From an uncultured Planctomycetales bacterium (GTDB lineage: Bacteria > Omnitrophota > Gorgyraeia > Zapsychrales > Aceulaceae): a DNA stretch of 64,000 bases. The stretch covers positions 75,002 to 139,001 of the forward strand of contig CAZYOA010000002.1 in the NCBI GenBank assembly GCA_964648665.1. The letters are read 5' to 3'. The notes under the pieces are model-generated. The model made no database searches and had not been told where the DNA came from. It was given only the letters and a program-made list of their open reading frames with translations. This document shows, piece after piece, positions 1 through 64,000 of this stretch (position 1 is its first letter; the number at the start of each line of letters is the position of its first letter). A program made the position numbers and the translations under genes.

Positions 1-606
1 AGATTGATCGCTAGCAAGCCCACCTTGAATAGTGACTGCCTCTATCGTAACAGGAATTTCCTGAGAGAAAGTTACTATGTTAATGACTCTACCTAAAAGC
101 TGGGCATCAATAATAACATCTTCTGGATTTCCAGAAAGACCAATAAGGTTTATTGGTGTTGTTATATTTAAGCGTTCGTTATAAGTTCCTGGCATGATGT
201 AAATTGTATCGACCCCACTTGATAAATCAATGGCATGCTGAATTGTGGCAAAAGCTGTTTCAGGAGTTAGCCCATTATTTGAATCATTGCCAGACGCAGA
301 AACATAGTAATTGGCTATGATGATGTCTGTGAGTTCTAATTTTTCATTGGCAAGATATGCCTTCGTACCCTCTAAATATTCTCTTATAATTTTCTCAGCA
401 GATTTTTCATCAACAGTAAACTCTGCTTCAATTTTATTTTTGTCTTTTTTAGGAAGAACGTTACGCAATTTAATTTTTTGTGTAATTTCATTTTCTTCTT
501 TTTCCGGTTGAAAGAATTTTGAAGATTGTCCAAACGAAGACGTAAAACTTGTCATAACAAATGTTGCTATGATTACTGCGGTGATTGATATTCTTTTTCT
601 CATCAT
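1..606 (-). CDS. Exported right-handed beta-helix (pectate-lyase fold, DUF1565-like) protein, first 202 codons; the gene runs off the window start
   Basis: Absent from the ORF track because there is no stop in the window. Manual minus-strand translation from ATG 606 gives MMRKRISITAVIIATFVMTSFTSSFGQS (signal-peptide-like), then NYYVSASGNDSNNGLTPETAFATIQHAIDLSSGVDTIYIMPGTYNERLNI. That is the SxxGxDxNxGT..PFxTIQxA and GxY pattern typical of beta-helix proteins. AAGGAGAG SD lies 2 nt upstream of the ATG. Confidence 0.6.
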   Translation of the reverse strand, partial: MMRKRISITAVIIATFVMTSFTSSFGQSSKFFQPEKEENEITQKIKLRNVLPKKDKNKIEAEFTVDEKSAEKIIREYLEGTKAYLANEKLELTDIIIANYYVSASGNDSNNGLTPETAFATIQHAIDLSSGVDTIYIMPGTYNERLNITTPINLIGLSGNPEDVIIDAQLLGRVINIVTFSQEIPVTIEAVTIQGGLASDQS

Positions 607-643
607 GTCTCTCCTTTTTAAGGGCCAAATTTTACCTTAAAAT

Positions 644-787
644 AAAAAAATCTTTATTCTCAATAACCGAAAATAAAGACTTAAAATATTTTTTATATTC
701 TTTCGGTAGTTCAGCCCTCTGTATCTATAAGATACAGAGCTGTAGCTTTGCGTGCTTGCCTTACGACAAGGTTGCCTTTATCAAGAA
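644..787 (-). promoter_or_regulatory. c-di-GMP-I (GEMM-I)-like riboswitch, copy A: aptamer ~700-787, intrinsic terminator ~644-679
   Basis: Minus-strand read: UUCUUGAUAAAGGCAAC-CUUGUC-GUAA-GGCAAG-CACGCAAAGC-UA-CAGCUCUGUAUC-UUAUA-GAUACAGAGGGCUG-AACUACCGAAAG. This is followed by UCUUUAUU-(13 nt)-AAUAAAGA-UUUUUUU, an SD and the ATG at 606. The order of conserved blocks (GGCAA, GNRA-capped hairpin, ACGCAAAGC, bulged hairpin, CUACCGA) matches GEMM-I as I remember it. Confidence 0.7.
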
Positions 788-911
788 TGCGCTTAACGCT
801 TTCATACAAAGAACGAAATTTCTTATCCTTAGAAAAGATAGCACATAATACTTACAATGTAAGGGGTTAAAGCTATTTTTATGAAAGCGCTTTCTTTTTT
901 TAGAATAATTT

Positions 912-947
912 TATAGAAAAAGGCCGGGTTAAAATCTAACCCGGCCC
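912..947 (-). terminator. Rho-independent terminator (GC-rich hairpin + U-tract) after the gene relic
   Basis: Minus strand: GGCCGGGUU-AGAUUUU-AACCCGGCC followed by UUUUUCUAUAAAA. The stem is 9 bp and perfect (922-930 / 938-946). Confidence 0.65.
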
Positions 948-1082
948 AAATTATATATTCTTTAAGAATCTGCTGAATTGTTAAACTGTAATTTTCAGAG
1001 ACTTTCTTTGTAATTATCCTATGTAGAAATCTTTATTTTAACATTCTTCTAATTTTTATGATTACTTCCTGCCCTCTATATT

Positions 1083-1265
1083 TTAATCAATATCAATATA
1101 ATCATTTTTCTTCATAGAAAACAAATACGTTCGACCGGCCTCAAATTGTCCAATTTCATCAATCCAGACACCATCAACTTTTTCAATATATTTTTCACCC
1201 TGTATATCCTCGACATGCCAAATAGCATCATTATCTGGGTCAATCAATTCAGCTATTGTATCCAT
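1083..1265 (-). pseudogene. Relic of the C-terminal domain of a subtilase-type paralogue (60 codons)
   Basis: MDTIAELIDPDNDAIWHVEDIQGEKYIEKVDGVWIDEIGQFEAGRTYLFSMKKNDYIDID matches the last 60 residues of the 1476-aa protein at 5856-10286 in 53 of 60 positions (counted by eye). The frame stays open upstream to about 1400 with decayed similarity (ESFYAGLQRPDGNA vs ELFSGYNFIGFLADKNA). There is no other start and no SD, and it lies directly after the upstream gene's terminator. Confidence 0.7.
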
Positions 1266-1417
1266 CGCATTTCCATCTGGCCTTTGAAGGCCAGCGTAAA
1301 AGGATTCATTTGCGTATTTTCTTCTTTTGTTGTCTGATTTTCTAAATTCATAATATTGTAAAATTATAACATACTTTCGAGGAAAGGTTAATTTAGAAGA
1401 AATATTTTATTTTATTA

Positions 1418-1456
1418 ATAAAAAAGCTTAGGCCGGGTTAAAATTCAACCCGGCCC
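1418..1456 (-). terminator. Rho-independent terminator after the C25-like peptidase gene
   Basis: Minus strand: GGCCGGGUU-GAAUUUU-AACCCGGCC (1431-1439 / 1447-1455), then UAAGCUUUUUUAUU. It is the same hairpin as at 922-946. Confidence 0.55.
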
Positions 1457-1520
1457 CTCTAAATTTTATTAATCGAAAAATTAATCTTAATCTTGCTTTA
1501 TCGCACTTAGAGCACATATA

Positions 1521-4500
1521 TCATTGATCCGTTGAAGTTCCGATAAAATTCTGCTGTATGTCATTTTGAATATTAGAGATATTTAAAATCGAAGGTTCAA
1601 AGGTGTGTCCCGGAGCTTGGGGAGTTAATGTTATATTTGAACCTGGGTAGGCCAGGTATGCATAAAATGTTCCAGACAAAAAAACCTCACCAGTTCCTCC
1701 GGTTGCGCTTAAACTGATACCCGGAATAGCGAAGTAATTATTTGTTATAGTTCCTGAAACCATGTAAGCTTGAAGGGGTAAATTGCAAGAAGAAGTAACT
1801 TTAACATGATAGCCTTTGCCGGGTTTCAAAGATCCGATTTCATTAATCGATTGGCCATTTACTAGGCTAAGGGAATTATTATCTTCATCAACAGCTTGCA
1901 CAAAAACATCAGAGTCAATTAAAGGCTGAAATATCGCAGCAGCATCTATTTCATTTATTAATGGAAATCCAATAATATTCCATCCCTCGTTTAGAGTTAA
2001 AATTGTTTCATTTGGATCCAATGGAGCTTGATTACCGGCTATAGAAAAATTGACATTAGAATTCATCTTAATCTGATATCCTTCATTTATGTTCATTTCT
2101 CCAATAGTGTCAATATTGTAATCTGGCCAAATTACGCCTATATGATCATCTTTAATAATTTCAACTTGATTAATAATAGGATTAAGAATATTCGCTAAAC
2201 TCATATCATCGCATACTATGTTAAAAGAAATTAAATTCCACCCTTCTTTTAACTCAAAAAATTGAGAAGAATCGTAGGCACTAAAGTTTTGAATAACATT
2301 TTCTGGGTTAGCTTGAAGGATTGCGCTTTCCGGATCAAATATATAATCTTCAAAATTGGGTGTAACTGTCCAAGTTGTACTCCATGTCGAATTACCGGGA
2401 AGATCGAAAGAATAATATCCCTGGTTATTAGTTGTTGCATGAAATTGCCGAGAATAATTAGGGCTAGTTGCAATAACGGAAACATATTTTAAAGGTTGAC
2501 CATTCTTCAAGATAAATCCAGAAATCCGAAAAGCCAGTGTCACACAAACCTCGACCAATTTTTTATTTTCTGCATTCAGTTCTCCGTCAAAAACATTAAC
2601 TAACAAATCATAGGAACCTGTCTCTAAAGCTTTATTTGTGGTTATCGCTCCAGTGCTAGAATCAATTGCAAAAAACTCTTCTTCATTGCCTGATTCAAAA
2701 AAGTAAGTTAAATCTTGATATATTCCATCATCAAGAGCCTCTACATCAAAAACGTAACTGCCGATGTTTGCTAAAGTAGTCATATGCTTGAAACCTGTAA
2801 GTGTATCAAAATATGGAGGATCGTTGACTAGCTTTACTGTAATTATCATAGATTCAGAATCTTCTAAAATAGGTGTGCCATTATCCGAAACATTAAATGT
2901 TATCGAATGATCACCTGTTTGATTAAAATTTGGTGTCCAGCTAAATATTTGAGTTTCAGTGTTAAAAGTTGCACCTTCAGGTAAATCGTTTGCTGAAAAT
3001 ATTAAAATATCCTCAGAATTTGGATCAGTTGCTGATAGCGCAAATTCAATTGTATTTTCAGCCATGCATCCCTTGTTGCCAATAGGGCTTAGTATTGGTC
3101 GACTATTAAATTCAGAGAAATTGAAACGATATTCAGGGTCTCCCAATAAATTTGTGGTTAAATATACATATCTATAGCACTCATCCATTGCACTCGAAAT
3201 TAGTCCATTATTCTTTTCATGACTATAAGAATTTAACCTGCCAAGTGACTTTTCCGCAGGACCGCTAACATTGTTAAATGCTCCATCCCAAAACCATCTA
3301 CCAAATGTTTGAGATGCTCCATTTGTTGAATAAGCAGAAAACCATCCAAAGCGACTATTCATAACTGTTGCAAAAGCTCCTGTTATCGGTGAAGAAGTAA
3401 GCAATTTTTCTGAGATCGAATCAGTGTTGAGAGTCGTTGTGTAGGGATTTTCATTGTCAAAAGCTCCTGAATAGCATCCGTGCGAATAAATGAATATTGG
3501 TCTTTGATTGTCTAAATCCGAAACATCATCTAAGCTCATTTTCATGACCATTGTATTAGTGGCGTGGCCTGTGTGGTTAATATAGAATGCCCCTTCATTA
3601 ATTCTTGTCATTACTTCATCCATATTCCATTGATATTCAGGGGGGCTGTTTGGTGATCCTGCGGGAGGAGTATCGCAAAGCATATCAACTTCTTCTGGGT
3701 AATATGCTTCAATAAATCCAGAAGTTCCAGAGGGAATAGATCCAAATTTAATTTCTTCTATTTCAGCGATTGCGTATTTATATATTCCATAGTAAAGTCC
3801 TGCATATTCTCCTAACATTAAAGGATCTAAGCGTTCATTATTTGGTTGAGCGAGAATAGTTTTTTGAACAAAATTATCAGCTTCGGTTATACTATCTACA
3901 GGCGCTCGTCCAACAAAAACATCTGAAAAAAGATCAATGTAAATATTGATATCGTCAATTTCCATAAAAGAATTATTATTGTTTGAATCGAATCCTCCGT
4001 CTAGGTTTGAATAGTACAAATCAGATGGGATCTCTGTTTGTCCAAAAGCTGCAGGACAAGTCCCTAAATATCTAACTGGTACAATAGGTAGCTCTGTTTG
4101 TCCTCCTGCCAATGATTTATCCGCATCTCCACCAAGTAAAACGTATTCTGTAGAAAGTTCTTGATAGGCGTATCGAATATAATTTCTTATTTTTGCTGCC
4201 TTATCATTAAATTGATTAAATGATCCGCAAGTGTCTCCCCAATTATAAGGACCCGTGCAACTATAATCAGAGTCATCGTAAATATCTTCTACTGTGACGA
4301 CACAAGCTGAGATCGGATTTGTAAGTCTACTTTCTTTGTAATCGGCAAACACCTGAAAAGAAAGTGCAAGATTTTCATCTGTTATGATGAGGTATTGGCA
4401 TTCCTCTCTTGATGGATCCATAGGGTTGCGATCTATCGGATAACTATCTAAGATATATGATTTAATTTCTCTTTGATTTTTCGGTAAGTTTTCTAAAGCC

Positions 4501-5378
4501 GTGCTTTTATCAACTATTTTAGAATTTTCCTTTTTGGCATTTTGTTCATTGGTATTGGCTGTAATATCTGATAAAAATTTATCTAGAATTATTTCTCTGT
4601 CTGTCTGCTTTCCTCGATATCCATGTTCGATAGGCGCAGCTTTTGGTTTTAAAGTTATAGTTATGGTTTTATAATATGAAATTTTGCCATTTTCTGGAAT
4701 ATATTCAATTGGGCATAAGTTAAATGTATAAAAAACAAATCCTCTGTCGACTTGTTTGGCAGGGTTCGTATATGTTCGTTCAGGATATTTATTTTTTGAT
4801 AGATAAATCATTTCATTAGGCATTGCGGATGAAACATCGAAGCCCGCATCGATTAATTTTTGTTCCGGTAGAATAGGAAGCTGCTTCTCTCCATAACTGA
4901 GCTTATGTTCACTGGAGAGCGTTACGCGCTCGCCAAGAGTAATGGTGTAGCTGTCCAGTTTTGTGGCAAACGGTAAAAGAACTTTTGCGTATCGAATCGG
5001 AATTTCTGGTTTTCCTTCTTCGCTTTGAATTTGAGTCGCTGGCATGCTAATTTTATTATAACCATTTTCAAGAGGAATAAAAGTTGGTTCATCAAAAGTG
5101 TATACAATGGTAATTGTCTCACTCTTTCCGGTTTTTTTAGGAATTCTTGAAAGATCTAAAAGATTTTTTAATGGATCAATGGACGATTTTTCTTCATCTT
5201 TTATATATTCCTCAAATGGCAAGATTTTTTCAGATTGCTCAGTTTTTTCAGATTTAGATGCCAAATTGCGACTAAAGGCGCTTGTTGCTTTTCTTGTCTG
5301 TGATAAAACTTGATTTGGCGCTAAAAAGCTTAAAATTATGAGCAACGCTAAACATTTGGTTGATAAATTATTTTTCAT
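1521..5378 (-). CDS. Exported multidomain cysteine peptidase, C25 (gingipain)-like, with cadherin-like / Ig-like modules and two C-terminal GWN repeats
   Basis: Signal peptide MKNNLSTKCLALLIILSFLAPNQVLSQ. Clan-CD His/Cys context INHTGHATNT ... RPIFIYSHGCYSGAFD resembles the C25 NYxGHG ... ACxxGxF pattern. Cadherin/dystroglycan-type modules: SATDPNSEDILIFSANDLPEGATFN..FSWTPN and FFAIDSSTGAITTNKALETGSYDLLVNVFDG. CarboxypepD_reg-like module: ISGFILKNGQPLKYV..TNNQGYYSF. GGGAG SD precedes the ATG. Confidence 0.6.
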   Translation of the reverse strand: MKNNLSTKCLALLIILSFLAPNQVLSQTRKATSAFSRNLASKSEKTEQSEKILPFEEYIKDEEKSSIDPLKNLLDLSRIPKKTGKSETITIVYTFDEPTFIPLENGYNKISMPATQIQSEEGKPEIPIRYAKVLLPFATKLDSYTITLGERVTLSSEHKLSYGEKQLPILPEQKLIDAGFDVSSAMPNEMIYLSKNKYPERTYTNPAKQVDRGFVFYTFNLCPIEYIPENGKISYYKTITITLKPKAAPIEHGYRGKQTDREIILDKFLSDITANTNEQNAKKENSKIVDKSTALENLPKNQREIKSYILDSYPIDRNPMDPSREECQYLIITDENLALSFQVFADYKESRLTNPISACVVTVEDIYDDSDYSCTGPYNWGDTCGSFNQFNDKAAKIRNYIRYAYQELSTEYVLLGGDADKSLAGGQTELPIVPVRYLGTCPAAFGQTEIPSDLYYSNLDGGFDSNNNNSFMEIDDINIYIDLFSDVFVGRAPVDSITEADNFVQKTILAQPNNERLDPLMLGEYAGLYYGIYKYAIAEIEEIKFGSIPSGTSGFIEAYYPEEVDMLCDTPPAGSPNSPPEYQWNMDEVMTRINEGAFYINHTGHATNTMVMKMSLDDVSDLDNQRPIFIYSHGCYSGAFDNENPYTTTLNTDSISEKLLTSSPITGAFATVMNSRFGWFSAYSTNGASQTFGRWFWDGAFNNVSGPAEKSLGRLNSYSHEKNNGLISSAMDECYRYVYLTTNLLGDPEYRFNFSEFNSRPILSPIGNKGCMAENTIEFALSATDPNSEDILIFSANDLPEGATFNTETQIFSWTPNFNQTGDHSITFNVSDNGTPILEDSESMIITVKLVNDPPYFDTLTGFKHMTTLANIGSYVFDVEALDDGIYQDLTYFFESGNEEEFFAIDSSTGAITTNKALETGSYDLLVNVFDGELNAENKKLVEVCVTLAFRISGFILKNGQPLKYVSVIATSPNYSRQFHATTNNQGYYSFDLPGNSTWSTTWTVTPNFEDYIFDPESAILQANPENVIQNFSAYDSSQFFELKEGWNLISFNIVCDDMSLANILNPIINQVEIIKDDHIGVIWPDYNIDTIGEMNINEGYQIKMNSNVNFSIAGNQAPLDPNETILTLNEGWNIIGFPLINEIDAAAIFQPLIDSDVFVQAVDEDNNSLSLVNGQSINEIGSLKPGKGYHVKVTSSCNLPLQAYMVSGTITNNYFAIPGISLSATGGTGEVFLSGTFYAYLAYPGSNITLTPQAPGHTFEPSILNISNIQNDIQQNFIGTSTDQ

Positions 5379-5404
5379 GCCATTCTCCCTTTAAAATTTA
5401 TTTA

Positions 5405-5543
5405 TCAATAAAAAATCCTTATTCTCGATAAACCGAAAATAAGGATATATTTTTCCTTTCGGTAGCCTCAGCCCTCTATGTGCTTGCATAGAGCTGAACA
5501 GCTTTGCGTCCTTGTCTCACAACAAGTTTGCCTTTATCGAGAA
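5405..5543 (-). promoter_or_regulatory. c-di-GMP-I (GEMM-I)-like riboswitch, copy B: aptamer ~5455-5543, intrinsic terminator ~5405-5446
   Basis: Minus-strand read: UUCUCGAUAAAGGCAAA-CUUGUU-GUGA-GACAAG-GACGCAAAGC-UGUU-CAGCUCUAUG-CAAGCA-CAUAGAGGGCUG-AGGCUACCGAAAGG. This is followed by AUCCUUAUU-(14 nt)-AAUAAGGAU-UUUUUUAUU, a GGGAG SD and the ATG at 5378. Confidence 0.75.
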
Positions 5544-5659
5544 AATAAAAAAATATTTTATAAAAGAACATGTATTGTTTCTAATTTAAGTATATCTTAT
5601 AAATTTACAAAAACAATGGATAGGCAAGATTTTATGAAAGCGTTTTCTTTTTTTATGAG

Positions 5660-5702
5660 TTTTTATAAAAAAATAAGTCGGGTTAAGAATTTTAACCCGG
5701 CC
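5660..5702 (-). terminator. Rho-independent terminator after the S8 subtilase gene
   Basis: Minus strand: GCCGGGUUAA-AAUUC-UUAACCCGAC (one G-U pair), followed by UUAUUUUUUUAUAAAAA. Confidence 0.6.
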
Positions 5703-5855
5703 CAAATTACATATTTTTTTTAAAAATCTACTGAATCGTTAAGTTGCAATTCTCATCGACTTTTACAGCTATCTCCAAGCAAAAAATTGTTATTTTAATG
5801 TTCTTTTGATTTTATGACTGTTTCTTGCCTTCTATCTTTTTAAAAGAAATTCATT

Positions 5856-8800
5856 TTAATCAATATCAATGTAATCTGTTTTTTTCATAGAAAATAAATA
5901 TGCTCGACCAGCTTCAAACTGTCCGATTCCATCAATCCAGACACCATCAACTTTTTCAATGTATTTTTCACCTTGCACATCCTCAACATGCCACAGAGAA
6001 TCATTGTCAGGATCGATTAGCCCGGCTATGGTATCCATCGCATTTTTATCTGCTAAAAATCCAATAAAGTTATAACCTGAAAAAAGTTCAACATTTGTTT
6101 GTCCCAAGTACAAAGTTCCTGCAAGTGTCATGGTCGTAGCAGAATTCAACTGGATTACAACACCATTTCCTGGGCTTAAAGGTTCCGTAAAATTATTTAC
6201 TCCCGAACCTGGATTAAAGAAGTTATAATTTCGGTCATAAGCCATCTGCAAATTTCCCTCTGCCACTAATGGTGCTAGCAAATCTTCTATTAGCATACTT
6301 TCGGCTTGAACTGTTGGAGCAAAAAAATTCATACCCGCATCAAATGTCAAATTTTGTGTAATAATGGCCACTTCGTAGCGATAAATCAAATCAAATGCAT
6401 TTGAGACTTTTACTTGATAACCTTTTCCCGGCTGCATTTGTCCAATTGTGTTGATGTTCGTTTCCGGCCAATAGACATGTCCTTGCCCATCTTGAACGAC
6501 AATAATATCCTCTTGATGTCCTGCAAAGACATCTTCTATATTAAAAGGTTGATCCAGCGGATACCCAATCATTTGCCACCCTGGAGACAATGTAACAGTA
6601 GTAGGTAAAGATACAGGATTAGCCACCAAAGAAAGAGTGGCTTGCTCATTGACTTTAACTTGATAGCCTTCCTTGACATCAATTTCGCCAATCGTATTGA
6701 TTCCATATTCTGGCCAAAAAACATGTCCTGAGTCACCCTTGATAATAACAAGGTTCCCTTGAGAAATAAGCGGCGCAAAAATACTCTCAACCGACATATT
6801 TACTGGTTCGACATTAAAAGAAATCATATTCCATCCAGCATTAAAATGTATCTCTTGGGAAACAGCCGACATGCCTGTGGAGTAATTCTGAACAATATCC
6901 TCATTGACGGATGTGTAATATATTGGCGTGAGTGGATTAAAAGTGTAGCCTTCTTTGAATGTTTCTACTGTTCCAGACCAGTCCTGTTGAACAACAAAAC
7001 GATATGTTCCATCAGCTCCTGTGGTAATAGGTGTTATATTGGGGTCGTTGGTAGTCACCAAAACCCCTTCCAAAGGGGCCCCATTTTCTGAAACAACACC
7101 TTGAATATTATATCGGGAAAGAATAAATGCATTTCCCGAGCCGAAAAAGTTTCCTAATCCATAAGCATTTCCAATGAGCATTTTACTCTCTGATAGCGCA
7201 ACTTGAGTACCAAACGAACCCAATTCGTTCTCAGGAGGAACAATCCGAGTTGTCTCTGTCTCTGGCCATGCCCCAGATGAATTACGGGTATACAAATAAG
7301 TTGCATTTCCTAAGGACCCTCCGTAAGACCCTACAAGAATTATGTCATCTTCTATTGCAACAGATCGACCAAAACATCCACCTTGTATACCATCGCTGGG
7401 TAGAATCTTGCGTGTTTCATTCTCGGGCCAGTTACCATCGGAATTCTCAACAAAAATATAAGCTGCTCCTAAATTTGAAGCAATAGAATCATCTGTGTGA
7501 GCTCCTACGATGGCGGTATTTCCAGATAAAGAAACTTGGGCTCCAAATGAACTTTGAGAACTACCGTCACTTGGAAGTATTTTTTGTTCTTCTTCCCATA
7601 AGGCAGTGTTTTCGTTTAATTTAAAAATATAAGCAGCTCCAGCATTGGTTCCGTTTGTGTCGTCGTTAAAATCTCCGATAACAAGCGTATCTTCTTGAGT
7701 TGAAATTGATGTTCCAAATTGATTACTATTCTTGCTGTCATTTGGAAGTATTATGCTATTAGCAATGGGAGGAAATGTACCTTGAGCATTTCGTTTAAAT
7801 ACATAAACAGCTCCTGTTGAAGCGCCAGATATAGATGAGTTTCCATCTCCAATAAAAAGTGTATCTTCTATTAAAAAAACAGAACCTCCAAAATGAAAAC
7901 TAGCTTTTTGTTGATTGTTCCAATTTATTCTTTGTGTATAGGTTTCTGGCCACGTACCGTTTAGGTTTTGTTCATAAATATAAACATAAGAAAAGCTTCC
8001 GACAATAATGGTGTTATTTGAAGCACTGACAGATAATCCATAAACAGTCGCCTCTGGATTAGGATTTACTAATGCCTTGCTTTCAAAGTGAGGCCAATTG
8101 CCATCTTCATCCTTGGAATATATATAGGCGCTACCGAAATAATTATTTGTAGAAGCGCAGCCTATAACAGCCTTATCTCCTTGTATAGCTATTTGATAAA
8201 ATCCAAACCCACTACCCGAAGAAACATCAGATCCAATTATTTTTCCGTTTTCCCAATTGTTAACAACTCTTTTGTAATCCTCGTAAACATCACCAGCCTG
8301 ACTGGAAACTGACAGCTTCAAGTATAGTGGTGTTGCTTGCTCCAAGACATTAAGCGTTGCTAAAATAGGATATTCTATTTCACCCCCAGTTCCTGCCTCA
8401 GGGTATTTCTCGCCAAATGTGATATTATCTGCAACCATCCAAGGCCCCTCTAGAGATAAAGCATATTCCACTGTATAAGAGTTAAAAGACTCGCCGTAAG
8501 CAACACCTCTTATTTCAATAATTTCATTTTCAAAATATTGCTTAAAATTTTTCGGAGAAAATATTTTTGCCGCTAATGGCGTTGAAACATCTAAAGCTGC
8601 ATCTGCATTTAACATTCCATGCCCAAATGTTTCATCAAATCCTGAATCGCTAAAATTAACAGCTGAAAATCTTAGAGCAGATCGCATTTGCTCAGGAGTA
8701 AATTCAGGATGCAAAGCCCTCATTAAAGCCAATGTGCCAGCTACATGCGGAGCCGCCATAGATGTTCCATTTGATCGATAATAAATATCGTCTACAATGT

Positions 8801-10286
8801 GTTCTCCATTTTCATAAAAATCAGTATTTCTTGCTCTTAAAGATAGGATTTCAACTCCGGGAGCGGTAACATCAACCTTCATCCCAAAATTTGAAAAGTC
8901 AGCTTTTTCAGAATTAGAATCAATCGCCGCGACTGCGATAACGCTCTGCAGATTCGCTGGCATAAAAGCACTTGTTTCAAAATCGCTATTGCCCGCACTT
9001 GCAATATTCACACATCCACTCGCTTGAGCAAGGGCAAATGTATCTTCAAGAATTTGGGAGTATCCTCGCCCAGACCAAGAATTGTTTAATAGATCAGCAC
9101 CATTTTCAACAGCAAAATATATGGCTGAAGCGAGATCATCCTCATAGCCGTCACCTTGTGAATCTAGTCCTTTGATTGCCATAATTTCTGCTAAAGGAGC
9201 AACTCCAATGATGCCTATTCCATTTTCTTTTGCCGCGATTGTTCCTGCGCAATGCGTTCCATGTCCGTGATCATCCATAGGATCTGTGTCTTGATTAACA
9301 AAATCATATCCGTATTCATTTTGATCGTTCTGCCACATGTTTTCGAAAATATCAGGATGAGTGTAATCTACGCCAGAATCAATAACAGCAACAATGACAC
9401 CTTGACCCTTTGATTTTGCCCAGGCACCATTATCTTGCAATGGATCTCCCGTATGAAGAAAGTCTGGTGTGAGGCCATACATATCTCTATAGCTATTGCC
9501 CCAGCTACCAGAGGATGAATAATAAGGATCATCTGGTTCATAAAAAGCATAATATTTCTTAACATAATCAACAAATTCAACATTGTCATCTGATTCATAC
9601 ACTGCTTTTATTTGTTCAATATTGAAAGATTTGTTGTTAAATTCCATAACAAAAATAGAAGAAAGTCTGTGAAGATATTTTACCTGAAGATCAGCATTTG
9701 CGCTTTGTGAGCGATTATAAAATCGTTTATTCATATTTATAACTTTTTCTGTGAGCTCAAGCTCTTTCTCTTTTTCAAAATCAAGAGCTATCTTAGAAGT
9801 TAAAGGGCCTGTAAAAGAATCAATTGAATGTTTTAAATCTAAATCAATTAAAGGCTTTATTTCTTTAAGGTCGTATTTCTTATTTAAATTATCCAAATCA
9901 CTATTGCCTGTAATCTGAGAAAATCCATTCTTTTGACTTGCAAGTTTCTCAGCAACAACAGAAAGCCCACTTCCCTCTTTAAAACGGATAAATAATCGAT
10001 TGTCTCTATACTCAACTGTGTCTGGCGCTTTCATTACAGCAGGAGTTTTGCCAATTTTATTATAGCTATTTTCTTTTTCTTGCTGATGTTTTAATAATTC
10101 ATGAAATTCTTTAAGGTGTAGACTAGATTCAAAATTATCCTTAAGAGGCTTAAAAGATAATTCTTTAATAGAAAACTTGCTTTGTCCGTTTGCCAAAACA
10201 AGCTCAGGTAAAAAGCAAGCTCCTAAGATAAAGATAGTTGCTGTTAAGCAAAGAAATATTGTTATTGCATTTCTTTTATATTGCAT
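5856..10286 (-). CDS. Exported S8 subtilisin-family serine protease fused to a 7-blade FG-GAP-like propeller, a CarboxypepD_reg-like module and four C-terminal GWN-type repeats
   Basis: N-terminal hydrophobic signal or anchor: MQYKRNAITIFLCLTATIFILGA. Catalytic triad motifs: VAVIDSGVDYTHPD, HGHGTHCAGTIAA, GTSMAAPHVAGT. Seven repeats of type FGxSVxxxxxxxxVGxxxxxxxxxxGAAYIFxxxxxGxWPE. Confidence 0.85.
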   Translation of the reverse strand: MQYKRNAITIFLCLTATIFILGACFLPELVLANGQSKFSIKELSFKPLKDNFESSLHLKEFHELLKHQQEKENSYNKIGKTPAVMKAPDTVEYRDNRLFIRFKEGSGLSVVAEKLASQKNGFSQITGNSDLDNLNKKYDLKEIKPLIDLDLKHSIDSFTGPLTSKIALDFEKEKELELTEKVINMNKRFYNRSQSANADLQVKYLHRLSSIFVMEFNNKSFNIEQIKAVYESDDNVEFVDYVKKYYAFYEPDDPYYSSSGSWGNSYRDMYGLTPDFLHTGDPLQDNGAWAKSKGQGVIVAVIDSGVDYTHPDIFENMWQNDQNEYGYDFVNQDTDPMDDHGHGTHCAGTIAAKENGIGIIGVAPLAEIMAIKGLDSQGDGYEDDLASAIYFAVENGADLLNNSWSGRGYSQILEDTFALAQASGCVNIASAGNSDFETSAFMPANLQSVIAVAAIDSNSEKADFSNFGMKVDVTAPGVEILSLRARNTDFYENGEHIVDDIYYRSNGTSMAAPHVAGTLALMRALHPEFTPEQMRSALRFSAVNFSDSGFDETFGHGMLNADAALDVSTPLAAKIFSPKNFKQYFENEIIEIRGVAYGESFNSYTVEYALSLEGPWMVADNITFGEKYPEAGTGGEIEYPILATLNVLEQATPLYLKLSVSSQAGDVYEDYKRVVNNWENGKIIGSDVSSGSGFGFYQIAIQGDKAVIGCASTNNYFGSAYIYSKDEDGNWPHFESKALVNPNPEATVYGLSVSASNNTIIVGSFSYVYIYEQNLNGTWPETYTQRINWNNQQKASFHFGGSVFLIEDTLFIGDGNSSISGASTGAVYVFKRNAQGTFPPIANSIILPNDSKNSNQFGTSISTQEDTLVIGDFNDDTNGTNAGAAYIFKLNENTALWEEEQKILPSDGSSQSSFGAQVSLSGNTAIVGAHTDDSIASNLGAAYIFVENSDGNWPENETRKILPSDGIQGGCFGRSVAIEDDIILVGSYGGSLGNATYLYTRNSSGAWPETETTRIVPPENELGSFGTQVALSESKMLIGNAYGLGNFFGSGNAFILSRYNIQGVVSENGAPLEGVLVTTNDPNITPITTGADGTYRFVVQQDWSGTVETFKEGYTFNPLTPIYYTSVNEDIVQNYSTGMSAVSQEIHFNAGWNMISFNVEPVNMSVESIFAPLISQGNLVIIKGDSGHVFWPEYGINTIGEIDVKEGYQVKVNEQATLSLVANPVSLPTTVTLSPGWQMIGYPLDQPFNIEDVFAGHQEDIIVVQDGQGHVYWPETNINTIGQMQPGKGYQVKVSNAFDLIYRYEVAIITQNLTFDAGMNFFAPTVQAESMLIEDLLAPLVAEGNLQMAYDRNYNFFNPGSGVNNFTEPLSPGNGVVIQLNSATTMTLAGTLYLGQTNVELFSGYNFIGFLADKNAMDTIAGLIDPDNDSLWHVEDVQGEKYIEKVDGVWIDGIGQFEAGRAYLFSMKKTDYIDID

Positions 10287-10615
10287 AATTTTTTTCCCTT
10301 TTTAAATGTATTAAATAAATTAAATTGTGTTTATTGAAATTTAGAGTTTCTATTCTTTGTAATTTTGGAATAAAAGCATCCATTTCTTAATATTTAACTT
10401 TCTCTATATATTTCAATAAATCGAGTTTATTGCTTTGCTCTTTATGATTATCTTGTTTTATTCTTTAAGAAGTTTGAAATTATAACACAAAAAAATCAAA
10501 TAACAAATTTTATAAAGGATACCATGTAAAATCGAAAAAACAATGTTATTTTGAGTTTTTCTTGAATAATTTTAATTTTATTTTTAAGTTGAGGTCTATT
10601 AGAAGAATGATTATG

Positions 10616-10644
10616 TTGACAGCTTCAAAGGTGCACTTTATAAT
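10616..10644 (+). promoter_or_regulatory. Consensus sigma70-type promoter positioned for a leaderless transcript
   Basis: TTGACA (10616-10621), 17-nt spacer, TATAAT (10639-10644). Only 6 nt (ggcaaa) separate the -10 box from ATG 10651, and there is no SD. Confidence 0.55.
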
Positions 10645-10650
10645 GGCAAA

Positions 10651-11379
10651 ATGAGAAATTCAGATATAGCTATTTCTATAAAAAAATTAAGTAAGTTTTA
10701 TGGGTCTTTTGAGGCGCTTAAGGAAATTTCCTTTGATGTTGAGCGCGGAAGCTTTTTTGGGTTTTTAGGGCCTAATGGGGCTGGAAAAACAACAACAATT
10801 AATGTTTTGACTGGACTTTCGAATTATAAATCAGGATCTGTTAAAATTTTTGGATATGATGTGACATCAGAATATCAGAAGACAAGGCCTTTGATTGGGC
10901 TTTGTGCGCAAGATTTTAATTTTGACCCCTTTCTTCCTTTAGAAAAAATGCTTATTTACCAAGCTGGCTATTTTGGTATTCCTGAAAAAATAGCAGAAAA
11001 AAGAGCTGCTGAACTTTTAGATCGATTTCAGCTTCTTGACAAGAGAAATGTTAAGCATCGCGCTCTTTCTGGTGGAATGAAGAAACGTCTTTTGCTCTGT
11101 CGAGCTCTTATTCATGATCCTGAAATTTTGATTCTTGATGAACCGACTGCCGGTTGCGATCTTGAATTAAGATTTCTAATTTGGGATTATTTAGCAGAAT
11201 TGAACAAAGAAGGAAAAACAATATTTTTAACAACACATTACATGGAAGAAGCTGAGAAATTATGTAAAACTCTTGGCATTATTCATCAAGGAAATATTGT
11301 TCGTATCGGTAATAAAGAAGATATTTTAAAAGATAAAACGCTCCAGGATGCATTCTTGGAAGTTACAAATCATAGATAA
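10651..11379 (+). CDS. ABC transporter ATP-binding protein (ABC-2 / drug-exporter type)
   Basis: Walker A GPNGAGKTT, signature LSGGMKKRL, Walker B ILILDEPT. It is followed 2 nt later by an ABC-2 permease. Confidence 0.85.
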   Translation: MRNSDIAISIKKLSKFYGSFEALKEISFDVERGSFFGFLGPNGAGKTTTINVLTGLSNYKSGSVKIFGYDVTSEYQKTRPLIGLCAQDFNFDPFLPLEKMLIYQAGYFGIPEKIAEKRAAELLDRFQLLDKRNVKHRALSGGMKKRLLLCRALIHDPEILILDEPTAGCDLELRFLIWDYLAELNKEGKTIFLTTHYMEEAEKLCKTLGIIHQGNIVRIGNKEDILKDKTLQDAFLEVTNHR

Positions 11380-11381
11380 AA

Positions 11382-12155
11382 ATGCTTATAAACAACCCCA
11401 TAGGAATCTTAGCTTTATGTAAGCGTGAAATCATGCGTTTTTTATCGGTGGCAACACAAACATTGTTTCCTCCAATGATTTCGTCGACTTTGTTTATTTG
11501 TATTTTCGGCTTAGCTTTAGGAAAACGTATTGATTTAAGCGAAAGTGGGATTACTTATCTTGCTTTTATTATTCCTGGCTTAATGACCATGAATGCCATT
11601 ACAAGTTCTTATGAAAATGCCAGTTCTTCTTTATTTATATCAAGATGGCATAATCATGTTCAAGAAATTTTGCTCTCTCCTTTGTCGTACTTTGAAATGG
11701 TTTTAGGAGTTTTGGTCGGAAGTCTTGTTCGTTCACTTTTAGTTGTAAGTGCAGTTCTTACAATTTCTCTTATCTTTAATCCGATGCCAATTTCTCATCC
11801 ATTTTTAATGATTTATTTCATGATTATTATTCCTATTATCTTTTCGTGCGCTGGTATGTTGGCAGCGCTCTGGGCTGAAGATTTTAACATGCTAACAATG
11901 TGGAATACTTACTTGATTATGCCGTGCACTTTTTTAGGTGGAGTTTTTCATCCTATTCACTTGATTCCCAAGCAATTTCAATTCTTTACAAAATTAAATC
12001 CGATGTATTACTTAGTCAGCGGAATGCGTTATAGTGTTATTGGCGTATCTGATGCGCCAATTATTTATAGCATAATCATTTCTTTGGTGTTGGCTTTAAG
12101 TATTTTTCTTGTAACGGTTTACTTGTTCAAAATCGGATATAAACTGAGAACATAA
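11382..12155 (+). CDS. ABC-2 type transporter permease
   Basis: 257 aa with about 6 hydrophobic helices. Tightly coupled to the upstream ATPase. Confidence 0.75.
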   Translation: MLINNPIGILALCKREIMRFLSVATQTLFPPMISSTLFICIFGLALGKRIDLSESGITYLAFIIPGLMTMNAITSSYENASSSLFISRWHNHVQEILLSPLSYFEMVLGVLVGSLVRSLLVVSAVLTISLIFNPMPISHPFLMIYFMIIIPIIFSCAGMLAALWAEDFNMLTMWNTYLIMPCTFLGGVFHPIHLIPKQFQFFTKLNPMYYLVSGMRYSVIGVSDAPIIYSIIISLVLALSIFLVTVYLFKIGYKLRT

Positions 12156-12156
12156 A

Positions 12157-13410
12157 ATGGATTTTCTTACTCAAAAAGTTTTAGATCGGCAAAAGGAAAT
12201 TTATAAATGGATTCGTAATTCTGAGTGCATGCGAGAGCTTCCTCTTTATTCGTCTGTTGATATTAGAGATTCTGGCTTCAAAATGGCTGTCGTCGATACG
12301 AATCTTTTTCCAGCTGGTTTTAATAATATTTGTTCTCACGGCATTGCAGGTGCAACGCTTTTTATTAAAAAAGCAATTTCAAAAAGAGTTAGTCCTGGAA
12401 AAGATATTTTGATCATTGCCGAAGAGCATACTCGAAATACTTGGTATCTGGAAAACATTCGAGTCCTTAAGGAAATTATTGAGCTTGCTGGATATAATGT
12501 CACAATTGCAACCTTTCTAACCGTTCAGCCTAATTTTTGTGAAAATGCTAATGCTGTTGAATTGCTGACGGCTACAGGTAAGCCAATTAAGATTTATTGT
12601 TTTAAAAAAATTCTTGCAGAAATTAAAACTGGAAATCGAAAATTTGATTTAATTATTTTAAATAATGATTTAACTTCTGGTGTTCCAGACATCTTGCGAG
12701 AATCTGATATTCCAATTTACCCTTCTCTTCAAGCTGGATGGCATGTTCGATCAAAGTTTGAACATTTTAAGCATAATTACGGCTTGATTGAACAATTCTC
12801 AAAAATTATCGATGTTGACCCTTGGCTTCTAACATGTTTGGATGATGTTGTTAGGGATATAAATATTAATGACGAAGCTGATCGTATGCGCATGATGGGT
12901 CATGTAGAAAAACTTTTTGAAAAAATTGAAAAGAAATACAATGAATATGATATTAAAGAAAAGCCGTATATTATTTTAAAATCGGATTCTGGAACGTACG
13001 GAATGGGCGTTGTCCCTATAGAAAACCCGAAAGATATTTTGAATTTAAATCGCAAGAACCGAAACAATCTCTTTAAGGGTAAAAGCGCAAAAATAACTGA
13101 TCGCTATATTTTGCAAGAAGGTATTTCAACAAAATATCATATTAATCAAGAAATTAGCGAAGTCTGCATTTATCAAATTGATAATAATTTAATCGGCGGG
13201 TTTTATCGTTCTCATGGCGCCAAAACCAACCGTGATAATTTAAATTCTAAAGGAATGAATTTTAAGACAATGTGTCCTCATCTTAGAAAATATGGAGATT
13301 GTGGAGTTCATCATGATATGAATATTTTTGATGTTTATCGACTTCTAGGGCGTATTGCTGGTATTGCCGCACACCATGAAGTTCTGCATTTGGAAGGACT
13401 AAAGAAATGA
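12157..13410 (+). CDS. gshA: Glutamate--cysteine ligase (compact, T. ferrooxidans-type GshA family)
   Basis: The N-terminal block RELPLYSSVDIRDSGFKMAVVDTNLFPAGFNN matches my memory of that family. Overlaps gshB by 4 nt (13407-13410). Confidence 0.55.
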   Translation: MDFLTQKVLDRQKEIYKWIRNSECMRELPLYSSVDIRDSGFKMAVVDTNLFPAGFNNICSHGIAGATLFIKKAISKRVSPGKDILIIAEEHTRNTWYLENIRVLKEIIELAGYNVTIATFLTVQPNFCENANAVELLTATGKPIKIYCFKKILAEIKTGNRKFDLIILNNDLTSGVPDILRESDIPIYPSLQAGWHVRSKFEHFKHNYGLIEQFSKIIDVDPWLLTCLDDVVRDININDEADRMRMMGHVEKLFEKIEKKYNEYDIKEKPYIILKSDSGTYGMGVVPIENPKDILNLNRKNRNNLFKGKSAKITDRYILQEGISTKYHINQEISEVCIYQIDNNLIGGFYRSHGAKTNRDNLNSKGMNFKTMCPHLRKYGDCGVHHDMNIFDVYRLLGRIAGIAAHHEVLHLEGLKK

Positions 13411-14348
13411 ATTTTATTTTTTTGATGGATCCGCTAGAAACCATTAAAATTGAAAAAGATACAACTTTTGCTTTGATGCTTTGTGCTTATTTTCGCAAAC
13501 ATCGTGTTTTCTTCTTGCCCGAAGGAAATATCTCAATTAAAAATGAAAAAGTTAATTTTTGTGTAACTGAAGTTATTCCGCAAAAAAATATTAAAGCACC
13601 TTTTATCAAGAAAGAAATAATTCAGCTTACAGAAGACGATGTTGATGTTGTTTTTATTCGAACCGATCCTCCTTTTGATCAATCATATTTGATGAGCACA
13701 TGGCTCTTAGATCGCTTGCCAAAGCGTGTGGTTGTTATTAATAGTCCAAATGGTATTCGAACAGTTAATGAAAAATTATGGGTAACTCGATTTGCATCGA
13801 TTATTCCAAAAACGCTTGTCACTCGCAGTAAGAGTGACTTTATAGAATTTTTAAACGAAGAAAAACAAGCCATTGTAAAGCCAGTTCATCTTTTTGGAGG
13901 AATGAGTATTTTTCATATAAAGCAAGGAGATTTAAACGCCAGTGTTATTTTTGAAACATTAAGTAATTCCGGTGGTCGAGAAGTTATTGTTCAGCAGTAT
14001 ATTCCAGAGGCAAAAGATGGAGATAAAAGAATTTTATTGTTAGATGGTGAGCCGCTTGGCGCGCTTCTTCGCGTGCATTCTAAAGATGATCATCGAAACA
14101 ATTTCTTTTCTGGAGGATGTGCACGCGCGTGCAAGATTAATCATCATGATCAGCGCATTATTCAAATTTTAAAACCACACTTGCGAAGTCTTGGGCTTTA
14201 TTTTGTCGGGATTGATATCATTGGAAATTATTTAATTGAAGTTAACGTGACCTCTCCAACTTGCTTGCAGGAGATAGATCGACTAAATCATGTTGTTCTT
14301 GAGGATCGCGTTATTAATTTTGCTGAAGAACTAACAAAAGTTTATTAA
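13407..14348 (+). CDS. gshB: Glutathione synthetase (prokaryotic ATP-grasp type)
   Basis: Characteristic blocks: MDPLETIKIEKDTTFALML, GDKRILLLDGEPLGA and IEVNVTSPT. Length 313 aa. Confidence 0.8.
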   Translation: MNFIFLMDPLETIKIEKDTTFALMLCAYFRKHRVFFLPEGNISIKNEKVNFCVTEVIPQKNIKAPFIKKEIIQLTEDDVDVVFIRTDPPFDQSYLMSTWLLDRLPKRVVVINSPNGIRTVNEKLWVTRFASIIPKTLVTRSKSDFIEFLNEEKQAIVKPVHLFGGMSIFHIKQGDLNASVIFETLSNSGGREVIVQQYIPEAKDGDKRILLLDGEPLGALLRVHSKDDHRNNFFSGGCARACKINHHDQRIIQILKPHLRSLGLYFVGIDIIGNYLIEVNVTSPTCLQEIDRLNHVVLEDRVINFAEELTKVY

Positions 14349-14362
14349 TTAAGGAGAGTTTA

Positions 14363-14596
14363 ATGAAACTAATTTTATATTATTTCCCCGGATGTCCTTT
14401 TTGTGGTCGTGTTACAGCTTTTATTGAAGAGCATAATATTGATTTGGAAAAAAGAAACATTCATCAAGGTGATGTTATTAAGCAAGAATTATTAGATGTT
14501 GGCGGTAAAACCCAAGTCCCTTGTCTTATAATTGATGGAAAACCAATGTATGAATCAATGGAAATTATTAAATGGTTTAAAGCAAATGTTTTGTAA
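14363..14596 (+). CDS. Glutaredoxin
   Basis: 77 aa with a CPFC active site after beta1 and a TQVPCLIIDGK (cis-Pro) block. Confidence 0.75.
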   Translation: MKLILYYFPGCPFCGRVTAFIEEHNIDLEKRNIHQGDVIKQELLDVGGKTQVPCLIIDGKPMYESMEIIKWFKANVL

Positions 14597-14622
14597 TTAA
14601 GCTAAAAAATATATTGATATGC

Positions 14623-14654
14623 AGAAAGGCCCTGGATTTCTCCAGGGCCTTTCT
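14623..14654. terminator. Bidirectional terminator hairpin between convergent genes
   Basis: Perfect 14-bp stem AGAAAGGCCCTGGA / TCCAGGGCCTTTCT with a TTTC loop, flanked by A/T-rich tracts, between grx (+) and the gltB-like gene (-). Confidence 0.7.
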
Positions 14655-14675
14655 GGTTTAGAACAATTTATCTAA

Positions 14676-16319
14676 TTATTTGGATTTTAAGATCTTCTTA
14701 GCCTTTTCATCCATAACATCAGTCAAGAAAGAAATTCCAGTAACTTCTTCTGTTTCTCTGTTTCCAGCAAACAGATCGTCACGAGAAATTTCATTTAAAG
14801 AAAAACGTCTCGCACCGGCAAGCAATTGTTGCAGACCAGCCGCTAGCTTATCAGCAGCAGTCCAAGAAGCAATTGCGCCAAATGGAATATTTTTCATTTC
14901 GTCTTTTCCAACTTTCTTTTGAACATCATAATAACCTGCAAAAATCTCTTCAGGAGATGTTCCGTTCGCTTTAACAGCTGCAGGAAGTTCATTCCAGCTT
15001 CCATTAAGTTTTTCTCTTCTGTCTGGATGAAGAGCGCCTTCAATATTAGACCCTAGATAGCCAGGAATCATCAAAGAACGACCCATACAAATAAGTTTTG
15101 TAAATGGAGCACCGAGAGCTAATGCTTTGAAGATTTGGTCTTCTTTGGCTAATCCACCAGCAAAAGCCATGTCAACAACATCTTTGCCTGACTTTTTAAG
15201 AATAGAAGCATACTCATATGCTTTAGAATGAAGATGTATCGAAGGAACGCCCCAGCTTTCCATCATGTTCCATGGACTCATTCCTGTTCCACCGCCAGAA
15301 CCATCAATCGTTAAAAGATCAAGCTTGGCTTCTGTTGCATATTTAATCGACATAGCCAAAGCCTCCATGCCATAAGAACCTGTTTTAAGAGAAATTCTCT
15401 TATATCCAAGTCCCCGCAAATATTCTACAGAATTCATGAAGTTCGTGTGAACTTCTTCCTCTGACGTTAAGCTTGTGTACCCTAAACGACTATGACGGGC
15501 AAATGATTTTATTGCACCAGCTTTAAAAGCTTCTTGTACTTCGGGAACTTTTGGATTAGGGTCAACAACGTATCCTCTGTCTTTTAGAAATAGCGCATAT
15601 TCAAGTGAAGTAACTTGAATTTCTCCACCGATATCTTTTGCGCCTTGACCCCATTTAAGCTCGATAATAACTTTGTCACCGTATTTCTCAACAACATATT
15701 CAGCAACACCATTTCTTGTATCTTCAACGTTAAGCTGAACAATGATAGCGCCGTATCCGTCATAATATCTTAAAAAAGTATCAATTCTTCGATCAAGTTC
15801 AGGTGCTTTTTTAATTTTTCCGTTTTCAATCACTGATTGCTTGTCAACTCCAACGACATTTTCTCCAACAACAATTGGGTAGCCGACAAGAGCAGCGCCA
15901 ACAGAAAATGATTCCCAATATTTTGCAGCAATAAAAGTAGAACCTAGGGCACCAGTCATAATTGGAATACGTGCTTTTGTTTTGATTTCTTTTCCAAATT
16001 GAGTTTCAATGCTAACATTTGGAAAAATACAATCATCTTCTGATGTTGAAAGACCTTGAGGAAGACCATGTGCACCATAATTGTATCCTTGAATTCTAAG
16101 ATTATTGTAAGCAACGCCAAGATGAAGCGTATTAGCACTTCCGGCAGTAATTGCACCAAAATCTCTTGGATATAAAAGTTTTCTTCCCTTTAGACTGGAA
16201 AGCCATGTTTCGCATTTTCCTTTACAATCAGCACGACATAAAGTGCATAACCCTGATTCGCACGGATCTCCACGATTAACTGTTCCTAGTGCGTCATTGG
16301 TTTTGGATAAATTGAGCAT
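14676..16319 (-). CDS. FMN-binding glutamate synthase family protein (GltB domain-2-like) with an N-terminal Cys cluster
   Basis: IDGSGGGTGMSP and FAGGL blocks are typical of the glutamate synthase FMN domain. N-terminal Cys cluster: CESGLCTLCRADCKGKCETW. Confidence 0.65.
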   Translation of the reverse strand: MLNLSKTNDALGTVNRGDPCESGLCTLCRADCKGKCETWLSSLKGRKLLYPRDFGAITAGSANTLHLGVAYNNLRIQGYNYGAHGLPQGLSTSEDDCIFPNVSIETQFGKEIKTKARIPIMTGALGSTFIAAKYWESFSVGAALVGYPIVVGENVVGVDKQSVIENGKIKKAPELDRRIDTFLRYYDGYGAIIVQLNVEDTRNGVAEYVVEKYGDKVIIELKWGQGAKDIGGEIQVTSLEYALFLKDRGYVVDPNPKVPEVQEAFKAGAIKSFARHSRLGYTSLTSEEEVHTNFMNSVEYLRGLGYKRISLKTGSYGMEALAMSIKYATEAKLDLLTIDGSGGGTGMSPWNMMESWGVPSIHLHSKAYEYASILKKSGKDVVDMAFAGGLAKEDQIFKALALGAPFTKLICMGRSLMIPGYLGSNIEGALHPDRREKLNGSWNELPAAVKANGTSPEEIFAGYYDVQKKVGKDEMKNIPFGAIASWTAADKLAAGLQQLLAGARRFSLNEISRDDLFAGNRETEEVTGISFLTDVMDEKAKKILKSK

Positions 16320-16509
16320 TGCCCATCCTCCTTGTGTTGAAGTGAAATTTGAAATGGTTAGCTGATAAGCACGATATGCCTAACAATCAGGAATTATTCT
16401 AGCATAATCAGAGAATCTGAAAAGATTTTTTTTATCTGTTTTTTTTATTTGTTTTTAAGGAAAATGAAGAAAAATGTTTGCGCGCTAGACATTCTTTTTT
16501 TAAGCTGAA

Positions 16510-17517
16510 TTAAATAAAAAATGCTAAGAGTGTTTCTTCGGGAATTTCTGTGGCAAGAATTTCTTTAATAGTTTTTTTATCTGAGGATTTCCAAGAAACA
16601 ATAACAATATTGTCCTTGTTCCGATGTTTTGAATAACGCTTTGCAAGATTTGCAGCAATGAGAAGTTCTTCTTCTGATGGATTTTTTCCTTTTAAAACAA
16701 CAGTTGGGCCTTCAAAATCTTTGAGCTCAAAAACAATATCATCATTTTCTGCAAGATCAATCAGTTTATTGCTTTCGTTTTCATCACGCCCAATAATAAT
16801 CTTAAAATTTTTATTAATACGAAAATGACGACCCCATTTTAAGCCTACAATCTCAGCAAGATTTTTATAGCCATATTTAAAGCTATCTTTCATTCTCCGA
16901 GCAAAATTTTTATCTGTTAAAAGGCAACCGCCGCCTGTTGGTGTATAATTTTTAATTTGAAGAACTTTCCCCATTTTCTGTAGTTCTGATCTTGATCTTC
17001 CAGAAAAGCTACAAAGCTTTTCTCGATCAATCTTATTTTCTTTTTCAATAATCGTAGGGTCAAGAAGCTTTGCGCATAACGGTCTAAGAAGTCGTCCTTC
17101 TAGCCCGCTTTTTTCTTCAATACATTTAAGGCTATGACGCAGTTGGGACATCGGCCTTTGTCCTAGGATTTCACCAGTAAAAACAAAATCAGCATTAATT
17201 TCTTCCATGTATGCTTTTGCTTTTTTGAGATTATAAATACGACAATCAACACATGGATTAATAGCGGATCCATAACCATGTTTAGGCTTTTTGACAATCT
17301 CTAAAAAATCTTCATTGAGCTGAATAATCTTAAGCGGAATTTTAAGCTGGGCGGCAATGTCAATGGATCGAGGCTTGTCGCCACATCCCCAGGGAAGTAA
17401 GAAATGTAAACCGTAGACTTCGACTCCAAGATCAACAAGGATCTTAGTTGCTAGAGCGCTATCAAGGCCCCCGGAAATCATGCTAACTGCTTTTATTTGT
17501 TTCATAAATTTCTCCAT
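16510..17517 (-). CDS. PP-loop ATP pyrophosphatase, ThiI/MnmA-like (probable tRNA thiolation enzyme, no THUMP domain)
   Basis: SGGLDS PP-loop near the N-terminus, plus NPCVDCR and GGGCLLTD Cys motifs. Confidence 0.55.
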   Translation of the reverse strand: MEKFMKQIKAVSMISGGLDSALATKILVDLGVEVYGLHFLLPWGCGDKPRSIDIAAQLKIPLKIIQLNEDFLEIVKKPKHGYGSAINPCVDCRIYNLKKAKAYMEEINADFVFTGEILGQRPMSQLRHSLKCIEEKSGLEGRLLRPLCAKLLDPTIIEKENKIDREKLCSFSGRSRSELQKMGKVLQIKNYTPTGGGCLLTDKNFARRMKDSFKYGYKNLAEIVGLKWGRHFRINKNFKIIIGRDENESNKLIDLAENDDIVFELKDFEGPTVVLKGKNPSEEELLIAANLAKRYSKHRNKDNIVIVSWKSSDKKTIKEILATEIPEETLLAFFI

Positions 17518-17649
17518 TGAAAGAATGTATGCTATCGCAATTCATATCTGTATTCAAGACAATTTTTAGATTGCAAGAAAATCTTGCGTCGAATGTTCTT
17601 TTATGATATATATATAAATCCTAATAATTATTAAATAGCGAGTTAAAAT

Positions 17650-19380
17650 ATGGCAAAACAAAAGAAAAATAAAAAAACGATGAATGGTGCCCAAGCTTTA
17701 ATTAAATGTTTGGAAAACCAAGGTGTTGAATATATGTTTGGACTTCCAGGCGGATCTGTTATTCCAATTTTCGATGCCTTAGTCGATTCAAAAATAAAAT
17801 CTATTTTGGTTCGCCATGAACAGGCTGCGACTCACATAGCCGATGGCTATGCTCGTGTTACAGGAAAACCTGGCGTTGCTCTTGTTACGAGTGGGCCTGC
17901 AGCAACCAATACAATTACGGGCATCATGACAGCACATATGGATTCTGTTCCTATGGTTGTTTTATGCGGACAAACAATTACGCCAATGCTTGGCAAAGAT
18001 GCGTTTCAAGAAACGGATACGTTTGGTGTAAGCATGCCTGTTGTTAAACACAGCTATCTTGTTAAGAACACCAATGATCTTCCAAGAGTCATAAAGGAAG
18101 CTTTTCATCTTGCGCAGACTGGTCGGCCAGGTCCTGTTTTAATCGATCTACCAAAAGATGTTACCTCTAATGCCTTTACGGGATCGTCGTTAAATCCGAA
18201 GACAGATCTTCCAGGATATGACATTCCGGCAGCTGGTAAGAAAAGTGATATATTAAAAATTGCTAAAATGTTAAAGCAGTCAAAACGACCATTGCTACTC
18301 GTTGGCCATGGTGCTGTTATTTCTAAATCAAGCTCTTCACTTAAAAAGCTTGTCGAGAAGTTGCAGGCACCGGTTATCAATACGCTTTTAGGAAAAGGTG
18401 CTTTTCCTGAAACACATCCCTTGTCTTTGGGAATGGTTGGTATGCATGGTACAGCATATTCTAATAAAGCAATTACACTGTGCGATTTAATTTTTTCTAT
18501 CGGTTCACGTTGGGATGATCGTATTAATTCGAATAATGCAGAGTTTTGCCTGGGTGCAAAGAAAATTCATATTGATATTGATCCAGCTGAAATTGGAAAA
18601 ATTGTTAAGCCTGATGCAAGTTGCGTTGGTGATGCAAAATTAATTTTAGATGAGCTTGTAAAACATGTTTCGAAGCTCGATACTGATGAGTGGATTCGAG
18701 AGCTTGATTATCTTAAAAAAGAATATCCTCTTCATTATGACAATAAAGAAGGATTGAGTGCTCAATACGTTATCGATGAACTTTATAAAGTTACAAAAGG
18801 AAAGGCGATTGTTGCAACGGATGTTGGTCAGCATCAAATGTGGGCTGCACAATTTTATAAAAGTGATTATCCGGATCGATGGCTTTCTTCTGGTGGTGCA
18901 GGAACCATGGGTTACGGGTTTCCGGCAGCTATTGGTGCGCAATTTGGTTGCCCAAAAGACACAGTTGTCGCTATTTGCGGTGATGGTGGATTTCAGATGA
19001 CACTTTATGAATTGTCGACGATTTTTAATCATAAACTTCCGGTTAAAATTTTAATTATCGACAATAAGTATTTAGGAATGGTTCGTCAATGGCAAGAATT
19101 ATTTTTTGATAACCGCCTGTCTGGTGTTGATCTTGAAGGTAATCCAGATTTCGTTAAACTTGCTGAGGCCTATGGCGTAAAAGGATTTCATGTTGATGAT
19201 CCTAAAAATGTTAAAAAAACGTTGGAAGCTGCTATTAAGCATAAAGGTCCGGCTCTTATTCATGCGGAAGTTGTTAAGCAAGGTAACGTTTTTCCTATGG
19301 TTCCAGCAGGAAAATCTGCTCACCACATGATCATCGAGGCCCCGACACATAAACTAGAAAAACCAACAGGAAGTACATAG
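17650..19380 (+). CDS. ilvB: Acetolactate synthase large subunit
   Basis: 576 aa. ThDP-binding block [26 protein letters not shown] and an N-terminal [11 protein letters not shown] block. Followed by the small subunit. Confidence 0.9.
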
Positions 19381-19388
19381 GTAATACG

Positions 19389-19892
19389 ATGAGTAAAAAA
19401 ATAAATAAAATACATACAATTAGTTTTCTTGTTGCTAATAAGCCTGGTGTTTTGGTCCGTGTTGCTTTAGTTTTTGCAAAGCGCGGATATAACATTGATT
19501 CTTTGGTTGTCTCTCCTTCTTTTAACGAGAAGTATTCTCGCATGACGATTGCAGCTCAAGGGGATCCTTCAATATTAGAGCAGATTGTTAAGCAGGCTGC
19601 AAAATTAATTGATGTTTTAAATGTTAGTGAGCATGAGCCAGAAAATGCAATTGAAAAAGAATTTGCACTTATAAAAATTCGTTGTAAACCACAGCAAAAA
19701 GCACCTCTTCAGAAAATATTGAAGAAGTACAAATCGCACATTCTTGATATAACAGAAAATACAGCTGTTGTTGAGCATACTGGCACAACTGCTGAGCTTA
19801 ACGAGCTTGAAGAAAAATTAAAGAAATATAGTCTTGTTGAAATGGTCCGAACCGGAAAAGTTCTGATGGTTCGAGGAAAAGAAGTTACCTAG
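19389..19892 (+). CDS. ilvN: Acetolactate synthase small (regulatory) subunit
   Basis: ACT-domain start HTISFLVANKPGVLVRVALVFAKRGYNIDSLVV. Length 167 aa. Confidence 0.85.
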   Translation: MSKKINKIHTISFLVANKPGVLVRVALVFAKRGYNIDSLVVSPSFNEKYSRMTIAAQGDPSILEQIVKQAAKLIDVLNVSEHEPENAIEKEFALIKIRCKPQQKAPLQKILKKYKSHILDITENTAVVEHTGTTAELNELEEKLKKYSLVEMVRTGKVLMVRGKEVT

Positions 19893-20781
19893 CGATCCAT
19901 CCGATCGAAAAAATAATTCCATAAAAAAGACAGAGTTGAACAGTAAGCCCGATGAGTTGATCAAAATCGGGCTTATTTTTTATGATAAAACTTCTTCTGA
20001 TAAGAAAAATAGCTCCTAAAAGAATTACAGATGAAAAAATTATAATTTTATGATCATGAATCGTTAAATAAATAATAATTGGAATTAATGCTGCAAGAGT
20101 AAGCGAAAGTGCATATTCAATCCTTCCGAAAGTTTTTCCAAAACGCACAACCAATGTTTTCTTATTCACTTGTTTGTCAGTTTCAAAATCTCTAACATTG
20201 TTTATTGCTAGAATTGACATCGCAAGAAGCCCTGGGCCAAATCCAGCCAAAACAACAGCTGCGTTTATTTCAAGTGTTTGCGCATAATATGTTCCGCCGA
20301 CTGCAATAGGGCCAAAAAATAATAAAACTAATATGTCGCCAAAACCTTGATATCCTAGAGGTTTCTTTCCGGCTGTATAAAATATTGCAGACAAAAGCGA
20401 CAAGAATGCAATGACGAAAATAGGCCAACCAGCTCTAGAAATTAAATAAATACAAATAGGAATAAGACATAATAGCGCAACATCAATAGCGCTTTTTATC
20501 TCCTTTTGGCTGATGCTGCCAACCAATATGCTTCGCATTGGATCAAAGTCCCCTTTTTTATCTGCGCCTTTTTTAAGATCACAATAATCATTAGTTAAAT
20601 TAGTTATAATATGAATTAAAATAGCGCCTAGGAGAGCCGCAAATGCTGTTGGAAAGTGTGCAATGCCATCGCCAAAGGCCATCGAAGTTCCAACGACAAT
20701 TGGAGTTGTAGAAATGAGAAAAGAACTCGGCCGAGTTGCCAAGAACCATTTTTTAATTAGAGATATTTTTTGATTACTCAT
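19885..20781 (-). CDS. menA: 1,4-dihydroxy-2-naphthoate polyprenyltransferase (UbiA family)
   Basis: Polytopic membrane protein with NDYCDLKKGADK (NDxxDxxxGxD) and a second Asp-rich loop NNVRDFETD. Confidence 0.7.
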   Translation of the reverse strand: MSNQKISLIKKWFLATRPSSFLISTTPIVVGTSMAFGDGIAHFPTAFAALLGAILIHIITNLTNDYCDLKKGADKKGDFDPMRSILVGSISQKEIKSAIDVALLCLIPICIYLISRAGWPIFVIAFLSLLSAIFYTAGKKPLGYQGFGDILVLLFFGPIAVGGTYYAQTLEINAAVVLAGFGPGLLAMSILAINNVRDFETDKQVNKKTLVVRFGKTFGRIEYALSLTLAALIPIIIYLTIHDHKIIIFSSVILLGAIFLIRRSFIIKNKPDFDQLIGLTVQLCLFYGIIFSIGWIAR

Positions 20782-21718
20782 TTTCTTTTAGGAAGTGATC
20801 TACTTCAACGGCAGCCATGCAGCCAGAGCCAGCCGCAGTAATAGCTTGGCGATAAATTTTATCCTGAACATCTCCACAAGCAAAAACGCCTGGAATGCTT
20901 GTCTGTGTTGTGCCTGGCTTTGTGTTGACATATCCAGCTTTATCAGTTTCAAGCTGTTTTTCTAGAAAATCTGTATTTGGCTTATGTCCAACAGCATAGA
21001 AAAGACCTGAGACATCAATTATTTCTTCTTCTGATGTTTTTGCGTGTTTTGTTTTAAGAGATGTCAAGAATTGTTCTCCCTTTGCTTCGACAACATGTGT
21101 TTCCCATACCATCTCAATTTTATCATTATTCAAAACACGTTCTTGCATAATTTTTGATGCACGTAAAACATCGCGCCTAACAAATACCAGCACCTTACTT
21201 GCATATTTTGTTAAATGAAGCGCTTCTTCGCAGGCAGTATCTCCCCCGCCAATAATAGCTAAAACTTTATTTCGAAAAAGCGGTAAGGCGCCATCGCAAA
21301 CGGCACAAGCTGAAATCCCCTTTTGCCAGAAAGTGTCTTCGCCAACAATTGAAAGTCTTTTAGCTGTAGCCCCTGTTGCGATAATAATTGATTTGGTTTC
21401 AATACATTCTTGATCAATAAAAACCTTAAATGGGCGAGATGATAAATCAACCTTTGTGGCAGTTTTTGTTTCAATGCGAGTTCCACATTTTATAGCTTGA
21501 GCTCGCATTTTATCCATAAGCTCGAGACCAGCAATGCCTTCTTCGAATCCTGGAAAATTTTCAATATCCGTTGTTGTTGTTAGCTGGCCTCCTGCGGCAA
21601 CGCCGCCTGCCATCATACCCTCAAACATCAATGGCTTTAATTCAGCGCGTCCTGTATAAATAGCTGCTGTTTGAGCTGCAGGACCAGATCCAATGATAAC
21701 AATATTCTCAACATTCAT
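20774..21718 (-). CDS. trxB: Thioredoxin-disulfide reductase
   Basis: GSGPAA FAD site, redox-active CAVCDG, NADPH site GGGDTACEEA. Length 314 aa. Confidence 0.9.
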   Translation of the reverse strand: MNVENIVIIGSGPAAQTAAIYTGRAELKPLMFEGMMAGGVAAGGQLTTTTDIENFPGFEEGIAGLELMDKMRAQAIKCGTRIETKTATKVDLSSRPFKVFIDQECIETKSIIIATGATAKRLSIVGEDTFWQKGISACAVCDGALPLFRNKVLAIIGGGDTACEEALHLTKYASKVLVFVRRDVLRASKIMQERVLNNDKIEMVWETHVVEAKGEQFLTSLKTKHAKTSEEEIIDVSGLFYAVGHKPNTDFLEKQLETDKAGYVNTKPGTTQTSIPGVFACGDVQDKIYRQAITAAGSGCMAAVEVDHFLKENE

Positions 21719-22835
21719 TTTTATCCTCCAAATTTATTTTAGAAAAACTTGGGTGCAAATCAACGTGTTTTTTTATGACAACTTTTTCGCTCTCTAGATC
21801 CATTTGCGAATCGCACTGCTCTTCTTTTTTAATTAATTCATCCAAGCTCTTATCCGATTTTATTTTAAATCCAGCATCTTTAATCATTTGCAATGTTTTT
21901 CTTCGGCTTAATCCTTTAGCATTTAAATAGCCATCCATAAAAATAGAATTTGCAGGATAAAGACCAAAAGCCTGAAGGTCGCGCAGATGATATTCTCGTC
22001 CAGCCGCGATACGAAGTTCAACCTTTGGATTTAAGAAGCGATATAGGCAAAGAATGCGTAAACATAATCGTGGTGTTAGCTCGTTAGCTTTGGTCAAAAC
22101 ATTCCCCTCGATAGGCAATAAAAAGTTCACAGGAATTGATTTAACATTCTCAAAACTTCTCAACGTCAAAGCCGCATCGATAATGTCTTGTGTTGTTTCA
22201 CCCATGCCGATAATAACACCAGAGCAAATATCGAGTCCTGCGCTTTGAGCAGCATTAAGAGTTTCTATTCTTTTTTCAAAAGAATGTGTTGTGCAAATAT
22301 TCTTATAGTGCTCAGAAGAACTGTTGATATTGTGATTTAATCGATTAAGACCTGCATCTTTTAAAATTTCTGCTTCTTTCTGTGTTATAAATCCCGGTGA
22401 AACACAAACTTCAATTGGAAATTTTGATTTAATCTCTTGAATAATCTTAACTAGGGATTGAATTCTACTTTCAGGCTGACATCTTCCAGAAAATACCATA
22501 CAATAGCGAAAAGCTCCTGCTTTGTACGCCTGCTCAGCTTCTTTTAAAATTTCTTCATCGCTTTTCATTGAATATTTTTCAATTTCTGCGCTAGAAGATT
22601 TTGATTGTGCACAATAATGACAGTCTTCAGAACAAGAGCCGTTTTGAACATTGTTAATAATGTGAATTGTGACGTCGTTCTGCCAGTATTTAAATCGTAA
22701 CTTATAGGCAGATTGAAGTAGTTCCAAGATTTGAACTTTTGGAGAATTTAAGATAACATCGCATTCATCTGGAGATAATATTTCGCCAGAGAGACTCTTC
22801 TTTTCAATTTGAGTGTAAAAATTAGAATTAATCAT
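21708..22835 (-). CDS. bioB: Biotin synthase (radical SAM), with a C-terminal extension
   Basis: CSEDCHYCAQS radical-SAM cluster motif, plus LNHNINSS and GVIIGMGET blocks. Confidence 0.7.
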   Translation of the reverse strand: MINSNFYTQIEKKSLSGEILSPDECDVILNSPKVQILELLQSAYKLRFKYWQNDVTIHIINNVQNGSCSEDCHYCAQSKSSSAEIEKYSMKSDEEILKEAEQAYKAGAFRYCMVFSGRCQPESRIQSLVKIIQEIKSKFPIEVCVSPGFITQKEAEILKDAGLNRLNHNINSSSEHYKNICTTHSFEKRIETLNAAQSAGLDICSGVIIGMGETTQDIIDAALTLRSFENVKSIPVNFLLPIEGNVLTKANELTPRLCLRILCLYRFLNPKVELRIAAGREYHLRDLQAFGLYPANSIFMDGYLNAKGLSRRKTLQMIKDAGFKIKSDKSLDELIKKEEQCDSQMDLESEKVVIKKHVDLHPSFSKINLEDKNEC

Positions 22836-22920
22836 TGTTGTATTCTAATGCAATGTTCATAAAAAATCAAACACTTAACTAATAATATTTCTAAAAGATC
22901 TTGCTATTAATACTAATATT

Positions 22921-24741
22921 ATGTATATTAATTTTATGAAAAAAAGACATACCTTTCATATTCCTGTCATGGGAACTGGGTTCACTATTGATACACCTAT
23001 AAAAGTTGCTAAATATGGCATATCCTCGGTTATTTCGCTTGTAGATGACACACTAATTGAGCAAATGAGAAAGTTTTATGCAAAGCTTTATAAGGAAGAC
23101 TATAGAGAAATCAAAAAAGGTGATCCAGATCATCGTGCAAGACGAATTACAGAATACTTAAATCTTGTTGATCGAATTGTTAAAAAGCAAATTTCTGATC
23201 TTAAGGTCTCTGCTTTTGAGACTGGAAGTGAAATTACAAAATATTTTGAACTCCTTCCTGATACTTCACCTTTTAAAAAGATTTATCAAAAAATGCTTCT
23301 AACTCAAGATTCTCAAACTAAACAAAAACTTCAAGATGAGTTGCGTGAAAATATAAGATCTGGAAGCATTGATGTCAACATCATGACAAAGTTAGACCGC
23401 ACAAACTATGATCAAAGCGGCAAAGAGCTTTCAGCAGAATTTTCAGATGCACTTGCAGCGTTTCGTGGTTATGCGCAAAGCACTTTGGAATCAGCAATTG
23501 TATTCTCAGCTGGATTTAATCGAAGACTGTATAGCTATATTGAGAATTTTAAAGATTTTTATTCTGATGCTGCTGGAAAGATAAAAAAGAAGATTATTTT
23601 AAAAGTTAGTGATCATCGCTCTTGTGTTACTCAAGGTAAATTTTTAGCTAAAAAAGGGTTGTGGGTTTCTGAATATCGCATTGAATCTAGTCTTAATTGT
23701 GGAGGGCATGCATTTATTTCAGATGGTTTTCTTCTTGGTCCCGTTCTTGAAGAGATAAAAGTAAAACGTGATGAATTTTTTTCTGGAATTAAAAATATTT
23801 ATCAAGAAGCTATTAAATTAAAGAATGAACTAGCGCCTCCTCCTTCTGACCCAAAAATTACAATTCAAGGTGGCATTGGTACGTTTGAAGAAGATCAATT
23901 TTTGATGAATCACTATAATATTGATGAAACCGGTTGGGCGACACCCTTTCTTCTTGCTCCTGAAATTGTTAATGTTGATGAGTCGACTTTAAAAAAATTA
24001 TGCAACGCCACCGAGGATGATCTTTATTTAAGTAATTGTTCGCCGATTGGAGTTCCATTCAATAATCTTAGAAGTGCTCCAAGCAATGTAGCTCAAGAAG
24101 ACCGAGTCAAAAATGGTCGCCCTGGAAGCAGTTGCTTTAAAGGACATCTTAAACTTAATACAGAGTTTACAGATTTGCCGATTTGTGTTGCTTCGCGACA
24201 ATACCAAAAATTAAAACTTGAGCAAATCGAAAATTCTGACAACAAAGATGGTTTACCTTTAAAAGAAGACATTGTTGCTAAAACTTGTATTTGTCATGAT
24301 CTTAGCGCGGCTGCATTGATCGCTAATAACATTGAAACAAAATATCCTTTAAATCCTGCGATTTGCCCGGGCCCAAATCTTGCCTACTTCTCAAAATTAA
24401 CAACATTAAAAGAGATGACTGATCATATTTATGGACGAATTAATTTGTTAAATTCAAAATATCGTCAACATATTTTTGTTAAAGAACTTGAGCTTTATGT
24501 GAATTCTTTTATTAGAGAAATTAAACTTTGCAAATGCACGTTAACTAATAAACAAATTGCATATTTTAATGGATTTAAGAAGAATCTAACAGACGGCATT
24601 GATTATTACTGCGATTTATTCTCAAAAATTTTGCAAGATGCACAAGATCAGCAAGCGCGAATTTTAGATGAATTAAAAGAATTTCGTTCTAAAGTTGACA
24701 GCATCATTCCTGCTGAAGACAATCCCCTTCGAAAAAAATAA
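22921..24741 (+). CDS. Conserved-looking hypothetical protein, 606 aa, function unknown
   Basis: Long ORF with coding-like composition. Motifs HIPVMGTGFTIDTPIKVAKYGISSVISLVDD, ESSLNCGGHAF and QGGIGT. I recognise no family. The start could instead be ATG 22936 (MKKRH). Confidence 0.6.
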   Translation: MYINFMKKRHTFHIPVMGTGFTIDTPIKVAKYGISSVISLVDDTLIEQMRKFYAKLYKEDYREIKKGDPDHRARRITEYLNLVDRIVKKQISDLKVSAFETGSEITKYFELLPDTSPFKKIYQKMLLTQDSQTKQKLQDELRENIRSGSIDVNIMTKLDRTNYDQSGKELSAEFSDALAAFRGYAQSTLESAIVFSAGFNRRLYSYIENFKDFYSDAAGKIKKKIILKVSDHRSCVTQGKFLAKKGLWVSEYRIESSLNCGGHAFISDGFLLGPVLEEIKVKRDEFFSGIKNIYQEAIKLKNELAPPPSDPKITIQGGIGTFEEDQFLMNHYNIDETGWATPFLLAPEIVNVDESTLKKLCNATEDDLYLSNCSPIGVPFNNLRSAPSNVAQEDRVKNGRPGSSCFKGHLKLNTEFTDLPICVASRQYQKLKLEQIENSDNKDGLPLKEDIVAKTCICHDLSAAALIANNIETKYPLNPAICPGPNLAYFSKLTTLKEMTDHIYGRINLLNSKYRQHIFVKELELYVNSFIREIKLCKCTLTNKQIAYFNGFKKNLTDGIDYYCDLFSKILQDAQDQQARILDELKEFRSKVDSIIPAEDNPLRKK

Positions 24742-24747
24742 ATAAAT

Positions 24748-26920
<2,173 letters not shown>

Positions 26921-26955
26921 GAGTACTCCTTTTTAATTTACTAATAAGAAATATT

Positions 26956-26983
26956 ATTATAAACCCCTTCTTTTCTCTGTCAA
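26956..26983 (-). promoter_or_regulatory. Near-consensus sigma70-type promoter for the redoxin-thiC operon
   Basis: Minus strand: TTGACA (26983-26978), 16-nt spacer, TATAAT (26961-26956), about 35 nt upstream of ATG 26920. Confidence 0.5.
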
Positions 26984-27060
26984 GGACAAACCCGAGTGTC
27001 TTTTAGTTGCTTTTTAGTTTATTTTATTTATAATAAGAAAAGTTTACGAAAGGATTTTTA

Positions 27061-27708
27061 GTGAATAATTCAAATGTTTTTATAAGACAAATTCCAATTG
27101 GACCCATGCAAAACTTTGCTTATTTTCTAGGAGATAAAGAATCTAAAGAAATTGCTATTGTTGATCCTGGATGGGATGTTGATTTATTGTGTGATGAAGC
27201 AAAGAAAGATAATTTAAAAGTTGTATCAATTCTTTTGACTCACGGCCATTATGATCATGCTGACGGCGTTAATGATCTTGTAGATCGATACAATATTCCT
27301 GCATATATTTCTGAAAAAGAACTTCCACTTTATATTAGTGATTATAAGAATTTATCAAAAGTAAAAGATAGAGAAAGAATTGCAATCGGAAGCATTGAAG
27401 TTGAATGTATTTTAACGCCAGGCCATACCCCAGGATGCCAATGTTTTTACGTTCCGGGACATTTGATTACTGGAGATACTCTCTTCGTTCATGGATGCGG
27501 TCGCTGTGACCTTCCTGGCGGGGATGCAAAGCAAATGTATAATTCTTTATACAACATAATAAAGAAGCTACCTGATGAAACAATAACATATCCTGGACAT
27601 CTTTACGGTCGATCAACGACAGCAACGCTTAAGATTCAAAAAGAAACTAATCCTTATTTGCAAAGTTCCAGCTTAGAAGACTTCTTATCAAAACGAATGG
27701 GGCTTTAA
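27061..27708 (+). CDS. MBL-fold metallo-hydrolase (hydroxyacylglutathione hydrolase-like)
   Basis: THGHYDHADG metal motif and a later TPGHTPG block. GTG start preceded by AAAGGA. Confidence 0.7.
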   Translation: MNNSNVFIRQIPIGPMQNFAYFLGDKESKEIAIVDPGWDVDLLCDEAKKDNLKVVSILLTHGHYDHADGVNDLVDRYNIPAYISEKELPLYISDYKNLSKVKDRERIAIGSIEVECILTPGHTPGCQCFYVPGHLITGDTLFVHGCGRCDLPGGDAKQMYNSLYNIIKKLPDETITYPGHLYGRSTTATLKIQKETNPYLQSSSLEDFLSKRMGL

Positions 27709-27711
27709 GGA

Positions 27712-28638
27712 TTATTCTTCAAAAAGCCAAGTTGACAAGTATCTTTCTCCTGTATCGCATAAAATTGTCACAATTGTTTTTCCCTTTGATTCTGGTCGCT
27801 TAGCCACTTCAAGAGCTGCCCACATATTAGCTCCAGAAGAAATTCCAGATAAAATGCCCTCTTCTTTGGCAAGTCGTCTTGAAGTTTCTCCAGCATTCTC
27901 GTGAGAAACACGAACAACTTCATCAAAAAGATCTTGATCAACAATATCAGGAACAAAACCTGCTCCAATTCCTTGAATTTTATGAGGACCAGGATTTCCA
28001 CCAGATAAAACCGGAGAATCAACAGGTTCAACTGCAATAATTTTGACAAATGGATTCTTCTTTTTTAAAGCTCTACCAACACCGGTTATCGTTCCACCTG
28101 TTCCAACGCCGGCAATAAAAAAATCAACATTTCCTTCTGTATCTTTTAAAATTTCTTGAGCTGTTGTTTTTTCGTGAATTTCTGGATTAGCAGGATTTTG
28201 AAACTGTTGCGGTATAAAACTATTTTTTGTTTCACTGGCAATTTCTTGAGCTTTATCAATGGCTCCCTTCATGCCTTTAGATCCATCCGTTAAAATAAGT
28301 TCAGCCCCAAGAGCTTTAAAAAGTTTTCGTCTTTCAACGCTCATAGTGTCAGGCATAGTTAAAATTAACCTATATCCTTTAGCTGCAGAAACAAAGGATA
28401 ATGCAATTCCTGTATTACCACTTGTTGGCTCAACAATAACCGAATTCTTTTTTAGCTTCCCATCTTTTTCAGCCGCCTCAATCATAGCTAAACCAATTCG
28501 ATCTTTTACACTTGAAAGAGGGTTAAAGAATTCTGCTTTTGCAAGAATAGTCGCGTCTAAACCTTCTGTAAGTCTGTTAATTTTAATAAGAGGTGTATTT
28601 CCAATTGTTTGTGTAATATCTTTATATATGCCAGACAT
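27712..28638 (-). CDS. cysK: Cysteine synthase A (O-acetylserine sulfhydrylase)
   Basis: PLP-lysine block [11 protein letters not shown] plus GTGGTITG. Length 308 aa. Confidence 0.9.
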
Positions 28639-28648
28639 AATAATCTCC

Positions 28649-29932
28649 TTATTTCAATGCCTGATCAATATCTGCAATGATATCATCAAGATGTTCAATT
28701 CCAATTGATAAACGAATAAAATCAGGCGTTGTTCCTGTTTCCAGTTGCTCTTGCTCGGAAAGCTGTTGATGGGTTGTACTCGCTGGATGAATAGCTAAAG
28801 TTTTTGCATCTCCAATATTTGCAAGATGAGATACAAGCTTTAAAGAATTAATAAAATCCTTTCCAGCCTTAGCTCCACCTTTGATGCCAAATCCAATAAT
28901 AGCTCCAGCACCATTAGGCAAATACTTATCAGTTTTCTCCTTTTCTGAGCTTGATTCAAGCCCAGGATAATTAACCCAACTCACTTTAGGATGTTTTTCT
29001 AAATGTTTAGCAACAGCCAAAGCATTCTCAGAATGACGAGGTAATCGCAAATGAATTGTTTCAAGTCCTTGCAAGAAAAGAAATGCGTTAAAAGGTGACA
29101 TTGCCGGTCCTAGATCACGCAAAAGCGTTACTCTAGCCTTTACGATATATGCGATATTTCCAATAGGCTTGAGCGTTTCAACAAAATTAATATTATGATA
29201 ACTTGGATCAGGATCAGCAATAAGAGGAAATTTCCCTTTAGTCCAATCGAATTTACCTGAATCAACAATCAAGCCTCCTACAGATGTACCATGTCCACCA
29301 ATAAACTTTGTTGCAGAATATACAACAATATCAGCGCCAAAGTCAATTGGACGAAGTAAATACGGCGTTACTGTATTATCAATAATCAGTGGAATTTCAT
29401 TTTTATGAGCCAATTTTGATAAAGCTTCAATGTCAGTGACATTTAGCTTTGGATTTCCAACTGATTCAGCATAAATCGCTTTTGTTTTTGGAGTAATTGC
29501 TTTTTCGATTGCAGCAATATCATTTGACGGTACAAGGTTAACCTTAATTCCAAAGCGTTTAAACGTGTAATGGAAAAGTGTATACGTTCCCCCGTAGAGA
29601 TTATTTGCTGAAACAATTTCATCGCCAGCCTGAGCAATATTAAGCAATGCTAAGCTGATCGCAGATTGACCACTGGAAACAGCTAATGCAGCTGCACCTC
29701 CGTCTAAAGCCGAAATTCTTTTTTCAAGAACATCAGTTGTTGGATTCGTTAAACGAGTATAAATATTTCCAAATTCCTTAAGAGAAAATAAATTTGCAGC
29801 GTGATCAGTATTTTTAAAAACATATGATGTTGTTTGATAGATTGGAACAGCTCTAGATCCGGTTTCAGAATCAGGTGTATGTCCTGCGTGCAAAGCAAGT
29901 GTTTCAATCTTTAAATTTTTCTCATTTTCCAT
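28649..29932 (-). CDS. metY: O-acetylhomoserine aminocarboxypropyltransferase / sulfhydrylase
   Basis: Cys/Met-metabolism PLP family. [10 protein letters not shown] (PLP Lys) and N-terminal [14 protein letters not shown]. Confidence 0.85.
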
Positions 29933-29947
29933 TTCTTTCCCCCTTAA

Positions 29948-30394
29948 TTAAATAACATATTCTAAAATCTTTGATTGTTCTCGTTGTTTTTCTACCATTT
30001 TTTCTAGTGTAACGGATGCTAAAATGTTTCGTAATTTTTCTGAAACATCTTTCCATACTCCATTAGTAACAGAACTTAAAACATAATCAACCTTTACATC
30101 ATCTGGACCTTCAATAAAATCTAACGGTCCTTCTAAAGGCAAAATAATTTCCTTTAAAGTAATTAATTTTGGTGACTTTGCAAGCTCATAACCACCTTGC
30201 GCTCCTCGAGTAGAATTAATTAGCCCAGCATTTTTTAAAGGTGAAATAAGCTGCCAAAGGTATTTTTCTGAAATGTTTTGATTTGCTGCCATTTCTTTTA
30301 ATAAAAGCTGTCGCTTGCCATAACTCAAAGCAAGATCAAGCATTAATCGCGTTCCGTATTTTCCTTTTGTTGATAATTTCATTTTCTTATCCAC
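29948..30394 (-). CDS. Rrf2 family transcriptional regulator (CymR/IscR-like)
   Basis: 148 aa. The N-terminal wHTH block MKLSTKGKYGTRLMLDLA...STRGAQGGYELAK is typical of Rrf2. It sits at the head of the metY-cysK unit. Confidence 0.8.
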   Translation of the reverse strand: MDKKMKLSTKGKYGTRLMLDLALSYGKRQLLLKEMAANQNISEKYLWQLISPLKNAGLINSTRGAQGGYELAKSPKLITLKEIILPLEGPLDFIEGPDDVKVDYVLSSVTNGVWKDVSEKLRNILASVTLEKMVEKQREQSKILEYVI

Positions 30395-30463
30395 CTTTTC
30401 TATTGATTTACTAGAGATTATATCAATAAAAAATTATATGTCAAGATTTTATTTTTTAAGCAC

Positions 30464-31327
30464 TTATTTGGATTGTATGCGAGTAGCGAAACGTACAATA
30501 AGTGCGAAAACACGAAATGGTAAGAATTTCCTGGCGATATAGAGAAATCGACTATTCATATCAGGGATATTGCGAAGTGATGGATTTTTTGATTTTATTA
30601 ATTTCTCAACAAGCATCGCAATATCTTCAGGATTGCGAGCGTTAAGCTCTACTCTATCATCAGCACGTTTTTGAAAACTCTGCGATGTATTGAAATAAGG
30701 GCTTTGATCATCAAAAAAACGTTTTGCATAACGCCTATTTTCATAAAAGATTTTTGTTTTATAAACTCCTGGCTCGATTAAGCACACATTGATTCCAAAA
30801 GGCAATAATTCATAATAAAGACTTTCTGAGAATCCTTCTACTGCCCATTTGCTTGCATTATATGCCCCACAGCATGGCAACGCATAGAATCCAGACACGC
30901 TAGAGATATTTACGATTGTCCCTTTTTTCTGATCTCTCATCAAAGGGATTGCTTCACGTGTTACATTTTGTAACCCAAAGAAATTTATTTCCATGATGCT
31001 GCGAATTTCATCTTGTTCTAAATCTTCAAAGAACCCACCAATGCCACATCCAGCATTATTAATTAAAGCATCAACTCTTCCATGCTTATTTTTTATATAA
31101 GAAATAACATCTTTAATCGAATTAACGTCAGAAACGTCAAGTCTTAAAATCTCTGCCTCCGCATTTTTTAAAGCAAGCTCAGCAACAAGATCATCTTTTT
31201 TAGATAGGTTGCGCATTGTGGCAATAACAAAATAATTAAGACTTGCAAGTCGAACAGCAATACGCAGTCCAAAGCCACTTGAACAGCCGGTAACAAGGAT
31301 AACTTTTTTATTGGGATTTTTGATCAT
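30464..31327 (-). CDS. SDR family oxidoreductase
   Basis: TGCSSGFG cofactor motif, NNAG, and catalytic YNASK. I prefer start ATG 31327 (MIKNPNKKVILVTG), which avoids a 37-nt overlap with aroC. Confidence 0.8.
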   Translation of the reverse strand: MIKNPNKKVILVTGCSSGFGLRIAVRLASLNYFVIATMRNLSKKDDLVAELALKNAEAEILRLDVSDVNSIKDVISYIKNKHGRVDALINNAGCGIGGFFEDLEQDEIRSIMEINFFGLQNVTREAIPLMRDQKKGTIVNISSVSGFYALPCCGAYNASKWAVEGFSESLYYELLPFGINVCLIEPGVYKTKIFYENRRYAKRFFDDQSPYFNTSQSFQKRADDRVELNARNPEDIAMLVEKLIKSKNPSLRNIPDMNSRFLYIARKFLPFRVFALIVRFATRIQSK

Positions 31328-31341
31328 GCGAAAATATTTAA

Positions 31342-32412
31342 TTATGTATGTGAAATACTTTTTTGAATAAGCAAGCAATCAATCATAACAAGAGCAGTCA
31401 TAGCTTCAACAACAACAACAGCGCGAGGACAAATACAAGGATCATGGCGACCCTTAATTTCCATTGACTTTATTTCACCTTCAAGCGTTGTGACTTCTTG
31501 AGGCTTAGCGATAGAACATGTTGGTCTAATAACAGCGCGTAAAATAATATCATTTCCGTTTGAAATTCCTCCAGAAATTCCACCAGAATGATTTGTTTTA
31601 AGGCTTAATGCATTATTTTTCCAAACTCCAGCATCGTTAAATTCTGATCCCTTCATTGTGACAGATTGGAATCCGTCACCAAATTCAACGCCTTTAATTG
31701 CACCGATAGACATAATTCCTGCAGCTAAACGAGCGTCTAGCTTATCAAAAACAGGATCACCTAAGCCAGCTGGACATTTTTTAACAACTGTTTCAATGAT
31801 GCCTCCAACAGAATCTTGATTTTCTTTTGCAATCTTAATTCGTTCGGCCATTAAAATAGCAGCTTCTGGATCTGGACATCGAACAGGATTTGATTCGATA
31901 GCAGAAAAATCAATATTCTTTGCAACAATATCATCAACCTGTTTTGTATACGATGTTACAGTTACTCCATACTCTGAAAGCATTTTTTTAGCAATAGCGC
32001 CAGCTGCAACACGCATAGCTGTTTCTCTTCCTGAAGCACGCCCTCCACCTCGCCAATCACGGATACCATATTTCTTTAAATATGCATAGTCAGCATGACC
32101 AGGACGAAAAATATCTTTTAAATCTTCATAATCCTTTGAATTTGCATCCGTATTCCGGATTAAAAAACCAATCGAAGTTCCTGTTGCTTTACCATTTAGA
32201 ATCCCAGATAAAATTTCAACTTCATCAGCTTCGCTTCTTGATGTTGTCAAAGAACTTTGACCTGGGCGTCGACGATTTAGTTCGATCTGAATATCATCTT
32301 TGTTAAGCGGTAACCCAGGACGAACACCATCAACGATAGCACCAATTGCAGATCCATGGCTTTCACCAAAGGTTGTTACGGTAAACAGCTTCCCGAAAGT
32401 ATTTCCAGACAT
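31342..32412 (-). CDS. aroC: Chorismate synthase
   Basis: MSGNTFGKLFTVTTFGESHG and RPGHADY blocks. I prefer start ATG 32412, 1 nt after the leuD stop. Confidence 0.9.
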   Translation of the reverse strand: MSGNTFGKLFTVTTFGESHGSAIGAIVDGVRPGLPLNKDDIQIELNRRRPGQSSLTTSRSEADEVEILSGILNGKATGTSIGFLIRNTDANSKDYEDLKDIFRPGHADYAYLKKYGIRDWRGGGRASGRETAMRVAAGAIAKKMLSEYGVTVTSYTKQVDDIVAKNIDFSAIESNPVRCPDPEAAILMAERIKIAKENQDSVGGIIETVVKKCPAGLGDPVFDKLDARLAAGIMSIGAIKGVEFGDGFQSVTMKGSEFNDAGVWKNNALSLKTNHSGGISGGISNGNDIILRAVIRPTCSIAKPQEVTTLEGEIKSMEIKGRHDPCICPRAVVVVEAMTALVMIDCLLIQKSISHT

Positions 32413-32413
32413 A

Positions 32414-33025
32414 TCAGACCCAAGGCCTTTCTTCTGACAACTTTTTTTCATAGTTATCGATTAAGTCAACAAATTGTTCAGTCCATCCAATACTATCTAA
32501 TCCTTTGATTAAACAATCTTTTACAAATGTACTAATTTCAAAATTATAAATTTTTTCATTATCTGTCATGATTTGTTGTTTTAGTAAATCAACTGTTATT
32601 TTAGCACCCTTGATATCTGCAGCAAATTTAAATAATTCATTAATTTCTTTCGGTGGAAGCGTAACTAGCAAAATCCCATTTCTTAAGCAATTGTTATAAA
32701 AAATATCAGCGAAACTAGGTGCAATAATTAATTTAAAGCCAAAATCTGATAGCGCCCAAGGTGCGTGTTCTCGGCTGGAACCACAACCAAAATTGTCTCG
32801 AGCCAATAAAACCGTTGCTTGATCATAAGGATTTTGATTTAAAATAAAGTCTGGATTTTTTTGTTCTTCCGCGTCGTCTAAATATCTCCAATCATGGAAT
32901 AAATGCTTTCCAAAACCAACTCGATCAATCTTTTTTAGAAATTGTTTTGGAATAATTGCATCCGTATCAATGTTAGCTCGATCAATTGATACAACAATGC
33001 CAGAATGTATTGTAATAGGCTCCAT
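32414..33025 (-). CDS. leuD: 3-isopropylmalate dehydratase small subunit
   Basis: GCGSSREHAPWAL block. 203 aa. Overlaps the leuC stop by 1 nt. Confidence 0.9.
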   Translation of the reverse strand: MEPITIHSGIVVSIDRANIDTDAIIPKQFLKKIDRVGFGKHLFHDWRYLDDAEEQKNPDFILNQNPYDQATVLLARDNFGCGSSREHAPWALSDFGFKLIIAPSFADIFYNNCLRNGILLVTLPPKEINELFKFAADIKGAKITVDLLKQQIMTDNEKIYNFEISTFVKDCLIKGLDSIGWTEQFVDLIDNYEKKLSEERPWV

Positions 33026-34425
33026 TAAATAAACTCCCTAATATCTGCAATATGACCTTTAATAGCAGCTAAAGCTGCCATTTCTGGTCCAACAAGGTGT
33101 GTTCTTCCGCCTTTTCCTTGACGTCCTTCAAAATTTCGATTACTTGTCGATGCGCATCGTTCTCCCGGAGATAGCTTATCTTCATTCATCGCTAAACACA
33201 TTGAACAACCTGGTTCTCGCCATTGAAATCCTGCTTCTTTAAAAATGATATCTAGCGACTCTTTTTCAGCTTGCCTCTTAACGCGTCCTGATCCAGGAAC
33301 AGCTAAAGCTCGGATTCCATCCGCAATTTTATTCCCTTTAATAATCTTTGCTGCTGCACGAAAATCTTCGATGCGTCCATTTGTGCAAGAACCGATAAAG
33401 ACAGTATCGATAGGAATTGATTTCATTGCTGTTTTTGGTTTTAAACCCATATAATCTAAAGCTTTTTTAGCTGCTTCACATTTTGTGCTATCCGAAAAAT
33501 CTTCAGGACTAGGTATCAATTCATCAACCCCGCAAACTTGTTCTGGAGATGTTCCCCATGTTACTTGTGGTGCAATTGCACCTGCATCGATTTCAACTAC
33601 TTTGTCAAATTGCGCACCATCATCGCTCTTTAAAGTTTTCCACCAGTTGACTGCTTTTTCCCAATCTTTAGCTTTTGGTGCAAAATCAAGCTCTTTTAAA
33701 TATTGAAATGTTGTTTCGTCAGGAGCAATCATTCCAGCCCGACCGCCTGCCTCAATCGTCATATTGCAAATTGTCATGCGTCCTTCCATAGAAAGATTTT
33801 TAATTGCATCTCCTGCGTATTCAATGACGTATCCCGTAGCTCCATCTGTCCCTATTTGACCAATAATATATAAAATTAAATCTTTTGGTGTAACGCCGTT
33901 TTTAAATGCACCATCAATCCTAATAAGCATAGTTTTCGATAAATTTTGCTGTAAGGTCTGCGTTGCCAAGACATGCTCAACTTCTGATGTGCCGATTCCA
34001 AAAGCTAATGAACCAAAAGCTCCATGAGTCGCCGTATGAGAATCGCCACAAACAATAACCATTCCAGGTAAAGTAAAACCTAGCTCTGGCCCAATAATGT
34101 GAACAACACCCTGATCAGGATGCATAAAATCAAGTAATTTAATGCCGAATTCTTTACAATTTTCATCTAGCGCATTCATTTGAATCTTAGAAATTTCATC
34201 CGCAAAAGATAAATTCTTGGCGCTTGTTGGAACATTGTGATCCATTGTGGCGCAATTACGTTTTGGATGACGAACTTTTCTTTCTTTAAGACGTAATCCT
34301 TCAAAGGCCTGTGGCGATGTTACTTCATGTAGTAATTGACGATCTATATAAATAATTGTAGCGTCATCTTTACCTTCTCGCACAATGTGAGAGTCCCAAA
34401 TTTTTTGATAAAGTGTTTTTTTCAT
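33025..34425 (-). CDS. leuC: 3-isopropylmalate dehydratase large subunit
   Basis: [13 protein letters not shown] start, with CGDSHT, GSCTNGR and CSMCLAMN cluster ligand blocks. The track's start at 34458 is a TTG; ATG 34425 fits the family N-terminus. Confidence 0.9.
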
Positions 34426-34511
34426 AATATTTTTAATATTAAATTTATGTTGAATCAATAATTTAACATAGAGCTTTTAAGGATTCAAGTGTTTTTTAGT
34501 TGCTAATCCGA

Positions 34512-34721
34512 CTAGAGATGATTTTGCTTCTGGTAAATCTTTATAAAATTCTCAATAGATCGATCGTAAGTTTTTTCAGCGTCAGCAGGAAAATAACATG
34601 CAGGAAGAGCTCCCTTGTTTCTATGATGACGAATGCATTCACAGCAAATACCCATCTTCTCACATCCTGTATAGCTGCAGTTACAATCTTGTAGATTTTT
34701 CTGTTTATTTGGGCAATTCAT
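34512..34721 (-). CDS. Small Cys-rich protein (DUF6485-like)
   Basis: 69 aa. [38 protein letters not shown] resembles the conserved Cys pattern of that family as I remember it. Confidence 0.5.
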
Positions 34722-35134
34722 AGAGACTTTTCCTTCAATTCTTGTAAAATCGATTCGATACTATCCTTTTTATTTGAAATAATTTCCCCTTCATTAAGAG
34801 AGCGTCTTAAGTGGTCAACCACTTTAAGATAATTTCGTTCTGCTGTTAAAAACTCATCAACGATTTCTTGTGAAACATAGCTAGGTCCTACAGATTTTAA
34901 AAGACGAGCAGCATCACCATAAAGTTTTGCGGCTTCCAAATAAAGGTCTACACAAATTTCAGCGCTCTGCCTGTCTGGCTTAATTTCCAACAATTTTTTT
35001 GCATGCGCAACAACTATTTGTGCTCGTTTAATATTGTTAAACGCTCTTGTCTGCAATTGACCAACATTGTTATCAGCATGACAAAATTGGCAAAACAATA
35101 AAAACCACAAAACTAAAAGAAATTTCTTACCCAT
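34718..35134 (-). CDS. Exported helical hypothetical protein
   Basis: 138 aa. Signal peptide [20 protein letters not shown]. 4-nt overlap with the downstream gene and 8-nt overlap with the upstream gene. Confidence 0.5.
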
Positions 35135-35498
35135 TAAAACTCCAAGAAATTATTAAAAGACCTATGGCAATATGAACAGCTGCGCTTAATCGAAATTGCC
35201 AAGTCTTGAATTCTGAGACCCAAACAATAACCTTTTCAGAAGATTTGCTTGTTAGGAAGAAAGCAGCTTTTAAAATACCTAGAAATCCTATGACGCTTAA
35301 GAGTAAAGCAACATTGCTGTACGAAAGCTCGGTGCTTGCTGCTAAAAGCCAGACGCTAATTAAAATATTTAATCTAAAGAAAACTTTTCTAATCTTTATT
35401 TTATCAGTTTCAGAGAGCCATTTCTTTATCGCATCAACTTTTAACCAGATTAATGAAGAACCTGCAAGCCATACGATACCTAGAATTTTTAACAACAT
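35127..35498 (-). CDS. Small integral membrane protein, hypothetical
   Basis: 123 aa with about 4 hydrophobic segments. Confidence 0.5.
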   Translation of the reverse strand: MLLKILGIVWLAGSSLIWLKVDAIKKWLSETDKIKIRKVFFRLNILISVWLLAASTELSYSNVALLLSVIGFLGILKAAFFLTSKSSEKVIVWVSEFKTWQFRLSAAVHIAIGLLIISWSFNG

Positions 35499-35518
35499 AA
35501 GCTTTCTCCTTTAGATGT

Positions 35519-35689
35519 TTAAGTCTTATCTTCGATTGACTTTCGAATCTCAGAGCGCAAAGCATTCCCAAAGCTTAACGCTTCACCCTGAACCTTTGCG
35601 TCCTTTTTATTCTTTAATGATAATGTTTTTGATGACATTATCTTATCTGCTTTTTTGTGCCAAAGCTTTTGATGTTTTTTCTTTGTCAT
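35519..35689 (-). CDS. Possible 56-aa Lys-rich mini-protein, translationally coupled to the NUMOD3 gene
   Basis: Manual translation, below the track's size cut-off: MTKKKHQKLWHKKADKIMSSKTLSLKNKKDAKVQGEALSFGNALRSEIRKSIEDKT. Its ATG overlaps the upstream TGA as ATGA (35686-35689). Confidence 0.3.
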   Translation of the reverse strand: MTKKKHQKLWHKKADKIMSSKTLSLKNKKDAKVQGEALSFGNALRSEIRKSIEDKT

Positions 35690-35913
35690 TTCTTTGCTAA
35701 ACGTCGTCGTGCACGCTTAATAGCAAGACTGATCTTACGCTTAGTTGCAGCCGAATGTTTTTTACCATACATCGGATTATTTTTTCCACTCGTTGCCTTA
35801 GAAATTTTTGCTTTAGAAGACTTTTTATGCTTTTTTCCATAAAATGAATTCTTTTTTCCTTTTTGAGATAAACTAATCTTTTTCTTCGTTGATGCTGAAT
35901 GCTTATTAGGCAC
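35686..35913 (-). CDS. Stand-alone basic protein made of three NUMOD3-like repeats
   Basis: The three repeats are HSASTKKKISLSQKGKKNSFYGKK, HKKSSKAKISKATSGKNNPMYGKK and HSAATKRKISLAIKRA. GTG start with a strong SD, AAGGAGGTG, 4-5 nt upstream. Confidence 0.6.
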   Translation of the reverse strand: MPNKHSASTKKKISLSQKGKKNSFYGKKHKKSSKAKISKATSGKNNPMYGKKHSAATKRKISLAIKRARRRLAKK

Positions 35914-35936
35914 AGGACACCTCCTTATCTTAGGTT

Positions 35937-38573
35937 TTAGGCTAGTTGTCTTAAGACAGCATTTAGAATGCCGCCATTTTTATAGTAATCAATATCAACT
36001 TTTGTATCTAGTCGCATTTTAGCATAAAATTCTTTTTTAGCTCCTGATTTCGATGTTGAAATAACTTTTATGTCTTGTTGTGGTTTAATGTTGTTGTTGA
36101 TTCCAATAAAATCAAACACCTCATCACCGTGAAGTCCTAACTTTTTATAAGATTGACCGTCTTTAAATTCTAATGGCAAGACACCCATTCCGACTAAATT
36201 GCTTCGATGAATCCGCTCATAACTTTCTGCGAGAACAACTTTTACCCCTAAAAGAGCTGTGCCTTTTGCAGCCCAGTCACGTGAAGATCCAGTTCCGTAT
36301 TCTTTTCCAGCTAAAACAATCAAAGGAGTTTTGGTCTTTTTGTATTTCATTGAAGCTGCATAAACATCCATTTTTTTGTTTGTTGGCAAATAAATAGTTT
36401 GGGCTCCTTCTGTCCCTGGTGCGAGTAAATTGCGCAATCGAACGTTTGCAAAAGTTCCTCGCGTCATAATCTGATCATTGCCTCGACGAGATCCGTAGCT
36501 ATTGAAATCATTGATATCCACACCCTTGGCTTGTAAAAATTTTCCAGCTGAACTTTTCGGAGCAATTGCGCCAGCAGGAGAAATATGATCTGTAGTGATA
36601 GAATCTCCCAAAACAAGAAGTGCACGCGCAGATTTAATATCTGAAAGATCTGATATATTTTTTGTCATACCCGTAAAGAATGGTGGATGCTGAATATATG
36701 TACTTTTGTCTTTCCAGGAATAAAGATCGGATTTCTTAGCTTTAATCTTTTTCCACTCTTCAGTCCCACTTGTCACATTTTTGTATTGTTTAATAAACAT
36801 CTTAGGTTGAATACACTTTTTGACTAACAATTCAATCTCAGAGTTTGTTGGCCAGATATCGCTAAGAAAAATATCTTCTCCTTTTTTATTCTTGCCTAAA
36901 GGTTCCCTTGTTAAATCTATGCACATATTGCCTGCAATCGCATAAGCAATAACCAAAGCTGGACTTGCTAAATAATTAGCTTTAACCCAAGGGCTAATAC
37001 GTCCTTCGAAATTTCGGTTGCCACTCAAAACGCTTACAACAGTTAAGTTTTTATCGGTAATTTCTTTAGTGATTTCCTCAGGTAGCGGTCCGCTATTTCC
37101 AATGCAAGTCATGCAGCCATATCCAGCCAAATGAAATCCTAATTTTTCTAAACTTGGCATCAGATTTGCTTTTTTGAGATAATCTATAACAACACGCGAC
37201 CCTGGAGCTAAGCTAGTTTTAACAAAAGGTTTAATTTTTAAGCCTGCTGCAACAGCATTTTTTGCAAGTAAGCCTGCTCCAATTAAAACAGATGGATCAG
37301 ATGTATTTGTACAGCTTGTAATCGATGCAATAACAACAGAGCCATTTGTAAGATTAGCTTTATCCTTAGGTGAGCAAAACTTTTTTTCAAAGTCAGATTT
37401 CATGTTACCAAGAACAATTCTATCCTGTGGACGTTTTGGCCCAGCTAGGCTTAAGCGAATTTCAGACAAATCGATATCGACAACTTGTGTATATTTTGGT
37501 GGCTTATTTCCGTTTTCGTAAAACATGCCTTGACGTTTAAAATATCTTTTGATTAAATCAATTTGTTCTTTTGATCGTCCAGTTTGCTGATAATAATTAA
37601 TCGTTTCTTGATCAATAGGAAAGATTCCCATTGTAGCGCCGTATTCAGGAGACATATTTGCAATCATTGCACGATTAGCAAGAGTTAAATTTTTAAGGCC
37701 TTCACCAAAATATTCAACAAATTTTCCAACAACACCAACTTTTCGTAATTTCTCAACAATTGTCAAGACTAAATCTGTCGCAGTGACGCCATTTTGCAGC
37801 TTTCCTTTAAGATGAAATCCTACAACTTCTGGCAAAAGCATGTTTAAAGGCTCTCCTAGCATAACGGCTTCAGCCTCTATCCCTCCAACTCCCCAACCTG
37901 CAACACCAAGACCATTAATCATGGTTGTATGGCTATCTGTTCCGATTAAGCTATCAGGATAAAGTGTCTTATCTTTCCCTTTGCCTTGAACCAAAACACC
38001 TTGAGCAAGATATTCAAGATTGATTTGGTGAATAATGCCCGTTGCTGGTGGAATAACGCGAAAATTCTTAAATGATTGTTGTCCCCACTTAAGAAATTCG
38101 TATCGCTCTTTATTACGCTTAAATTCCTTGTCGAGATTTTTCTGAAAAGCATTTGTTGTTCCAAAATAATCAACTTGAACAGAATGATCGATAATTAAAT
38201 CACATTGAACTTGAGGATTAATTTTTTTATAATCACCGCCAAGCGCTTTAACAGCATTTCGCATAGCGGCTAAATCAACAACGCAGGGAACGCCTGTAAA
38301 ATCTTGCAAGATAACACGACCAGGTTTAAATGCAATTTCAGGTAAATCTTTTTTCTTTGGTGACCATAATGCAATCTTTTGAATATCTTGAGAAGTTACT
38401 TTATATTCATCGCAATTGCGAATGGCGCTTTCAAGCAATATTTTTATCGAAAAAGGAAGTTGATCAATCCTAGAGAAACCAAAGTCTTCTAGTTTAGAAA
38501 TTTGAAAAATAGAATAATTTCCTGATTTTGTTTTAAGGGTTGTTTTGATGCGGCTTAAATCAATTGTTTTCAC
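35937..38573 (-). CDS. acnA: Aconitate hydratase A
   Basis: 878 aa. Blocks: ILQDFTGVP, GTDSHTTM, CTNTS, CMTCIGNSG and GDSITTDHISPAG. Confidence 0.9.
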   Translation of the reverse strand: MKTIDLSRIKTTLKTKSGNYSIFQISKLEDFGFSRIDQLPFSIKILLESAIRNCDEYKVTSQDIQKIALWSPKKKDLPEIAFKPGRVILQDFTGVPCVVDLAAMRNAVKALGGDYKKINPQVQCDLIIDHSVQVDYFGTTNAFQKNLDKEFKRNKERYEFLKWGQQSFKNFRVIPPATGIIHQINLEYLAQGVLVQGKGKDKTLYPDSLIGTDSHTTMINGLGVAGWGVGGIEAEAVMLGEPLNMLLPEVVGFHLKGKLQNGVTATDLVLTIVEKLRKVGVVGKFVEYFGEGLKNLTLANRAMIANMSPEYGATMGIFPIDQETINYYQQTGRSKEQIDLIKRYFKRQGMFYENGNKPPKYTQVVDIDLSEIRLSLAGPKRPQDRIVLGNMKSDFEKKFCSPKDKANLTNGSVVIASITSCTNTSDPSVLIGAGLLAKNAVAAGLKIKPFVKTSLAPGSRVVIDYLKKANLMPSLEKLGFHLAGYGCMTCIGNSGPLPEEITKEITDKNLTVVSVLSGNRNFEGRISPWVKANYLASPALVIAYAIAGNMCIDLTREPLGKNKKGEDIFLSDIWPTNSEIELLVKKCIQPKMFIKQYKNVTSGTEEWKKIKAKKSDLYSWKDKSTYIQHPPFFTGMTKNISDLSDIKSARALLVLGDSITTDHISPAGAIAPKSSAGKFLQAKGVDINDFNSYGSRRGNDQIMTRGTFANVRLRNLLAPGTEGAQTIYLPTNKKMDVYAASMKYKKTKTPLIVLAGKEYGTGSSRDWAAKGTALLGVKVVLAESYERIHRSNLVGMGVLPLEFKDGQSYKKLGLHGDEVFDFIGINNNIKPQQDIKVISTSKSGAKKEFYAKMRLDTKVDIDYYKNGGILNAVLRQLA

Positions 38574-38637
38574 GAAAGAACTCCTAGAATTTAATTATTT
38601 TTATAGAATTATAAAAATTTTAGCATAAAATAGAGAT

Positions 38638-38892
38638 ATGGCTAGCGTTATTACAAAAGGTTGTACGAAGTGTTTGCAATGTATTGAAAATTGTCCTGTA
38701 GAGCCATTTCATGAAGATTCTGATACACTTGTCATCGACCCTAAAGTTTGCATTGATTGTGGAGTTTGCGTCCCTGAGTGTCCTCAAGGCATTATTTACG
38801 CTGAAGAAGATTTGCCAAGAGATCTTAAGCATTATGCGCAAATCAATTTAGAGAAATCAAAAACCCTGCCGATTATTTTAGAGGATAGATAA
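38638..38892 (+). CDS. 2x[4Fe-4S] ferredoxin
   Basis: CTKCLQCIENCP and CIDCGVCVPECP motifs. Length 84 aa. Confidence 0.8.
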   Translation: MASVITKGCTKCLQCIENCPVEPFHEDSDTLVIDPKVCIDCGVCVPECPQGIIYAEEDLPRDLKHYAQINLEKSKTLPIILEDR

Positions 38893-38929
38893 AACATTTC
38901 TTTAAGACGGGGCTTTGTTTACGGGTGTG

Positions 38930-41900
38930 CTACGAATTTTCCTTGTTTGCTACTAATTCTTGAGAAAGCGCGATATCTTCATTAGTGTTTGGTTCATTTT
39001 CATCTAGCCCAAGCAATTGATAAATATTTGTCATCGGTGTAATGCTTATGCTTGCAGGAATCAATCCTGGTAAATCTTGAAGATTCATTCCTTGCCACTC
39101 AACCGGAACGTTAAACTCTATCGACGACGACCCCCTCTTTTCAATATCCAAATATTCAGCATTAAAATCAATACCCCCAACATTAGAAGAAGCTGTTGCA
39201 GAGGCTTGAGAAGAAGCCATGTGTCCTTGAGCCAAAACAACTTCTTGATCTTGCTTCAAAATACTTGGTATCCTTTTCTTGTCTGCAATTTCATTTCTAA
39301 TCGTATAGCTTCCTCTTTGACCGCTTAAGAATTGATCAAGATTATCTCTTTGTTTTTGATTCTTTAAGAAAATAAAGATTTTATTTTTCCCCACTCTTTC
39401 ATAGTCAAATTTCATTTTATTAATAGCATTAATCACATATTTCCTTGAATCAATTTCTAGTCCGAACATATCGTCCCGATAGCTCAATGCATCAGAAAGA
39501 TTATAACGTAAGTCTTCTGCAGTTATGTCATCGCCAATATTTTGACTTTCAATATAAATTTTAGCCATATGCACAAGGCGATTAAAACTAGCTTGGTTCA
39601 TGTTGTCTAAACAATTTTCATCATTTTCATTATAAAAAATTAAATTTTTCTTTACTTCATTTAAAGACTTTATTCGACCAGAAGGTTGATCGTAACTAGC
39701 CATATAAATTTTTTCGAATGCTTTGCCTAAGGATCCTGGCTCAACAATAATCCGGCCATTTTTTTGAGTTTTTCCTGATTGCATAATAATCTGCTCAACC
39801 CCAACACCTTTAATTCCTGCATTATCCCCTTTATAAGACTGAACAATTTCCTGCATTAGAAATTTCAAGATTTTAATATCCGACACAATCTCTCGTTCGA
39901 TACTGTCTCCAAACTTTTGCTTAATTTGAGAAATTTGATTATTAACAATATCAGCATAAAGAACATCTTTTTTCCCTATCGAGATCTCGATTTTCGTCTC
40001 ATATCTACTAGAATCGTTTGATTTTAAAAGAAAACTGATTAAATTTGTACTTGGAGTATGATTCCTTTTATATCTAATCCCTACACATCGTGAATGCGAA
40101 CGAAACGCATTTAATATTTTCTCTCCAGTTTCAATATCTGATTTATCAGCTGAAACAAAAATATCAATATCGTATTTTCCTGGTAAATCCATGTCTCTTG
40201 AAGTTGATCCTTGATTTACAATATCGGTTTTCAAATCTAAATCATTCAATTTTGAGAATATAAAATCACTAGCCTCTTCTCGCCTTTGATTTTCTTTAAA
40301 AAACAATTTTAAACGATTTGATAAATCTGCAATCGAAACTAAAGAATTTTTTTGACTTCTCTGCACTTTTGCTTGAACGCTTAAGCTTATCTTTAGTGCG
40401 CTTAGATCAATATCTGAATAATCCCCTTCTTCAGTGGTGTCTTTTCGAAGTTCTTGGACATCTTCAAAATAATCTAAAAGCGTTTTTCCCTCTACAATCC
40501 ATGGATGCTCAATAAAATCAGCGACTGACTCAAGGCTTTCAGGATCTAATTCTTCTCCTTCATACTTTTGACCAATTTGCACATCAGGAATTATCCTCCG
40601 AGTAGATATACTTTTTCCACTAACTGTCGTAGCTTTTCTATGATATTTACGAATAACCTCAATATTTTCACTCTCATTAAGCAATGCTTGCTGAATGATT
40701 TCTTTATTATCTTGATTTTCCTTGTAATCTGCGCTAATCAAATCAAAAAATCTTTTTGATCCGTCTGTTTGCATCTGTCCAAGCAAAAGTTTTAGATAGT
40801 CACTCTTAAGCCCTGTTTTCTTAAAATCTTTTAAAATATTGATTTGCTGATCAAGAAGAGCTTGAAGATTATTAAAATCTTTTTTATTTATTTCTCCTCG
40901 TTGAAGCGCTTTTAAAATATAAAAAATATTATCTTTTGCAATTCTCTCATATTTTTGCCATCGTAAAATCTTTAAAATATATGAATTTGCTGTTTGCAAC
41001 CCAAAATCGTCTTTCTTTTTCCTCAAATCGCTTTGAAGAAAATCTCCTGCCAAAATACTTCTTTTTCGGGCATATTCTTCTAGCGGATTTCTCCCACGCT
41101 TAGCGTCATAAAACGCTAAAGCAACATTGCGATCAGGTTCTCTTTGTCCTTTAAGTAAAACATTGTCAAATTCATGCAAAGCTTTCGGCCCAAGCCCGCC
41201 TTTAAGGGCATCTTTAGCTTCTCCTCCTTTACGCAAATAATGGAACAAAGCTGATGTTAGGGCATACGATAAATAATTTGCCTCGATATGATCCTGCTCT
41301 GCATAAGCGCGATAAGCACTAGAGATTGTGTTTAAATATTTTGGAACTTTATGTCCGTTAAATTCTTTAAGTTCATTAATTTCTTTAAACCTTTCCAAGG
41401 TCTCAGAAATTTTCTTTTCGCCAAAAATATCAATCAAGAAATTATTAATATTTTCTTCATTCTTTAAAAAATATGAGCCAATCTTACTCTCCAAACTACT
41501 CATTCCATTCGGTACTTTCTTGCTCCCCATATGCTCTTCAACCAAACTTGTTGATAAGCTGACAAGGCTATTTAAAAACACTTCGGATATAATTTGAAGG
41601 ATATATTGAAAATCCTCTTCACTATGTTCAGTCATTTTTCTTAAAGTTGCTGCTGCCGACACTTTTTCTATAGAAGAATCAATATTTGTAGCAGAATAAA
41701 CAAGGGATGACAGATGTATATACTTCTTAAGATGCTCTCTCTTGTCTGCAGCATTTTCATCCAAAATACCTTTGACTCCGTTTCGTCCAATCCATGATAA
41801 AATATGAATAGCTGATTCAGAGTTTTTTAATGCAGATTCTTTGAGAAATTGGTTAATAACAAAAGCAAGGCTATATATATCATTAATATTTTCTATCCAC

Positions 41901-44900
41901 CCTTTATGAGCTAAACATTCAAAAAGAACAATTGATAAAAAGGGATCATTTTTTTGCAATAACGGCTTCATTGTATCAATAACTTTATTAAAATTGGAAC
42001 GCATTTCCGAGACAGGTTCGTTTAATAAAAATTTTAAGAAAACACTTAATCCTGAATAATTTTTTCGGTAAACTTCCAGATTCTTATAAATTTCTAATTT
42101 ATCTATAATCTTACGGAACATGTCTTGGTTTTCTTTAATTGCAATACCAAGATCCAAGTTCGAATTTTTTATAACATCAAAGATTTGATCTTGATCATCG
42201 TTTTCTGCGTTTAAAGAAGCTAAAATAAAATCTGGAAGAAATCTTTGATTATTTTTAAAAGATGTTTTTATTGAAGAAAAGAGAGCACTTTTAGCCTCTT
42301 GAGATTTAATCTGAAGAGTTTTTTTGATAACAATTGGAAAAAGATTTGGATTTCGAGAAAGTATCTCATTAACGAAATCAGGCGAAGATAGAATTAAGGA
42401 ATCGAAATAATTAGGATACGTAGATAAAATTTTACCGATACTTAAAATCAACGCTTTCCTAGCTTTACTTCTCTTGTTCTGCACAAGAGGTGCATATTTT
42501 AAATAAGAAATAAATTCTTCCTCTGTAAACTTTAAGTTTGGATTAGAACCAAAAGAAAAATTAACAACTCTTGCCAAACTTTCTACATCGCTATACACAT
42601 CATTTACAAATTTATTCGGATCAACAAGATTCTTCATGGCATTAAAAAGATGCTCAAACTGAGACTGTGTAACAACCGTGTTCGATCCCGAAGAATCATC
42701 TTCACTGAGAGAAATAGAGTGCAGTAAAAATGAAGTGTCTGAATCTGAAAAAGTTTTTGTCAATAATATTCTGTATACTTGACCAGAGAATTCAGCATTA
42801 ATCCCATAAGGCAAAGAACGTAATGATTTTATTAAAAATTTCTTCATCTTATTTGAAGAAGCATTTTCCAGATGATTTAACAGCTCTTCGCTCACACTTG
42901 CGTTCCCTAAGGCCGAAGCAAGCTCTGATAATATAGAATCTTCTATCTCTCGATTCTCAACCTCTTTTAAAAAAAACTCTAATGAAGCGGAATCTTTGCC
43001 TAAAAATTTGCCAAGGCCTGAAATAAAATTAGTTTTGGAGGTATAACCATTCGTATCAAGCCTGTCGTATGTTGAAGTAACTTTGCAAAGATCAAGTATT
43101 TGAGACATTGTTATTTCAATGTTGTCATCTTTAAGGCTGCTCCCTATCGCCTCGATTAAATTATTTTGAATTGCGCGTGTTCGATGAAAACTTAAATCGT
43201 TAAAATAGGGATTATCATAATTCGTTTTTGTCATATTCGGAATCATTGATAACATATCCTCAGCTAAGTCAGGATTATTTGAAAGAATAAATCCAAGAAA
43301 CCACGACATCTCGTATCTTTTCCAGACATCCGTTCTTTCAAAAATAACATCAGATTTTAAAATATTAGTTAAATCTTCTTTTTTTAGTTTAATTTCTTTT
43401 TTACGTGAAAGGGAGTCCCACAGTGAACTAATTAGTGCCCTTCCTCCTATTCCTTTCGCTTGACTAATCTTTTTTATAACAATTGGGAGAAAATCCAAAT
43501 TAGCATTTATTGCTGAAGTAAGGCACCGAGATAAAAATTCTTCAACGTCGCTTGCGCTATCTTTTTGAATACCCAAATAATTCTGTGTTCTATTAAATAT
43601 TTCTGGATTACGAATCATGGCAGATCCTAACATGGCTTCAACAAATGTATTACCAGCATTTGGTTTGTAAATATTAATGTGATCAATAACATATTCAATA
43701 GAATCAAGACTTAGCTCAAAGTTTTTATCTTGTAAAAGAATTCTAGTCAAAGGATCAAAAATCTCACTCCCTGCTTCATTATTATCAGAATAATCTACAG
43801 TCTTGTTTAATAAATAATTATGCTTTAACGTAAGTTTATCATTTCTTAAATCTAATATTATTTTAAGCCGAGAACCTTCGGGTCCATGAAATATCATTGT
43901 TTGGTTGTCAAGCTCGACTCTAACGTTTTTCATTTTTGATAAATACTCTAAGAAATTCTTATAGAATCTTGCTGTCGCTTCATCCCGATTAATGACGTAT
44001 CCAGCACTTCCTAAAATTAATAACGCCAAAGATCCACTTAAATATTTAAGAATTCCTTTTGATTCTTTTGCAGTTTCAAGATACCTCTTAACAATATTTC
44101 TTTGAGACTCTATATACGCTGTATCATTGACAAGATTAGAATCCACATAAAGAATATAACCCTTTTCTCCCTGATCGAATACAGATCGCCCTTCGTGCTC
44201 TAACAATCCTTGTACAGGAATAACGTGCACCTTAACATCTTCGTTATCAATTCTATAAGTATGTATTGGATATTTCGCAACAAGATCAGAAGCCAGAGCA
44301 GCGCCGTCCTCCTTTACAGGAGCCTCTCTAAGCTCTTCGGGCACGTTGTTGTAAATATAGTTATAAATACCGAGATTTCCCGTTTGGCTAATGGTGTTCT
44401 CGGAAAGAGATGGCACAGCTGTATTACTAGCTGATGCAGGAGATTTATTGAATGTATCTGGCAGTCTATGCGATTCAGGGTCAAGCTCAGAAGTAGCTGA
44501 TGTTGTTTTCGGCACAGCCAATACGACTGAAGCTCTAAACCCAAGACCAACGATAACGGATTGAGCTGTATTTTTTAGAGCTCTCAAAGGTCTTTTAATA
44601 ATTGAAGACGAAACCTTGCTCCCCTCAAAACCACCTGAGAAATATTTACGGGTTACATATTTCCTTAAATACGGATCATATTCGGTTTTTAGATAATTAA
44701 CGACACCTTTTTCATGAGCAGCAAGATATTGATTATAAATATTATCAACATTAACAGGACGCTCATCTGGCATCTGAATACCAGCAACCTTATTTTTATC
44801 CGCATAAACTTTTGTAATAATCGAATTGCGCAAAGCTTGCTTGTACCAAGTCGCCAAAACCATGGCATGAAATATCTGACGTAATTGAGCAAAATTCTTA

Positions 44901-45679
44901 CCCTCATTAACCTCTTTTTCTAATAAAGGAATAATGACTTCTTTGGCAATCGACGCGCTTAAGTTATTATCAGCTCGTGTATTCGCTTGTCTTTCTTTTT
45001 CTTGATCTGAATTATCTTTTTTTGTGTCTTTTTTATTTTCAAGGGCTAAATAATCCTGCTCCATCATAACTTTCAAATAACTATCAGTTAGAAAAACCTT
45101 GTCTCGATCTTCATAAATCACTGCCTTTTGAGGAACAATCCAAACCTTGTTAAACGTATCAATAGGAATATTTGTTGTTCCGTATTCCTCATATGCCTTT
45201 TTATATACTTTTCCCCAGAATTCTTTTCCAAAATCATTTTCTGGATAAATCAAAGAAGACATAATTTGCTTTAGAATATAATCTTGAGCTAGGAGATCTA
45301 CACCCATTTCAGTCTGGCCTAAAGCATTAGGAATAATACGATTTTCTTCATAAGGAGATAAATTGACCCACAAATCGTTTTCTGGGATAGTTAAGGCAGC
45401 TAAGAAATATTTAACAATTTTTTCTGATTCTTTCTTTAGCTGATCCCCTTGAAGCTTTGTATTTCCAGAATCAACAATAAAATCAAATTTAAGAGAGTTT
45501 TCAGGATAAACGCGCATTCCACGAAGAATGGCTGGGGTAAAAGCCGGGCTTAAATTAACCATTGCCCCTGGATGAGGAAGCCCTATAACACCTTGAGCGT
45601 AGGCTTGAGATGGGACAACAACAGTTGCAAAAAAACAGATGAGTATTAAAATCGATATCGTTTTATTAAAAAATTTCAA
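38930..45679 (-). CDS. Giant (2249 aa) orphan protein: signal peptide, N-terminal exported domain, one candidate TM helix, long helical-repeat region, Pol-beta-type nucleotidyltransferase core, C-terminal GGIDFN module
   Basis: Uninterrupted 6.75-kb ORF. TTG start with GGGAGAG SD 5 nt upstream. MKFFNKTISILILICFFATVVVPSQAYAQG is signal-peptide-like. Hydrophobic LSGSLALLILGSAGYVI lies at about aa 550. NTase motif NQGSTSRDMDLPGKYDIDIFV lies at about aa 1820-1842. Confidence 0.85.
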   Translation of the reverse strand: MKFFNKTISILILICFFATVVVPSQAYAQGVIGLPHPGAMVNLSPAFTPAILRGMRVYPENSLKFDFIVDSGNTKLQGDQLKKESEKIVKYFLAALTIPENDLWVNLSPYEENRIIPNALGQTEMGVDLLAQDYILKQIMSSLIYPENDFGKEFWGKVYKKAYEEYGTTNIPIDTFNKVWIVPQKAVIYEDRDKVFLTDSYLKVMMEQDYLALENKKDTKKDNSDQEKERQANTRADNNLSASIAKEVIIPLLEKEVNEGKNFAQLRQIFHAMVLATWYKQALRNSIITKVYADKNKVAGIQMPDERPVNVDNIYNQYLAAHEKGVVNYLKTEYDPYLRKYVTRKYFSGGFEGSKVSSSIIKRPLRALKNTAQSVIVGLGFRASVVLAVPKTTSATSELDPESHRLPDTFNKSPASASNTAVPSLSENTISQTGNLGIYNYIYNNVPEELREAPVKEDGAALASDLVAKYPIHTYRIDNEDVKVHVIPVQGLLEHEGRSVFDQGEKGYILYVDSNLVNDTAYIESQRNIVKRYLETAKESKGILKYLSGSLALLILGSAGYVINRDEATARFYKNFLEYLSKMKNVRVELDNQTMIFHGPEGSRLKIILDLRNDKLTLKHNYLLNKTVDYSDNNEAGSEIFDPLTRILLQDKNFELSLDSIEYVIDHINIYKPNAGNTFVEAMLGSAMIRNPEIFNRTQNYLGIQKDSASDVEEFLSRCLTSAINANLDFLPIVIKKISQAKGIGGRALISSLWDSLSRKKEIKLKKEDLTNILKSDVIFERTDVWKRYEMSWFLGFILSNNPDLAEDMLSMIPNMTKTNYDNPYFNDLSFHRTRAIQNNLIEAIGSSLKDDNIEITMSQILDLCKVTSTYDRLDTNGYTSKTNFISGLGKFLGKDSASLEFFLKEVENREIEDSILSELASALGNASVSEELLNHLENASSNKMKKFLIKSLRSLPYGINAEFSGQVYRILLTKTFSDSDTSFLLHSISLSEDDSSGSNTVVTQSQFEHLFNAMKNLVDPNKFVNDVYSDVESLARVVNFSFGSNPNLKFTEEEFISYLKYAPLVQNKRSKARKALILSIGKILSTYPNYFDSLILSSPDFVNEILSRNPNLFPIVIKKTLQIKSQEAKSALFSSIKTSFKNNQRFLPDFILASLNAENDDQDQIFDVIKNSNLDLGIAIKENQDMFRKIIDKLEIYKNLEVYRKNYSGLSVFLKFLLNEPVSEMRSNFNKVIDTMKPLLQKNDPFLSIVLFECLAHKGWIENINDIYSLAFVINQFLKESALKNSESAIHILSWIGRNGVKGILDENAADKREHLKKYIHLSSLVYSATNIDSSIEKVSAAATLRKMTEHSEEDFQYILQIISEVFLNSLVSLSTSLVEEHMGSKKVPNGMSSLESKIGSYFLKNEENINNFLIDIFGEKKISETLERFKEINELKEFNGHKVPKYLNTISSAYRAYAEQDHIEANYLSYALTSALFHYLRKGGEAKDALKGGLGPKALHEFDNVLLKGQREPDRNVALAFYDAKRGRNPLEEYARKRSILAGDFLQSDLRKKKDDFGLQTANSYILKILRWQKYERIAKDNIFYILKALQRGEINKKDFNNLQALLDQQINILKDFKKTGLKSDYLKLLLGQMQTDGSKRFFDLISADYKENQDNKEIIQQALLNESENIEVIRKYHRKATTVSGKSISTRRIIPDVQIGQKYEGEELDPESLESVADFIEHPWIVEGKTLLDYFEDVQELRKDTTEEGDYSDIDLSALKISLSVQAKVQRSQKNSLVSIADLSNRLKLFFKENQRREEASDFIFSKLNDLDLKTDIVNQGSTSRDMDLPGKYDIDIFVSADKSDIETGEKILNAFRSHSRCVGIRYKRNHTPSTNLISFLLKSNDSSRYETKIEISIGKKDVLYADIVNNQISQIKQKFGDSIEREIVSDIKILKFLMQEIVQSYKGDNAGIKGVGVEQIIMQSGKTQKNGRIIVEPGSLGKAFEKIYMASYDQPSGRIKSLNEVKKNLIFYNENDENCLDNMNQASFNRLVHMAKIYIESQNIGDDITAEDLRYNLSDALSYRDDMFGLEIDSRKYVINAINKMKFDYERVGKNKIFIFLKNQKQRDNLDQFLSGQRGSYTIRNEIADKKRIPSILKQDQEVVLAQGHMASSQASATASSNVGGIDFNAEYLDIEKRGSSSIEFNVPVEWQGMNLQDLPGLIPASISITPMTNIYQLLGLDENEPNTNEDIALSQELVANKENS

Positions 45680-45895
45680 TATTCTCTCCCGTGGCTAAGA
45701 AGAACACATATTAATTAATTTATATCCTTATGTTGAAACATATCTCTTATCTCCGTATCCATAGTCTTATCCTGACTATTAAAGTATAGAATATATATAT
45801 ACGAATTTAAGGGATTTGAGGGGGTTTTGAGAAAGCGCTACCAAAAAAAGAGGGTATAAACACAATTATACGAAGAACCGTGTTTAGTCTCGGGG

Positions 45896-46666
45896 TTAAA
45901 CGCGGCTGGTTTCAATCCCAATTGGGCAATGATCGGAGCCGAGAACATCTTTTAAAATATATGAGCTCTTCATTTTAGACAAAAGCTCTTTATTGACAAA
46001 GAAATAATCTAGACGCCACCCAACATTACGCGGTCTTGCACCAGTTCGATAATTCCAAAATGTATAACAATCAGGCTTGTTGAGGTGAAAATGACGGAAT
46101 GTATCAACGTACCCTTTTTTAATAAGCTTTGTAATCCAATCGCGTTCTTCAGGTAGAAATCCTGTGTTCTCTTCGTTGTTTTTAGGTCGAGCTAAATCGA
46201 TTTCAGTGTGCGCAGTATTAACATCTCCACAAACAATAATATTTTTTCCTTTTTTGCGGAATGACTCGACTTTTCTTAAGAATTGATCGTAAAATTTCAT
46301 CTTATACGGGACTCGTTTATTTTCAACGCCTCCATTAGGAAAATAGATATTAAATAAAACAAAGTCTCCAAAATCTAAAATTAAATTTCTTCCTTCACAA
46401 TCAAATTCCTTTTTCCCAATTTTAGTTGTCACGCTTTGCGGTTCTTTCTTGCTAAAAACAGAGACGCCGCTATATCCCTTCTTTTCACCTGCTGCCCAAA
46501 ATGTTTTGTATCCACGAGGTTTTAATAATGCATCTGTTAGCTGATCTGGGTGGCATTTTGTCTCTTGGATACATAAGATATCTGGATTCTCTTTTTTAAT
46601 CCAAGTGAGGAATCCTTTCTTTTCAATGGCACGGACACCGTTAACATTCCAACTTAAAATTTTCAT
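45896..46666 (-). CDS. xth: Exodeoxyribonuclease III
   Basis: SWNVNG, CIQETK and GSDHCP blocks. Length 256 aa. Confidence 0.9.
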   Translation of the reverse strand: MKILSWNVNGVRAIEKKGFLTWIKKENPDILCIQETKCHPDQLTDALLKPRGYKTFWAAGEKKGYSGVSVFSKKEPQSVTTKIGKKEFDCEGRNLILDFGDFVLFNIYFPNGGVENKRVPYKMKFYDQFLRKVESFRKKGKNIIVCGDVNTAHTEIDLARPKNNEENTGFLPEERDWITKLIKKGYVDTFRHFHLNKPDCYTFWNYRTGARPRNVGWRLDYFFVNKELLSKMKSSYILKDVLGSDHCPIGIETSRV

Positions 46667-46668
46667 CT

Positions 46669-47742
46669 CTACTCCTCTAGCTTAACCGAAACACATCTTG
46701 ATCCCCATGTGCCATGTTTTTCATCGAAATGGCCAGCGCACGTTGTTTGGCAATTCATACATTTGTTCATAGAAATATTATATTTTGTGATCTCGTACCA
46801 TTTACGTTGAATAATTTTTTGATGGCAAACCGAGCAATATGTTGTTGACCCCTCATCATCGTCAATATTTCCTGTGTAAACAAATTTTAACCCTTTATCC
46901 ATGGCAATTCGTCTTGCTCTGATCAGCGTTTGCTTTGGTGTTGGATGATAACTCATCATTTGAAATGCTGGATGAAACGCACTGAAATGAACAGGAATTT
47001 CATTTCCAAGATGATCAGCAATCCAGCTGCAGATATCATTAAGATCTCCGTCAGAATCATTTTCTCCTGGAATAATTAAATTTGTAAGCTCAAGCCAAAC
47101 ATTTGTTTTTTCTTTAATAAAAATAAGTGTGTCCAAAACCGGTTTTATTTCTGCGAGCGTAATTCTGTTATAAAAACTGTTTCGAATAGATTTTAAATCA
47201 ACATTAGCGGCATCAATATATTCAAAAAATTCTTCTCTGGCCTCTTGTGATATGTAACCCGCTGTTACGGCGATGGTCTTAATTCCGTTTATTTGACATT
47301 CTTTTGCTGTGTCAATGGCGTATTCTGAAAAAATAATAGGATCGTTATATGTAAACGCTACAGATTTTGCGCCAACTTTTTTAGCAGTATCCGAAATCAT
47401 TACAGGCGATGCTTTCTCGCAAAGTCGATCAAATTCTTTTGATTTTGAAATATCCCAATTTTGACAGTATTTGCACCCCATGTTGCATCCTGCAGTTCCA
47501 AAAGATAGGACACTTGTTCCAGGATAAAAATGATAGAGAGGTTTTTTCTCAACAGGGTCAATGCAAAATCCGCTAGAACGACCATAAGTCGTCAGGACTA
47601 ATTTTCCATCATGATTAGCCCTCACAAAACAAAATCCATTCTTTCCATCAGGGATGATGCAGTTGCGCGGACAAAGAACGCACTGAACAGCGTTATTCTC
47701 TAGAGGATTCCACCATCGAGCAGGATGATTACCATTTAACAT
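46669..47742 (-). CDS. AmmeMemoRadiSam-system radical SAM enzyme (AmrS-like)
   Basis: ARWWNPLENNAVQCVLCPRNC..GFCFVR..DPVEKKPLYHFYPG..GCNMGCKYCQNWDIS matches the family's N-terminal pattern as I remember it. Confidence 0.7.
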   Translation of the reverse strand: MLNGNHPARWWNPLENNAVQCVLCPRNCIIPDGKNGFCFVRANHDGKLVLTTYGRSSGFCIDPVEKKPLYHFYPGTSVLSFGTAGCNMGCKYCQNWDISKSKEFDRLCEKASPVMISDTAKKVGAKSVAFTYNDPIIFSEYAIDTAKECQINGIKTIAVTAGYISQEAREEFFEYIDAANVDLKSIRNSFYNRITLAEIKPVLDTLIFIKEKTNVWLELTNLIIPGENDSDGDLNDICSWIADHLGNEIPVHFSAFHPAFQMMSYHPTPKQTLIRARRIAMDKGLKFVYTGNIDDDEGSTTYCSVCHQKIIQRKWYEITKYNISMNKCMNCQTTCAGHFDEKHGTWGSRCVSVKLEE

Positions 47743-47746
47743 ATTT

Positions 47747-48712
47747 TTATTGTTTAGACCAAATGCGGGTATTTAAATTAAGATCATCAACAATGTCAAT
47801 GGCAAGTTGAAGATCTCGAAAATATTCTTCAATCGGCGAAAAGTCTAGCATTGTTTGAAAAACTCTAGGTTCAAAGAGATCCCTGCGATACCAAATTGCA
47901 ATGTAGACATTCGACCGTATAAAAGAAAGATATACTTTTCGACCACTTTTCTTTTTAAAGCTCACAATTCGTTGCATCAAGCTCGGTGACAAAATATATC
48001 GAGACTCAACTGGATCTTCGCTGTAGACAGCAAAAAGTTTCTCAAACTCAGGATCTTCTAGTTTTACAAGAGGTGGCCTGGCCGTATTCATTTTTTGTAG
48101 CATTGTCCCCAACCCTCCAAGCATACTCTCAGCCCTATCAGGGAGAACAAAAGTTTTCTTACAAAAATCCTTATTGAAGTCGGCAATAAAGAAAAGTCCT
48201 TTAAAAATAGTTCTCTCGCTTCTACTTCTTGATCCGCGGGTTACATATTTAGCGCAAATTTCAGAAAATTGAACCTTTGTTTTTTCTATTGTGCCAGAGA
48301 CAAAATCATCGCCACCGTATTCGTTGATGGCATGTGTAAAGATTTGACTTGCATTAAATCTTGCCTCCCGGACAAATCCATTTTTTTCATAAATTAATCC
48401 AGGATCCATAAATTTAACGAGAGGATTAATAACAACATCTTTAAAATTGCTAACATATCCCTTTGTCAGAAGATAGTAAGTTCCAAAAACTGCTGCAAAT
48501 GTTAAAACTAGAATATAACCAGGGCCTCTATCGTCACTTCCAGGGCCGCTGATTTTAATAACATAGAAAAAAAGAGATCCACCCAATAAAATAATAATGG
48601 AACAATAAGCAATAACTAATGTTAGAACGTCTTTCCTTTTTTCTTCTAAAATACGGATACCAGGAAGAAGTTTTTCACTATAAAACTTAGAAAGTTCGTC
48701 AATTGTTCGCAA
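47747..48712 (-). CDS. Membrane-anchored hypothetical protein (DUF3137-like, LemA-associated)
   Basis: 321 aa with two N-terminal TM helices. Sits immediately downstream of lemA, which is the usual context for that family. Confidence 0.5.
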   Translation of the reverse strand: MRTIDELSKFYSEKLLPGIRILEEKRKDVLTLVIAYCSIIILLGGSLFFYVIKISGPGSDDRGPGYILVLTFAAVFGTYYLLTKGYVSNFKDVVINPLVKFMDPGLIYEKNGFVREARFNASQIFTHAINEYGGDDFVSGTIEKTKVQFSEICAKYVTRGSRSRSERTIFKGLFFIADFNKDFCKKTFVLPDRAESMLGGLGTMLQKMNTARPPLVKLEDPEFEKLFAVYSEDPVESRYILSPSLMQRIVSFKKKSGRKVYLSFIRSNVYIAIWYRRDLFEPRVFQTMLDFSPIEEYFRDLQLAIDIVDDLNLNTRIWSKQ

Positions 48713-48726
48713 GAATAAGCTCCTTT

Positions 48727-49281
48727 TTATTTATTAAATAAATCTCCGACCTTAACATTCTCACGTTCATTTTTAGCAGCAGCAAAAACAACTTTGCGAC
48801 GATATCCCATTGCAGAAGCCATAATATTTGTCGGTAACATTTCAACGGAATTGTTATATTCGGTGACAGCTGCATTATAGCTTCGACGAGCAGCTGAAAT
48901 TTGCTCTTCAACTTCATTAAGAGTTCCCTGTAGCTGAATAAAGTTTTGGCTTGCCTTAAGATCAGGATAATTCTCAACAGCAACCATAATCCCGCCTAAA
49001 GTTTTTGTAATTTTATTATCCAGATCAACTCGTTCATCAGATGATAGATTTCCAGCGACAGCTTTAGCGCGAAGCTCGGTAATTTCTGTTAGGGTATTTG
49101 CCTCATGTTGCATATACTGCTTTACGGTGTTAACAAGATTTGGAATAAGATCATATCTCTTTTTTAACATGACATCGATAGAAGAAAATGATTTCTCGAC
49201 ATCGTTTTTTCTTCCGATCAAAGTGTTGTACATTCCAAATAATACGAGACCGACAACAGCTAAAATTATGAATAATAACAT
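48727..49281 (-). CDS. lemA: LemA family protein
   Basis: N-terminal TM helix, then YNTLIGRKNDVEKSFSSIDVMLKKRYDLIPNLV and YPDLKASQNF blocks. Confidence 0.85.
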   Translation of the reverse strand: MLLFIILAVVGLVLFGMYNTLIGRKNDVEKSFSSIDVMLKKRYDLIPNLVNTVKQYMQHEANTLTEITELRAKAVAGNLSSDERVDLDNKITKTLGGIMVAVENYPDLKASQNFIQLQGTLNEVEEQISAARRSYNAAVTEYNNSVEMLPTNIMASAMGYRRKVVFAAAKNERENVKVGDLFNK

Positions 49282-49413
49282 TTACCCTCCTGTTTTTAAT
49301 TGTTTGAATCATTTTATCATTAATTAACAACATCACCAACGAGTTTTGAATAAAAAAAGAGCCAGCGCTTTTGAGCACTGACTCTTAAAATAGCAATATT
49401 ATAAATCGCCTTT

Positions 49414-49614
49414 TTATGCTTTTACAACATTTTGGGCTTGTTCACCTTTAGGACCCTGAGTAATTTCAAACTCAACGGCTTGTCCTTCTTCTAAAGACTT
49501 ATAGCCATCTCCTTGAATTTCGCTATGATGTACAAACACATCTTTGCCTTCTTCTGGCGAGATAAAACCATAACCTTTTTGGTTACTAAACCACTTTACT
49601 GTACCTTTTGCCAT
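49414..49614 (-). CDS. cspA: Cold-shock protein
   Basis: [15 protein letters not shown] (RNP1) and VFVHHS (RNP2). Length 66 aa. Confidence 0.9.
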
Positions 49615-49806
49615 TATTTAACCTCCTTTCGCAATCTTTGAGTATTAACCCTAATCCTTAAAGCTTAAAACTTTTTTGATTAAAACTAGGGCAATAATGG
49701 CATGAAACTAAAAAAACCGCTGAGGCAAGTTCTTTCTACCCAAACGGTTTCAAGCTTCTTTTCCTTCATTAACTCAAAAGCAGTATGACTTATTATCAAC
49801 ATTTTG

Positions 49807-50859
49807 TCAATAAAATAAATTTTTGTATTGCTCATAGCCTTCTTTTTCAAGATCTTCTTTTGAAATGAAGCGAAGTGCAGAAGAATTGATACAAAAACGT
49901 TGACCATCTGGTCCTGGTCCGTCGGAAAAAACATGACCTAGATGAGAATCACTCTTTTGACTTCGAATTTCTATTCGAGAAACGCCTAAAGTATCATCTT
50001 GTTTCTCGACTAGGCAATCTTGATCGATAGGTTTTGTAAAACTTGGCCAACCTGTTCCTGAGTCAAATTTATCAGTAGATGCGAAAAGAGGTTTCCCTGA
50101 AACGATATCAACATAGATGCCTTCTTCTTTGTTATCCCAGTATTCATTCTTAAAAGCAGGTTCAGTCTTATTTTCTTGCGTGACTTGATATTGCGTTGGC
50201 GTTAAGATATTTTTGAGATCTTTGTTCTCATTTTTAGTTTTTAGCCTTAAGGGACAAATTCTCATATTCTCTCTACCTCCCCATTGATATTGCAAAAAAG
50301 TTTTTCGCCCGGAGCCTTCCTTGTAGGCATTGTAATGAATTGGATTCTTTTTATAATAATCTTGATGATAATTCTCAGCTGGATAAAAAGTTTGCGCCTT
50401 GCGAATAGCTGTAATAATTGGCCGATCAAATACTTTAAGATTTTCTAAATTTTCTTTTGAGGCCTCTGCTAATTTTAATTGATTTTCTGTTGTATAAAAA
50501 ATAGCAGATGTATACTGACTCCCTTTATCAGCAAATTGTCCATCTTTATCTGTTGGATCAATATTTTTCCAAAATATATCTAAGAGATCTTCATATTTTA
50601 TCTTTGAAGGATCATAAGTGATTTCTATGGCCTCAAGGTGTCCCGTTCTCCCAGATGAAACTTCTGCATAGCCAGGACTTTTCTCTTTACCGCCACTATA
50701 CCCTGCTACAACTTCTAAAATGCCATCAAGACCTTCGAATGCCGGTTCCATGCACCAGAAGCATCCTCCAGCAAAAATAGCTTTTTCAGTTTCTTGTGCA
50801 AAAGAAGAATTTGTCATAATCAGCACCATTATAATAATTGTTAAATATATTCTTTTCAT
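49807..50859 (-). CDS. msrAB: Exported bifunctional methionine sulfoxide reductase MsrA/MsrB
   Basis: Signal peptide [23 protein letters not shown]. MsrA motif GGCFWCME. MsrB blocks GWPSF and [21 protein letters not shown]. Confidence 0.9.
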
Positions 50860-50862
50860 ATT

Positions 50863-51462
50863 TTAGAAATGAAATTGTATATACGCGAAAATTCCATCAA
50901 GCATAAGCTGTGCACCAATGGCTGCAACAACTAGTCCAGTAATGCGAATCAGCGCACCCATAAGATTGTATTGTTTTAAAACATTTCCAATTGCTTGAGC
51001 ATAAAACATAACGAAGAAATTAATAATAATCGCAATAATAATACAAATTAACGTTGTTATCATGCCGTATTGCGAAGGAAAAGATAAAGCCGCTGTAATT
51101 GTTGCAGGACCTGCTATCATTGGTGACGCTAAAGGAACAATTGAAGCATCTTCTAATCTTTGATTTGTTGTTGTTTCAAAAAAGAGCCCTTTGTTTAATG
51201 CTTGAAATCCACGAAATAAAAGTATTAGGCCTCCAACAATTTGTAAAGAATAAATATTAATATGAAATATAACTTTTAAAAGAATATCACCAATTAATGT
51301 AAATGATATTAGAATGCCTGCGGCAATGATTGTTGCCTTAACGATAACACGCTTAAGTTCACCTTTTTTTGTCTCAGGCGATAAAGTAGAAATAATAAAA
51401 ATTTTACTAACAGGATTAATTAATGCAATTAAAGCAAGCGTGCAATTAAGATACAAATTCAT
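50863..51462 (-). CDS. MarC family (UPF0056) integral membrane protein
   Basis: Polytopic. Family-like start MNLYLNCTLALIALINPVSKIF. I prefer ATG 51462, which avoids an overlap with rnfA. Confidence 0.65.
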   Translation of the reverse strand: MNLYLNCTLALIALINPVSKIFIISTLSPETKKGELKRVIVKATIIAAGILISFTLIGDILLKVIFHINIYSLQIVGGLILLFRGFQALNKGLFFETTTNQRLEDASIVPLASPMIAGPATITAALSFPSQYGMITTLICIIIAIIINFFVMFYAQAIGNVLKQYNLMGALIRITGLVVAAIGAQLMLDGIFAYIQFHF

Positions 51463-51505
51463 AAGCCTCTCTTCTTTTTTAAAAAATCTAAAACGGCTAG
51501 GAACG

Positions 51506-52078
51506 TTAAACGATATTCGCAAAACCCATAAAGGCAAGCGCTAGAAGCCCAGCGACAACAAGAGAAATTGGAATACCTTTCATAGCTTCTGGAATATCCA
51601 AAAGCTCTAAACGCTCTCGAATTGTAGAAAACACAACAAGGGCCAGTGTAAATCCTATAGCATTTGCAATAGCAAAAACAGTGCTCTCCATAAGATTATA
51701 ATCTTTTCGAATAACAAGAATAGCAACACCTAAAATTGCGCAATTTGTTGTAATTAAAGGCAAGAAAACTCCCAATGCCTGATAAAGTGCAGGACTAGCC
51801 TTCTTTAAGACAAGTTCGACCATCTGGACTAAGGCAGCAATAACAAGAATATAAACAACCGTTTGCATAAAATCAATTTTCAATGGAACCAAAACATAAT
51901 TTTGAATCAAATACGTTACGATTGTTGAAAGCGTCATAACGAATAAAACAGCCCCACCCATACCAATTGCAGTTGATAGCTTTTTTGAAACACCTAAAAA
52001 AGGACAAATTCCTAAAAATTGAGCCAACACAATATTATTAACTAAGACAGCTGAAATAATTATTAAGACATATTGCAT
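51506..52078 (-). CDS. rnfA: Rnf electron-transport complex subunit A
   Basis: AVLVNNIVLAQFLGICPFLGVS block. Length 190 aa. Confidence 0.9.
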   Translation of the reverse strand: MQYVLIIISAVLVNNIVLAQFLGICPFLGVSKKLSTAIGMGGAVLFVMTLSTIVTYLIQNYVLVPLKIDFMQTVVYILVIAALVQMVELVLKKASPALYQALGVFLPLITTNCAILGVAILVIRKDYNLMESTVFAIANAIGFTLALVVFSTIRERLELLDIPEAMKGIPISLVVAGLLALAFMGFANIV

Positions 52079-52668
52079 TAGTTAGCTCCCTTATTAAGCT
52101 TATTTGCAACTGCAATTAAATATCCTAGCACCAGGAAAGCTCCAGGAGCTAGCGCAAAAACAAGTATCCCATCTCCTTGAATAAATTTAAAACCAAATAT
52201 TGCTCCAGATCCAAGAATTTCCCGCACACCACCTAAAACAGTAATCGCTAATGTGAAACCTAAACCCATGCCAAGACCATCAATTATAGAACTTAAGATA
52301 TTATTTTTAGAAGCAAAAGCTTCAGCACGTCCTAAAACAATACAATTAACAACAATCAAAGGAATGAAGATGCCAAGCTGTGCATGTAGAGCCGGTAAAT
52401 AACCAGCCATAACAAGATCAACAATGGTAACAAACGAAGCAATAACAACAATAAATGATGGAATTCGGACCTTGTCGGGAATTAAACTTTTAATGCCTGA
52501 AATAACAAAGTTTGACATTACCAAAACAAATGTTGTTGCAATGCCCATTCCTAAACCATTAATTGCAGATGTTGTAACCCCTAGCGTTGGGCAGAGTCCT
52601 AGAAGTAAAACAAGAACCGGATTCTCCGCTAAAAGACCTTTGGTGAAATTTTTCCACTGATTCATCAA
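52078..52668 (-). CDS. rnfE: Rnf complex subunit E
   Basis: [19 protein letters not shown] block. Length 196 aa. Confidence 0.9.
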
Positions 52669-53240
52669 TTAACTTCCTTTTTATAAATCTGATAAGCGCG
52701 TCTAACGGCATCGCAAAATGCTCGAGAACTAATTGTTGCCGCTGTAATCGCATCAACATCCCCACCATCTCGTTTGACCTTTAAATCAAAATTATTAGGA
52801 TTCTTTCCATTAAATTGATCAGAGAAATTAGACTTGCTTTTTTGAATCTTATCTCCAAGTCCAGGCGTTTCATTTGCGCTTAAAACAACAATGTTATGAA
52901 TCGTACCATCCGGCAATATACCAACCATCAAACGAATCAAGCCTGAAAATCCTTTCATGGTAAACGTATCAATGGCAAGACCAACGGTTTTATTCTTTTC
53001 TTTCGCAACATAAATTGTCACATCTTCTCCATCCATTTTAATAATCTTAGCGTCATCAAGTGGATTGTTATCAAATTTCGGTACTACATTCTCGACAGCT
53101 TTAATCTTTTTTTGAAGTGCAACTTCAGAAATAGGCTTTTTAGTTTGTTCGTAGACAAAGCCTAGCAGTGTTGAAGAAATCAACGCAATAATAAATAGCG
53201 TTGAAACCATATTTATAAAATTAGATTCTTTTTTAGCCAT
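52665..53240 (-). CDS. rnfG: Rnf complex subunit G (FMN-binding)
   Basis: N-terminal anchor. [12 protein letters not shown] is the flavinylation site. Confidence 0.85.
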
Positions 53241-54240
53241 TTTTTACCTTTATTAAACCGTACTTTTTAGGTTTACAAAATTTATCGATAAGAGGAACAA
53301 AAGCATTCATAATTAAAATCGCAAATGAAACGCCTTCAGGATAAGCGCCAAAAATACGTATCACCACTGTAATGAGCCCAATTAAAATACCAAAAATAAG
53401 CATTCCCTTAGGCGTCATTGGCGATGTTACCATGTCTGTCGCCATATAAATAGCACCTAAAAAGACGCCACCTGTTAATATATGGAACATTGGATCCATA
53501 TATCTTTCTGGATCAGCTCCCCAGAGAATACCGGAAAATAGCACAATCGCGCCGATCATAGCAACTGGAATATGCCAAGTAATCACCTTTCGATAAAGTA
53601 AGTAAGCCCCACCCAAAAGAAGTGCAAGAGCAGAAACCTCTCCAATGCATCCTCCAATTTGCCCAAAAAATAAATCTGAATAATTTGGAAGTTTTGACAT
53701 CAAATCTGATGTAGCAACATTATTCTTCAACCCCTCTTTAACAATTGAAAGTGGTGTTGCAGAAGTTACAGCATCAATTAATTTAAATCGTGTCACAATT
53801 GGCACAGGCCAACTTGTCATCGCAACAGGAAAAGAAACAAATAAAAATACTCGTCCTACAAGTGCTGGATTAAACGGATTATTGCCAAGTCCACCAAAAG
53901 ACATTTTAGCTATGGCAATAGCTACAAAACTTCCCAAAACAACCATCCACCAAGGTAAATTGCTAGGAACGTTAAAAGCTAACAGAAGACCGGTAATAAC
54001 AGCAGATCCATCATTAATCGTAGGAGCAACTTTAAGCATAAATTTTTGAATAATATATTCGAACAAAACAGCTGAAAAAATGGCAATCAATGTGACTCGC
54101 AATGCCCCAAAACCAAACATATAAATCGAAACAAGAAGTGCTGGTGAAAGCGCAATAAGAACATCGTACATAATACGCGAAACAGAATCTTTTCCAGAAA
54201 TATGCGGAGACAAAGAGACGATTAATTTTTCATTGTTCAT
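53233..54240 (-). CDS. rnfD: Rnf complex subunit D
   Basis: Polytopic. AVTSATPLS is the flavinylation motif. Confidence 0.9.
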   Translation of the reverse strand: MNNEKLIVSLSPHISGKDSVSRIMYDVLIALSPALLVSIYMFGFGALRVTLIAIFSAVLFEYIIQKFMLKVAPTINDGSAVITGLLLAFNVPSNLPWWMVVLGSFVAIAIAKMSFGGLGNNPFNPALVGRVFLFVSFPVAMTSWPVPIVTRFKLIDAVTSATPLSIVKEGLKNNVATSDLMSKLPNYSDLFFGQIGGCIGEVSALALLLGGAYLLYRKVITWHIPVAMIGAIVLFSGILWGADPERYMDPMFHILTGGVFLGAIYMATDMVTSPMTPKGMLIFGILIGLITVVIRIFGAYPEGVSFAILIMNAFVPLIDKFCKPKKYGLIKVKNG

Positions 54241-55586
54241 TTCTGACTTTTCTCTCGTAAACGTTGATTAATAATTGATTTTCCAAGACGGATGTAGTCT
54301 AATAGCGGTCTATCAGCTGGACATGTAAACTCGCAGGTTCCACATTCGCAACAATTTAGAATTTGTTCTTGTTGCGCTTGATCATAAAATCCTTTTTCAA
54401 CTAAATTCATAAGCAAATACGGCTCTAGTCCTAATGGACAGCGCCCAACACACTTAGCGCAACGAATACAATTTAAAACTTCTCCTCGTTTTGATTCTTC
54501 TGTCGGCATTAATAAAATACCCGATGTTCCTTTCGTAACAGGAACGTTAGTTGTATTTAAAGCTTTTCCCATCATCGGCCCACCGCTAATAATTTTACCC
54601 GTTTCATCTGGAAGTCCACCAGCTGCTTCGATTAAATCTGAAACAGGAATACCAAAGCGAACAAGAAAATTTGATGGATTTTTAACATTTTTTCCTGTCA
54701 CTGTGACAACGCGCTCAACAAGAGGTTTATTTTTTTGAATCGATTCATAAACAGCAAAAGCTGTTCCAACATTTTGGACAACAACTCCAACATCGATAGG
54801 AAGTCCTCCAATCGGAACCTGACGGTTAATCAAAGCTTCAACTAATTGTTTTTCTGCGCCTTGCGGATACTGAACTTTTAAAGGAACAACAGAAATTCCA
54901 TCATAACTTTTTGAAAGATTTGAAAAATGATCAATGGCATCAGCTTTATTTGCTTCGATACCAATCAATGCTTTTGAAACACCAAGAGCCTGCATAATAA
55001 TTTTTATGCCAATTAAAGTTTCTTCACCTTTTTCAATCATCAAGCGATGATCTGACGTTAAAAACGGTTCACACTCAACACCGTTGATCAAGAGAATATC
55101 AGCTGTCTTTCCCTTTGGAGGCGTTAATTTTACATGGATAGGAAATGTTGCTCCACCTAATCCAACGATGCCGTCTTTTTGAAGCTTAGAAATAATATCT
55201 TCTTTAGAAAGCGCAATTTCTTTTTTAAGATCCAAACTTAAATCAATGCCTTCTAACCAATCATCTCCTTGTACTTTTATGGTAACGGCTAATCGCTTGT
55301 ATCCACTGGCATCCATAACGTTATCGATCTTTGATACTACGCCAGAAACGCTTGAATGAATATTTGTTGATACATATCCACCGCTCTCGGCAATAATTTG
55401 ACCAACTTTCACAGAATCATTGATTTTCACAATTGGTTTTGCTGGCGCCCCCAAGTGCTGAGAAACAGGAATTGAAACAATGTCTGGAATCTTTAAAGAT
55501 TTAATTTCTTTATTTGCAGAAAGCTTTTGATCTTTGGGGTGAATTCCACCAACTGGAAATGTTTTTAAATTTTTAAACTGACTCAT
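54237..55586 (-). CDS. rnfC: Rnf complex subunit C
   Basis: GLGGATFP NADH/FMN block, with CIRCAKCVGRCP and CCECGTCEFTCP clusters. Confidence 0.9.
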   Translation of the reverse strand: MSQFKNLKTFPVGGIHPKDQKLSANKEIKSLKIPDIVSIPVSQHLGAPAKPIVKINDSVKVGQIIAESGGYVSTNIHSSVSGVVSKIDNVMDASGYKRLAVTIKVQGDDWLEGIDLSLDLKKEIALSKEDIISKLQKDGIVGLGGATFPIHVKLTPPKGKTADILLINGVECEPFLTSDHRLMIEKGEETLIGIKIIMQALGVSKALIGIEANKADAIDHFSNLSKSYDGISVVPLKVQYPQGAEKQLVEALINRQVPIGGLPIDVGVVVQNVGTAFAVYESIQKNKPLVERVVTVTGKNVKNPSNFLVRFGIPVSDLIEAAGGLPDETGKIISGGPMMGKALNTTNVPVTKGTSGILLMPTEESKRGEVLNCIRCAKCVGRCPLGLEPYLLMNLVEKGFYDQAQQEQILNCCECGTCEFTCPADRPLLDYIRLGKSIINQRLREKSQK

Positions 55587-56458
55587 GTTTCCGCTTCTTC
55601 TGTTTTTGTTTCAATTTCTGGCTTCGGATCTACCTTTTTAGGGGGGAAATTAATTTCATGAATTGCTTTTGTTGGACATTCAGCAACACACTTTCGACAA
55701 AGTTTGCATTTCTTGTAATCAATATAAGCAAGATTATTTCGCATTTCAATTGCATCAAAAGGACAAACCGTAACGCACTTACCGCAACCAATGCAGGCGG
55801 CTGTACAATTTTTTCTTGCAACCCCACCCTTTTCAGTATTTGAACAAGAAACGAATATGCGCCTGTTTGCTCTTCCTTTTAATCGCAATTCAATTAACTG
55901 TCGTGGACAAGCCTTAACACATGCACCACAAGATACACATTTTTCCTCATCAATAACAGGTAGTCCAGTTTTTTCATCTATATAGATAGCATCAAATTTA
56001 CACGCCTTAACGCAATCGCCCAACCCTAAGCATCCAAACGAACATCCAGTTTCACCTACATAAAGATTATGAACAATTTTACACCAAGTTGTACCGTCAT
56101 AAATGCTTGTGCGAGGTCTATTCTGATAAGATCCATTGCATCGAACAACAGCCAACATAGCCTCTTTTTCAATAACTTCAATTCCTAACACTTTTGCAAC
56201 TTCGCCCATACATTTATTTCCGCCTACTGGACAAAATAAACCTTCTAAATCTCGAGATTTAACACACGCTTCTGCAAAGCTCCGGCAGCCTGGATATCCG
56301 CACCCTCCACAGTTGGCAGCAGGTAACGCTTCATTAACTTGATCAATGCGAGGATCTTCAATAACTTTAAATTTTTTAGCAATAAAATAAAGAATGACAC
56401 CGGAAAGAACAGCAATGGTGCTAAGCGAAGCAATAGTATATAATATGGTTAAACTCAT
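55583..56458 (-). CDS. rnfB: Rnf complex subunit B (polyferredoxin)
   Basis: N-terminal TM helix, CGGCGYPGC, and several CxxCxxCxxxCP motifs. Confidence 0.9.
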   Translation of the reverse strand: MSLTILYTIASLSTIAVLSGVILYFIAKKFKVIEDPRIDQVNEALPAANCGGCGYPGCRSFAEACVKSRDLEGLFCPVGGNKCMGEVAKVLGIEVIEKEAMLAVVRCNGSYQNRPRTSIYDGTTWCKIVHNLYVGETGCSFGCLGLGDCVKACKFDAIYIDEKTGLPVIDEEKCVSCGACVKACPRQLIELRLKGRANRRIFVSCSNTEKGGVARKNCTAACIGCGKCVTVCPFDAIEMRNNLAYIDYKKCKLCRKCVAECPTKAIHEINFPPKKVDPKPEIETKTEEAET

Positions 56459-56880
56459 TTATTTCTTTCAACTCGAAATTCAAAAACTTTTTTAATTTTA
56501 TGACGAAGAATATATAATAAAAAATAATATGGAACAAGTATAGCTATTGAGAAGAACCCAGATAAAAGTTCATTTCTAGATAATTCAAAAGATAAAAACA
56601 AAGTTCCCAAAAGAAGAAAGAACGGAATAACATAACCTAGCCCAAGAGCTAAAAATCCTAGTTTCTCTTCAAAATAAACAACAACTTTTTCTCCAACACA
56701 AAAAAGTTCATTCGATCTATCAACTTCAATAATCTTTTCTTTTTTGTCGGAAACTAAACAAGCACCCTTTGCATGACACTCAGAGCAAGAAGAAAAATTC
56801 TCAATCAATACTTTGAGAGTTTCACCTGAAGTTTCAAGAACTCGCCCATCATGCCAAATGATTTTTGATAATTTTAACAA
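56455..56880 (-). CDS. rseC: RseC/MucC-family (SoxR-reducing-system) protein heading the rnf operon
   Basis: 141 aa. N-terminal CSECHAKGAC, then two TM helices. 4-nt overlap with rnfB. TTG start with AGGAG 11 nt upstream. Confidence 0.6.
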   Translation of the reverse strand: MLKLSKIIWHDGRVLETSGETLKVLIENFSSCSECHAKGACLVSDKKEKIIEVDRSNELFCVGEKVVVYFEEKLGFLALGLGYVIPFFLLLGTLFLSFELSRNELLSGFFSIAILVPYYFLLYILRHKIKKVFEFRVERNK

Positions 56881-56924
56881 AAAATCTCTACTCCTGAAAG
56901 CGTTTTGTGTATTTTATTACCTTT

Positions 56925-56953
56925 ACTATAAAGGTAAGTAAAATCAGTGTCAA
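56925..56953 (-). promoter_or_regulatory. Near-consensus sigma70-type promoter of the rseC-rnf operon
   Basis: Minus strand: TTGACA (56953-56948), 17-nt spacer, TATAGT (56930-56925). Confidence 0.5.
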
Positions 56954-57043
56954 GATTCCTCTGTTATTGTTTTTCTTTTCATTTCTCAGGTAATATTGCC
57001 CTTACTTCGCTTGATCTCGAATTAAGAAAAAGACCGATATTTC

Positions 57044-57072
57044 TTGCGCTTAAATTTTGTTTTTGTTAAGAT
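57044..57072 (+). promoter_or_regulatory. Candidate promoter of the pnt operon
   Basis: TTGCGC, 17 nt, TAAGAT, about 30 nt upstream of the pntAA start. Weaker match than the other promoters. Confidence 0.3.
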
Positions 57073-57101
57073 GAGTTAACTTTAAAAAGGATTTTATTAA
57101 A

Positions 57102-58223
57102 TTGATGACTATCGGCATTATAAAAGAACTCAACAATAAAGAAAAACGCGTTGCTGCAACTCCCTCATCTGTTGCAAAGCTAGTTAAGCTTGGCGCAACG
57201 GTTTTATGTGAAAATGGACTTGGCGATTCAATTAATATCTCAAACAATGACTATGAAAAGTCTGGTGCCAAAATTTCAAAGAGTCGAAATGAAATCCTCT
57301 CTTCATCTGATATTATTTTACGTATTGGAAAACCGTCTGAAGATGAAATTGGCCTTCTTAAAAAAGAAAGCATTTATATAAGCTTTCTAAATCCATTCAA
57401 TGAAAAAGAATTAATCAAGAAATTTTCTGCGCAAAATATTAGCGCTATTAGTATGGAACTTATTCCTCGCATTACACGTGCTCAAAAAATGGATGCTTTA
57501 AGTTCACAAGCAAATTTAGCAGGATATGCTGCTGTTCTTATCGCAGCGAAAGAAAGTCAAAAAGTGTTTCCTATGCAAATCACAGCTGCTGGAACAATTT
57601 CACCGGCACGCGTGTTCATTGTTGGTGCTGGGGTTGCAGGGCTACAAGCAATCGCTACAGCCAAAAGGCTTGGCGCCCGCGTTGACGCTTTTGATACACG
57701 TCCCGAAGTTGCCGAACAAATTGAATCTCTAGGTGCAAAATTTATAAAAATTGACTTAGGTGCTACTCAGAAAACAAAAAATGGGTATGCTAAGCAATTA
57801 TCAGAGGAACAAATTCAGAAACAACGAGACCAAATGGCAAAAGTTTGCTCTGTTTCAGATATTATTATAACGACAGCTCAAGTTTTTGGCAGAACAGCTC
57901 CTCTTATTATTACAGATGAAATGATTGCGAAAATGAAGCCAGGAAGTATTATTGTAGACATGGCAGTAGAATCTGGTGGGAATGTTAGTGGTTCAGAATT
58001 AAATAAAACAAATGTTGTTAATAACGTAAAAATTATCGGATGTGAAAGCCTTCCTTCGTCTGTTGCGGTGGATGCAAGCGAAATGTATGCCAACAATCTT
58101 GTAAATCTTATTAAAGAATATTGGAATCTTGAAACTAAAACATTCAATCTTAACCTTGATGATGAAATCATTAAAAGCTGCCTTGTGACACATGGCAACG
58201 AAATTGTCAACGAGCTAATTTAA
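57102..58223 (+). CDS. pntAA: NAD(P) transhydrogenase subunit alpha, part 1
   Basis: MTIGIIKELNNKEKRVAATP start and GAGVAGLQAIATAKRLGA Rossmann motif. The start is either TTG 57102 or ATG 57105. Confidence 0.85.
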   Translation: MMTIGIIKELNNKEKRVAATPSSVAKLVKLGATVLCENGLGDSINISNNDYEKSGAKISKSRNEILSSSDIILRIGKPSEDEIGLLKKESIYISFLNPFNEKELIKKFSAQNISAISMELIPRITRAQKMDALSSQANLAGYAAVLIAAKESQKVFPMQITAAGTISPARVFIVGAGVAGLQAIATAKRLGARVDAFDTRPEVAEQIESLGAKFIKIDLGATQKTKNGYAKQLSEEQIQKQRDQMAKVCSVSDIIITTAQVFGRTAPLIITDEMIAKMKPGSIIVDMAVESGGNVSGSELNKTNVVNNVKIIGCESLPSSVAVDASEMYANNLVNLIKEYWNLETKTFNLNLDDEIIKSCLVTHGNEIVNELI

Positions 58224-58224
58224 T

Positions 58225-58542
58225 ATGATCGATATAAATACACTTATATTTCTTTTATTTATTCTGGCCCTTTCTATTTTTCTAGGGTTTGAGCTTATTT
58301 CAAAAGTTCCGTCTACGCTTCACACACCTTTAATGTCTGGTTCTAATGCTATTTCGGGCATTACTTTAGTCGGAGCATTAATTTCTGCTGGAACTGGAAA
58401 CAATATAGTTAGCACAACGTTAGGGGTTTTAGCTGTTATTTTTGCAACAATTAATGTTGTTGGTGGTTATCTTGTGACAGACCGCATGCTTGCTATGTTT
58501 AAGCCTAAATCTAACAAAAAAATAGAAATAAAAAAGATTTAA
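58225..58542 (+). CDS. pntAB: NAD(P) transhydrogenase subunit alpha, part 2 (membrane)
   Basis: 105 aa with 3 TM helices, located between pntAA and pntB. Confidence 0.8.
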   Translation: MIDINTLIFLLFILALSIFLGFELISKVPSTLHTPLMSGSNAISGITLVGALISAGTGNNIVSTTLGVLAVIFATINVVGGYLVTDRMLAMFKPKSNKKIEIKKI

Positions 58543-58604
58543 TCTTAAGAAGATTTTGCAATGCAAAATCTGTGTAAAAAGAAGAAATAATTTGGAGGAT
58601 TTTT

Positions 58605-59975
58605 TTGAATACATCGCTTTTTATTAATTTAAGCTATATTGTTGCGGCCATATTTTTTATTTTTGGCTTAAAGATGCTGAGCTCTCCTGTTACAGCGCGC
58701 AAAGGTAACCTTATATCTGCATTGGGAATGTTCGTTGCCGTTGCAGCAACGCTTTTGGCTAATGGCTTAAGTTTTCAATGGATTATTATAGGTATCGCTA
58801 TCGGATCTGTTGTCGGTATTTTTTCTGCACGCCTTATCGCCATGACAGCTATACCTCAAATGGTTGCTCTTTTAAATGGTTTTGGTGGCATTGCTAGCCT
58901 TTTAGTAGGCTGGGCTGTTTTTCACTATAGCCAAAACTTTCAAATGCTCACAACCATCACAATCGTTCTTTCTGTTTTAATTGGAGGAGTTACTTTTACG
59001 GGAAGTATCGTTGCCTGGGGAAAATTAAGCGGAATTCTCCCGTCAAAGCCAGTTCTTTTTGATGGCCAAAGAATTTTAAATCTAGGAATATTAATTTTTC
59101 TTTTAATAGCAGGATTAATTTTAACTATTAATCCCAGCGGATCTTATTTAGTATTTCTTGTTATCGTTATCCTTTCTTTTATTCTTGGAATTTCTTCTGT
59201 TATCTCGATTGGTGGCGCAGATATGCCAGTTGTCATCTCTCTTTTAAATAGCTATTCTGGTCTTGCAGCTTGTGCTGCAGGATTTGTTATTCAAAATAAT
59301 ATTTTGATTGTAGCTGGCGCTCTAGTAGGTGCCAGCGGCATAATTCTAACGCGCATTATGTGCAAGGCGATGAATCGCTCTTTAACCAATGTTCTTTTTA
59401 GTGGCTTTGGCTCTAAAGTTAAAAAGCAATCTTCTGAGGAGCAAGGTGAAATTAATCCTATCAGTATTGAAGATGCTTATCTTATTCTTGAGGCTGCCAG
59501 TTCAGTCGTTATAACGCCAGGATATGGCCTTGCTGTCGCACAAGCACAACACGTTGTGCGAGAACTAGGAGAATTACTAGAAGAAAATGGTGCTGATGTA
59601 AAATATGCAATTCATCCCGTGGCTGGACGCATGCCAGGACACATGAACGTGCTGCTTGCTGAAGCTAATGTCTCTTATGATCAACTTTATGAAATGGATA
59701 ACATTAATCCAATTATGGATAGTGTTGATGTTTGCATCGTGATTGGTGCAAACGATGTTGTAAATCCTGCTGCAGAAAACGATGAATCAAGCCCAATCTA
59801 CGGCATGCCAATCATTCAAGCCTATAAAGCAAAAACCGTTTTTGTTTTAAAACGGTCAATGGCTACAGGTTTTGCAGGAATCTCTAACAAGCTTTTCTTT
59901 AACGAAAATACCCGCATGTTGTTTGGAGATGCAAAATCCTCTATCTCCAGTCTCGTCGCAGAATTCAAAGAATAA
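58605..59975 (+). CDS. pntB: NAD(P) transhydrogenase subunit beta
   Basis: YIVAAIFFIFGLKMLSSPVTARKGN start. The C-terminal NADP(H) domain has PGYGLAVAQAQ and GANDVVNPAA. TTG start with GGAGGA 6 nt upstream. Confidence 0.9.
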   Translation: MNTSLFINLSYIVAAIFFIFGLKMLSSPVTARKGNLISALGMFVAVAATLLANGLSFQWIIIGIAIGSVVGIFSARLIAMTAIPQMVALLNGFGGIASLLVGWAVFHYSQNFQMLTTITIVLSVLIGGVTFTGSIVAWGKLSGILPSKPVLFDGQRILNLGILIFLLIAGLILTINPSGSYLVFLVIVILSFILGISSVISIGGADMPVVISLLNSYSGLAACAAGFVIQNNILIVAGALVGASGIILTRIMCKAMNRSLTNVLFSGFGSKVKKQSSEEQGEINPISIEDAYLILEAASSVVITPGYGLAVAQAQHVVRELGELLEENGADVKYAIHPVAGRMPGHMNVLLAEANVSYDQLYEMDNINPIMDSVDVCIVIGANDVVNPAAENDESSPIYGMPIIQAYKAKTVFVLKRSMATGFAGISNKLFFNENTRMLFGDAKSSISSLVAEFKE

Positions 59976-60095
59976 TTATTTCCTTTTCTTTCTTATCTTT
60001 TTTGACTAAATATGGTGGGATAATTATAAAAGAAAAAAGCGTGCCGATAATTAAAGTATAATAATTATATCGAGCATGCTTTAAGCTTTCTTACT

Positions 60096-61478
60096 TTAAA
60101 TCATTTTCTGCGGATTGACAATCTTATCAAATTCTTTTTCAGTTAAAAGGCCAAGCGCCATAGCTGCTTTTTTTAATGAAGTATCTTCTGCATATGCCTT
60201 TTGAGCAATTTTAGCAGCTTTATCATAGCCAATAACGGGATTAAGTGCTGTAACAAGCATTAAAGAGTTATCTAAATTTTCTTTAATTCTTTTTAAATTT
60301 GGCTTGATTCCAGAAACACAATTTTTATTAAAATTCTTTAACGCATCAGACAAAATTCTTATAGACTGTAAGACATTAAAAATAATAACTGGCTTAAAAA
60401 CATTAAGCTCAAAATTTCCACTTGCTCCTGCGATTGAAACCGTTGTATCGTTTCCAATAATTTGTGCACAAACCATAGTCATGGCCTCACACTGCGTTGG
60501 ATTAACTTTTCCTGGCATAATTGAGCTTCCGGGTTCATTAGCAGGCAAAATCAGTTCTCCAATGCCAGATCGTGGCCCTGAGGCAAGAAAACGTATATCA
60601 TTGGCTATTTTCATCAATGAAACGGCAACTCCCTTTAAAGCGCTACTCAAGGCAACCAACGCATCGTGCGAAGCAATCGCTTCAAACTTATTTGGTGCTC
60701 CCTTAAAAATAATCCCAGTTAACTTTGAAATATTTTTTATTGCCAATTTTGGAAAATTAGAGTGTGCATTTAAACCTGTGCCAACGGCAGTCGCACCTAA
60801 TGCAAGTTCTTTAACATCTGGAAGAGCGGATTTGATTCGCTTAATTCCATTTGAAAGCTGCTGAGCATAACCAGAAAATTCTTGACCCAAAGTCAAAGGT
60901 GTTGCATCCATTAAATGTGTACGCCCTATCTTGATAATCTTTGAAAATGATTTTGCCTTCTTTGAGAATTCTTTTTCAAGAACGATAAGAGTGGGCAGTA
61001 AATCTTGTGCTGTTGCAATAACAGCGGCAACATGCATGGCAGTTGGAAAAACATCATTTGAAGATTGACATTTATTGACATCGTCATTAGGATGAACCGG
61101 TTTTTTAGAACCAATTTTTCCTTTAGCGAGTTGAATAGCGCGGTTTGCGATAACCTCATTAACATTCATGTTTGTCTGAGTACCGCTTCCTGTCTGCCAA
61201 ACTAAAAGTGGAAACTGATCATCCAGCTTTCCTTGAAGGATTTCATCACAAGCGCGAATGATAAGCCCTGCCTTTTTCGAAGAGAGGATTCCTATCTGTT
61301 TATTTGCTTGAGCTGCAGATTTTTTGACTACAACAATAGATTTAATAAAAGCGACAGAAAAACGCTCACTTGAAATATTAAAATTCTTCAATGAGCGAAC
61401 AGTTTGCGCGCCATATAACGCATCAGCAGGCACTTTAACAAATCCCAAGCTATCTTGTTCTGTTCGAAATTTTGCCAT
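60096..61478 (-). CDS. fumC: Class II fumarate hydratase
   Basis: [16 protein letters not shown] signature. Length 460 aa. Confidence 0.9.
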
Positions 61479-61483
61479 AACAA

Positions 61484-62239
61484 TTACTCTTTTTTATCTA
61501 AACCCTTTTTAAATGTTTCAAAAATATCAATTGGAATTGGAAATATTGTTGTTGTATTATTTGTATTTCCTATCTCTACCAATGTTTGTAAATAGCGCAA
61601 TTGAAGAGCGATTGGATGATCCTTCATTCGATCGGCAGCCAGACAGATCTTTTCAGCAGCTTGAAACTCACCATCCGAAGCAATAATTTTTGCTCTTTTT
61701 TCTCGCTCTGCTTCTGCTTGACGTGCCATGATACGCTTTAAGTCTTCAGAAATATCAACATCTTTCACTTCCACATTTGCAACTTTTATTCCCCAAGGAT
61801 CAGTTTGCTTATCTAAAATTGTTTGAAGCTTCTCATTAATTTTTTCTCGCTGAGAAAGAAGATCATCCAGCTCCATTTCACCAATAACACTCCGAAGTGT
61901 TGTTTGCGCCATTTGCGATGTGGCATATTGAAAATTCTGAACTTCAATAATAGACTTAATAGCATCCATAACTTTGAAATAAACAACAGCATTAACCTTA
62001 ACAGAAACATTATCTTTTGTAATAATATCCTGAGATGGAACATCCAAAGCAACAAGACGCAAACTTATGATGCGCGCTTGATCAAAAGGCCAAAAAACAA
62101 TAACAAGACCTGGCCCCTTTGTTTTCTTTAAAACGCGACCTAGACGAAAAATAACTGCACGTTCATATTCATTAACAATTTTAATCCAATTAAAAAAAAT
62201 AAATAATACTCCAACTCCTGCGATAAGCCATAAATTCAT
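61484..62239 (-). CDS. SPFH/band-7 (stomatin-like) membrane protein
   Basis: N-terminal TM helix, then [14 protein letters not shown] and a [13 protein letters not shown] coiled region. Confidence 0.8.
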
Positions 62240-62257
62240 AACGCACTCCCTTGTTAT

Positions 62258-63691
62258 TTAGTTTTTCAAAAAATCTGTTACCAATCGAACACCAGCCCCT
62301 GTTGCACCAAATCCAAAATATCCTCGAGATGCTCCTTCAACAAAAGATGTCCCTGCAATGTCTAGATGTGCCCATTTTTCATCATTTATAAATTGGCGCA
62401 AAAATTCTGCTGCAGAAGAAGTTCCAGCAGCCCCTTTTGGAAGGCCAGTACTTTTAAGATCTGCATACTGAGATTTCAGATGATCTTTAAGCTCTGGATA
62501 ATTTGGTAAACGCCAAGCAAGATCATCAGTCTTTTCTGATGACTGTAAAATTTTTAACGCAAACTTGTCATCATTAGAAATAAGCCCAGTATAATCGTAT
62601 CCTAACGCCACAACACAAGCTCCTGTCAAAGTCGCAAGATCAATAATATATTTTGGTTTATAATTTTTTGAAATATATCCTAACGCATCAGCTAAAACTA
62701 ATCTTCCTTCAGCGTCAGTGTTACCGATTTCAACAGTCTTTCCTGTGTAGCTTTTAAATACATCTCCTGGCTTATATGCTCCAGATCCAACAGCATTCTC
62801 AGCCATGCTACAAACAAAAATAAGATTCTTTTTTATACCTAAAGATATTGTATTTTTAAGGGCTCCAACAACAGCAGCAGCACCGCCCATATCTGTACGC
62901 ATAGTTTCCATATATCCACTTGGCTTTAAATTAAGTCCACCTGTGTCAAACGTAATACCTTTTCCGATGATAGCTGTAGAATCTTTTGATTTTGGATCAC
63001 CTTCATAGCGAACGATTATCAGCTTTGGCGGATATTTACTACCCCGATTAACAGCAAGATGCAGATTGAGCCCTTTTTTCTTTAAATCTTTTTCATTTAA
63101 AACTTCAAGAGAAACATTCTTTTTTCCCTGAATAAGTGACTTAATTATTTTTTCAAAATAAACAGAAGTAACCGTATCGGCATTATCATTAACCAAATCT
63201 CTTGCTAAATTTACGCCTTCACAAACTTTTACAAAATCTTGAAATGTTTTCTTAGGTGCAACTAAAAGGTTTATCTTCCTCTTGAGTAATTCTGTAGACT
63301 TGGAAATATATTTTTTCCATTGATAACAACCTAATAAAATACCATCAACATACCCTTGAATGTTTTCCTCGCTATCATCATGAAGAATCAAATCTATTTT
63401 ATTAGATTTCTTAAGATAGCTTGATAATAACGCTTGTCTTACAGAAATTCTTAATGAAGATGGCGTCATTTCCTTTTTCTTACCCAAACCAACAAGCAAG
63501 CAAACTTTTTTAGATAAAACCAAAGGAAACACTTCGCCTGAGCAAGCAGAAAACTGTTTAGACTCAGAAAGAGCTTTAATTGATTTCTTAATTTCAGAAG
63601 AAATTCTAATCTCAGAAACTTTTTTAATCTGCTCTTCTGTTAAAAAGAGCACTAAATCACCAGATATTAATGTTTTTGAAAATGTAATCAC
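62258..63691 (-). CDS. pepA: Leucyl aminopeptidase (M17)
   Basis: NTDAEGRLVLADAL signature and GKGITFDTGG block. Confidence 0.85.
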   Translation of the reverse strand: MITFSKTLISGDLVLFLTEEQIKKVSEIRISSEIKKSIKALSESKQFSACSGEVFPLVLSKKVCLLVGLGKKKEMTPSSLRISVRQALLSSYLKKSNKIDLILHDDSEENIQGYVDGILLGCYQWKKYISKSTELLKRKINLLVAPKKTFQDFVKVCEGVNLARDLVNDNADTVTSVYFEKIIKSLIQGKKNVSLEVLNEKDLKKKGLNLHLAVNRGSKYPPKLIIVRYEGDPKSKDSTAIIGKGITFDTGGLNLKPSGYMETMRTDMGGAAAVVGALKNTISLGIKKNLIFVCSMAENAVGSGAYKPGDVFKSYTGKTVEIGNTDAEGRLVLADALGYISKNYKPKYIIDLATLTGACVVALGYDYTGLISNDDKFALKILQSSEKTDDLAWRLPNYPELKDHLKSQYADLKSTGLPKGAAGTSSAAEFLRQFINDEKWAHLDIAGTSFVEGASRGYFGFGATGAGVRLVTDFLKN

Positions 63692-63706
63692 AGCAATAAA
63701 CCTTTC

Positions 63707-64000
63707 TTATCTTCTCTTATCAATAGGAACATAATCCCTTTTTGTTTCCCCTGTATAAATCTGTCTCGGTCTGCTAATTCTTAAACCTTCAGAATTACGC
63801 ATTTCCATCCACTGAGCAATCCACCCAGGCATGCGAGCCATAGCAAACATAACAGGAGCCATATCAACAGGAATTCCAATAGCATTATAAATAATGCCAC
63901 TATAAAAATCAACATTTGGATACAACTTTCGATCAACGAAGAAGCTATCTTTAAGTGCCGCCTCTTCAAGTTTCATAGCAATTTCTAACAATGGATCGTT
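63707..64000 (-). CDS. gltA: Citrate synthase, C-terminal part; the gene continues beyond the window end
   Basis: [14 protein letters not shown]...[12 protein letters not shown]...[10 protein letters not shown] matches the citrate synthase C-terminus. The frame is open to position 64000. Confidence 0.85.

Follow-up and report, generated by a model that had tools for sequence, protein, structure and literature searches.

At the start of the window (the whole stretch of DNA analysed, 64,000 nt) lie a subtilase gene (A), a C25 peptidase gene (B) and the 5′ part of a gene for a β-helix protein (C), and all genes of the repeat region considered here are encoded on the minus strand. Protein A scores above the Pfam cutoff for Peptidase_S8 (199.5 bits, E 1e-58) and additionally comprises FG-GAP repeats and four C-terminal domains of 80 residues, for which an AF2 model (pLDDT 75) retrieved no match from the PDB (best E 0.38). 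Genes B and C possess ribosome-binding sites (GGGAG and AGGAG, respectively), and their products are 47% identical, only within a common C-terminal region of 200 residues. Gene C is seen at its full length (839 aa) in the independent assembly L002 (ENA ERZ27316756), which matches the window with 100% identity across 6134 nt, the genes being arranged in the same way. The Pfam matches of protein C agree with the original prediction, made from the sequence alone, that a β-helix protein is encoded downstream of a riboswitch leader. The features of the locus are as follows.

1..606, minus strand: gene C, secreted β-helix protein, 5′ part, 202 codons (Pfam DUF1565, Pel9A-like β-helix)
607..701, minus strand: expression platform of leader L1, with ribosome-binding site (minimum-free-energy folds)
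680..639, minus strand: predicted intrinsic terminator of L1 (fold)
673..666, minus strand: predicted antiterminator partner UUUUCGGU of L1 (fold)
702..786, minus strand: c-di-GMP-I (GEMM-I) aptamer of L1 (Rfam RF01051, 59.2 bits)
787..920, minus strand: promoter region of L1, with a 26-nt block at 902..877 (palindrome GAAAGCGCTTTC)
921..947, minus strand: terminator hairpin T after the relic, GGGCCGGGTT..AACCCGGCC followed by a T-run
948..1082, minus strand: 3′UTR copy, 74% identical to the subtilase 3′UTR with one 17-nt indel
1083..1279, minus strand: relic, last ~65 codons of a subtilase-like gene (homology to the end of gene A)
1267..1407, minus strand: repeat R, at least 141 nt, 100% identical to a segment downstream of gene C
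1430..1456, minus strand: terminator hairpin T after gene B, 93% identical to the hairpin at 921-947
1521..5378, minus strand: gene B, secreted C25 (gingipain-type) peptidase, 1285 aa (Pfam Peptidase_C25, E 1e-47)
5379..5457, minus strand: expression platform of leader L2, with terminator at 5446..5406
5458..5542, minus strand: c-di-GMP-I aptamer of L2 (Rfam RF01051, 57.0 bits)
5543..5703, minus strand: promoter region of L2, with a 26-nt block at 5655..5630, and subtilase terminator hairpin
5703..5677, minus strand: terminator hairpin after the subtilase gene
5704..5855, minus strand: 3′UTR of the subtilase gene, the original of 948-1082
5856..10286, minus strand: gene A, S8 subtilase, 1476 aa (Pfam, alignments)

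The direct repeat

A blastn comparison of positions 560-1520 with the window aligns 645-1279 with 5410-6052 (72.8% identity over 666 columns, E 2e-95), so that the duplication claimed originally is real and extends far beyond the hairpins; no further copy of the module was detected in the 64-kb window, where terminator hairpins were the only other matches. Alignment with MAFFT extends the homology as far as both start codons (606 and 5378), and the repeat is thus a diverged direct copy on the minus strand relating 607-1279 to 5379-6052. Of the limits proposed originally, 607-1320 and 5379-6075, the segment 1280-1320 has to be removed since it is part of another repeat (see below). Both copies exhibit the same order, that is, the last ~65 subtilase codons, the 3′UTR, the terminator hairpin (located at 947..921 and 5699..5679, respectively), the 26-nt palindromic block, the c-di-GMP-I aptamer and the terminator/antiterminator expression platform, with L2 preceding the C25 peptidase gene and L1 preceding the β-helix gene. 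The terminator hairpin and the complete riboswitch leader are hence indeed included in the copied unit, as had been anticipated. The two 3′UTRs share a predicted structure with three compensatory pairs, derived from two sequences only.

Two c-di-GMP-I riboswitch leaders

The predicted leaders can be identified as c-di-GMP-I riboswitches with terminator platforms: both aptamers cover positions 1-87 of the 87 positions of Rfam model RF01051 well above its gathering score of 35, while they remain below the gathering score of 59 of the c-di-GMP-I-GGC variant (RF03167; 56.9 and 52.6 bits). The cmscan alignments reveal the two-hairpin architecture, with GNRA tetraloops (GUAA and GUGA) on the first hairpin, and the conserved junctions GGCAAA, ACGCAAAGC and CUACCGAA in both copies. 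An Rfam search of the window yielded no riboswitches other than L1 and L2. Each leader is located 5′ of its gene, and its predicted folds show aptamer and expression platform competing with each other. Specifically, an RNAalifold consensus helix, ACCGAAAG/UUUUCGGU, is kept in both copies, in which the 3′ tail of the aptamer forms an antiterminator of 8 bp that is identical in L1 and L2.

Judging from these folds, both leaders are probably transcriptional OFF switches. Bound c-di-GMP would hold the aptamer 3′ tail (ACCGAAAG) and thereby allow the downstream terminator hairpin to form, while without ligand the tail would pair with UUUUCGGU in the 5′ arm of the terminator, resulting in read-through into gene B or C.

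Comparison of the two leaders indicates that both have been maintained. Stem 1 differs by one-sided changes (U-G to U-A and C-G to U-G), the distal P2 stems differ in sequence and yet both fold, and the terminator stems differ by one U-A to C-G change. In the promoter regions the 26-nt block is 96% identical, whereas the rest has diverged (58% identity overall, with the 3′ half being unalignable). Such maintained stems next to a diverged spacer argue that both leaders are old and were kept by selection. A recent placement of the leader in front of the β-helix gene is therefore not tenable, since L1 itself belongs to this old, selected pair with its compensatory stem changes.

The relic and the selection acting on it

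The 60-codon ORF at 1265..1083 is identical to the last 60 residues of the 1476-residue subtilase in 53 positions and shares its ending DYIDID, precisely as first described; tblastn aligns the relic with gene A at 87.5% identity over 64 residues (E 2e-34), and its counterpart in gene A comprises the last ~65 codons (6052..5856). Similarity upstream of the Met, which had been noted as weak, exists but is limited to D-NAM, i.e. ~5 codons (13 nt, 1279-1267), and neither an in-frame start upstream of this Met nor any trace of the remaining subtilase is present. The homology is accordingly partial with the 5′ part absent. Alignment of the domains and the AF2 model indicate that the relic represents an incomplete 80-aa domain devoid of its first ~20 residues (two β-strands), with the GWNxIxF strand region missing. 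The Shine-Dalgarno motif is weak (GGA), and the ORF lacks a signal peptide, while the parent domain occurs on secreted proteins. In a library of 1.84 billion representative proteins the relic has no close relative except itself, its other matches being weak resemblances to FG-GAP repeats.

The frame of the relic is nonetheless open, without stops or frameshifts, and its 30 nucleotide differences from the subtilase end are distributed 5/3/22 over the three codon positions. The probability of finding at least 22 of 30 at third positions is 9e-6 for a uniform distribution, and 0.008 if half of the changes were to fall there. The resulting dN/dS is 0.046, with dS being ~1.3 as estimated from only ~35 synonymous sites. 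In simulations, a neutrally evolving relic lineage was considered compatible with the data if its frame stayed open and no more than 7 amino-acid changes arose. Neutrality for 100% of the time since the split was compatible in 0 of 372 runs, for 50% in 0 of 580 runs, and for 25% in 2% of the runs; 70% of the 372 fully neutral simulations gained a stop codon. Neutral evolution of the relic for longer than roughly a quarter of the period after the split is thus rejected. The codon-position pattern, the low dN/dS and the simulations jointly suggest that over most of its history the relic evolved as the terminal, translated part of a functional gene. It looks like the recently severed end of a formerly working gene, and not like an old, decaying leftover, which contradicts the view that only a partial segment had been copied and that its coding piece had been idle ever since.

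The possibility that the relic represents a ‘silent cassette’ for antigenic variation was also considered, and was rejected because the selection acting on it is purifying and not diversifying.

Repeat R and the junction

The upstream edge of the relic is the junction with repeat R, which did not feature in the original account. R and the subtilase homology have 13 nt in common (1279..1267), and at the junction both homologies share CAGAT..AAATGC. R carries (i) a strong promoter-like site, TTAACC-17-TGTTATAAT, with an extended -10 element (1391..1363), (ii) the start of a short ORF (1351..1253, 32 aa here), the stop of which falls 10 nt beyond the ATG of the 60-codon ORF, and (iii) a hairpin, CTGGCCTTCAAAGGCCAG (1294..1277). 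The segment on the B side and the segment following gene C are 96.5% identical over 170 nt, and the final 119 nt before L002 ends are 100% identical. Moreover, contigs obtained with three assemblers or k values end 30, 119 and 141 nt into R, which corresponds to k-1, k and k for k = 31, 119 and 141 and implies that the identical stretch is at least 141 nt long and reaches position 1267. On the C side, R is seen directly over 119 nt, to which the contig ends add 22 nt by deduction, so the exact extent of R is an estimate.

In contrast to R, the module copies are 73-84% identical (83% in the coding part). With R being 100% identical and the rest being old, the truncation of the relic is dated as recent. 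A novel junction flanked by direct repeats, as produced by a tandem duplication, is present, with R lying on both sides of the relic-L1-C segment. However, a single-step tandem duplication would also require all parts to be of equal age, and the identity of R, the divergence of the module and the similarity of B and C confined to their C-terminal region show that their ages are unequal.

A search for full-length proteins starting with MNLENQTTKEENTQMNPFTLA, using a doubled 21-aa query, revealed none on record and matched only the 32-aa ORF (P0161) across the B-side junction. A gene ‘D’ downstream of C is thus hypothetical, and another relic may lie there instead.

The locus matched neither plasmids nor phages and displays no sign of a mobile-element origin. 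The neighbouring genes are housekeeping genes, and no integrase domain was detected among those annotated with Pfam (about 10.6-24 kb). An interpretation of the hairpins as integron attC sites was discarded: they are 27-nt GC stems followed by T-runs, and thus terminator-like, while attC sites would be 57-141 nt long and bounded by R″/R′ core sites.

Searches for relatives

No related genome was found which would allow one to polarise the event. Scans of genome contigs with protein B and with the terminator plus palindrome pattern, as well as of metagenome contigs with a 28-nt piece of R, gave no match, and a single metagenome match to the leader pattern turned out to be a chance match inside a sigma-factor gene where no riboswitch is present. 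None of 5.8 billion proteins searched represents an intact version of the subtilase-like gene to which the relic would have belonged (A′). The next relative of A reaches 52% identity, confined to the S8 domain, the next-best match of protein C shows 33% identity, and in database searches the relic and C were found only on L002. The loci of three distant relatives (L006-L008) are devoid of a c-di-GMP riboswitch, the terminator hairpin and the palindromic block.

Discussion

Based on the observed direct repeat, aptamers, hairpins, codon pattern and second repeat R, it appears rather probable that the locus consists of two old paralogous units, the second of which is overlaid by a recent illegitimate-recombination scar that truncated A′. 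Each unit would start with a gene ending in a subtilase-type C-terminal domain, its 3′UTR and terminator T, followed by the palindromic block and promoter, the c-di-GMP-I riboswitch and an exoprotein gene. Unit 1 is intact and consists of subtilase A, leader L2 and C25 peptidase B, and in unit 2 the upstream gene A′ would likewise have stayed whole after its split from A, with purifying selection acting on it during most of that period. Very recently, illegitimate recombination guided by microhomology may have joined R, a promoter/5′ segment with its normal place downstream of gene C, to about codon -65 of A′. Only the last 60-65 codons of A′ would then survive, with leader L1 and gene C being unaffected. 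Both the formerly intact A′ and the recombination mechanism are what we infer from these features, and duplication plus truncation is ordinary genome evolution.

Junctions of bacterial tandem duplications and illegitimate recombination are short-homology joins flanked by direct repeats. Likewise, the join between R and the relic unites the 5′ end of one unit with the 3′ end of another, with identical direct repeats around the enclosed segment and 13 nt of microhomology at the breakpoint. In contrast to such junctions, however, the units joined here are old, diverged paralogues rather than fresh copies, which a simple one-step tandem duplication does not fit. The stump also resembles 3′ pseudogene fragments, since its homology is to the 3′ end of an intact gene and it has lost both the 5′ part and the domain's first strands, and yet, unlike gene remnants, it bears no sign of relaxed selection.

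A deletion in an old tandem array alone would leave the 100% identity of R unaccounted for. Since R is identical and all else is old, an extra step is needed, which might have been gene conversion, templated repair or recombination between diverged haplotypes.

The alternatives differ mainly in how they account for the stump and for the identity of R. It is very improbable that the subtilase 3′ end, terminator and leader were copied in a single old duplication with the coding piece being non-functional ever since. Although the homology indeed ends ~65 codons before the stop, without an upstream in-frame start or other trace of a subtilase, the third-position bias (22/30), the low dN/dS, and the failure of all 372 fully neutral simulations, most of which acquired a stop codon, contradict it. 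Furthermore, the homology ends exactly where the 100% identical R begins, which indicates that this boundary is a later junction and not the limit of the original duplication. Somewhat less far-fetched, but still unlikely, is that the stump is, or has long been, a functional unit, with selection keeping a small protein or a 3′UTR-type RNA. The promoter-like site in R, TTAACC-17-TGTTATAAT, would then drive a short transcript which carries the 32-codon ORF, translationally coupled to the 60-codon ORF, and which ends at T. The strength of this site, the intact ORF with its ATG, the overlap with the 32-codon ORF, the downstream terminator, the low dN/dS and the 74% conserved 3′UTR with its compensatory pairs are all in accordance with this reading. 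Opposed to it are the incompleteness of the 80-aa domain, of which two strands are lost at the start, the lack of a signal peptide, the weak Shine-Dalgarno motif, and the absence of a homologous free-standing small protein among the 1.84 billion representatives. The promoter segment was copied very recently, with 0 differences over 141 nt or more, and likewise cannot explain a long-term constraint.

The junction could also belong to an amplifying cassette, in which a unit comprising R, relic, T, L1, gene C and T is tandemly repeated or circular, with R on the C side leading into another relic. The identical repeat includes the initial 13 nt of the subtilase homology, a protein ‘D’ with the expected N-terminus is absent from the record, and every de Bruijn assembly breaks at R. 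A single junction with 13-nt microhomology accounts for the overlap equally well, though, and L002 covers R, the relic and gene C up to its end without a branch, such that we regard this arrangement as improbable. Least credible is an assembly artefact by which gene B and the relic-C segment were misjoined via their common R. The length of the identity and the ends of two MEGAHIT assemblies within R would permit it, but in both L002 and the source contig of the window gene B is followed by R and then by the relic, the 32-aa ORF spanning the junction is found on a JGI contig, and misassembly cannot create a diverged copy (73-84% identity).

Returning to the scar model, we observe that the stump sits in a seemingly complete transcription unit, with a promoter, an overlapping short ORF, an ATG and a terminator, and that it could still be functional. 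One might go further and speculate that terminator hairpin and leader form a portable joint which shuffles and amplifies exoprotein cassettes in this lineage, and that the junction has just given birth to a small gene or a 3′UTR-type regulatory RNA, with a new promoter-driven unit that would comprise the 32-codon ORF coupled to the 60-codon ORF for a truncated domain, the conserved 3′UTR and the terminator; we consider this proposal, its new unit included, quite improbable.

If the scar model holds, the locus represents a clean and datable case of riboswitch-controlled exoprotein units that multiplied and were then remodelled: two long-maintained c-di-GMP-I leaders preceding different secreted-enzyme genes are overlaid by a very recent recombination scar. 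Current understanding is left unchanged by these results. They do call for methodological caution, since an apparent ‘relic’ may be a fresh truncation, and it is the codon-position pattern which tells which of the two is at hand.

In C. difficile, class I c-di-GMP riboswitches are OFF switches, including one that precedes zmpI, a gene for a secreted protease (PMC6200980). This riboswitch, Cdi-1-12, has in common with L1 and L2 (i) the aptamer class with an intrinsic terminator directly following, (ii) an aptamer 3′ tail complementary to the 5′ arm of the terminator, and thus the logic of an OFF switch, and (iii) a location upstream of genes for secreted proteases or exoproteins, zmpI encoding a secreted metalloprotease. 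In contrast to Cdi-1-12, L1 and L2 belong to an uncultured host lineage of low GC content (35%) for which no sequenced relatives were found, the genes downstream encode a C25 peptidase and a β-helix protein, and ligand binding and polarity are predicted. By analogy with zmpI, one may expect the C25 peptidase and the β-helix exoprotein to be shut off at high c-di-GMP. Riboswitch-bearing segments were also copied within the genome of C. difficile 630, where Cdi-1-4, -5 and -7 are duplicated class I c-di-GMP riboswitch regions (PMC6200980). Those copies have no detectable downstream gene and are seemingly non-functional, whereas L1 and L2 precede intact genes and display compensatory maintenance.

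Locus organization and the old module duplication

All genes relevant here are encoded on the minus strand. Housekeeping genes (ABC transporter, gshA/gshB, glutaredoxin, glutamate synthase, ThiI, acetolactate synthase) lie further along the window, which has a GC content of 35%. Over 6134 nt, the independent MEGAHIT contig L002 (ENA ERZ27316756) matches the window without a single difference, and its elements follow each other in the same way (A-end, L2, B, relic, L1, C).

Features of the locus
10286..5856, minus, gene A, subtilase, 1476 aa (Peptidase_S8, E 1e-58; FG-GAP repeats)
5855..5704, minus, 3'UTR of gene A
about 5703..5677, minus, terminator hairpin T after A
to 5543, minus, L2 promoter region with conserved 26-nt block
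5542..5458, minus, c-di-GMP-I aptamer of leader L2 (Rfam)
5446..5406, minus, L2 platform terminator
5378..1521, minus, gene B, 1285 aa (Peptidase_C25, E 1e-47)
1456..1430, minus, terminator T after B
1407..1267, minus, promoter-like segment R
1265..1083, minus, relic, 60-codon ORF
1082..948, minus, 3'UTR copy after relic
947..921, minus, terminator T after relic
to 787, minus, L1 promoter region with the same 26-nt block as L2
786..702, minus, c-di-GMP-I aptamer of leader L1 (Rfam)
680..639, minus, L1 platform terminator
606..<1, minus, gene C, beta-helix protein (DUF1565/Pel9A-like; 839 aa in L002)

The module consisting of gene end, terminator and c-di-GMP-I leader was genuinely duplicated, and long ago: in blastn, 645-1279 and 5410-6052 share 72.8% identity over 666 columns (E 2e-95), and in a global alignment the similarity reaches both start codons. 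The original prediction of such a copy, including the match of the relic to the last 60 residues of gene A (53/60), is thereby borne out; its limits, placed at 607-1320 / 5379-6075, are corrected by the two alignments to 607-1279 / 5379-6052. Except for the hairpins, blastn detected no further copies of the module in the 64-kb window.

Identity between the two module copies
Coding part: 83% (30 differences in 180 nt, 0 indels)
Stop codon to T: 74% (one 17-nt indel)
T hairpin: 88%
T to aptamer: 58% overall
Aptamer: 75%
Platform: 62%
First 60 nt of B versus C: 35% (not homologous)

Between T and the aptamer, a 26-nt block, TAAAAAAAGAAA(G/A)CGCTTTCATAAAA (minus strand; 877-902 / 5630-5655), is 96% identical between the leaders and contains the palindrome GAAAGCGCTTTC, while the ∼85 nt following it are essentially unalignable. 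It may serve as an operator or be part of a promoter; a scan of the genome contigs for the block together with the hairpin pattern gave no match. The 3'UTR of 135–155 nt (948-1082 / 5704-5855) is 74% conserved, above third codon positions (63%), with a predicted shared structure having three compensatory pairs, from two sequences only, and may be a 3'UTR RNA element.

The c-di-GMP-I leaders

Exactly two riboswitches were identified in the window, and both belong to Rfam class c-di-GMP-I, are full length and score above the gathering threshold of 35 bits (L1, 59.2; L2, 57.0). The c-di-GMP-I-GGC model (RF03167), in permissive E-value mode, scores near the standard model (56.9 bits at 701-785 and 52.6 bits at 5457-5541), below its own gathering threshold of 59. 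The variable stems of the aptamers differ in sequence between the copies and retain pairing: (i) stem 1 exhibits U-G to U-A and C-G to U-G changes, and (ii) distal P2 comprises 10 bp in L1 and 7 bp of another sequence in L2. The platform terminators, both 13-14 bp and followed by a U-run, show a U-A to C-G change between their stems. That these stems were kept paired while the spacer diverged indicates that both leaders remained functional across a divergence long enough to randomise unconstrained spacer.

The RNAalifold consensus contains an 8-bp helix, the same in both copies, in which the aptamer 3' tail ACCGAAAG (707..700, 5463..5456) pairs with UUUUCGGU in the terminator 5' arm. From this pairing we infer an OFF switch of the common transcriptional type, in which the ligand-bound aptamer would retain its 3' tail and the terminator would form. 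Class I c-di-GMP riboswitches of C. difficile, including one preceding the secreted protease gene zmpI, show OFF behaviour (PMC6200980), and the logic proposed for L1 and L2 is alike.

Selection on the relic

The 30 differences between the relic and the 3' end of A are distributed 5/3/22 over codon positions 1/2/3 (P = 9e-6 versus uniform spread), and the Nei-Gojobori estimates are dN 0.061 and dS 1.33 (dN/dS 0.046). In simulations started from the A sequence, the branch leading to A evolved under purifying selection, whereas the branch leading to the relic was neutral during a fraction f of the time; runs that kept the frame open with no more than 7 aa changes were counted as fitting. With f = 1.0, none of 372 runs fit (mean 18 aa changes; stop gained in 70%), and with f = 0.5 none of 580; 2% fit at f = 0.25 and 33% at f = 0.1. 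The original prediction that the relic is a leftover of the initial partial duplication is thus not supported. Codon pattern and simulations indicate instead that, for some three quarters or more of the period since their divergence from A, these 60 codons were translated within a protein under selection. Gene conversion from A was rejected as the cause of the codon pattern, as it resets the clock and gives no third-position bias.

It is unlikely that the relic ORF acts as a protein on its own. A signal peptide is lacking, and its Shine-Dalgarno sequence is weak compared with those of B (GGGAG) and C (AGGAG). Alignment with the 8 copies of an ∼80-aa domain found in A, B and C shows that the ORF starts 20 residues too late and so misses the conserved GWNxIxF; the missing residues form two strands and a helix start in the AF2 model (pLDDT 75). 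The domain (GWNxIxF ... GxGYxVK) occurs in 4/2/2 copies at the C-terminal ends of the secreted proteins A/B/C (A 5859-6854; B 1770-2264; C about 7560-8045 in L002); it matches no Pfam family, and the AF2 model no PDB fold (best E 0.38).

Repeat R and the junction

In L002, the 194 nt after the C stop are a copy of the sequence after the B stop. Both copies hold terminator T, a promoter-like site (TTAACC-17-TGTTATAAT; 10/12 consensus positions plus an extended -10 element) and the short-ORF start MNLENQTTKEENTQMNPFTLA, and they share 96.5% identity over 170 nt and 100% over the final 119 nt to the L002 end (L002 8124-8242), with perfect identity starting at window position 1407. Counted from there, contigs end after 30 nt (Logan, k = 31), 119 nt (L002, C side; 119 is one of MEGAHIT's default k values) and 141 nt (two MEGAHIT k141 contigs from different samples, at 1267). 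These stops at k-1, k and k indicate that assemblies break at R and that the identical stretch is at least 141 nt long.

R thus extends at least to ...CAGATGGAAATGC, 2 nt ahead of the relic ATG, while homology to A starts at 1279 (CAGATGGAAATGCGATGG versus CAGATAAAAATGCGATGG in A), yielding a 13-nt overlap as would be expected for a microhomology-guided illegitimate join. The B-side short ORF (1351..1253) enters the relic out of frame and is 32 codons long. Immediately upstream of the R/relic overlap (1279-1267), and covering its first 3 nt, is a perfect 8-bp hairpin, CTGGCCTT-CA-AAGGCCAG (1277-1294).

Proposed history of the locus

Three age classes are apparent: (i) the C-terminal ∼200 aa common to B and C (47% identity; catalytic parts unrelated), (ii) the module of A-end, T and leader (73-84% identity, dS > 1), and (iii) R, which is identical throughout at least 141 nt. 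No one-step tandem duplication can give all three. The reading that accounts coherently for them starts from two old units, paralogous or allelic, whose upstream genes were both intact and ended in the ∼80-aa domain; a very recent event then joined R to about codon -65 of the second upstream gene, A'. As R has had no time to diverge, the stump has had none to decay, and the differences between relic and A would record the divergence of A and A' as working genes. The stump is hence best read as a fresh truncation scar and not as the footprint of the original duplication. Candidate routes for the join are array deletion with conversion of R; C-side-templated break repair, entering at the older T homology and exiting at microhomology; or unequal recombination of two diverged haplotypes, identical from 1407 onwards. 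Within the window, the four T hairpins are confined to this locus and, by eye, the hairpin after C resembles those after A and the relic in its left flank and the post-B hairpin in its right flank, which suggests that the terminators served as recombination joints. The riboswitch class is already known and the type of rearrangement is ordinary.

Misassembly through R is unlikely: assemblies do break there, but the source contig of the window and L002 each lead from B across R to the relic, the junction-spanning 32-aa ORF is present on a JGI contig, and misassembly cannot in any case create the diverged copy. The same sequence is known from ENA samples, one Logan run and NCBI/JGI contigs, and the lineage is almost unsampled. 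Since genome, metagenome and protein searches yielded neither a related genome nor an intact A', nor the complete gene that follows C, the C-side copy of R may possibly lead into another relic, as in a tandem array or circle, and it is likewise possible that promoter, short ORF, 60-codon ORF and terminator form a functional unit. Complete gene C is on record from ENA only, so that the NCBI (147,698 nt) and JGI (61,382 nt) contigs probably end within it, possibly at window position 1.

Elsewhere in the window, a minus-strand ORF with a TTG start (38930-45679) encodes 2249 aa, and a full-length, sub-threshold match to the cspA thermoregulator (49355-49721, minus strand; 35.6 bits versus gathering 78, E 1.5e-5) sits upstream of a 184-aa ORF (49281..48727).

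Follow-up and report, generated by a model that had tools for sequence, protein, structure and literature searches.

The control of extracellular peptidases and envelope proteins by GEMM RNAs was noted in the first description of the motif, and among the genes preceded by it are those for subtilases, cysteine proteases and outer-membrane proteins (PMC1950547, Table 2). In C. difficile the class I c-di-GMP riboswitches act as OFF switches, and this holds also for the one that precedes the gene of the secreted protease ZmpI (PMC6200980). A precedent for the present locus is Cd1 of C. difficile, a c-di-GMP-I switch that turns transcription OFF and whose 3' aptamer strand also serves in the antiterminator (PMC9262584). 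Platforms of this type, with a terminator and an antiterminator built on the 3' strand of the aptamer, are already known. Here we describe an RNA leader, at positions 644-788 of the minus strand of a 64,000-nucleotide stretch of DNA (called the window), that can be compared with these systems. With a probability of roughly 70%, we read it as an mRNA 5' leader composed of a c-di-GMP-I aptamer and a terminator (copy A), acting as a transcriptional OFF switch and paralogous to a second such leader (copy B) in the same window.

The window was scanned whole against Rfam 15 with curated thresholds, and only two matches were found in the 64 kb, copies A and B, both to RF01051, the c-di-GMP-I family (Table 1). 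An earlier reading of the sequence without database searches (the sequence-only reading) had proposed a GEMM-I-like riboswitch with the same architecture 4.8 kb away, and had named the lack of any Rfam hit as the observation that would count against it. Both copies match the family and exceed its gathering score of 35 by more than 20 bits (cmscan; E 4.8e-09 for copy A), while the repeat comparison places copy B 4756 nt away, so the proposal is borne out. The RNA that had been quoted was found letter for letter on the minus strand, reading from 787 to 644, in the order aptamer (UUCUUGAUAAAGGCAAC...CUACCGAAAG), then UCUUUAUU, 13 nt, AAUAAAGA and U7. Copy A aligns with positions 1-87 of the RF01051 covariance model, i.e. 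as a full-length match, and it is a class I c-di-GMP riboswitch aptamer and a member of this family. The two hairpins joined by an AAA linker, the first with a GNRA tetraloop, are present in the cmscan alignment and its pair list, and the linker is invariant in the 74 aptamer sequences aligned in this work. Both copies keep G, A and C at the equivalents of the ligand-contact nucleotides G20, A47 and C92 (Vc2 numbering), and at these three contacts both would be canonical c-di-GMP sensors, judged by sequence. Copy A is likewise expected to bind c-di-GMP. It also occupies a 5' regulatory position, as it shares the strand of the gene and lies 96 nt before the ATG, with the terminator and U7 ahead of the Shine-Dalgarno sequence (SD).

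Vc2 of Vibrio cholerae, the RF01051 type, has in common with the window copies P2 with a GNRA loop, the AAA linker, P3 and the three contact nucleotides. The top pairs of P1 in the window copies, G-C and Y-G, are similar to those of Vc2; the register is G782-C705 and U783.G704 in copy A, corresponding to G14-C93 and C13-G94 in Vc2 (PMC11705072). A 5' regulatory location ahead of a secreted-protein gene is also like RF01051. On the other hand, Vc2 controls translation and the window leader has an intrinsic terminator instead, copy A has C/C in place of A25.G42 and C.A in place of C51-G88, and its GUAA loop comes without the 11-nt receptor. In both copies the receptor positions of the model in P3 are deleted. 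The lack of a receptor is usual for GYRA tetraloops (PMC1950547) and is therefore no argument against RF01051 membership; the GUAA loop of copy A and the GUGA loop of copy B without the receptor represent a known subtype, and the GNRA tetraloop is kept between the copies, as had been claimed.

Table 1. Coordinates of the features of the copy A leader, of its sister copy and of the surrounding segment (positions counted from the first letter of the window; Vc2 numbering for aptamer nucleotides)
Feature	Position	Strand	Basis or remark
c-di-GMP-I (GEMM-I) aptamer, copy A	702..786	-	RF01051, 59.2 bits
Aptamer 5' flank, used by P1 (as its 5' strand) and by antiterminator helix 1	779..788	-	
G equivalent to G20, contacts one ligand guanine	776	-	cmscan mapping; invariant in the 74-aptamer alignment
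P2 hairpin ("P1b" in some papers)	750..775	-	cmscan alignment, pair list; G-C/C-G base, AAC/CAC internal loop, 6-bp CUUGUC/GGCAAG, GUAA at 761-764
C at A25 position	771	-	A in 73/73 other aptamers
C at G42 position	754	-	G in 73/73 other aptamers
A equivalent to A47, intercalates between the two guanines	749	-	cmscan mapping
P3 hairpin	708..747	-	Long unbroken stem, no 11-nt receptor, C.A mismatch 745/710 at base
A at G88 position, gives C.A mismatch	710	-	G in 73/73 other aptamers
C equivalent to C92, Watson-Crick with second guanine	706	-	Antiterminator partner G667
Aptamer 3' flank ACCGAAAGAAU, used by P1 (as its 3' strand) and by antiterminator helix 2	697..707	-	
Intrinsic terminator hairpin, copy A	651..679	-	12 bp, AU-rich, -11.0 kcal/mol with closing pairs
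17-nt switching segment UUUUCGGUUAUUGAGAA inside terminator	657..673	-	Pairs with other arm or with both aptamer flanks
U7 tract of copy A terminator	644..650	-	
Regulated gene, 5' part	1..606	-	ATG 606-604; SD GGAG 611-614; runs off window
26-nt block with palindrome GAAAGCGCTTTC, candidate promoter/operator of both leaders	877..902	-	96% identical to 5630-5655
G+C-rich hairpin terminator of preceding remnant gene	921..947	-	Upstream limit of the transcription unit of the leader
S8-protease paralogue 3'-end remnant, part of duplicated segment	1080..1279	-	84% identical to 5853-6052
Hairpin terminator after C25 gene	1430..1456	-	
Sister aptamer, copy B	5458..5542	-	RF01051, 57.0 bits; core positions all canonical
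Copy B terminator hairpin and U tract	5410..5446	-	14 pairs, -15.4 kcal/mol
Shared C-terminal domain	L040:7536-8045 (beta-helix protein, on a metagenome contig); 1773-2267 (C25 residues 1038-1202); 5856-6995 (S8 residues 1098-1476); strand given for the two window proteins	-	

A hairpin followed by U6-7 is present in both copies. The hairpin of copy B (5415-5446) is listed by a consensus terminator scan, and that of copy A is not listed because it has fewer than three G-C pairs (two). The copy A terminator is thus a weak one, which speaks against the OFF-switch reading. In both cases the terminator lies outside the aptamer and starts about 21 nt (copy A) or about 11 nt (copy B) after it. A small extra AU hairpin (AGAAUAU...AUAUUUU; 683-702, minus strand) lies between aptamer and terminator in copy A; copy B is without it, and its spacer is 10 nt shorter. 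The 17-nt segment inside the copy A terminator is complementary to the two aptamer flanks in two helices. Helix 1 is formed by 657-665 and 779-787, i.e. UAUUGAGAA with UUCUUGAUA, and helix 2 by 666-673 (UUUUCGGU) and 700-707 (ACCGAAAG), which contains the C92 equivalent. Since both helices use the flanks of P1, P1 with its bound ligand and the four-way-junction antiterminator are mutually exclusive. By computation, the antiterminator thus shares strands with P1 while the terminator stays outside the aptamer, which is the arrangement of an OFF switch.

The mechanism that we propose would proceed as follows. Without ligand, the emerging 17-mer would pair with both aptamer flanks, with UUUUCGGU on ACCGAAAG covering the ligand-contact C92 and UAUUGAGAA on UUCUUGAUA; helices 1 and 2 together with P2 and P3 would form a four-way junction in which the two halves of the terminator are held apart, and transcription would read through. 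With c-di-GMP bound, the flanks would be locked together in P1 and C92 would pair with the ligand, so that the freed 17-mer could form the terminator hairpin just before U7 and transcription would stop.

Folding calculations were compared with this scheme. For copy A, the four-way junction (-41.4) and the terminator fold (-43.5) are separated by 2.1 kcal/mol, and when helix 2 alone is enforced, helix 1 forms unaided. For copy B, the unconstrained minimum free energy structure is the four-way junction itself (-44.6). When the transcript is lengthened step by step, both antiterminator helices have a probability of at least 0.99 before the 3' arm of the terminator is complete, and this value is reached at length 146 for copy A and at 134-140 for copy B. 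Enforcing two P1 pairs brings the terminator to p = 1.0. For the full-length copy A transcript without ligand, the terminator is already the favored state at equilibrium (p = 0.97), and read-through would therefore rely on kinetic trapping. Only 2/2000 dinucleotide shuffles of the copy A platform, and 0/2000 of that of copy B, match both flank duplexes at least as strongly. The complementarity of helix 1 is nevertheless weaker evidence than its appearance suggests. It is partly automatic, because the 5' flank pairs with the 3' flank, the 3' flank with the 5' arm of the terminator, and the two arms with each other. The sequence-only reading left it unstated whether the switch is ON or OFF. From the anatomy, in which the P1 strands and C92 are shared with the antiterminator, a transcriptional OFF switch is predicted, and this is the direction that we infer from the folding model.

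Both Cd1 (Cdi-1-3, upstream of flgB) and Cdi-1-12 (upstream of zmpI) resemble the window leaders in having a class I aptamer, a downstream terminator and an OFF direction, which for the window leaders is a prediction. As in Cd1, the antiterminator is built on the 3' aptamer strand and so excludes ligand binding (PMC9262584); as in Cdi-1-12, a secreted protease is the target, here of copy B (PMC6200980). Unlike Cd1, the 5' flank in the window also pairs with the loop and 3' arm of the terminator, which gives the four-way-junction antiterminator. The platform is also much shorter, given the spacings of about 21 and 11 nt, and the host of the window probably belongs to Omnitrophota and not to the Firmicutes. 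The design of helix 2, the 3' tail against the 5' arm of the terminator, is also seen in Bacillaceae leaders of the form ACCGAAA...UUUCGGU (L005, L015, L027, L028 and others). These leaders differ in their P3 and receptor types and come from unrelated lineages, and in L005, which was inspected by eye, the 5' flank has no complementarity to the 3' arm of the terminator.

The position of the leader upstream of a beta-helix protein gene, also part of the sequence-only reading, is confirmed by the N-terminus of the product, which matches DUF1565 of the right-handed beta-helix family. The complete gene is found on an identical metagenome contig (L040) and encodes an 839-aa protein. Behind its signal peptide the protein has a DUF1565/right-handed beta-helix region and a CarboxypepD_reg-like domain, and its C-terminal domain also occurs in the two neighboring proteases. 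The mRNA of the copy A leader would be monocistronic. All the relevant genes are on the minus strand, beginning with a 1476-aa S8 subtilase with FG-GAP repeats (5856-10286). After a hairpin terminator come copy B and the gene of a 1285-aa Peptidase_C25 protein (1521-5378), and then a terminator, the S8 remnant, a further terminator, copy A and the beta-helix gene. From direct-repeat and blastn comparisons, 606-1279 and 5380-6052 constitute one duplicated segment of about 670 nt, with a spacing of 4753-4773 nt and a flank identity of about 77-84%. The S8 protease gene upstream contributed its 3' end to this segment. In the remnant, a 60-aa ORF (1083-1265) matches the final 60 aa of the 1476-aa S8 protein at 88% identity. 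As the two intervals are one duplicated segment, leaders A and B are recent paralogues from a single segmental duplication and not independent lineages. No third riboswitch copy was found upstream of the S8 gene (10287-10650), even at E <= 1.

The best-conserved portion of the duplicated intergenic region is the 26-nt block TAAAAAAAGAAAGCGCTTTCATAAAA, about 90 nt upstream of each aptamer, whose palindrome is perfect in copy A and differs by one base in copy B. The window has no further occurrence of the block. It may serve as a promoter element, or as an operator for a protein that would act in addition to the riboswitch; promoter prediction gave no convincing sigma-70-type site common to both copies.

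How far the two copies support a selected fold was evaluated by tallying their differences pair by pair in every helix. At a sequence divergence of about 20%, only three differences alter both partners of a pair and keep it paired. Distal P3 has two of these compensatory changes (G-C/A-U and A-U/G-C), and the third is in the terminator (U-A/C-G). The sequence-only reading had pointed to the distal second stem (GUAUC/GAUAC versus AUG/CAU) and to a C-G to U-A double change in the terminator arms, the latter of which is borne out. It had also listed the P2 stem, CUUGUC/GGCAAG versus CUUGUU/GACAAG, but this difference consists of two one-sided changes through G-U wobbles and not of a double change. 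The pairing of ACCGAAA with UUUUCGGU is present in both copies as described, but ACCGAAAG and UUUUCGGU are identical in A and B, and the helix is therefore without covariation signal and silent on selection. Likewise the pairing between the 5' flank and the terminator loop is found in both, with changes from U.G to C-G and from G.U to G-C that are each one-sided. The antiterminator model is accordingly drawn from two paralogues in which helix 2 is invariant and helix 1 has one-sided wobble changes only. The general claim that the differences preserve pairing holds for the three double changes and the remaining one-sided ones, but one pair is broken, the C.A at the base of P3 in copy A, which is C-G in copy B and in 72 further aptamers. 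With three changes between recent paralogues, the comparison of A and B is weak by itself and only suggestive of a selected fold; selection on the fold, which had been argued from the two copies, is upheld through the covarying RF01051 family.

For this family background we prepared a MAFFT alignment of 74 aptamers (alignment A2), consisting of the two window copies and 72 aptamers from the pattern scans described below. In its P3 interior the window copies are one column out of register; the counts were limited to the P1-top, P2 and P3-base pairs, and the cmscan alignment was used elsewhere. In P2, double changes occur at 6/6 stem pairs, and 98.1% of the cells are paired, a value reached by 0/500 shuffles. 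Both window copies conform to this covariation.

The same alignment shows where copy A departs from the family, which the sequence-only reading overlooked. At three near-invariant core positions, each uniform in the 73 other aptamers, copy A has the substitutions A25C, G42C and G88A. The internal loop of P2 has C771 and C754 where copy B has A and G, while the neighboring A23, A24, A43 and C44 equivalents are kept. At the base of P3, C745 faces A710 in place of the C-G found in 73/74 aptamers, copy B included, and the pairs on either side (A-U, G-C and U-A) are retained. The scan patterns by which the aptamers were recovered left the A25, G42 and C51-G88 columns unconstrained. In the crystal structures of Vc2, A25.G42 is a Hoogsteen/sugar-edge pair (PMC11705072), and both nucleotides are among those with more than 95% conservation (PMC3764141, PMC11705072); C51-G88 lies near the binding site and is formed solely in the ligand-bound state (PMC11705072, PMC3764141). 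The loss of A25.G42 leaves copy A in RF01051 by the curated model score. These rare substitutions make ligand binding by copy A less certain than by copy B, and copy A appears as a divergent family member whose affinity may be lowered or lost.

The main rival to our reading follows from this point, namely that copy A is a decaying duplicate without useful ligand binding, and that the leader is a constitutive attenuator or read-through element. Copy A alone of the 74 aptamers combines C/C at A25.G42 with C.A at C51-G88, the affected nucleotides being highly conserved and one of the pairs being formed near the binding site when ligand is bound (PMC3764141, PMC11705072). Debris of the duplication lies nearby in the form of the S8 remnant (1080-1279), and duplicated class I riboswitches that are non-functional have precedents in Cdi-1-4 and Cdi-1-5 of C. 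difficile (PMC6200980). On the other hand, the three ligand-contact nucleotides are intact and the helices still pair despite a divergence of about 20%, three double compensatory changes among them. The full terminator/antiterminator logic is kept, the covariance-model score is slightly above that of copy B, and the downstream gene is intact with its signal peptide and SD. We consider decay unlikely. With a similarly small probability, copy A may be a retuned aptamer, in which A25C, G42C and G88A lower or reshape the affinity for c-di-GMP relative to copy B. Each of the two OFF switches would then have its own c-di-GMP threshold, and the C25 peptidase and the beta-helix protein would be shut in sequence. 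In the extreme form of this possibility, copy A would sense a related ligand.

Less probable still is that the leader is an ON switch, or acts chiefly on translation, so that c-di-GMP raises the output of the beta-helix protein. Many GEMM-I examples are ON switches, built with a terminator that overlaps the second hairpin on its 3' side (PMC1950547); in copy A there is no overlap with P3, and the terminator starts 21 nt past the last conserved base of the aptamer. Surface and adhesion proteins are commonly induced by c-di-GMP, and the two states are close in energy, so that the direction depends on which strands the ligand locks. The competitors of the terminator are both P1 strands and C92, which are sequestered by the bound ligand and favor the OFF direction. 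Translational control is further disfavored by the SD, which is 30 nt past the U tract and outside the predicted alternative pairings.

c-GAMP (GEMM-Ib) riboswitches are defined by an A in place of G20, and this class was rejected for both copies by the G at 776 (copy A) and 5532 (copy B). The GGC variant family RF03167 (c-di-GMP-I-GGC), which has the overall fold in common with the window copies (clan CL00126), was rejected as well, since its gathering score of 59 is not reached by copy A (56.9 bits, in E-value mode) or copy B (52.6 bits) and the A47 position is not G; copy A reads ACGCAAAG (ACGCAAA) where the RF03167 consensus is ACGCGAAg. It is very improbable that copy A senses another ligand, such as another cyclic dinucleotide, as a variant like the c-GAMP or the GGC/UAU classes, because its near-threshold RF03167 score and its three unusual core substitutions, which could be taken in that sense, are opposed by a G at G20, an A at A47 and a C at C92, and the substitutions lie off the direct ligand contacts.

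Related leaders were searched for with two patterns. The pattern ACGCAAAGC..TACCGAAA..TTTCGGT was scanned over 185,579 species genomes, a collection from which the genome of the window is absent, and gave 38 loci, mainly in Bacillaceae and Clostridia. The pattern GATAAAGGCAA..ACGCAAAGCT..CTACCGAAAG was scanned over JGI metagenomes and gave 50 loci with diverse c-di-GMP-I aptamers. No close relative of the window leaders was present among the 38 or the 50 loci, and no orthologous leader in another organism was found in the two scans, whose loci were used as family background only. In most of the JGI loci CUACCGAAAG is directly followed by an SD (GGAG), suggesting that these aptamers act on translation by way of P1. 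Two tandem c-di-GMP-I aptamers within about 120-250 nt were observed at several loci (L042, L045, L047/L050/L072, L086 and L090). Exact-protein look-ups for the C25 and S8 proteins gave four contigs with leaders 100% identical, and hence no strain variation. The closest homologue of the 839-aa protein has 33% identity over half its length, and no riboswitch was found upstream of it on its contig (L092). The loci of two relatives of the C-terminal domain (L096-L099) had no Rfam match.

The domain in question, of about 165 aa and undescribed, is common to the three secreted proteins. In the beta-helix protein it is 51% identical to that of the C25 protein and 40% identical to that of the S8 protein, where it occurs in tandem repeats. 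It has no Pfam match, and a search of 5.8 billion proteins returned two relatives, which is probably an undercount as the C25 and S8 paralogues of the window were unlisted. Its role may be in anchoring or sorting, specific to this lineage. Repeated cassettes make up the array of genes for the secreted proteins. For example, the block with a GC-rich hairpin and ATGAATTTAGAAAATCAG... after the C25 gene (1289-1456) recurs with 96% identity after the 839-aa gene (L040:8074-8242). Contig L040 ends at the second copy of this hairpin block, and L039 and L093 break a few hundred bases into the first. The breaks of several contigs at the block suggest an assembly-confounding repeat.

For the host, the chorismate synthase of the window (31342-32451, minus strand) has as best named relatives Candidatus Aceula meridiana (68%) and many Candidatus Omnitrophota/Omnitrophica (60-66%), and unnamed relatives with 82-84% identity were found in Logan and ENA assemblies. 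By this single marker, the host is probably affiliated with Omnitrophota. Several window proteins are also present on a 147.7-kb contig in NCBI and JGI sources. The remaining window contains ordinary chromosomal housekeeping genes (Rnf, aconitase, ThiC, GshAB and PntAB). An AhpC-like ORF (26366-26920) lies directly upstream of thiC (24748-26430, minus strand) on the same strand, and no TPP riboswitch was found in the window at the Rfam gathering thresholds. Two large ORFs had no Pfam match, one of 2249 aa (38930-45679, minus strand) at E 1e-5 and one of 606 aa (22921-24741, plus strand) at E 1e-3.

No paper on a c-di-GMP riboswitch in Omnitrophota came up in a full-text literature search, a result that covers the papers listed other than the ComFB preprint and its later version in PNAS, and we regard this as a matter of sampling and not of kind. 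Copy A is an ordinary, duplicated member of the well-known c-di-GMP-I family, and copies A and B leave the knowledge of this riboswitch class unchanged. The paired leaders are a small natural experiment, having the same platform logic with three rare core substitutions in one of them, and they could be used to gauge how much of the P2 internal loop and the P3 base an aptamer needs. For the organism, their value is in annotation, as the C25 peptidase and the beta-helix protein are marked as likely outputs of c-di-GMP signalling. Both are predicted to be repressed at high c-di-GMP, as ZmpI is in C. difficile.

Follow-up and report, generated by a model that had tools for sequence, protein, structure and literature searches.

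The locus

The window, i.e. the whole stretch of DNA analysed (64 kb), carries on its minus strand a gene for a secreted Peptidase_C25 protein. The leader of this gene contains, in the order of transcription, an aptamer of the c-di-GMP-I (GEMM-I) family, an intrinsic terminator with its U-tract, a Shine–Dalgarno (SD) sequence and the start codon. A paralogous aptamer and terminator (copy 2; the C25 leader is copy 1) precede a second gene that runs off the window. The positions of all features are given in Table 1. The minus-strand sequence quoted for the leader in the first-pass annotation is exact within 5380–5560, the SD sequence and ATG that it placed ahead of the gene are present and its assignment of the gene product agrees with the Pfam match. 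A hydrophobic signal-like sequence is visible at the N-terminus of the C25 protein.

Table 1. Features of the two leaders and of the genes that follow them (window coordinates; eq, equivalent of the Vc2 residue).
Feature	Position	Strand	Description
c-di-GMP-I aptamer (copy 1)	5458–5542	−	Full-length RF01051 match; G20 eq 5532, A47 eq 5505, C92 eq 5462
First aptamer hairpin	5511–5526	−	6 bp, GYRA-type tetraloop GUGA; compensatory changes among five leaders
Second aptamer hairpin	5464–5503	−	4 bp, GG bulge near base, 6 bp; tetraloop-receptor motif absent
P1 5' strand (strand 1)	5538–5545	−	UUUUCU-CG; P1 annotated in the RF03167 structure line; pair tally over five leaders
Strand 2, ACCGAAAGGAAA	5452–5463	−	C92 eq, P1 3' strand (CG-AA-AGGAAA) and antiterminator 5' half
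Intrinsic terminator hairpin	5415–5446	−	5' arm 5434–5446 (strand 3), loop 5428–5433, 3' arm 5415–5427 (strand 4)
UUUAUCGAGAA, terminator loop and top of 3' arm	5422–5432	−	Perfect complement of 5' flank UUCUCGAUAAA (5533–5543)
U-tract, UUUUUAUU	5407–5414	−	U6-A-UU; preceded by the closing U at 5415
SD GGGAG and start codon ATG	SD 5385–5389, ATG 5376–5378	−	Read from the sequence
Putative regulated gene, secreted Peptidase_C25 protein	1521–5378	−	1285 aa; Pfam PF01364, E = 1.3e-47; He_PIG/Ig-like domains
Weak sigma-70-like promoter candidate	5555–5583	−	−35 TAGAAA 5578–5583, 17 nt spacer, −10 TAAAAT 5555–5560
Paralogous c-di-GMP-I aptamer (copy 2)	702–786	−	RF01051, 59.2 bits, E = 4.8e-9; GUAA loop; G/A/C contacts
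Copy 2 terminator	639–682	−	15 bp stem 648–682, loop 663–667, U7 tract; −12.6 kcal/mol
Copy 2 downstream gene	1–606	−	Signal-peptide protein, DUF1565 (beta-helix) N-terminal region; extends past the window edge; L001 has at least 838 aa of it

The S8 protease gene upstream of the C25 gene ends with its own terminator (5679–5702), so that a separate promoter is required for the C25 gene. The candidate in Table 1 lies downstream of that terminator and matches at nine of 12 positions; such sites are no commoner in the region than in shuffled sequences. It would place the transcription start near 5546–5549, just 5' of the closing helix P1 of the aptamer, and is treated here only as a lead. Antisense open reading frames over both leaders (5478–5723 and 585–848 on the plus strand) were rejected, having no Pfam match and, despite their nucleotide homology, no similarity at the protein level.

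The gene content of the window is that of an ordinary anaerobe chromosome (Rnf complex, aconitases, ThiC, glutathione synthesis). The ThiC protein shares 84% identity with a Ca. Omnitrophica protein and 74% with that of Ca. Aceula meridiana. No GGDEF, EAL or HD-GYP genes were found among the open reading frames of at least 150 aa in the window, a point against the riboswitch reading given below. The C25 sequence is present in identical form in ENA and Logan assemblies, and its nearest named relative belongs to a Candidatus Omnitrophica MAG; a protein-based search returned no relatives among the GTDB species representatives.

Aptamer family and anatomy

The whole window was searched with cmscan against Rfam 15 at gathering thresholds. 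Two matches were obtained, both to RF01051 (c-di-GMP-I/GEMM-I; gathering score 35) and corresponding to copies 1 and 2. The match in the C25 leader scores 57.0 bits (E = 1.7e-8) and spans model positions 1–87 of 87 untruncated. The first-pass annotation had proposed an RF01051 score above the gathering threshold as its check, and its call of a GEMM-I aptamer is borne out. The blocks on which that call rested are all present, namely GGCAAAC, a 6 bp hairpin capped by GUGA, ACGCAAAGC, a bulged second hairpin and CUACCGA. The earlier account omitted P1, the copy at 702–786 and the sub-type of the aptamer.

P1 is formed by pairing of 5538–5545 with 5452–5461. Its pairs, and those of the two hairpins, were tallied over five leaders: the two window copies and three related leaders, L052, L168 and L028. 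Anchor-based segments were used for the tally because MAFFT mis-registered the 5' flank of L052. The pairing of both hairpins and of P1 is kept in all five through compensatory changes, and in the first hairpin all six pairs vary in this way. P1 consists of an inner YG:CG, a two-A bulge and an outer helix of 5–6 bp, in which pair 2 is U-A, A-U or C-G and pair 4 is U-G, U-A or C-G.

In GEMM-I RNAs adjacent hairpins are joined by an AAA linker (PMC1950547); in the window aptamer the linker is GC-AAA-GC, and the first hairpin is closed by GUGA in copy 1 and by GUAA in copy 2. Two alternatives are described for the class (PMC1950547). In one, the tetraloop is GAAA and the second hairpin carries a receptor; in the other, the tetraloop is GYRA, the second hairpin hardly ever has the receptor, and some examples show a bulge closer to the base. 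The Rfam alignment places deletions at the CUAA/UAUG receptor site in the second hairpin of the window aptamer. Judged by its sequence, the window aptamer is an example of the already described GYRA-tetraloop, receptor-less sub-type with a bulged second hairpin. Every sequence-level feature that defines a class-I c-di-GMP riboswitch aptamer is found at 5452–5545 of the minus strand, and binding of the ligand is predicted.

Terminator and alternative folds

The terminator begins 11 nt past the aptamer and does not overlap it. It has a 13 bp stem and a 6 nt loop, with a predicted energy of −15.9 kcal/mol that was equalled by none of 200 shuffled sequences (z = −4.31). The terminator of the first-pass annotation is thus real, but only the outer 9 bp of its stem had been described. 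Its arms are complementary to strands of the aptamer, so that the leader can be written as four strands, with 1:2 as P1, 2:3 as an antiterminator and 3:4 as the terminator.

Minimum free-energy (MFE) folds were predicted for transcripts of different length; the energies leave out tertiary contacts and the energy of the ligand. In a transcript without strand 4, the MFE fold (−33.6 kcal/mol) contains the 2:3 hairpin, in which strand 2 pairs with 5432–5437 and 5442–5445 (ACCGAA:UUCGGU and AGGA:UCCU). The complementarity of ACCGAAAGGA to UCCU/UUCGGU, put forward in the first-pass annotation as an antiterminator, therefore forms as soon as the 3' arm of the terminator is left out. When the terminator is forced, the partner of strand 2 is 5538–5545. 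In the transcript that reaches the U-tract, a fold combining 2:3 with a 1:4 duplex is the ligand-free MFE at −44.6 kcal/mol, and the fold with P1 and the terminator lies at −44.0 kcal/mol. The corresponding values for L168 are −41.8 and −41.3 kcal/mol. From these predictions the copy 1 leader is a balanced two-state system that the energy of the ligand could tip. Copy 2 and L052 differ: even without ligand their MFE is the terminator fold, which lies below the fold with 2:3 and 1:4 by 3.9 kcal/mol in copy 2 and by 4.7 kcal/mol in L052. Read-through there would have to be under kinetic control, set by the order in which the helices form.

The P1 3' strand (5452–5461) and the C92 equivalent together make up the partner of the terminator 5' arm. 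The alternative fold ties up the C92 equivalent and both P1 strands in other pairings and would therefore exclude the ligand; the ligand should favour P1 and the terminator, which describes an OFF switch. The first-pass annotation had arrived at the same logic; in the predicted folds it is stronger once P1 is included, since the antiterminator strand is the P1 3' strand itself.

We propose the following sequence of events. At low c-di-GMP the intrinsically weak P1 would fail to hold, strand 2 would pair with strand 3 as soon as the latter is made, giving the antiterminator hairpin, and the free 5' flank (5533–5543) would capture the strand 4 side (5422–5432). The terminator would then be absent and the protease mRNA would be completed. 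At high c-di-GMP the ligand at the three-helix junction would lock P1, leaving strand 3 free to pair with strand 4, and RNA polymerase would terminate in the U-tract at about 5407–5414.

The 1:4 complementarity

The first-pass annotation had pointed out that the 5' flank is complementary to part of the terminator loop and 3' arm, and in copy 1 the match of UUCUCGAUAAA to UUUAUCGAGAA is indeed perfect over 11 nt (−11.9 kcal/mol). Complementarity of 8–10 bp is found in copy 2, L052 and L168. Flanks shuffled 1000 times did as well in one, 13, three and two cases for copy 1, copy 2, L052 and L168, respectively. Among 102 natural GEMM-I 5' flanks, 7–22 did as well; the complementarity is not rare among them because the target is the class-conserved UCUCGAUAAAG segment.

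The possibility that 1:4 is a pure by-product of 1:2, 2:3 and 3:4 was considered and in part rejected, as only two of the 11 pairs follow in register. It is also countered by the Bacillaceae leaders, which have terminators of the same 2:3 design but lack 1:4 complementarity (365–550 of 1000 shuffles do as well). We attribute 1:4 to the terminators of these leaders, whose sequence has become matched to the conserved 5' segment. The helix is a candidate second lock of the antiterminated, read-through state.

Because it encloses the aptamer as a long P1 would and is part of the full-leader MFE, the 1:4 helix could also be taken as an extended closing stem that a genuine c-di-GMP-I aptamer uses as an ON switch, the ligand favouring 1:4 and so blocking termination. 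ON switches are predicted for many GEMM-I representatives (PMC1950547), and one class-I riboswitch of C. difficile is positively regulated (PMC6200980). However, 1:4 takes up the P1 5' strand together with the conserved AUAAA junction, and the 2:3 hairpin that accompanies it draws in the C92 equivalent and the P1 3' strand, so that the binding pocket is dismantled. The ON-type GEMM-I design is a terminator that overlaps the aptamer (PMC1950547), an overlap that the 5' arm of the window terminator lacks, and in L028 a P1 stabilized by ligand would hide the SD sequence. An ON switch is accordingly improbable.

The leader is, in our judgement, likely a class-I c-di-GMP aptamer of the GYRA, receptor-less sub-type joined to a termination platform that acts as an OFF switch before the C25 gene. 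OFF is the most likely direction of switching on the evidence of the predicted folds.

Contact residues and predicted ligand

The equivalents of Vc2 G20, A47 and C92 were located using the RF01051 and RF03167 model alignments and are G, A and C, respectively, in both window copies and in the three relatives. In Vc2, G20 recognizes Gα and C92 base-pairs with Gβ of the ligand (PMC5888326, PMC6140456), and replacement of G20 by A20 leads to cGAMP binding (PMC6140456). The G/A/C set is canonical for c-di-GMP, and the contact residues thus point to this dinucleotide as the predicted ligand. The first-pass annotation was right that the G20 equivalent is G, but the residue that it assigned was off by one. 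The G directly before CAAAC (5531) forms a Watson–Crick pair with the C of ACGC in the Rfam structure line and is the equivalent of Vc2 G21; the true G20 equivalent is 5532. As both residues are G, its preference for c-di-GMP over cGAMP holds.

Two related families share the fold and belong to the same clan (CL00126), RF03167 (c-di-GMP-I-GGC) having G at the A47 equivalent and GEMM-Ib having A at the G20 equivalent. Single-nucleotide changes switch specificity in the GEMM-I fold (PMC6140456), and RF03167 is the best family by E-value in clan competition for both copies (52.6 and 56.9 bits for copies 1 and 2). These scores are, however, below both its gathering score of 59 and the RF01051 bit scores (57.0 and 59.2), and where the RF03167 consensus reads ACGCGAAG both copies read ACGCAAAG, with A at the A47 equivalent. 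RF03167 was therefore rejected as the assignment, as was the cGAMP riboswitch, which needs A where 5532 is G (5531 is also G). It is very unlikely that the aptamer senses a different ligand, whether 3'3'-cGAMP or an unknown ligand of the c-di-GMP-I-GGC class.

Related leaders and the level of control

In a pattern scan of genome representatives, the 3' motif of the window aptamer recurred in more than 119 GEMM-I aptamers from many phyla; two of them, L028 and L052 (Ca. Aceula lacicola), are from Omnitrophota. A metagenome scan with CTACCGAAAG-N(5-35)-TTATTTTCGG gave 76 stretches, of which 75 lack the GEMM-I core upstream and were discarded as chance matches; the one true relative is L168. The L168 riboswitch lies upstream of a gene for a secreted Peptidase_S8 and FG-GAP protein with the same architecture as the product of the S8 gene in the window, and the L052 and L028 leaders precede signal-peptide proteins. 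No GEMM-I leader reached the gathering threshold in the closest C25 homologues (about 50% identity; L004 and L005, the latter from Omnitrophica MAG GCA_028693815.1), and the link between riboswitch and C25 gene is therefore not conserved by orthology. No remnant of a riboswitch was found upstream of the S8 gene of the window (10250–10700) at E values up to 10.

L028 is of the other sub-type, with GAAA and CUAAG...UAUG. Its P1 3' strand includes the SD sequence AAGGAGG, 8 nt before the ATG, so that a P1 stabilized by ligand would mean OFF in L028 as well. With such an SD-sequestering leader among the relatives, and with GEMM-I riboswitches able to act on translation (PMC11218506), the aptamer before the C25 gene could be real and yet regulate mainly translation or mRNA stability, the hairpin and U-tract being a constitutive attenuator or a pause site. 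In the C25 leader, however, the SD sequence sits 25 nt past the terminator and no anti-SD segment was seen, and each terminator arm complements an aptamer strand, which is unexpected of a constitutive terminator. Regulation of this kind is about as improbable as a change of ligand.

The second copy and its origin

The intergenic regions that contain copies 1 and 2 align over about 490 nt. A 60 aa open reading frame at 1083–1265 on the minus strand matches the C-terminal 60 residues of the S8 protease at 88% identity; 30 of 183 nt differ from the 3' end of the S8 gene, 22 of them at third codon positions. The alignment and the S8-tail reading frame together indicate that a segment of about 680 nt was duplicated. 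The copied segment took in the 3' end of the S8 gene and a conserved 3' segment, together with the GGGCCGGGTT...AACCCGGCC terminator and the promoter region, and also the riboswitch with its attenuator. Within the non-coding part the aptamer is best conserved (80%), with the flanks at 67–69% except for the upstream terminator hairpin (79%). This pattern of conservation, the E value of 1.7e-8 in the window and the retention of all conserved junction nucleotides in both paralogous copies, whose stems differ by compensatory changes, leave a very small chance that the aptamer is a decaying or fortuitous match without function.

Comparison with known systems

The window aptamer resembles Vc2 of V. 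cholerae, the type example of RF01051, in its AAA-joined hairpins, in its G/A/C contacts and in its location in the 5' UTR of a secreted-protein gene. Vc2 has GAAA and a receptor, whereas the window aptamer has GUGA (GYRA) without a receptor, and its host is an uncultured member of the Omnitrophota.

The class-I riboswitches of C. difficile have been described as uniformly OFF in vivo (PMC6200980), a precedent for the OFF reading of the window leader. For Cdi-1-3 (flgB operon) high c-di-GMP lowers expression by transcript termination, and Cdi-1-12, which precedes the secreted protease gene zmpI, is an OFF switch (PMC6200980). These switches share with the window leader a class-I aptamer and a secreted protease among the targets. 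The protease families (C25 cysteine peptidase here, S8 subtilase in L168, zinc metalloprotease ZmpI in C. difficile) and the phylum differ, and the OFF direction is measured in C. difficile but deduced from folding for the window leader.

In the Bacillaceae GEMM-I leaders (L042, L048, L079 and L081) the terminator contains CCUUUCGG, complementary to CCGAAAGG. Their P1 3' strand, CCGAAAG(G), complements the 5' arm of the terminator, which is the same antiterminator principle as in the window leader; these CCUUUCGG leaders correspond to the Bc1-type context (PMC11218506). The 1:4 complementarity separates the two groups, being found in all four Omnitrophota-type leaders (1–13 of 1000 shuffles do as well) and absent from those of Bacillaceae. 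In many Clostridia GEMM-I leaders a U-tract directly follows P1, which, like the 2:3 pairing of the Bacillaceae leaders, agrees with an OFF switch.

The arrangement of P1, antiterminator and terminator is shared with the SAM-I (S-box) platform. In SAM-I leaders a P1 stabilized by ligand sequesters the antiterminator strand and lets the terminator fold. The window leader differs in that its freed P1 5' strand is also complementary, over 8–11 bp, to the loop and 3' arm of the terminator. Earlier work has already described the class and sub-type, the logic of the platform and protease targets; for this reason the window leader adds little to riboswitch biology and is a new example.

Implications for Omnitrophota

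Judged by the leaders, c-di-GMP appears to shut off, through the RNA, a pair of neighbouring window genes that encode large secreted proteins, and also the S8 protease gene of a related metagenome contig. If this is borne out, the aptamers would flag extracellular functions under c-di-GMP repression in the genomes of Omnitrophota, and would provide small natural OFF switches whose platform has two states of nearly equal energy. Our literature search found no publication that links Omnitrophota to c-di-GMP riboswitches. Members of the phylum have been reported as ultra-small predatory bacteria; GGDEF domains occur in their giant proteins, with PilZ genes adjacent, and a predatory lifestyle has been discussed (bioRxiv 10.1101/2023.11.21.568195).

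A wider reading, which we offer as speculation and consider doubtful, is that the class-I c-di-GMP riboswitches of Omnitrophota form a lineage-wide OFF regulon over an arsenal of secreted proteases and surface proteins (C25 peptidase, S8 and FG-GAP subtilases, beta-helix proteins). An attack or feeding programme would then be released when c-di-GMP falls. The switches may also supplement the usual antiterminator with a second helix, formed when the freed P1 5' strand captures the 3' arm of the terminator, so that two helices lock the read-through state. For a phylum in which experimental genetics hardly exists, the leader offers a definite regulatory link that would be easy to test.

Second riboswitch copy and segmental duplication

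A second, complete c-di-GMP-I (GEMM-I) riboswitch was identified in the window. Its aptamer has a GUAA loop and is accompanied by a terminator with a 15-bp stem and a U7 tract; a Shine–Dalgarno sequence (SD) and an ATG at 604-606 follow on the 3' side, leading into the gene of a signal-peptide DUF1565 (beta-helix) protein, which extends past the window edge. The duplicated segment comprises the 3' end of the S8 protease gene (60 codons) and the entire regulatory intergenic region. A 60-aa ORF in the second copy, 1083-1265(-), shares 88% identity with S8 residues 1417-1476. Because 22 of the 30 nucleotide differences from the 3' end of the S8 gene are at codon position 3, and the changed codons comprise 17 synonymous versus seven non-synonymous cases, this ORF looks like constrained coding sequence, unlike a decaying remnant.

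A terminator hairpin of the form GGGCCGGGTT-(6-8 nt)-AACCCGGCC followed by a T-run is present in three near-identical copies, with no fourth copy in the whole 64 kb. At both intergenic copies, a conserved box, AAAAAAAGAAA[A/G]CGCTTTCATAAAA, is positioned between the upstream terminator and the riboswitch; in that of the second copy it contains a perfect palindrome, GAAAGCGCTTTC. The box may belong to a promoter or serve as a binding site for a protein.

Features of the window and of related loci
Feature	Position	Strand	Basis or source
c-di-GMP-I riboswitch, second copy, complete	639-788	-	RF01051, 59.2 bits
Duplicated segment, ~680 nt	~595-1275 vs ~5370-6045	both -	Sequence comparison within window
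Terminator hairpin after 60-aa ORF	921-947	-	GGGCCGGGTT/AACCCGGCC repeat
Terminator hairpin after C25 gene	1430-1456	-	GGGCCGGGTT/AACCCGGCC repeat
Terminator hairpin after S8 gene	5679-5702	-	GGGCCGGGTT/AACCCGGCC repeat
Conserved box	5630-5654 and 877-901	-	Both intergenic copies
ThiC gene	24748-26430	-	GTG start, called mechanically
2249-aa ORF	38930-45679	-	Pfam search
cspA thermoregulator model (RF01766), full-length but weak match	49355-49721	-	35.6 bits (gathering score 78), E 1.5e-5
L168, GEMM-I leader and S8/FG-GAP gene	~9730-13624	+	Metagenome contig Ga0307929_1000172
L028, GEMM-I leader, GAAA-plus-receptor type	3849-3960	+	Omnitrophica bacterium RBG_13_46_9

Other features of the window

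The RF01766 match is located in the long leader 5' of a LemA-family gene (48727-49281); it probably falls outside the cspA thermoregulator family, and this ~370-nt 5' region may be structured. No TPP riboswitch for the ThiC gene was detectable within the window at E <= 1. A later ThiC start is suggested, as the mechanical start runs into an AhpC-like ORF upstream and the identical database protein has 538 aa. The Pfam search at E <= 1e-5 returned nothing for the 2249-aa ORF; proteins that are large and lack annotation have been reported as typical of Omnitrophota.

Related leaders

The L168 leader has the same platform as that of the window and precedes the gene of a secreted Peptidase_S8 and FG-GAP protein of >1219 aa. 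Upstream of the S8 and FG-GAP gene of the window (5856-10286), no GEMM-I was found, even at E up to 10. In L028, the SD (AAGGAGG) is inside the 3' strand of P1, the closing helix of the aptamer, 8 nt 5' of the ATG of a gene for a 94-aa signal-peptide protein; this design would be translational OFF, without a terminator. In many Clostridia-type GEMM-I leaders (L009, L012, L020, L057, L064 and others), a T-run directly follows the P1 3' strand, so that the closed aptamer would itself serve as the terminator hairpin.

Follow-up and report, generated by a model that had tools for sequence, protein, structure and literature searches.

Three adjacent genes for exported proteins

The window, that is, the whole 64-kb stretch of DNA analyzed here, carries two protease genes and part of a third gene on the same strand (Table 1). 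The S8 (subtilase) protease begins with a signal peptide containing a lipobox-like ILGAC and continues with a Peptidase_S8 domain (Pfam, aa 294 to 557, E = 1e-58), five FG-GAP repeats (FG-GAP_2 matches in five stretches), a CarboxypepD_reg-like domain (weak Pfam match at aa 1062 to 1099) and two pairs of modules, designated A-B pairs. The fourth module is the end of the protein (stop codon at 5856-5858). The C25-like (gingipain-family) peptidase consists of a signal peptide, a propeptide, Peptidase_C25 (Pfam, aa 329 to 751, E = 1e-47), He_PIG and cadherin-like Ig domains, a CarboxypepD_reg domain, one A-B pair and a CarboxypepD_reg-like tail. The third protein has a DUF1565 beta-helix and runs past the start of the window; its full gene (locus L001, 5532-8048) ends in two CarboxypepD_reg-like domains, an A-B pair and a stop codon, and the pair profile matches aa 677 to 838 at E = 2e-62. 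All three N-termini are signal-peptide-like.

Table 1. Positions of genes, domains and modules in the window
Feature	Position	Strand	Residues	Evidence and remarks
Third exported protein, N-terminal part	1..636	-	838 aa in full	DUF1565 beta-helix (Pfam); C-terminus beyond window start
Duplicated 3' flank of the relic	877..1082	-		Homologous to flank 3' of S8; terminator-like hairpin 947-921
Relic: open remnant of a type B (module-4-like) module	1083..1265	-	60 codons	P0001; called as gene in public assemblies
C25-like (gingipain-family) peptidase gene	1521..5378	-	1285 aa	ORF list
C25 second, weak CarboxypepD_reg-like beta-sandwich	1524..1766	-	C-terminal 81 aa	BLASTP to S8 and C25 CarboxypepD_reg regions, E = 0.004 and 0.014
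C25 module 2, type B, canonical	1767..2009	-	aa 1124-1204	modB E = 1.9e-26
C25 module 1, type A, canonical	2010..2267	-	aa 1038-1123	modA E = 3.9e-32
C25 CarboxypepD_reg-like domain 5' of pair	2268..2531	-	aa 950-1037	Pfam CarboxypepD_reg aa 952-995; aligns with S8 cassette
S8 (subtilase) protease gene	5856..10286	-	1476 aa	ORF list
S8 module 4, type B, degenerate	5859..6101	-	aa 1396-1476	GYNFIGF; modB E = 2.5e-15
S8 module 3, type A, degenerate	6102..6359	-	aa 1310-1395	GMNFFAP; modA E = 3.4e-15
S8 module 2, type B, canonical	6360..6605	-	aa 1228-1309	GWQMIGY ... WP ... INTIG ... PGKGYQVKV; modB E = 8e-35
S8 module 1, type A, canonical	6606..6860	-	aa 1143-1227	GWNMISF ... WP ... INTIG ... 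GYQVKV; modA E = 6.6e-37
S8 CarboxypepD_reg-like beta-sandwich, directly 5' of first pair	6861..7112	-	aa 1059-1142	Weak Pfam match; S8/C25 alignment begins here

The original prediction described tandem modules of one family in both proteases. The modules are real, with four in S8 (5859-6860) and two in the C25-like protein (1767-2267), and both peptides quoted for them are present. S8 aa 1059 to 1345 align with C25 aa 950 to 1247 at 34% identity (E = 2e-37), and all six modules are matched (E = 1e-11 to 1e-37) by two profiles, modA and modB, which were built from other organisms plus the 60-aa relic and contain no S8 or C25 module sequences. The module period is 81 to 86 aa (about 83 aa) rather than the predicted 75 aa or so. 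A C-terminal location, also predicted, holds for S8 and fails for C25, where the pair is not terminal because an 81-aa CarboxypepD_reg-like domain comes after it. Likewise, the modules belong to the shared unit as described, but this unit also takes in the CarboxypepD_reg-like domain just upstream. CarboxypepD_reg (PF13620) itself did not match the modules; its weak matches in S8 and C25 cover only the domain 5' of the pair. Three consecutive genes (S8 protease, C25 protease and beta-helix protein) carry a variant cassette in which a CarboxypepD_reg-like sandwich precedes an A-B pair, and S8 adds a second, degenerate pair at its very end.

Six-frame translation of the whole window gave matches in the two proteases and the relic only. 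The relic is 88% identical in amino acid sequence to S8 aa 1417 to 1476 and lies in a 403-nt duplication (877-1279 versus 5630-6052; BLASTN, 76% identity, E = 3e-86); terminator-like hairpins were found at 1456-1430, 947-921 and 5699-5679. The relic and the S8 end differ at 5, 3 and 22 first, second and third codon positions, respectively, with 17 synonymous-only and 7 nonsynonymous codons. These substitutions fall mainly at third positions, which indicates that the relic evolved under purifying selection. The three cassettes of the locus are mutually only 34 to 47% identical and thus bear no trace of recent recombination. What the relic records is a single old, local duplication of a gene's 3' end plus terminator, and not the recombinogenic domain that had been read from it.

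The A-B pair as the working unit

Each module is one half of the working unit, which is an A-B pair of about 165 aa. Exactly two adjacent modules, separated by 0 to 2 aa, occur in 138 of the 157 top family proteins, and the A and B profiles alternate, giving A, B, A, B (two pairs) in S8 and A, B (one pair) in C25. The pair family was defined from 253 pair units. In each half, Gly-Trp-Asn/Ser, Ser or Tyr, Lys-Asp/Asn, Gly, Pro, Asn-x-Ile-Gly and Gly-Tyr are conserved, and modules 1 and 2 of both S8 and C25 keep these positions. The second S8 pair is still matched by the pair profile at E = 2e-39 and has the conserved positions only in part: Trp is replaced by Met in module 3 and by Tyr in module 4, the conserved Tyr of module 3 is Val, and the conserved Lys is Tyr or Glu. 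The terminal subtype represented by module 4 recurs in P0004 and P0011.

Structure prediction followed by a Foldseek search had been proposed as a check. AlphaFold2 modeled S8 modules 1 and 2 (aa 1143 to 1309) with a pLDDT of 96.7 and a pTM of 0.90, and in this model the pair is predicted to fold as a single compact alpha/beta body with helices in each half. Foldseek searches of the PDB with the pair and with the pair plus a neighboring domain (X, see below) returned no significant neighbor. The original statement that no named domain could be assigned also stands, as the modules have no Pfam or NCBIfam match and PDB sequence searches yielded nothing beyond noise (UFL1/DDRGK1 and spermidine acetyltransferase at E ≥ 0.006). 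In a viral structure library, the single entry resembling the pair was a "putative hemin binding protein" from an uncultured marine phage (probability 0.99, TM 0.50). This protein is probably a homologue on a misbinned or phage contig and uninformative on function.

Two named candidates were rejected. DUF6944 (PF22116), a function-unknown family whose 167-position profile has the length of one pair, is the only Pfam model that matched three of 49 pair units with a best E-value as low as 2.9e-6. All three units are of the W-[IV]-N-x-I-G subfamily, with a best score of 27.1 bits, below the 32-bit cutoff, over only about 40 profile positions; the window modules had no match. The pair and DUF6944 may be remote homologues. 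A literature search found no mention of DUF6944. A resemblance to beta-grasp or SLBB domains, prompted by the order of strands and helices, had no Foldseek or significant Pfam support. Literature searches on the motif and on type IX secretion system (T9SS) cargo architecture found nothing on the pair domain; a 2026 paper on lipopolysaccharide-dependent anchoring in Cytophaga concerns the C-terminal domain and not the pair module.

Distribution of the pair and its position relative to type IX sorting domains

An exhaustive profile search is what exposed the family, with 10,556 clusters (50% identity) at E ≤ 1e-3 and 4,918 at E ≤ 1e-10. A single 334-aa query had given seven relatives; a word-indexed homologue search returned only the relic for the six-module alignment and nothing for a 49-sequence pair alignment, and a scan of the genome collection with a single protein matched no relative. 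Genomic loci were collected with a hand-designed degenerate DNA pattern and then confirmed with the pair profile (113 of 120 pattern-matched loci). The confirmed copies lie almost entirely within the Fibrobacterota-Chlorobiota-Bacteroidota (FCB) group, often at several loci per genome; Bacteroidota, Ignavibacteriota/Kapaibacterium, Fibrobacterota, KSB1, Cloacimonadota, Fidelibacterota and Chlorobiota account for almost all of them. N-termini were signal-peptide-like in 83 of 114 long family proteins versus 1 of 124 control windows. A scan for a marked secretome subset had been proposed, and the domain does mark a subset of exported proteins: it recurs in the third adjacent gene and in many paralogues per genome in relatives, and most family proteins have such N-termini.

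The pair co-occurs with C25, S8, trypsin, GH81, endonuclease I, beta-helix, PKD, CBM6, CBM35 and Fib_succ_major domains. NCBIfam models for T9SS-dependent M6-like and M36 metalloproteases matched 11 and 5 members, respectively, far below their cutoffs, and these matches may reflect the common C-terminal domain. A pair is sometimes internal, and up to five occur in one protein (P0009). P0024 and P0025 are short sequences, perhaps truncated, with little besides a signal peptide and a pair. The commonest layout is a catalytic or adhesive head, an A-B pair, an uncatalogued beta-sandwich (X) and a T9SS C-terminal domain (CTD). These data show that exported multidomain proteins of the FCB group use the pair as a standard component of their C-terminal stalk.

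Background on the T9SS CTD is given in PMC4804311 and PMC8545088. In 73 of the 113 genomic copies, the pair is followed by a tail that we read as ending in this domain, and most of these tails start with X. Distances from pair to stop codon fall into three classes of about 65 to 71 aa (9 loci), 170 to 180 aa (9 loci) and 200 to 265 aa (55 loci). The first five tails sampled, all of the longest class, have Por_Secre_tail/FlgD_ig at the end by Pfam; three shorter tails that were sampled gave no Pfam match. In 30 of the 113 copies, the protein genuinely ends with the pair, a real stop codon following 0 to 5 aa later, as also happens in S8, the 838-aa protein, P0004 and P0011. When an X or CTD continuation was sought downstream of the terminal pairs of relatives, an X-domain open reading frame turned up only in L079, in another frame beside the pair end, which looks like a frameshift artifact; L044, with fragmentary pair open reading frames and a weak tail match, may be another. 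Within the window, neither PF18962 (Por_Secre_tail) nor TIGR04183 matched S8, C25 or the relic, an X-plus-CTD profile made from relatives matched nothing in any frame, no T9SS gene was found, and the three cassettes of the locus lack both X and the T9SS domain.

According to the original prediction, the modules sit where sorting or anchoring domains usually sit. The wider family does not bear this out: because the pair is upstream of a T9SS CTD in 73 of 113 copies, is sometimes internal and can be present in as many as five copies per protein, it is a neighbor of the sorting signal and not the signal itself. In the strong form of the original idea, a terminal pair, especially of the subtype of S8 modules 3 and 4, would replace the CTD as a C-terminal sorting or surface-anchoring signal, as the terminal copies just listed and the T9SS-bearing phyla of the family (almost all FCB in our sample) would allow. 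We consider this very unlikely, given that most copies are upstream of a T9SS domain, internal or multiple, that another domain follows the pair in C25 and that the S8 orthologue in locus L122 entirely lacks the pair. Moreover, the pair is unlike the all-beta, Ig-like T9SS sandwich of about 70 to 100 aa, with about twice its size and predicted helices in each half, and no T9SS profile matches it.

X adjoins the pair in 68 of the 157 family proteins, downstream in 35, on both sides in 25 and upstream in 8. This close association in both orders, together with a predicted pair-X contact (AlphaFold2 pTM of 0.88 for pair plus X, despite a disordered linker) and the presence of pair-terminal and pair-X-CTD proteins in single genomes, is what would be expected if the pair docked with X in the manner of cohesin and dockerin, with pair-only enzymes, such as the three of this locus, recruited in trans to surface-anchored proteins carrying X and the T9SS domain. 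However, the predicted contact is intramolecular, 89 of the 157 proteins lack X and no X is present in the window, and such docking is in our judgment improbable.

Possible roles of the pair

We tentatively favor, at slightly less than an even chance, the reading that the pair is a noncatalytic part of the cargo stalk that serves in binding or retention and not as a secretion signal. The conserved set is polar and aromatic (Gln, Trp, Asn/Ser, Ser, Lys, Asp/Asn, Asn and Tyr, plus Gly and Pro) and is repeated in both halves, and several positions are nearly fixed (Gln2, 90%; Ser14, 97%; Asp/Asn42, 96%; Asn137, 96%). The conservation table holds no invariant acidic residue, His or Cys of the kind usual in catalytic or metal sites; for Lys and Asp/Asn, conservation is 76 to 96%. 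Because this palette is typical of sugar-binding sites and lacks a typical catalytic signature, it argues for binding. The pair would present two pseudoequivalent sites, formed by Gln, Trp, Asn/Ser, Ser, Lys, Asp/Asn, Asn-x-Ile-Gly and Gly-Tyr of each half, and would pack against the adjoining beta-sandwich. It might tether the enzyme to a glycan or polymer, either in the cell envelope or in the substrate, without itself acting as the secretion signal. Searches by sequence and Foldseek found no similarity to carbohydrate-binding modules or lectins.

Alternatively, Trp, Tyr, Gly and Pro may be conserved simply as core and turn residues, and the pair may be an inert pedestal or folding scaffold, a rigid spacer with no ligand of its own that packs against adjoining beta-sandwiches and projects the catalytic head from a membrane-proximal anchor. 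The second S8 pair, which persists with several key residues replaced, is at least as compatible with a structural role as with binding. In most relatives the pair separates the head from the T9SS domain; this position, the predicted rigid packing with X and the several pairs strung along one giant protein (P0009) are also consistent with a spacer. Spacer domains, though, rarely keep near-invariant polar residues such as Gln2, Ser14, Asp/Asn42 and Asn137 over thousands of divergent clusters, and the short sequences P0024 and P0025, unless truncated, also speak against this role. On balance, we regard a purely structural role as rather unlikely.

In gingipains such as RgpB, an Ig-like (IgSF) domain precedes the T9SS C-terminal domain, and the role of a structural pair would be like that of this domain. 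Both are noncatalytic, lie between a protease head and the T9SS CTD and belong to exported proteins of the FCB group, with C25 among the pair carriers. However, the IgSF domain is one all-beta Ig domain whereas the pair is a predicted alpha/beta, two-module unit of about 165 aa; there is no sequence or Foldseek similarity, and the window proteins have no T9SS domain.

Two other known systems can be compared with the pair. Like CBM6, CBM35 and PKD domains, with which it co-occurs, the pair accompanies a wide range of unrelated catalytic domains in exported proteins, and its aromatic and polar palette is similar. Unlike carbohydrate-binding modules, it matches no CBM family by profile or fold, and obligatory A-B pairing is unusual for such modules. 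The GW modules of Listeria (InlB and Ami; Pfam SH3_8) are C-terminal tandem units, each about 80 aa long and containing a Gly-Trp dipeptide, and they retain proteins noncovalently at the cell surface. The pair resembles them, by analogy only, in length, C-terminal tandem arrangement, conserved Gly-Trp and a possible retention role. It differs from them in having no Pfam SH3_8/GW match at E ≤ 1, predicted helices and no SH3-like Foldseek neighbor, and its host phyla are Gram negative and have no teichoic acids.

A broader and quite unlikely extension is that the pair and X form an unrecognized surface-assembly system of T9SS-bearing phyla, in which the pair would bind a cell-envelope glycan, or X in trans, and enzymes without a CTD, among them the three encoded at this locus, would be held at the cell surface beside covalently anchored cargo. 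Such a system would be a Gram-negative counterpart of cohesin-dockerin or GW-module anchoring.

The pair family is real, very large and without a curated profile or structural neighbor. More than ten thousand clusters carry the pair, including proteases, glycosidases, nucleases and adhesin-like giants, and many of the phyla that bear it are the dominant polymer degraders of oceans, sediments, digesters and guts. That an abundant, confidently predicted domain with a fixed place beside the T9SS sorting domain is uncatalogued represents a clear gap in the annotation and understanding of T9SS cargo. Defining the pair and X would improve secretome annotation and provide a marker for a subclass of cargo. 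Further, if retention or docking proves true, it would explain the cell association of enzymes that lack a tail and would offer a new handle for surface display.

Modules shared by neighboring exported proteins

The S8 and C25-like protease ORFs share a C-terminal repeat family, as the original prediction held, with modules of ~83 aa rather than ~75 aa. The motif G-[WMY]-[NQ]-x-[IF]-[SGA]-[FYP] occurs four times in S8 (aa 1151, 1236, 1318, and 1404) and twice in C25 (aa 1046 and 1132), with repeats spaced 82 to 86 aa apart. Profiles for module types A and B were built from 252 pair units without the S8 and C25 module sequences, all from other organisms except the 60-aa relic protein P0001. These profiles matched all six modules (E values of 1e-11 to 1e-37), in the order A-B-A-B in S8 and A-B in C25. 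The modules had been placed at the protein ends, which is correct for S8 (1476 aa) but not for C25, where the pair is not terminal. Pfam and NCBIfam left S8 aa 1143-1476 and C25 aa 1038-1204 uncovered. When the entire window was scanned in all six frames, the module turned up only in S8, C25, and a 60-codon ORF. S8 aa 1059-1345 aligned with C25 aa 950-1247 (34% identity; E value of 2e-37), and the common unit therefore takes in the CarboxypepD_reg-like domain 5′ of the modules.

The gene for a third exported protein was completed from L001, a public contig overlapping the window start. In its product, two CarboxypepD_reg-like domains are followed by a terminal A-B pair, directly before the stop codon, so the cassette (CarboxypepD_reg-like domain, then pair) is common to three consecutive exported proteins. 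All three have a signal-peptide-like start. The cassettes of C25 and the 838-aa protein were 47% identical, and that of S8 was 34 to 37% identical to either; the two S8 pairs were 29% identical to each other. The S8 N terminus (10286-10185, minus strand) contains a lipobox-like ILGAC within the signal peptide, and on this sequence reading the protease may be a lipoprotein. The other window genes are housekeeping genes (ABC transporter, gshA/gshB, aconitase, Rnf, leuC, thiC, fumC, and ilvH). Among them lies a 2249-aa ORF (38930-45679, minus strand) matching no Pfam family at an E value of ≤1e-4.

Features of the locus (window coordinates unless stated)
Feature	Position	Strand	Description
S8 ORF	5856..10286	minus	1476 aa; Peptidase_S8, five FG-GAP repeats, weak CarboxypepD_reg match
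S8 modules	5859-6860	minus	exactly S8 aa 1143-1476
C25 ORF	1521..5378	minus	1285 aa; C25 propeptide, Peptidase_C25, He_PIG, cadherin-like domains, CarboxypepD_reg
Two C25 modules	1767-2267	minus	C25 aa 1038-1204
Third exported gene	1-636 (first 212 codons); full gene L001 5532-8048	minus in window	838-aa DUF1565 beta-helix protein; directly downstream of C25
Relic ORF	1083-1265	minus	60 codons, intact, ATG start; annotated as gene in public assemblies
Relic 3′ flank	877-1082	minus	
Hairpin 3′ of S8	5699-5679	minus	terminator-like
Hairpin 3′ of C25	1456-1430	minus	terminator-like
Hairpin 3′ of relic	947-921	minus	terminator-like

Close counterparts of the degenerate terminal S8 pair were found at the C termini of two family proteins: P0011, which is a C25 peptidase carrying two pairs, and the cadherin-like P0004. 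An S8-then-C25 gene pair syntenic with the window occurs in a different organism (GCA_036722365.1, contig DAIMJH010000034.1, 2610-5763 and 7510-15766; GC content, 44.6%). Its S8 orthologue is 52% identical and has no GWN pair, indicating that the cassette was gained or lost through domain shuffling. There, an S8-like ORF (2610-4568) overlaps, in a different frame, the ORF encoding cadherin domains and the terminal pair of P0004 (4447-5763); the two are probably one gene split by a frameshift.

The relic ORF and its flank

Positions 877-1279 are 76% identical to 5630-6052, spanning the last 60 to 65 S8 codons and ~200 nt of 3′ flank with a terminator hairpin. The C25 and relic hairpins are nearly identical and the S8 hairpin is related; all three share the form GGGCCGGGTT-loop-AACCCGGCC, followed by a T run. 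A sigma-70-like promoter match lies upstream of the relic (1391-1363, minus strand).

The relic differs from the S8 3′ end at 30 nucleotides in 60 codons, distributed 5/3/22 over the codon positions (chi-square, ~22; 2 degrees of freedom); 17 codons have synonymous changes only and 7 have nonsynonymous changes. This third-position bias indicates that purifying selection acted on the segment through most of the divergence. From its sequence, the relic would either have ended a functional gene until a short time ago or be expressed still; it resembles coding sequence that was recently truncated or is still expressed, rather than a decayed pseudogene. It had been taken as proof that the domain is recombinogenic; it documents instead one old duplication plus truncation and no special recombinogenicity.

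Fold and distribution of the module pair

A profile of the six modules, searched exhaustively, matched 10,556 clusters (50% identity representatives) at an E value of ≤1e-3 and 4,918 at ≤1e-10. Exactly two modules were present in 138 of the 157 best proteins, the remainder having mostly four, six, or ten, and partners in these 157 were separated by a median gap of 2 aa. AlphaFold2 predicted S8 modules 1 and 2 (49-row alignment) as a single compact body (pLDDT, 96.7; pTM, 0.90), each half comprising a beta-hairpin, short helices, and then four to six short strands.

As first noted, the modules could not be assigned to a named domain. Profile searches of PDB sequences gave nothing credible for the pair, and Foldseek against the PDB gave no hits at an E value of ≤1e-3 (best query-normalised TM, 0.26). 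The sole Pfam match for 49 pair units was DUF6944, partial and in 3 units, at 27.1 bits against a 32-bit cutoff; a literature search found DUF6944 in no paper. The only structural neighbour in the viral library was BFVD entry A0A8D9C8P8 (uncultured marine phage; probability, 0.99; TM, 0.50), annotated as a "putative hemin binding protein," which may belong to the family, its contig being of phage origin or mis-binned.

A degenerate DNA pattern encoding W-[NS] ... N-x-I-G-x3-P-G-x-G-Y, run against the species-representative genomes, matched at least 120 loci. The pair profile confirmed 113 of the 120 listed; cyanobacterial and clostridial records were among the seven that failed. Almost all confirmed loci listed are from the FCB group: Flavobacteriales, Bacteroidales, Cryomorphaceae, Rhodothermales (including cultured Salinivenus lutea DBO), Marinilabiliales (Saccharicrinis sp. 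FJH62), Kapaibacterium, Ignavibacteriota, Fibrobacterota, KSB1, Cloacimonadota, Fidelibacterota, and Chlorobiota. Many genomes had at least several loci among the matches listed, and P0009, annotated as a Cloacimonadota PKD-domain protein, contains five pairs. The family marks an exported subset of proteins: 83 of 114 long family proteins have a signal-peptide-like start, versus 1 of 124 control windows. Co-occurring domains were very diverse (Por_Secre_tail, FlgD_ig, beta-helix, PKD, Fib_succ_major, C25, S8, trypsin, GH81, endonuclease I, CBM6, and CBM35). NCBIfam T9SS-dependent M6-like and M36 models scored far under their cutoffs against some members. The pair is an exported, very widespread A-B domain without a typical catalytic signature.

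Position in T9SS proteins and putative function

The pair is joined to many kinds of heads and usually adjoins a type IX secretion (T9SS) sorting domain. In the 113 confirmed genomic ORFs among the matches listed, the last pair lay 0 to 5 aa from the real stop codon in 30, about 65 to 71 aa in 9, about 170 to 180 aa in 9, about 200 to 265 aa in 55, and at other distances in 10. The first five tails sampled, all from the 200- to 265-aa class, ended in Por_Secre_tail/FlgD_ig. Pfam matched none of three sampled tails from shorter classes, whose conserved ends read, by sequence, as candidate short T9SS domains. The pair is improbable as a new kind of terminal sorting or anchoring signal, which its position (as first noted) and the 0- to 5-aa class might suggest, because most copies are internal, occur in multiples, or precede a true T9SS domain. 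One pair-terminal case is evidently a frameshift artefact, a second may be, and several pair-terminal proteins carry a domain that we call X upstream instead.

X is a conserved Pfam-less stretch of ~115 aa found 5′ of Por_Secre_tail/FlgD_ig in the sampled 200- to 265-aa tails. It is all-beta, with the motif N-M-T ... G-D-E-I-G-V-F ... G-x-L-V-G ... T-x-W-G-D-D ... D-G ... G-E (instances: P0003 aa 260-400, L058, L072, and L095). X lay beside the pair in 68 of the 157 best family proteins (pair only, 89; pair>X, 35; X>pair>X, 25; X>pair, 8). AlphaFold2 modeled pair plus X of P0003 with a pLDDT of 89.8 and a pTM of 0.88 despite a disordered 30-residue linker, and pair and X are therefore predicted to pack, an arrangement that would be frequent in the family. 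A Foldseek search with this model likewise gave no PDB neighbour (best E value, 4.7e-3; TM, 0.19). Neither X nor a T9SS C-terminal domain occurs in any frame of the window. Docking of the pair in trans to X is unlikely.

Across 253 units, module A conserves Gln2 (90%), Trp10 (97%), Ser14 (97%), Asp/Asn42 (96%), and Tyr66 (99%), along with Gly9, Asn/Ser11, Lys41, Gly45, Pro50, Asn55, Ile57, Gly58, and Gly65, and module B mirrors these positions. The set lacks the invariant acidic, His, or Cys residues that are typical of catalytic or metal sites. The conserved residues would form a sugar-binding-like palette duplicated in pseudo-symmetry, which tentatively suggests a binding or retention module. 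However, the Gly, Pro, and aromatic residues could just as well have a structural role, as in a ligand-free pedestal or scaffold, a possible but more doubtful alternative. With binding or retention as its putative function, the family is worth defining for its size, its confidently predicted fold, for which no PDB neighbour was detected, and its fixed position in T9SS cargo.
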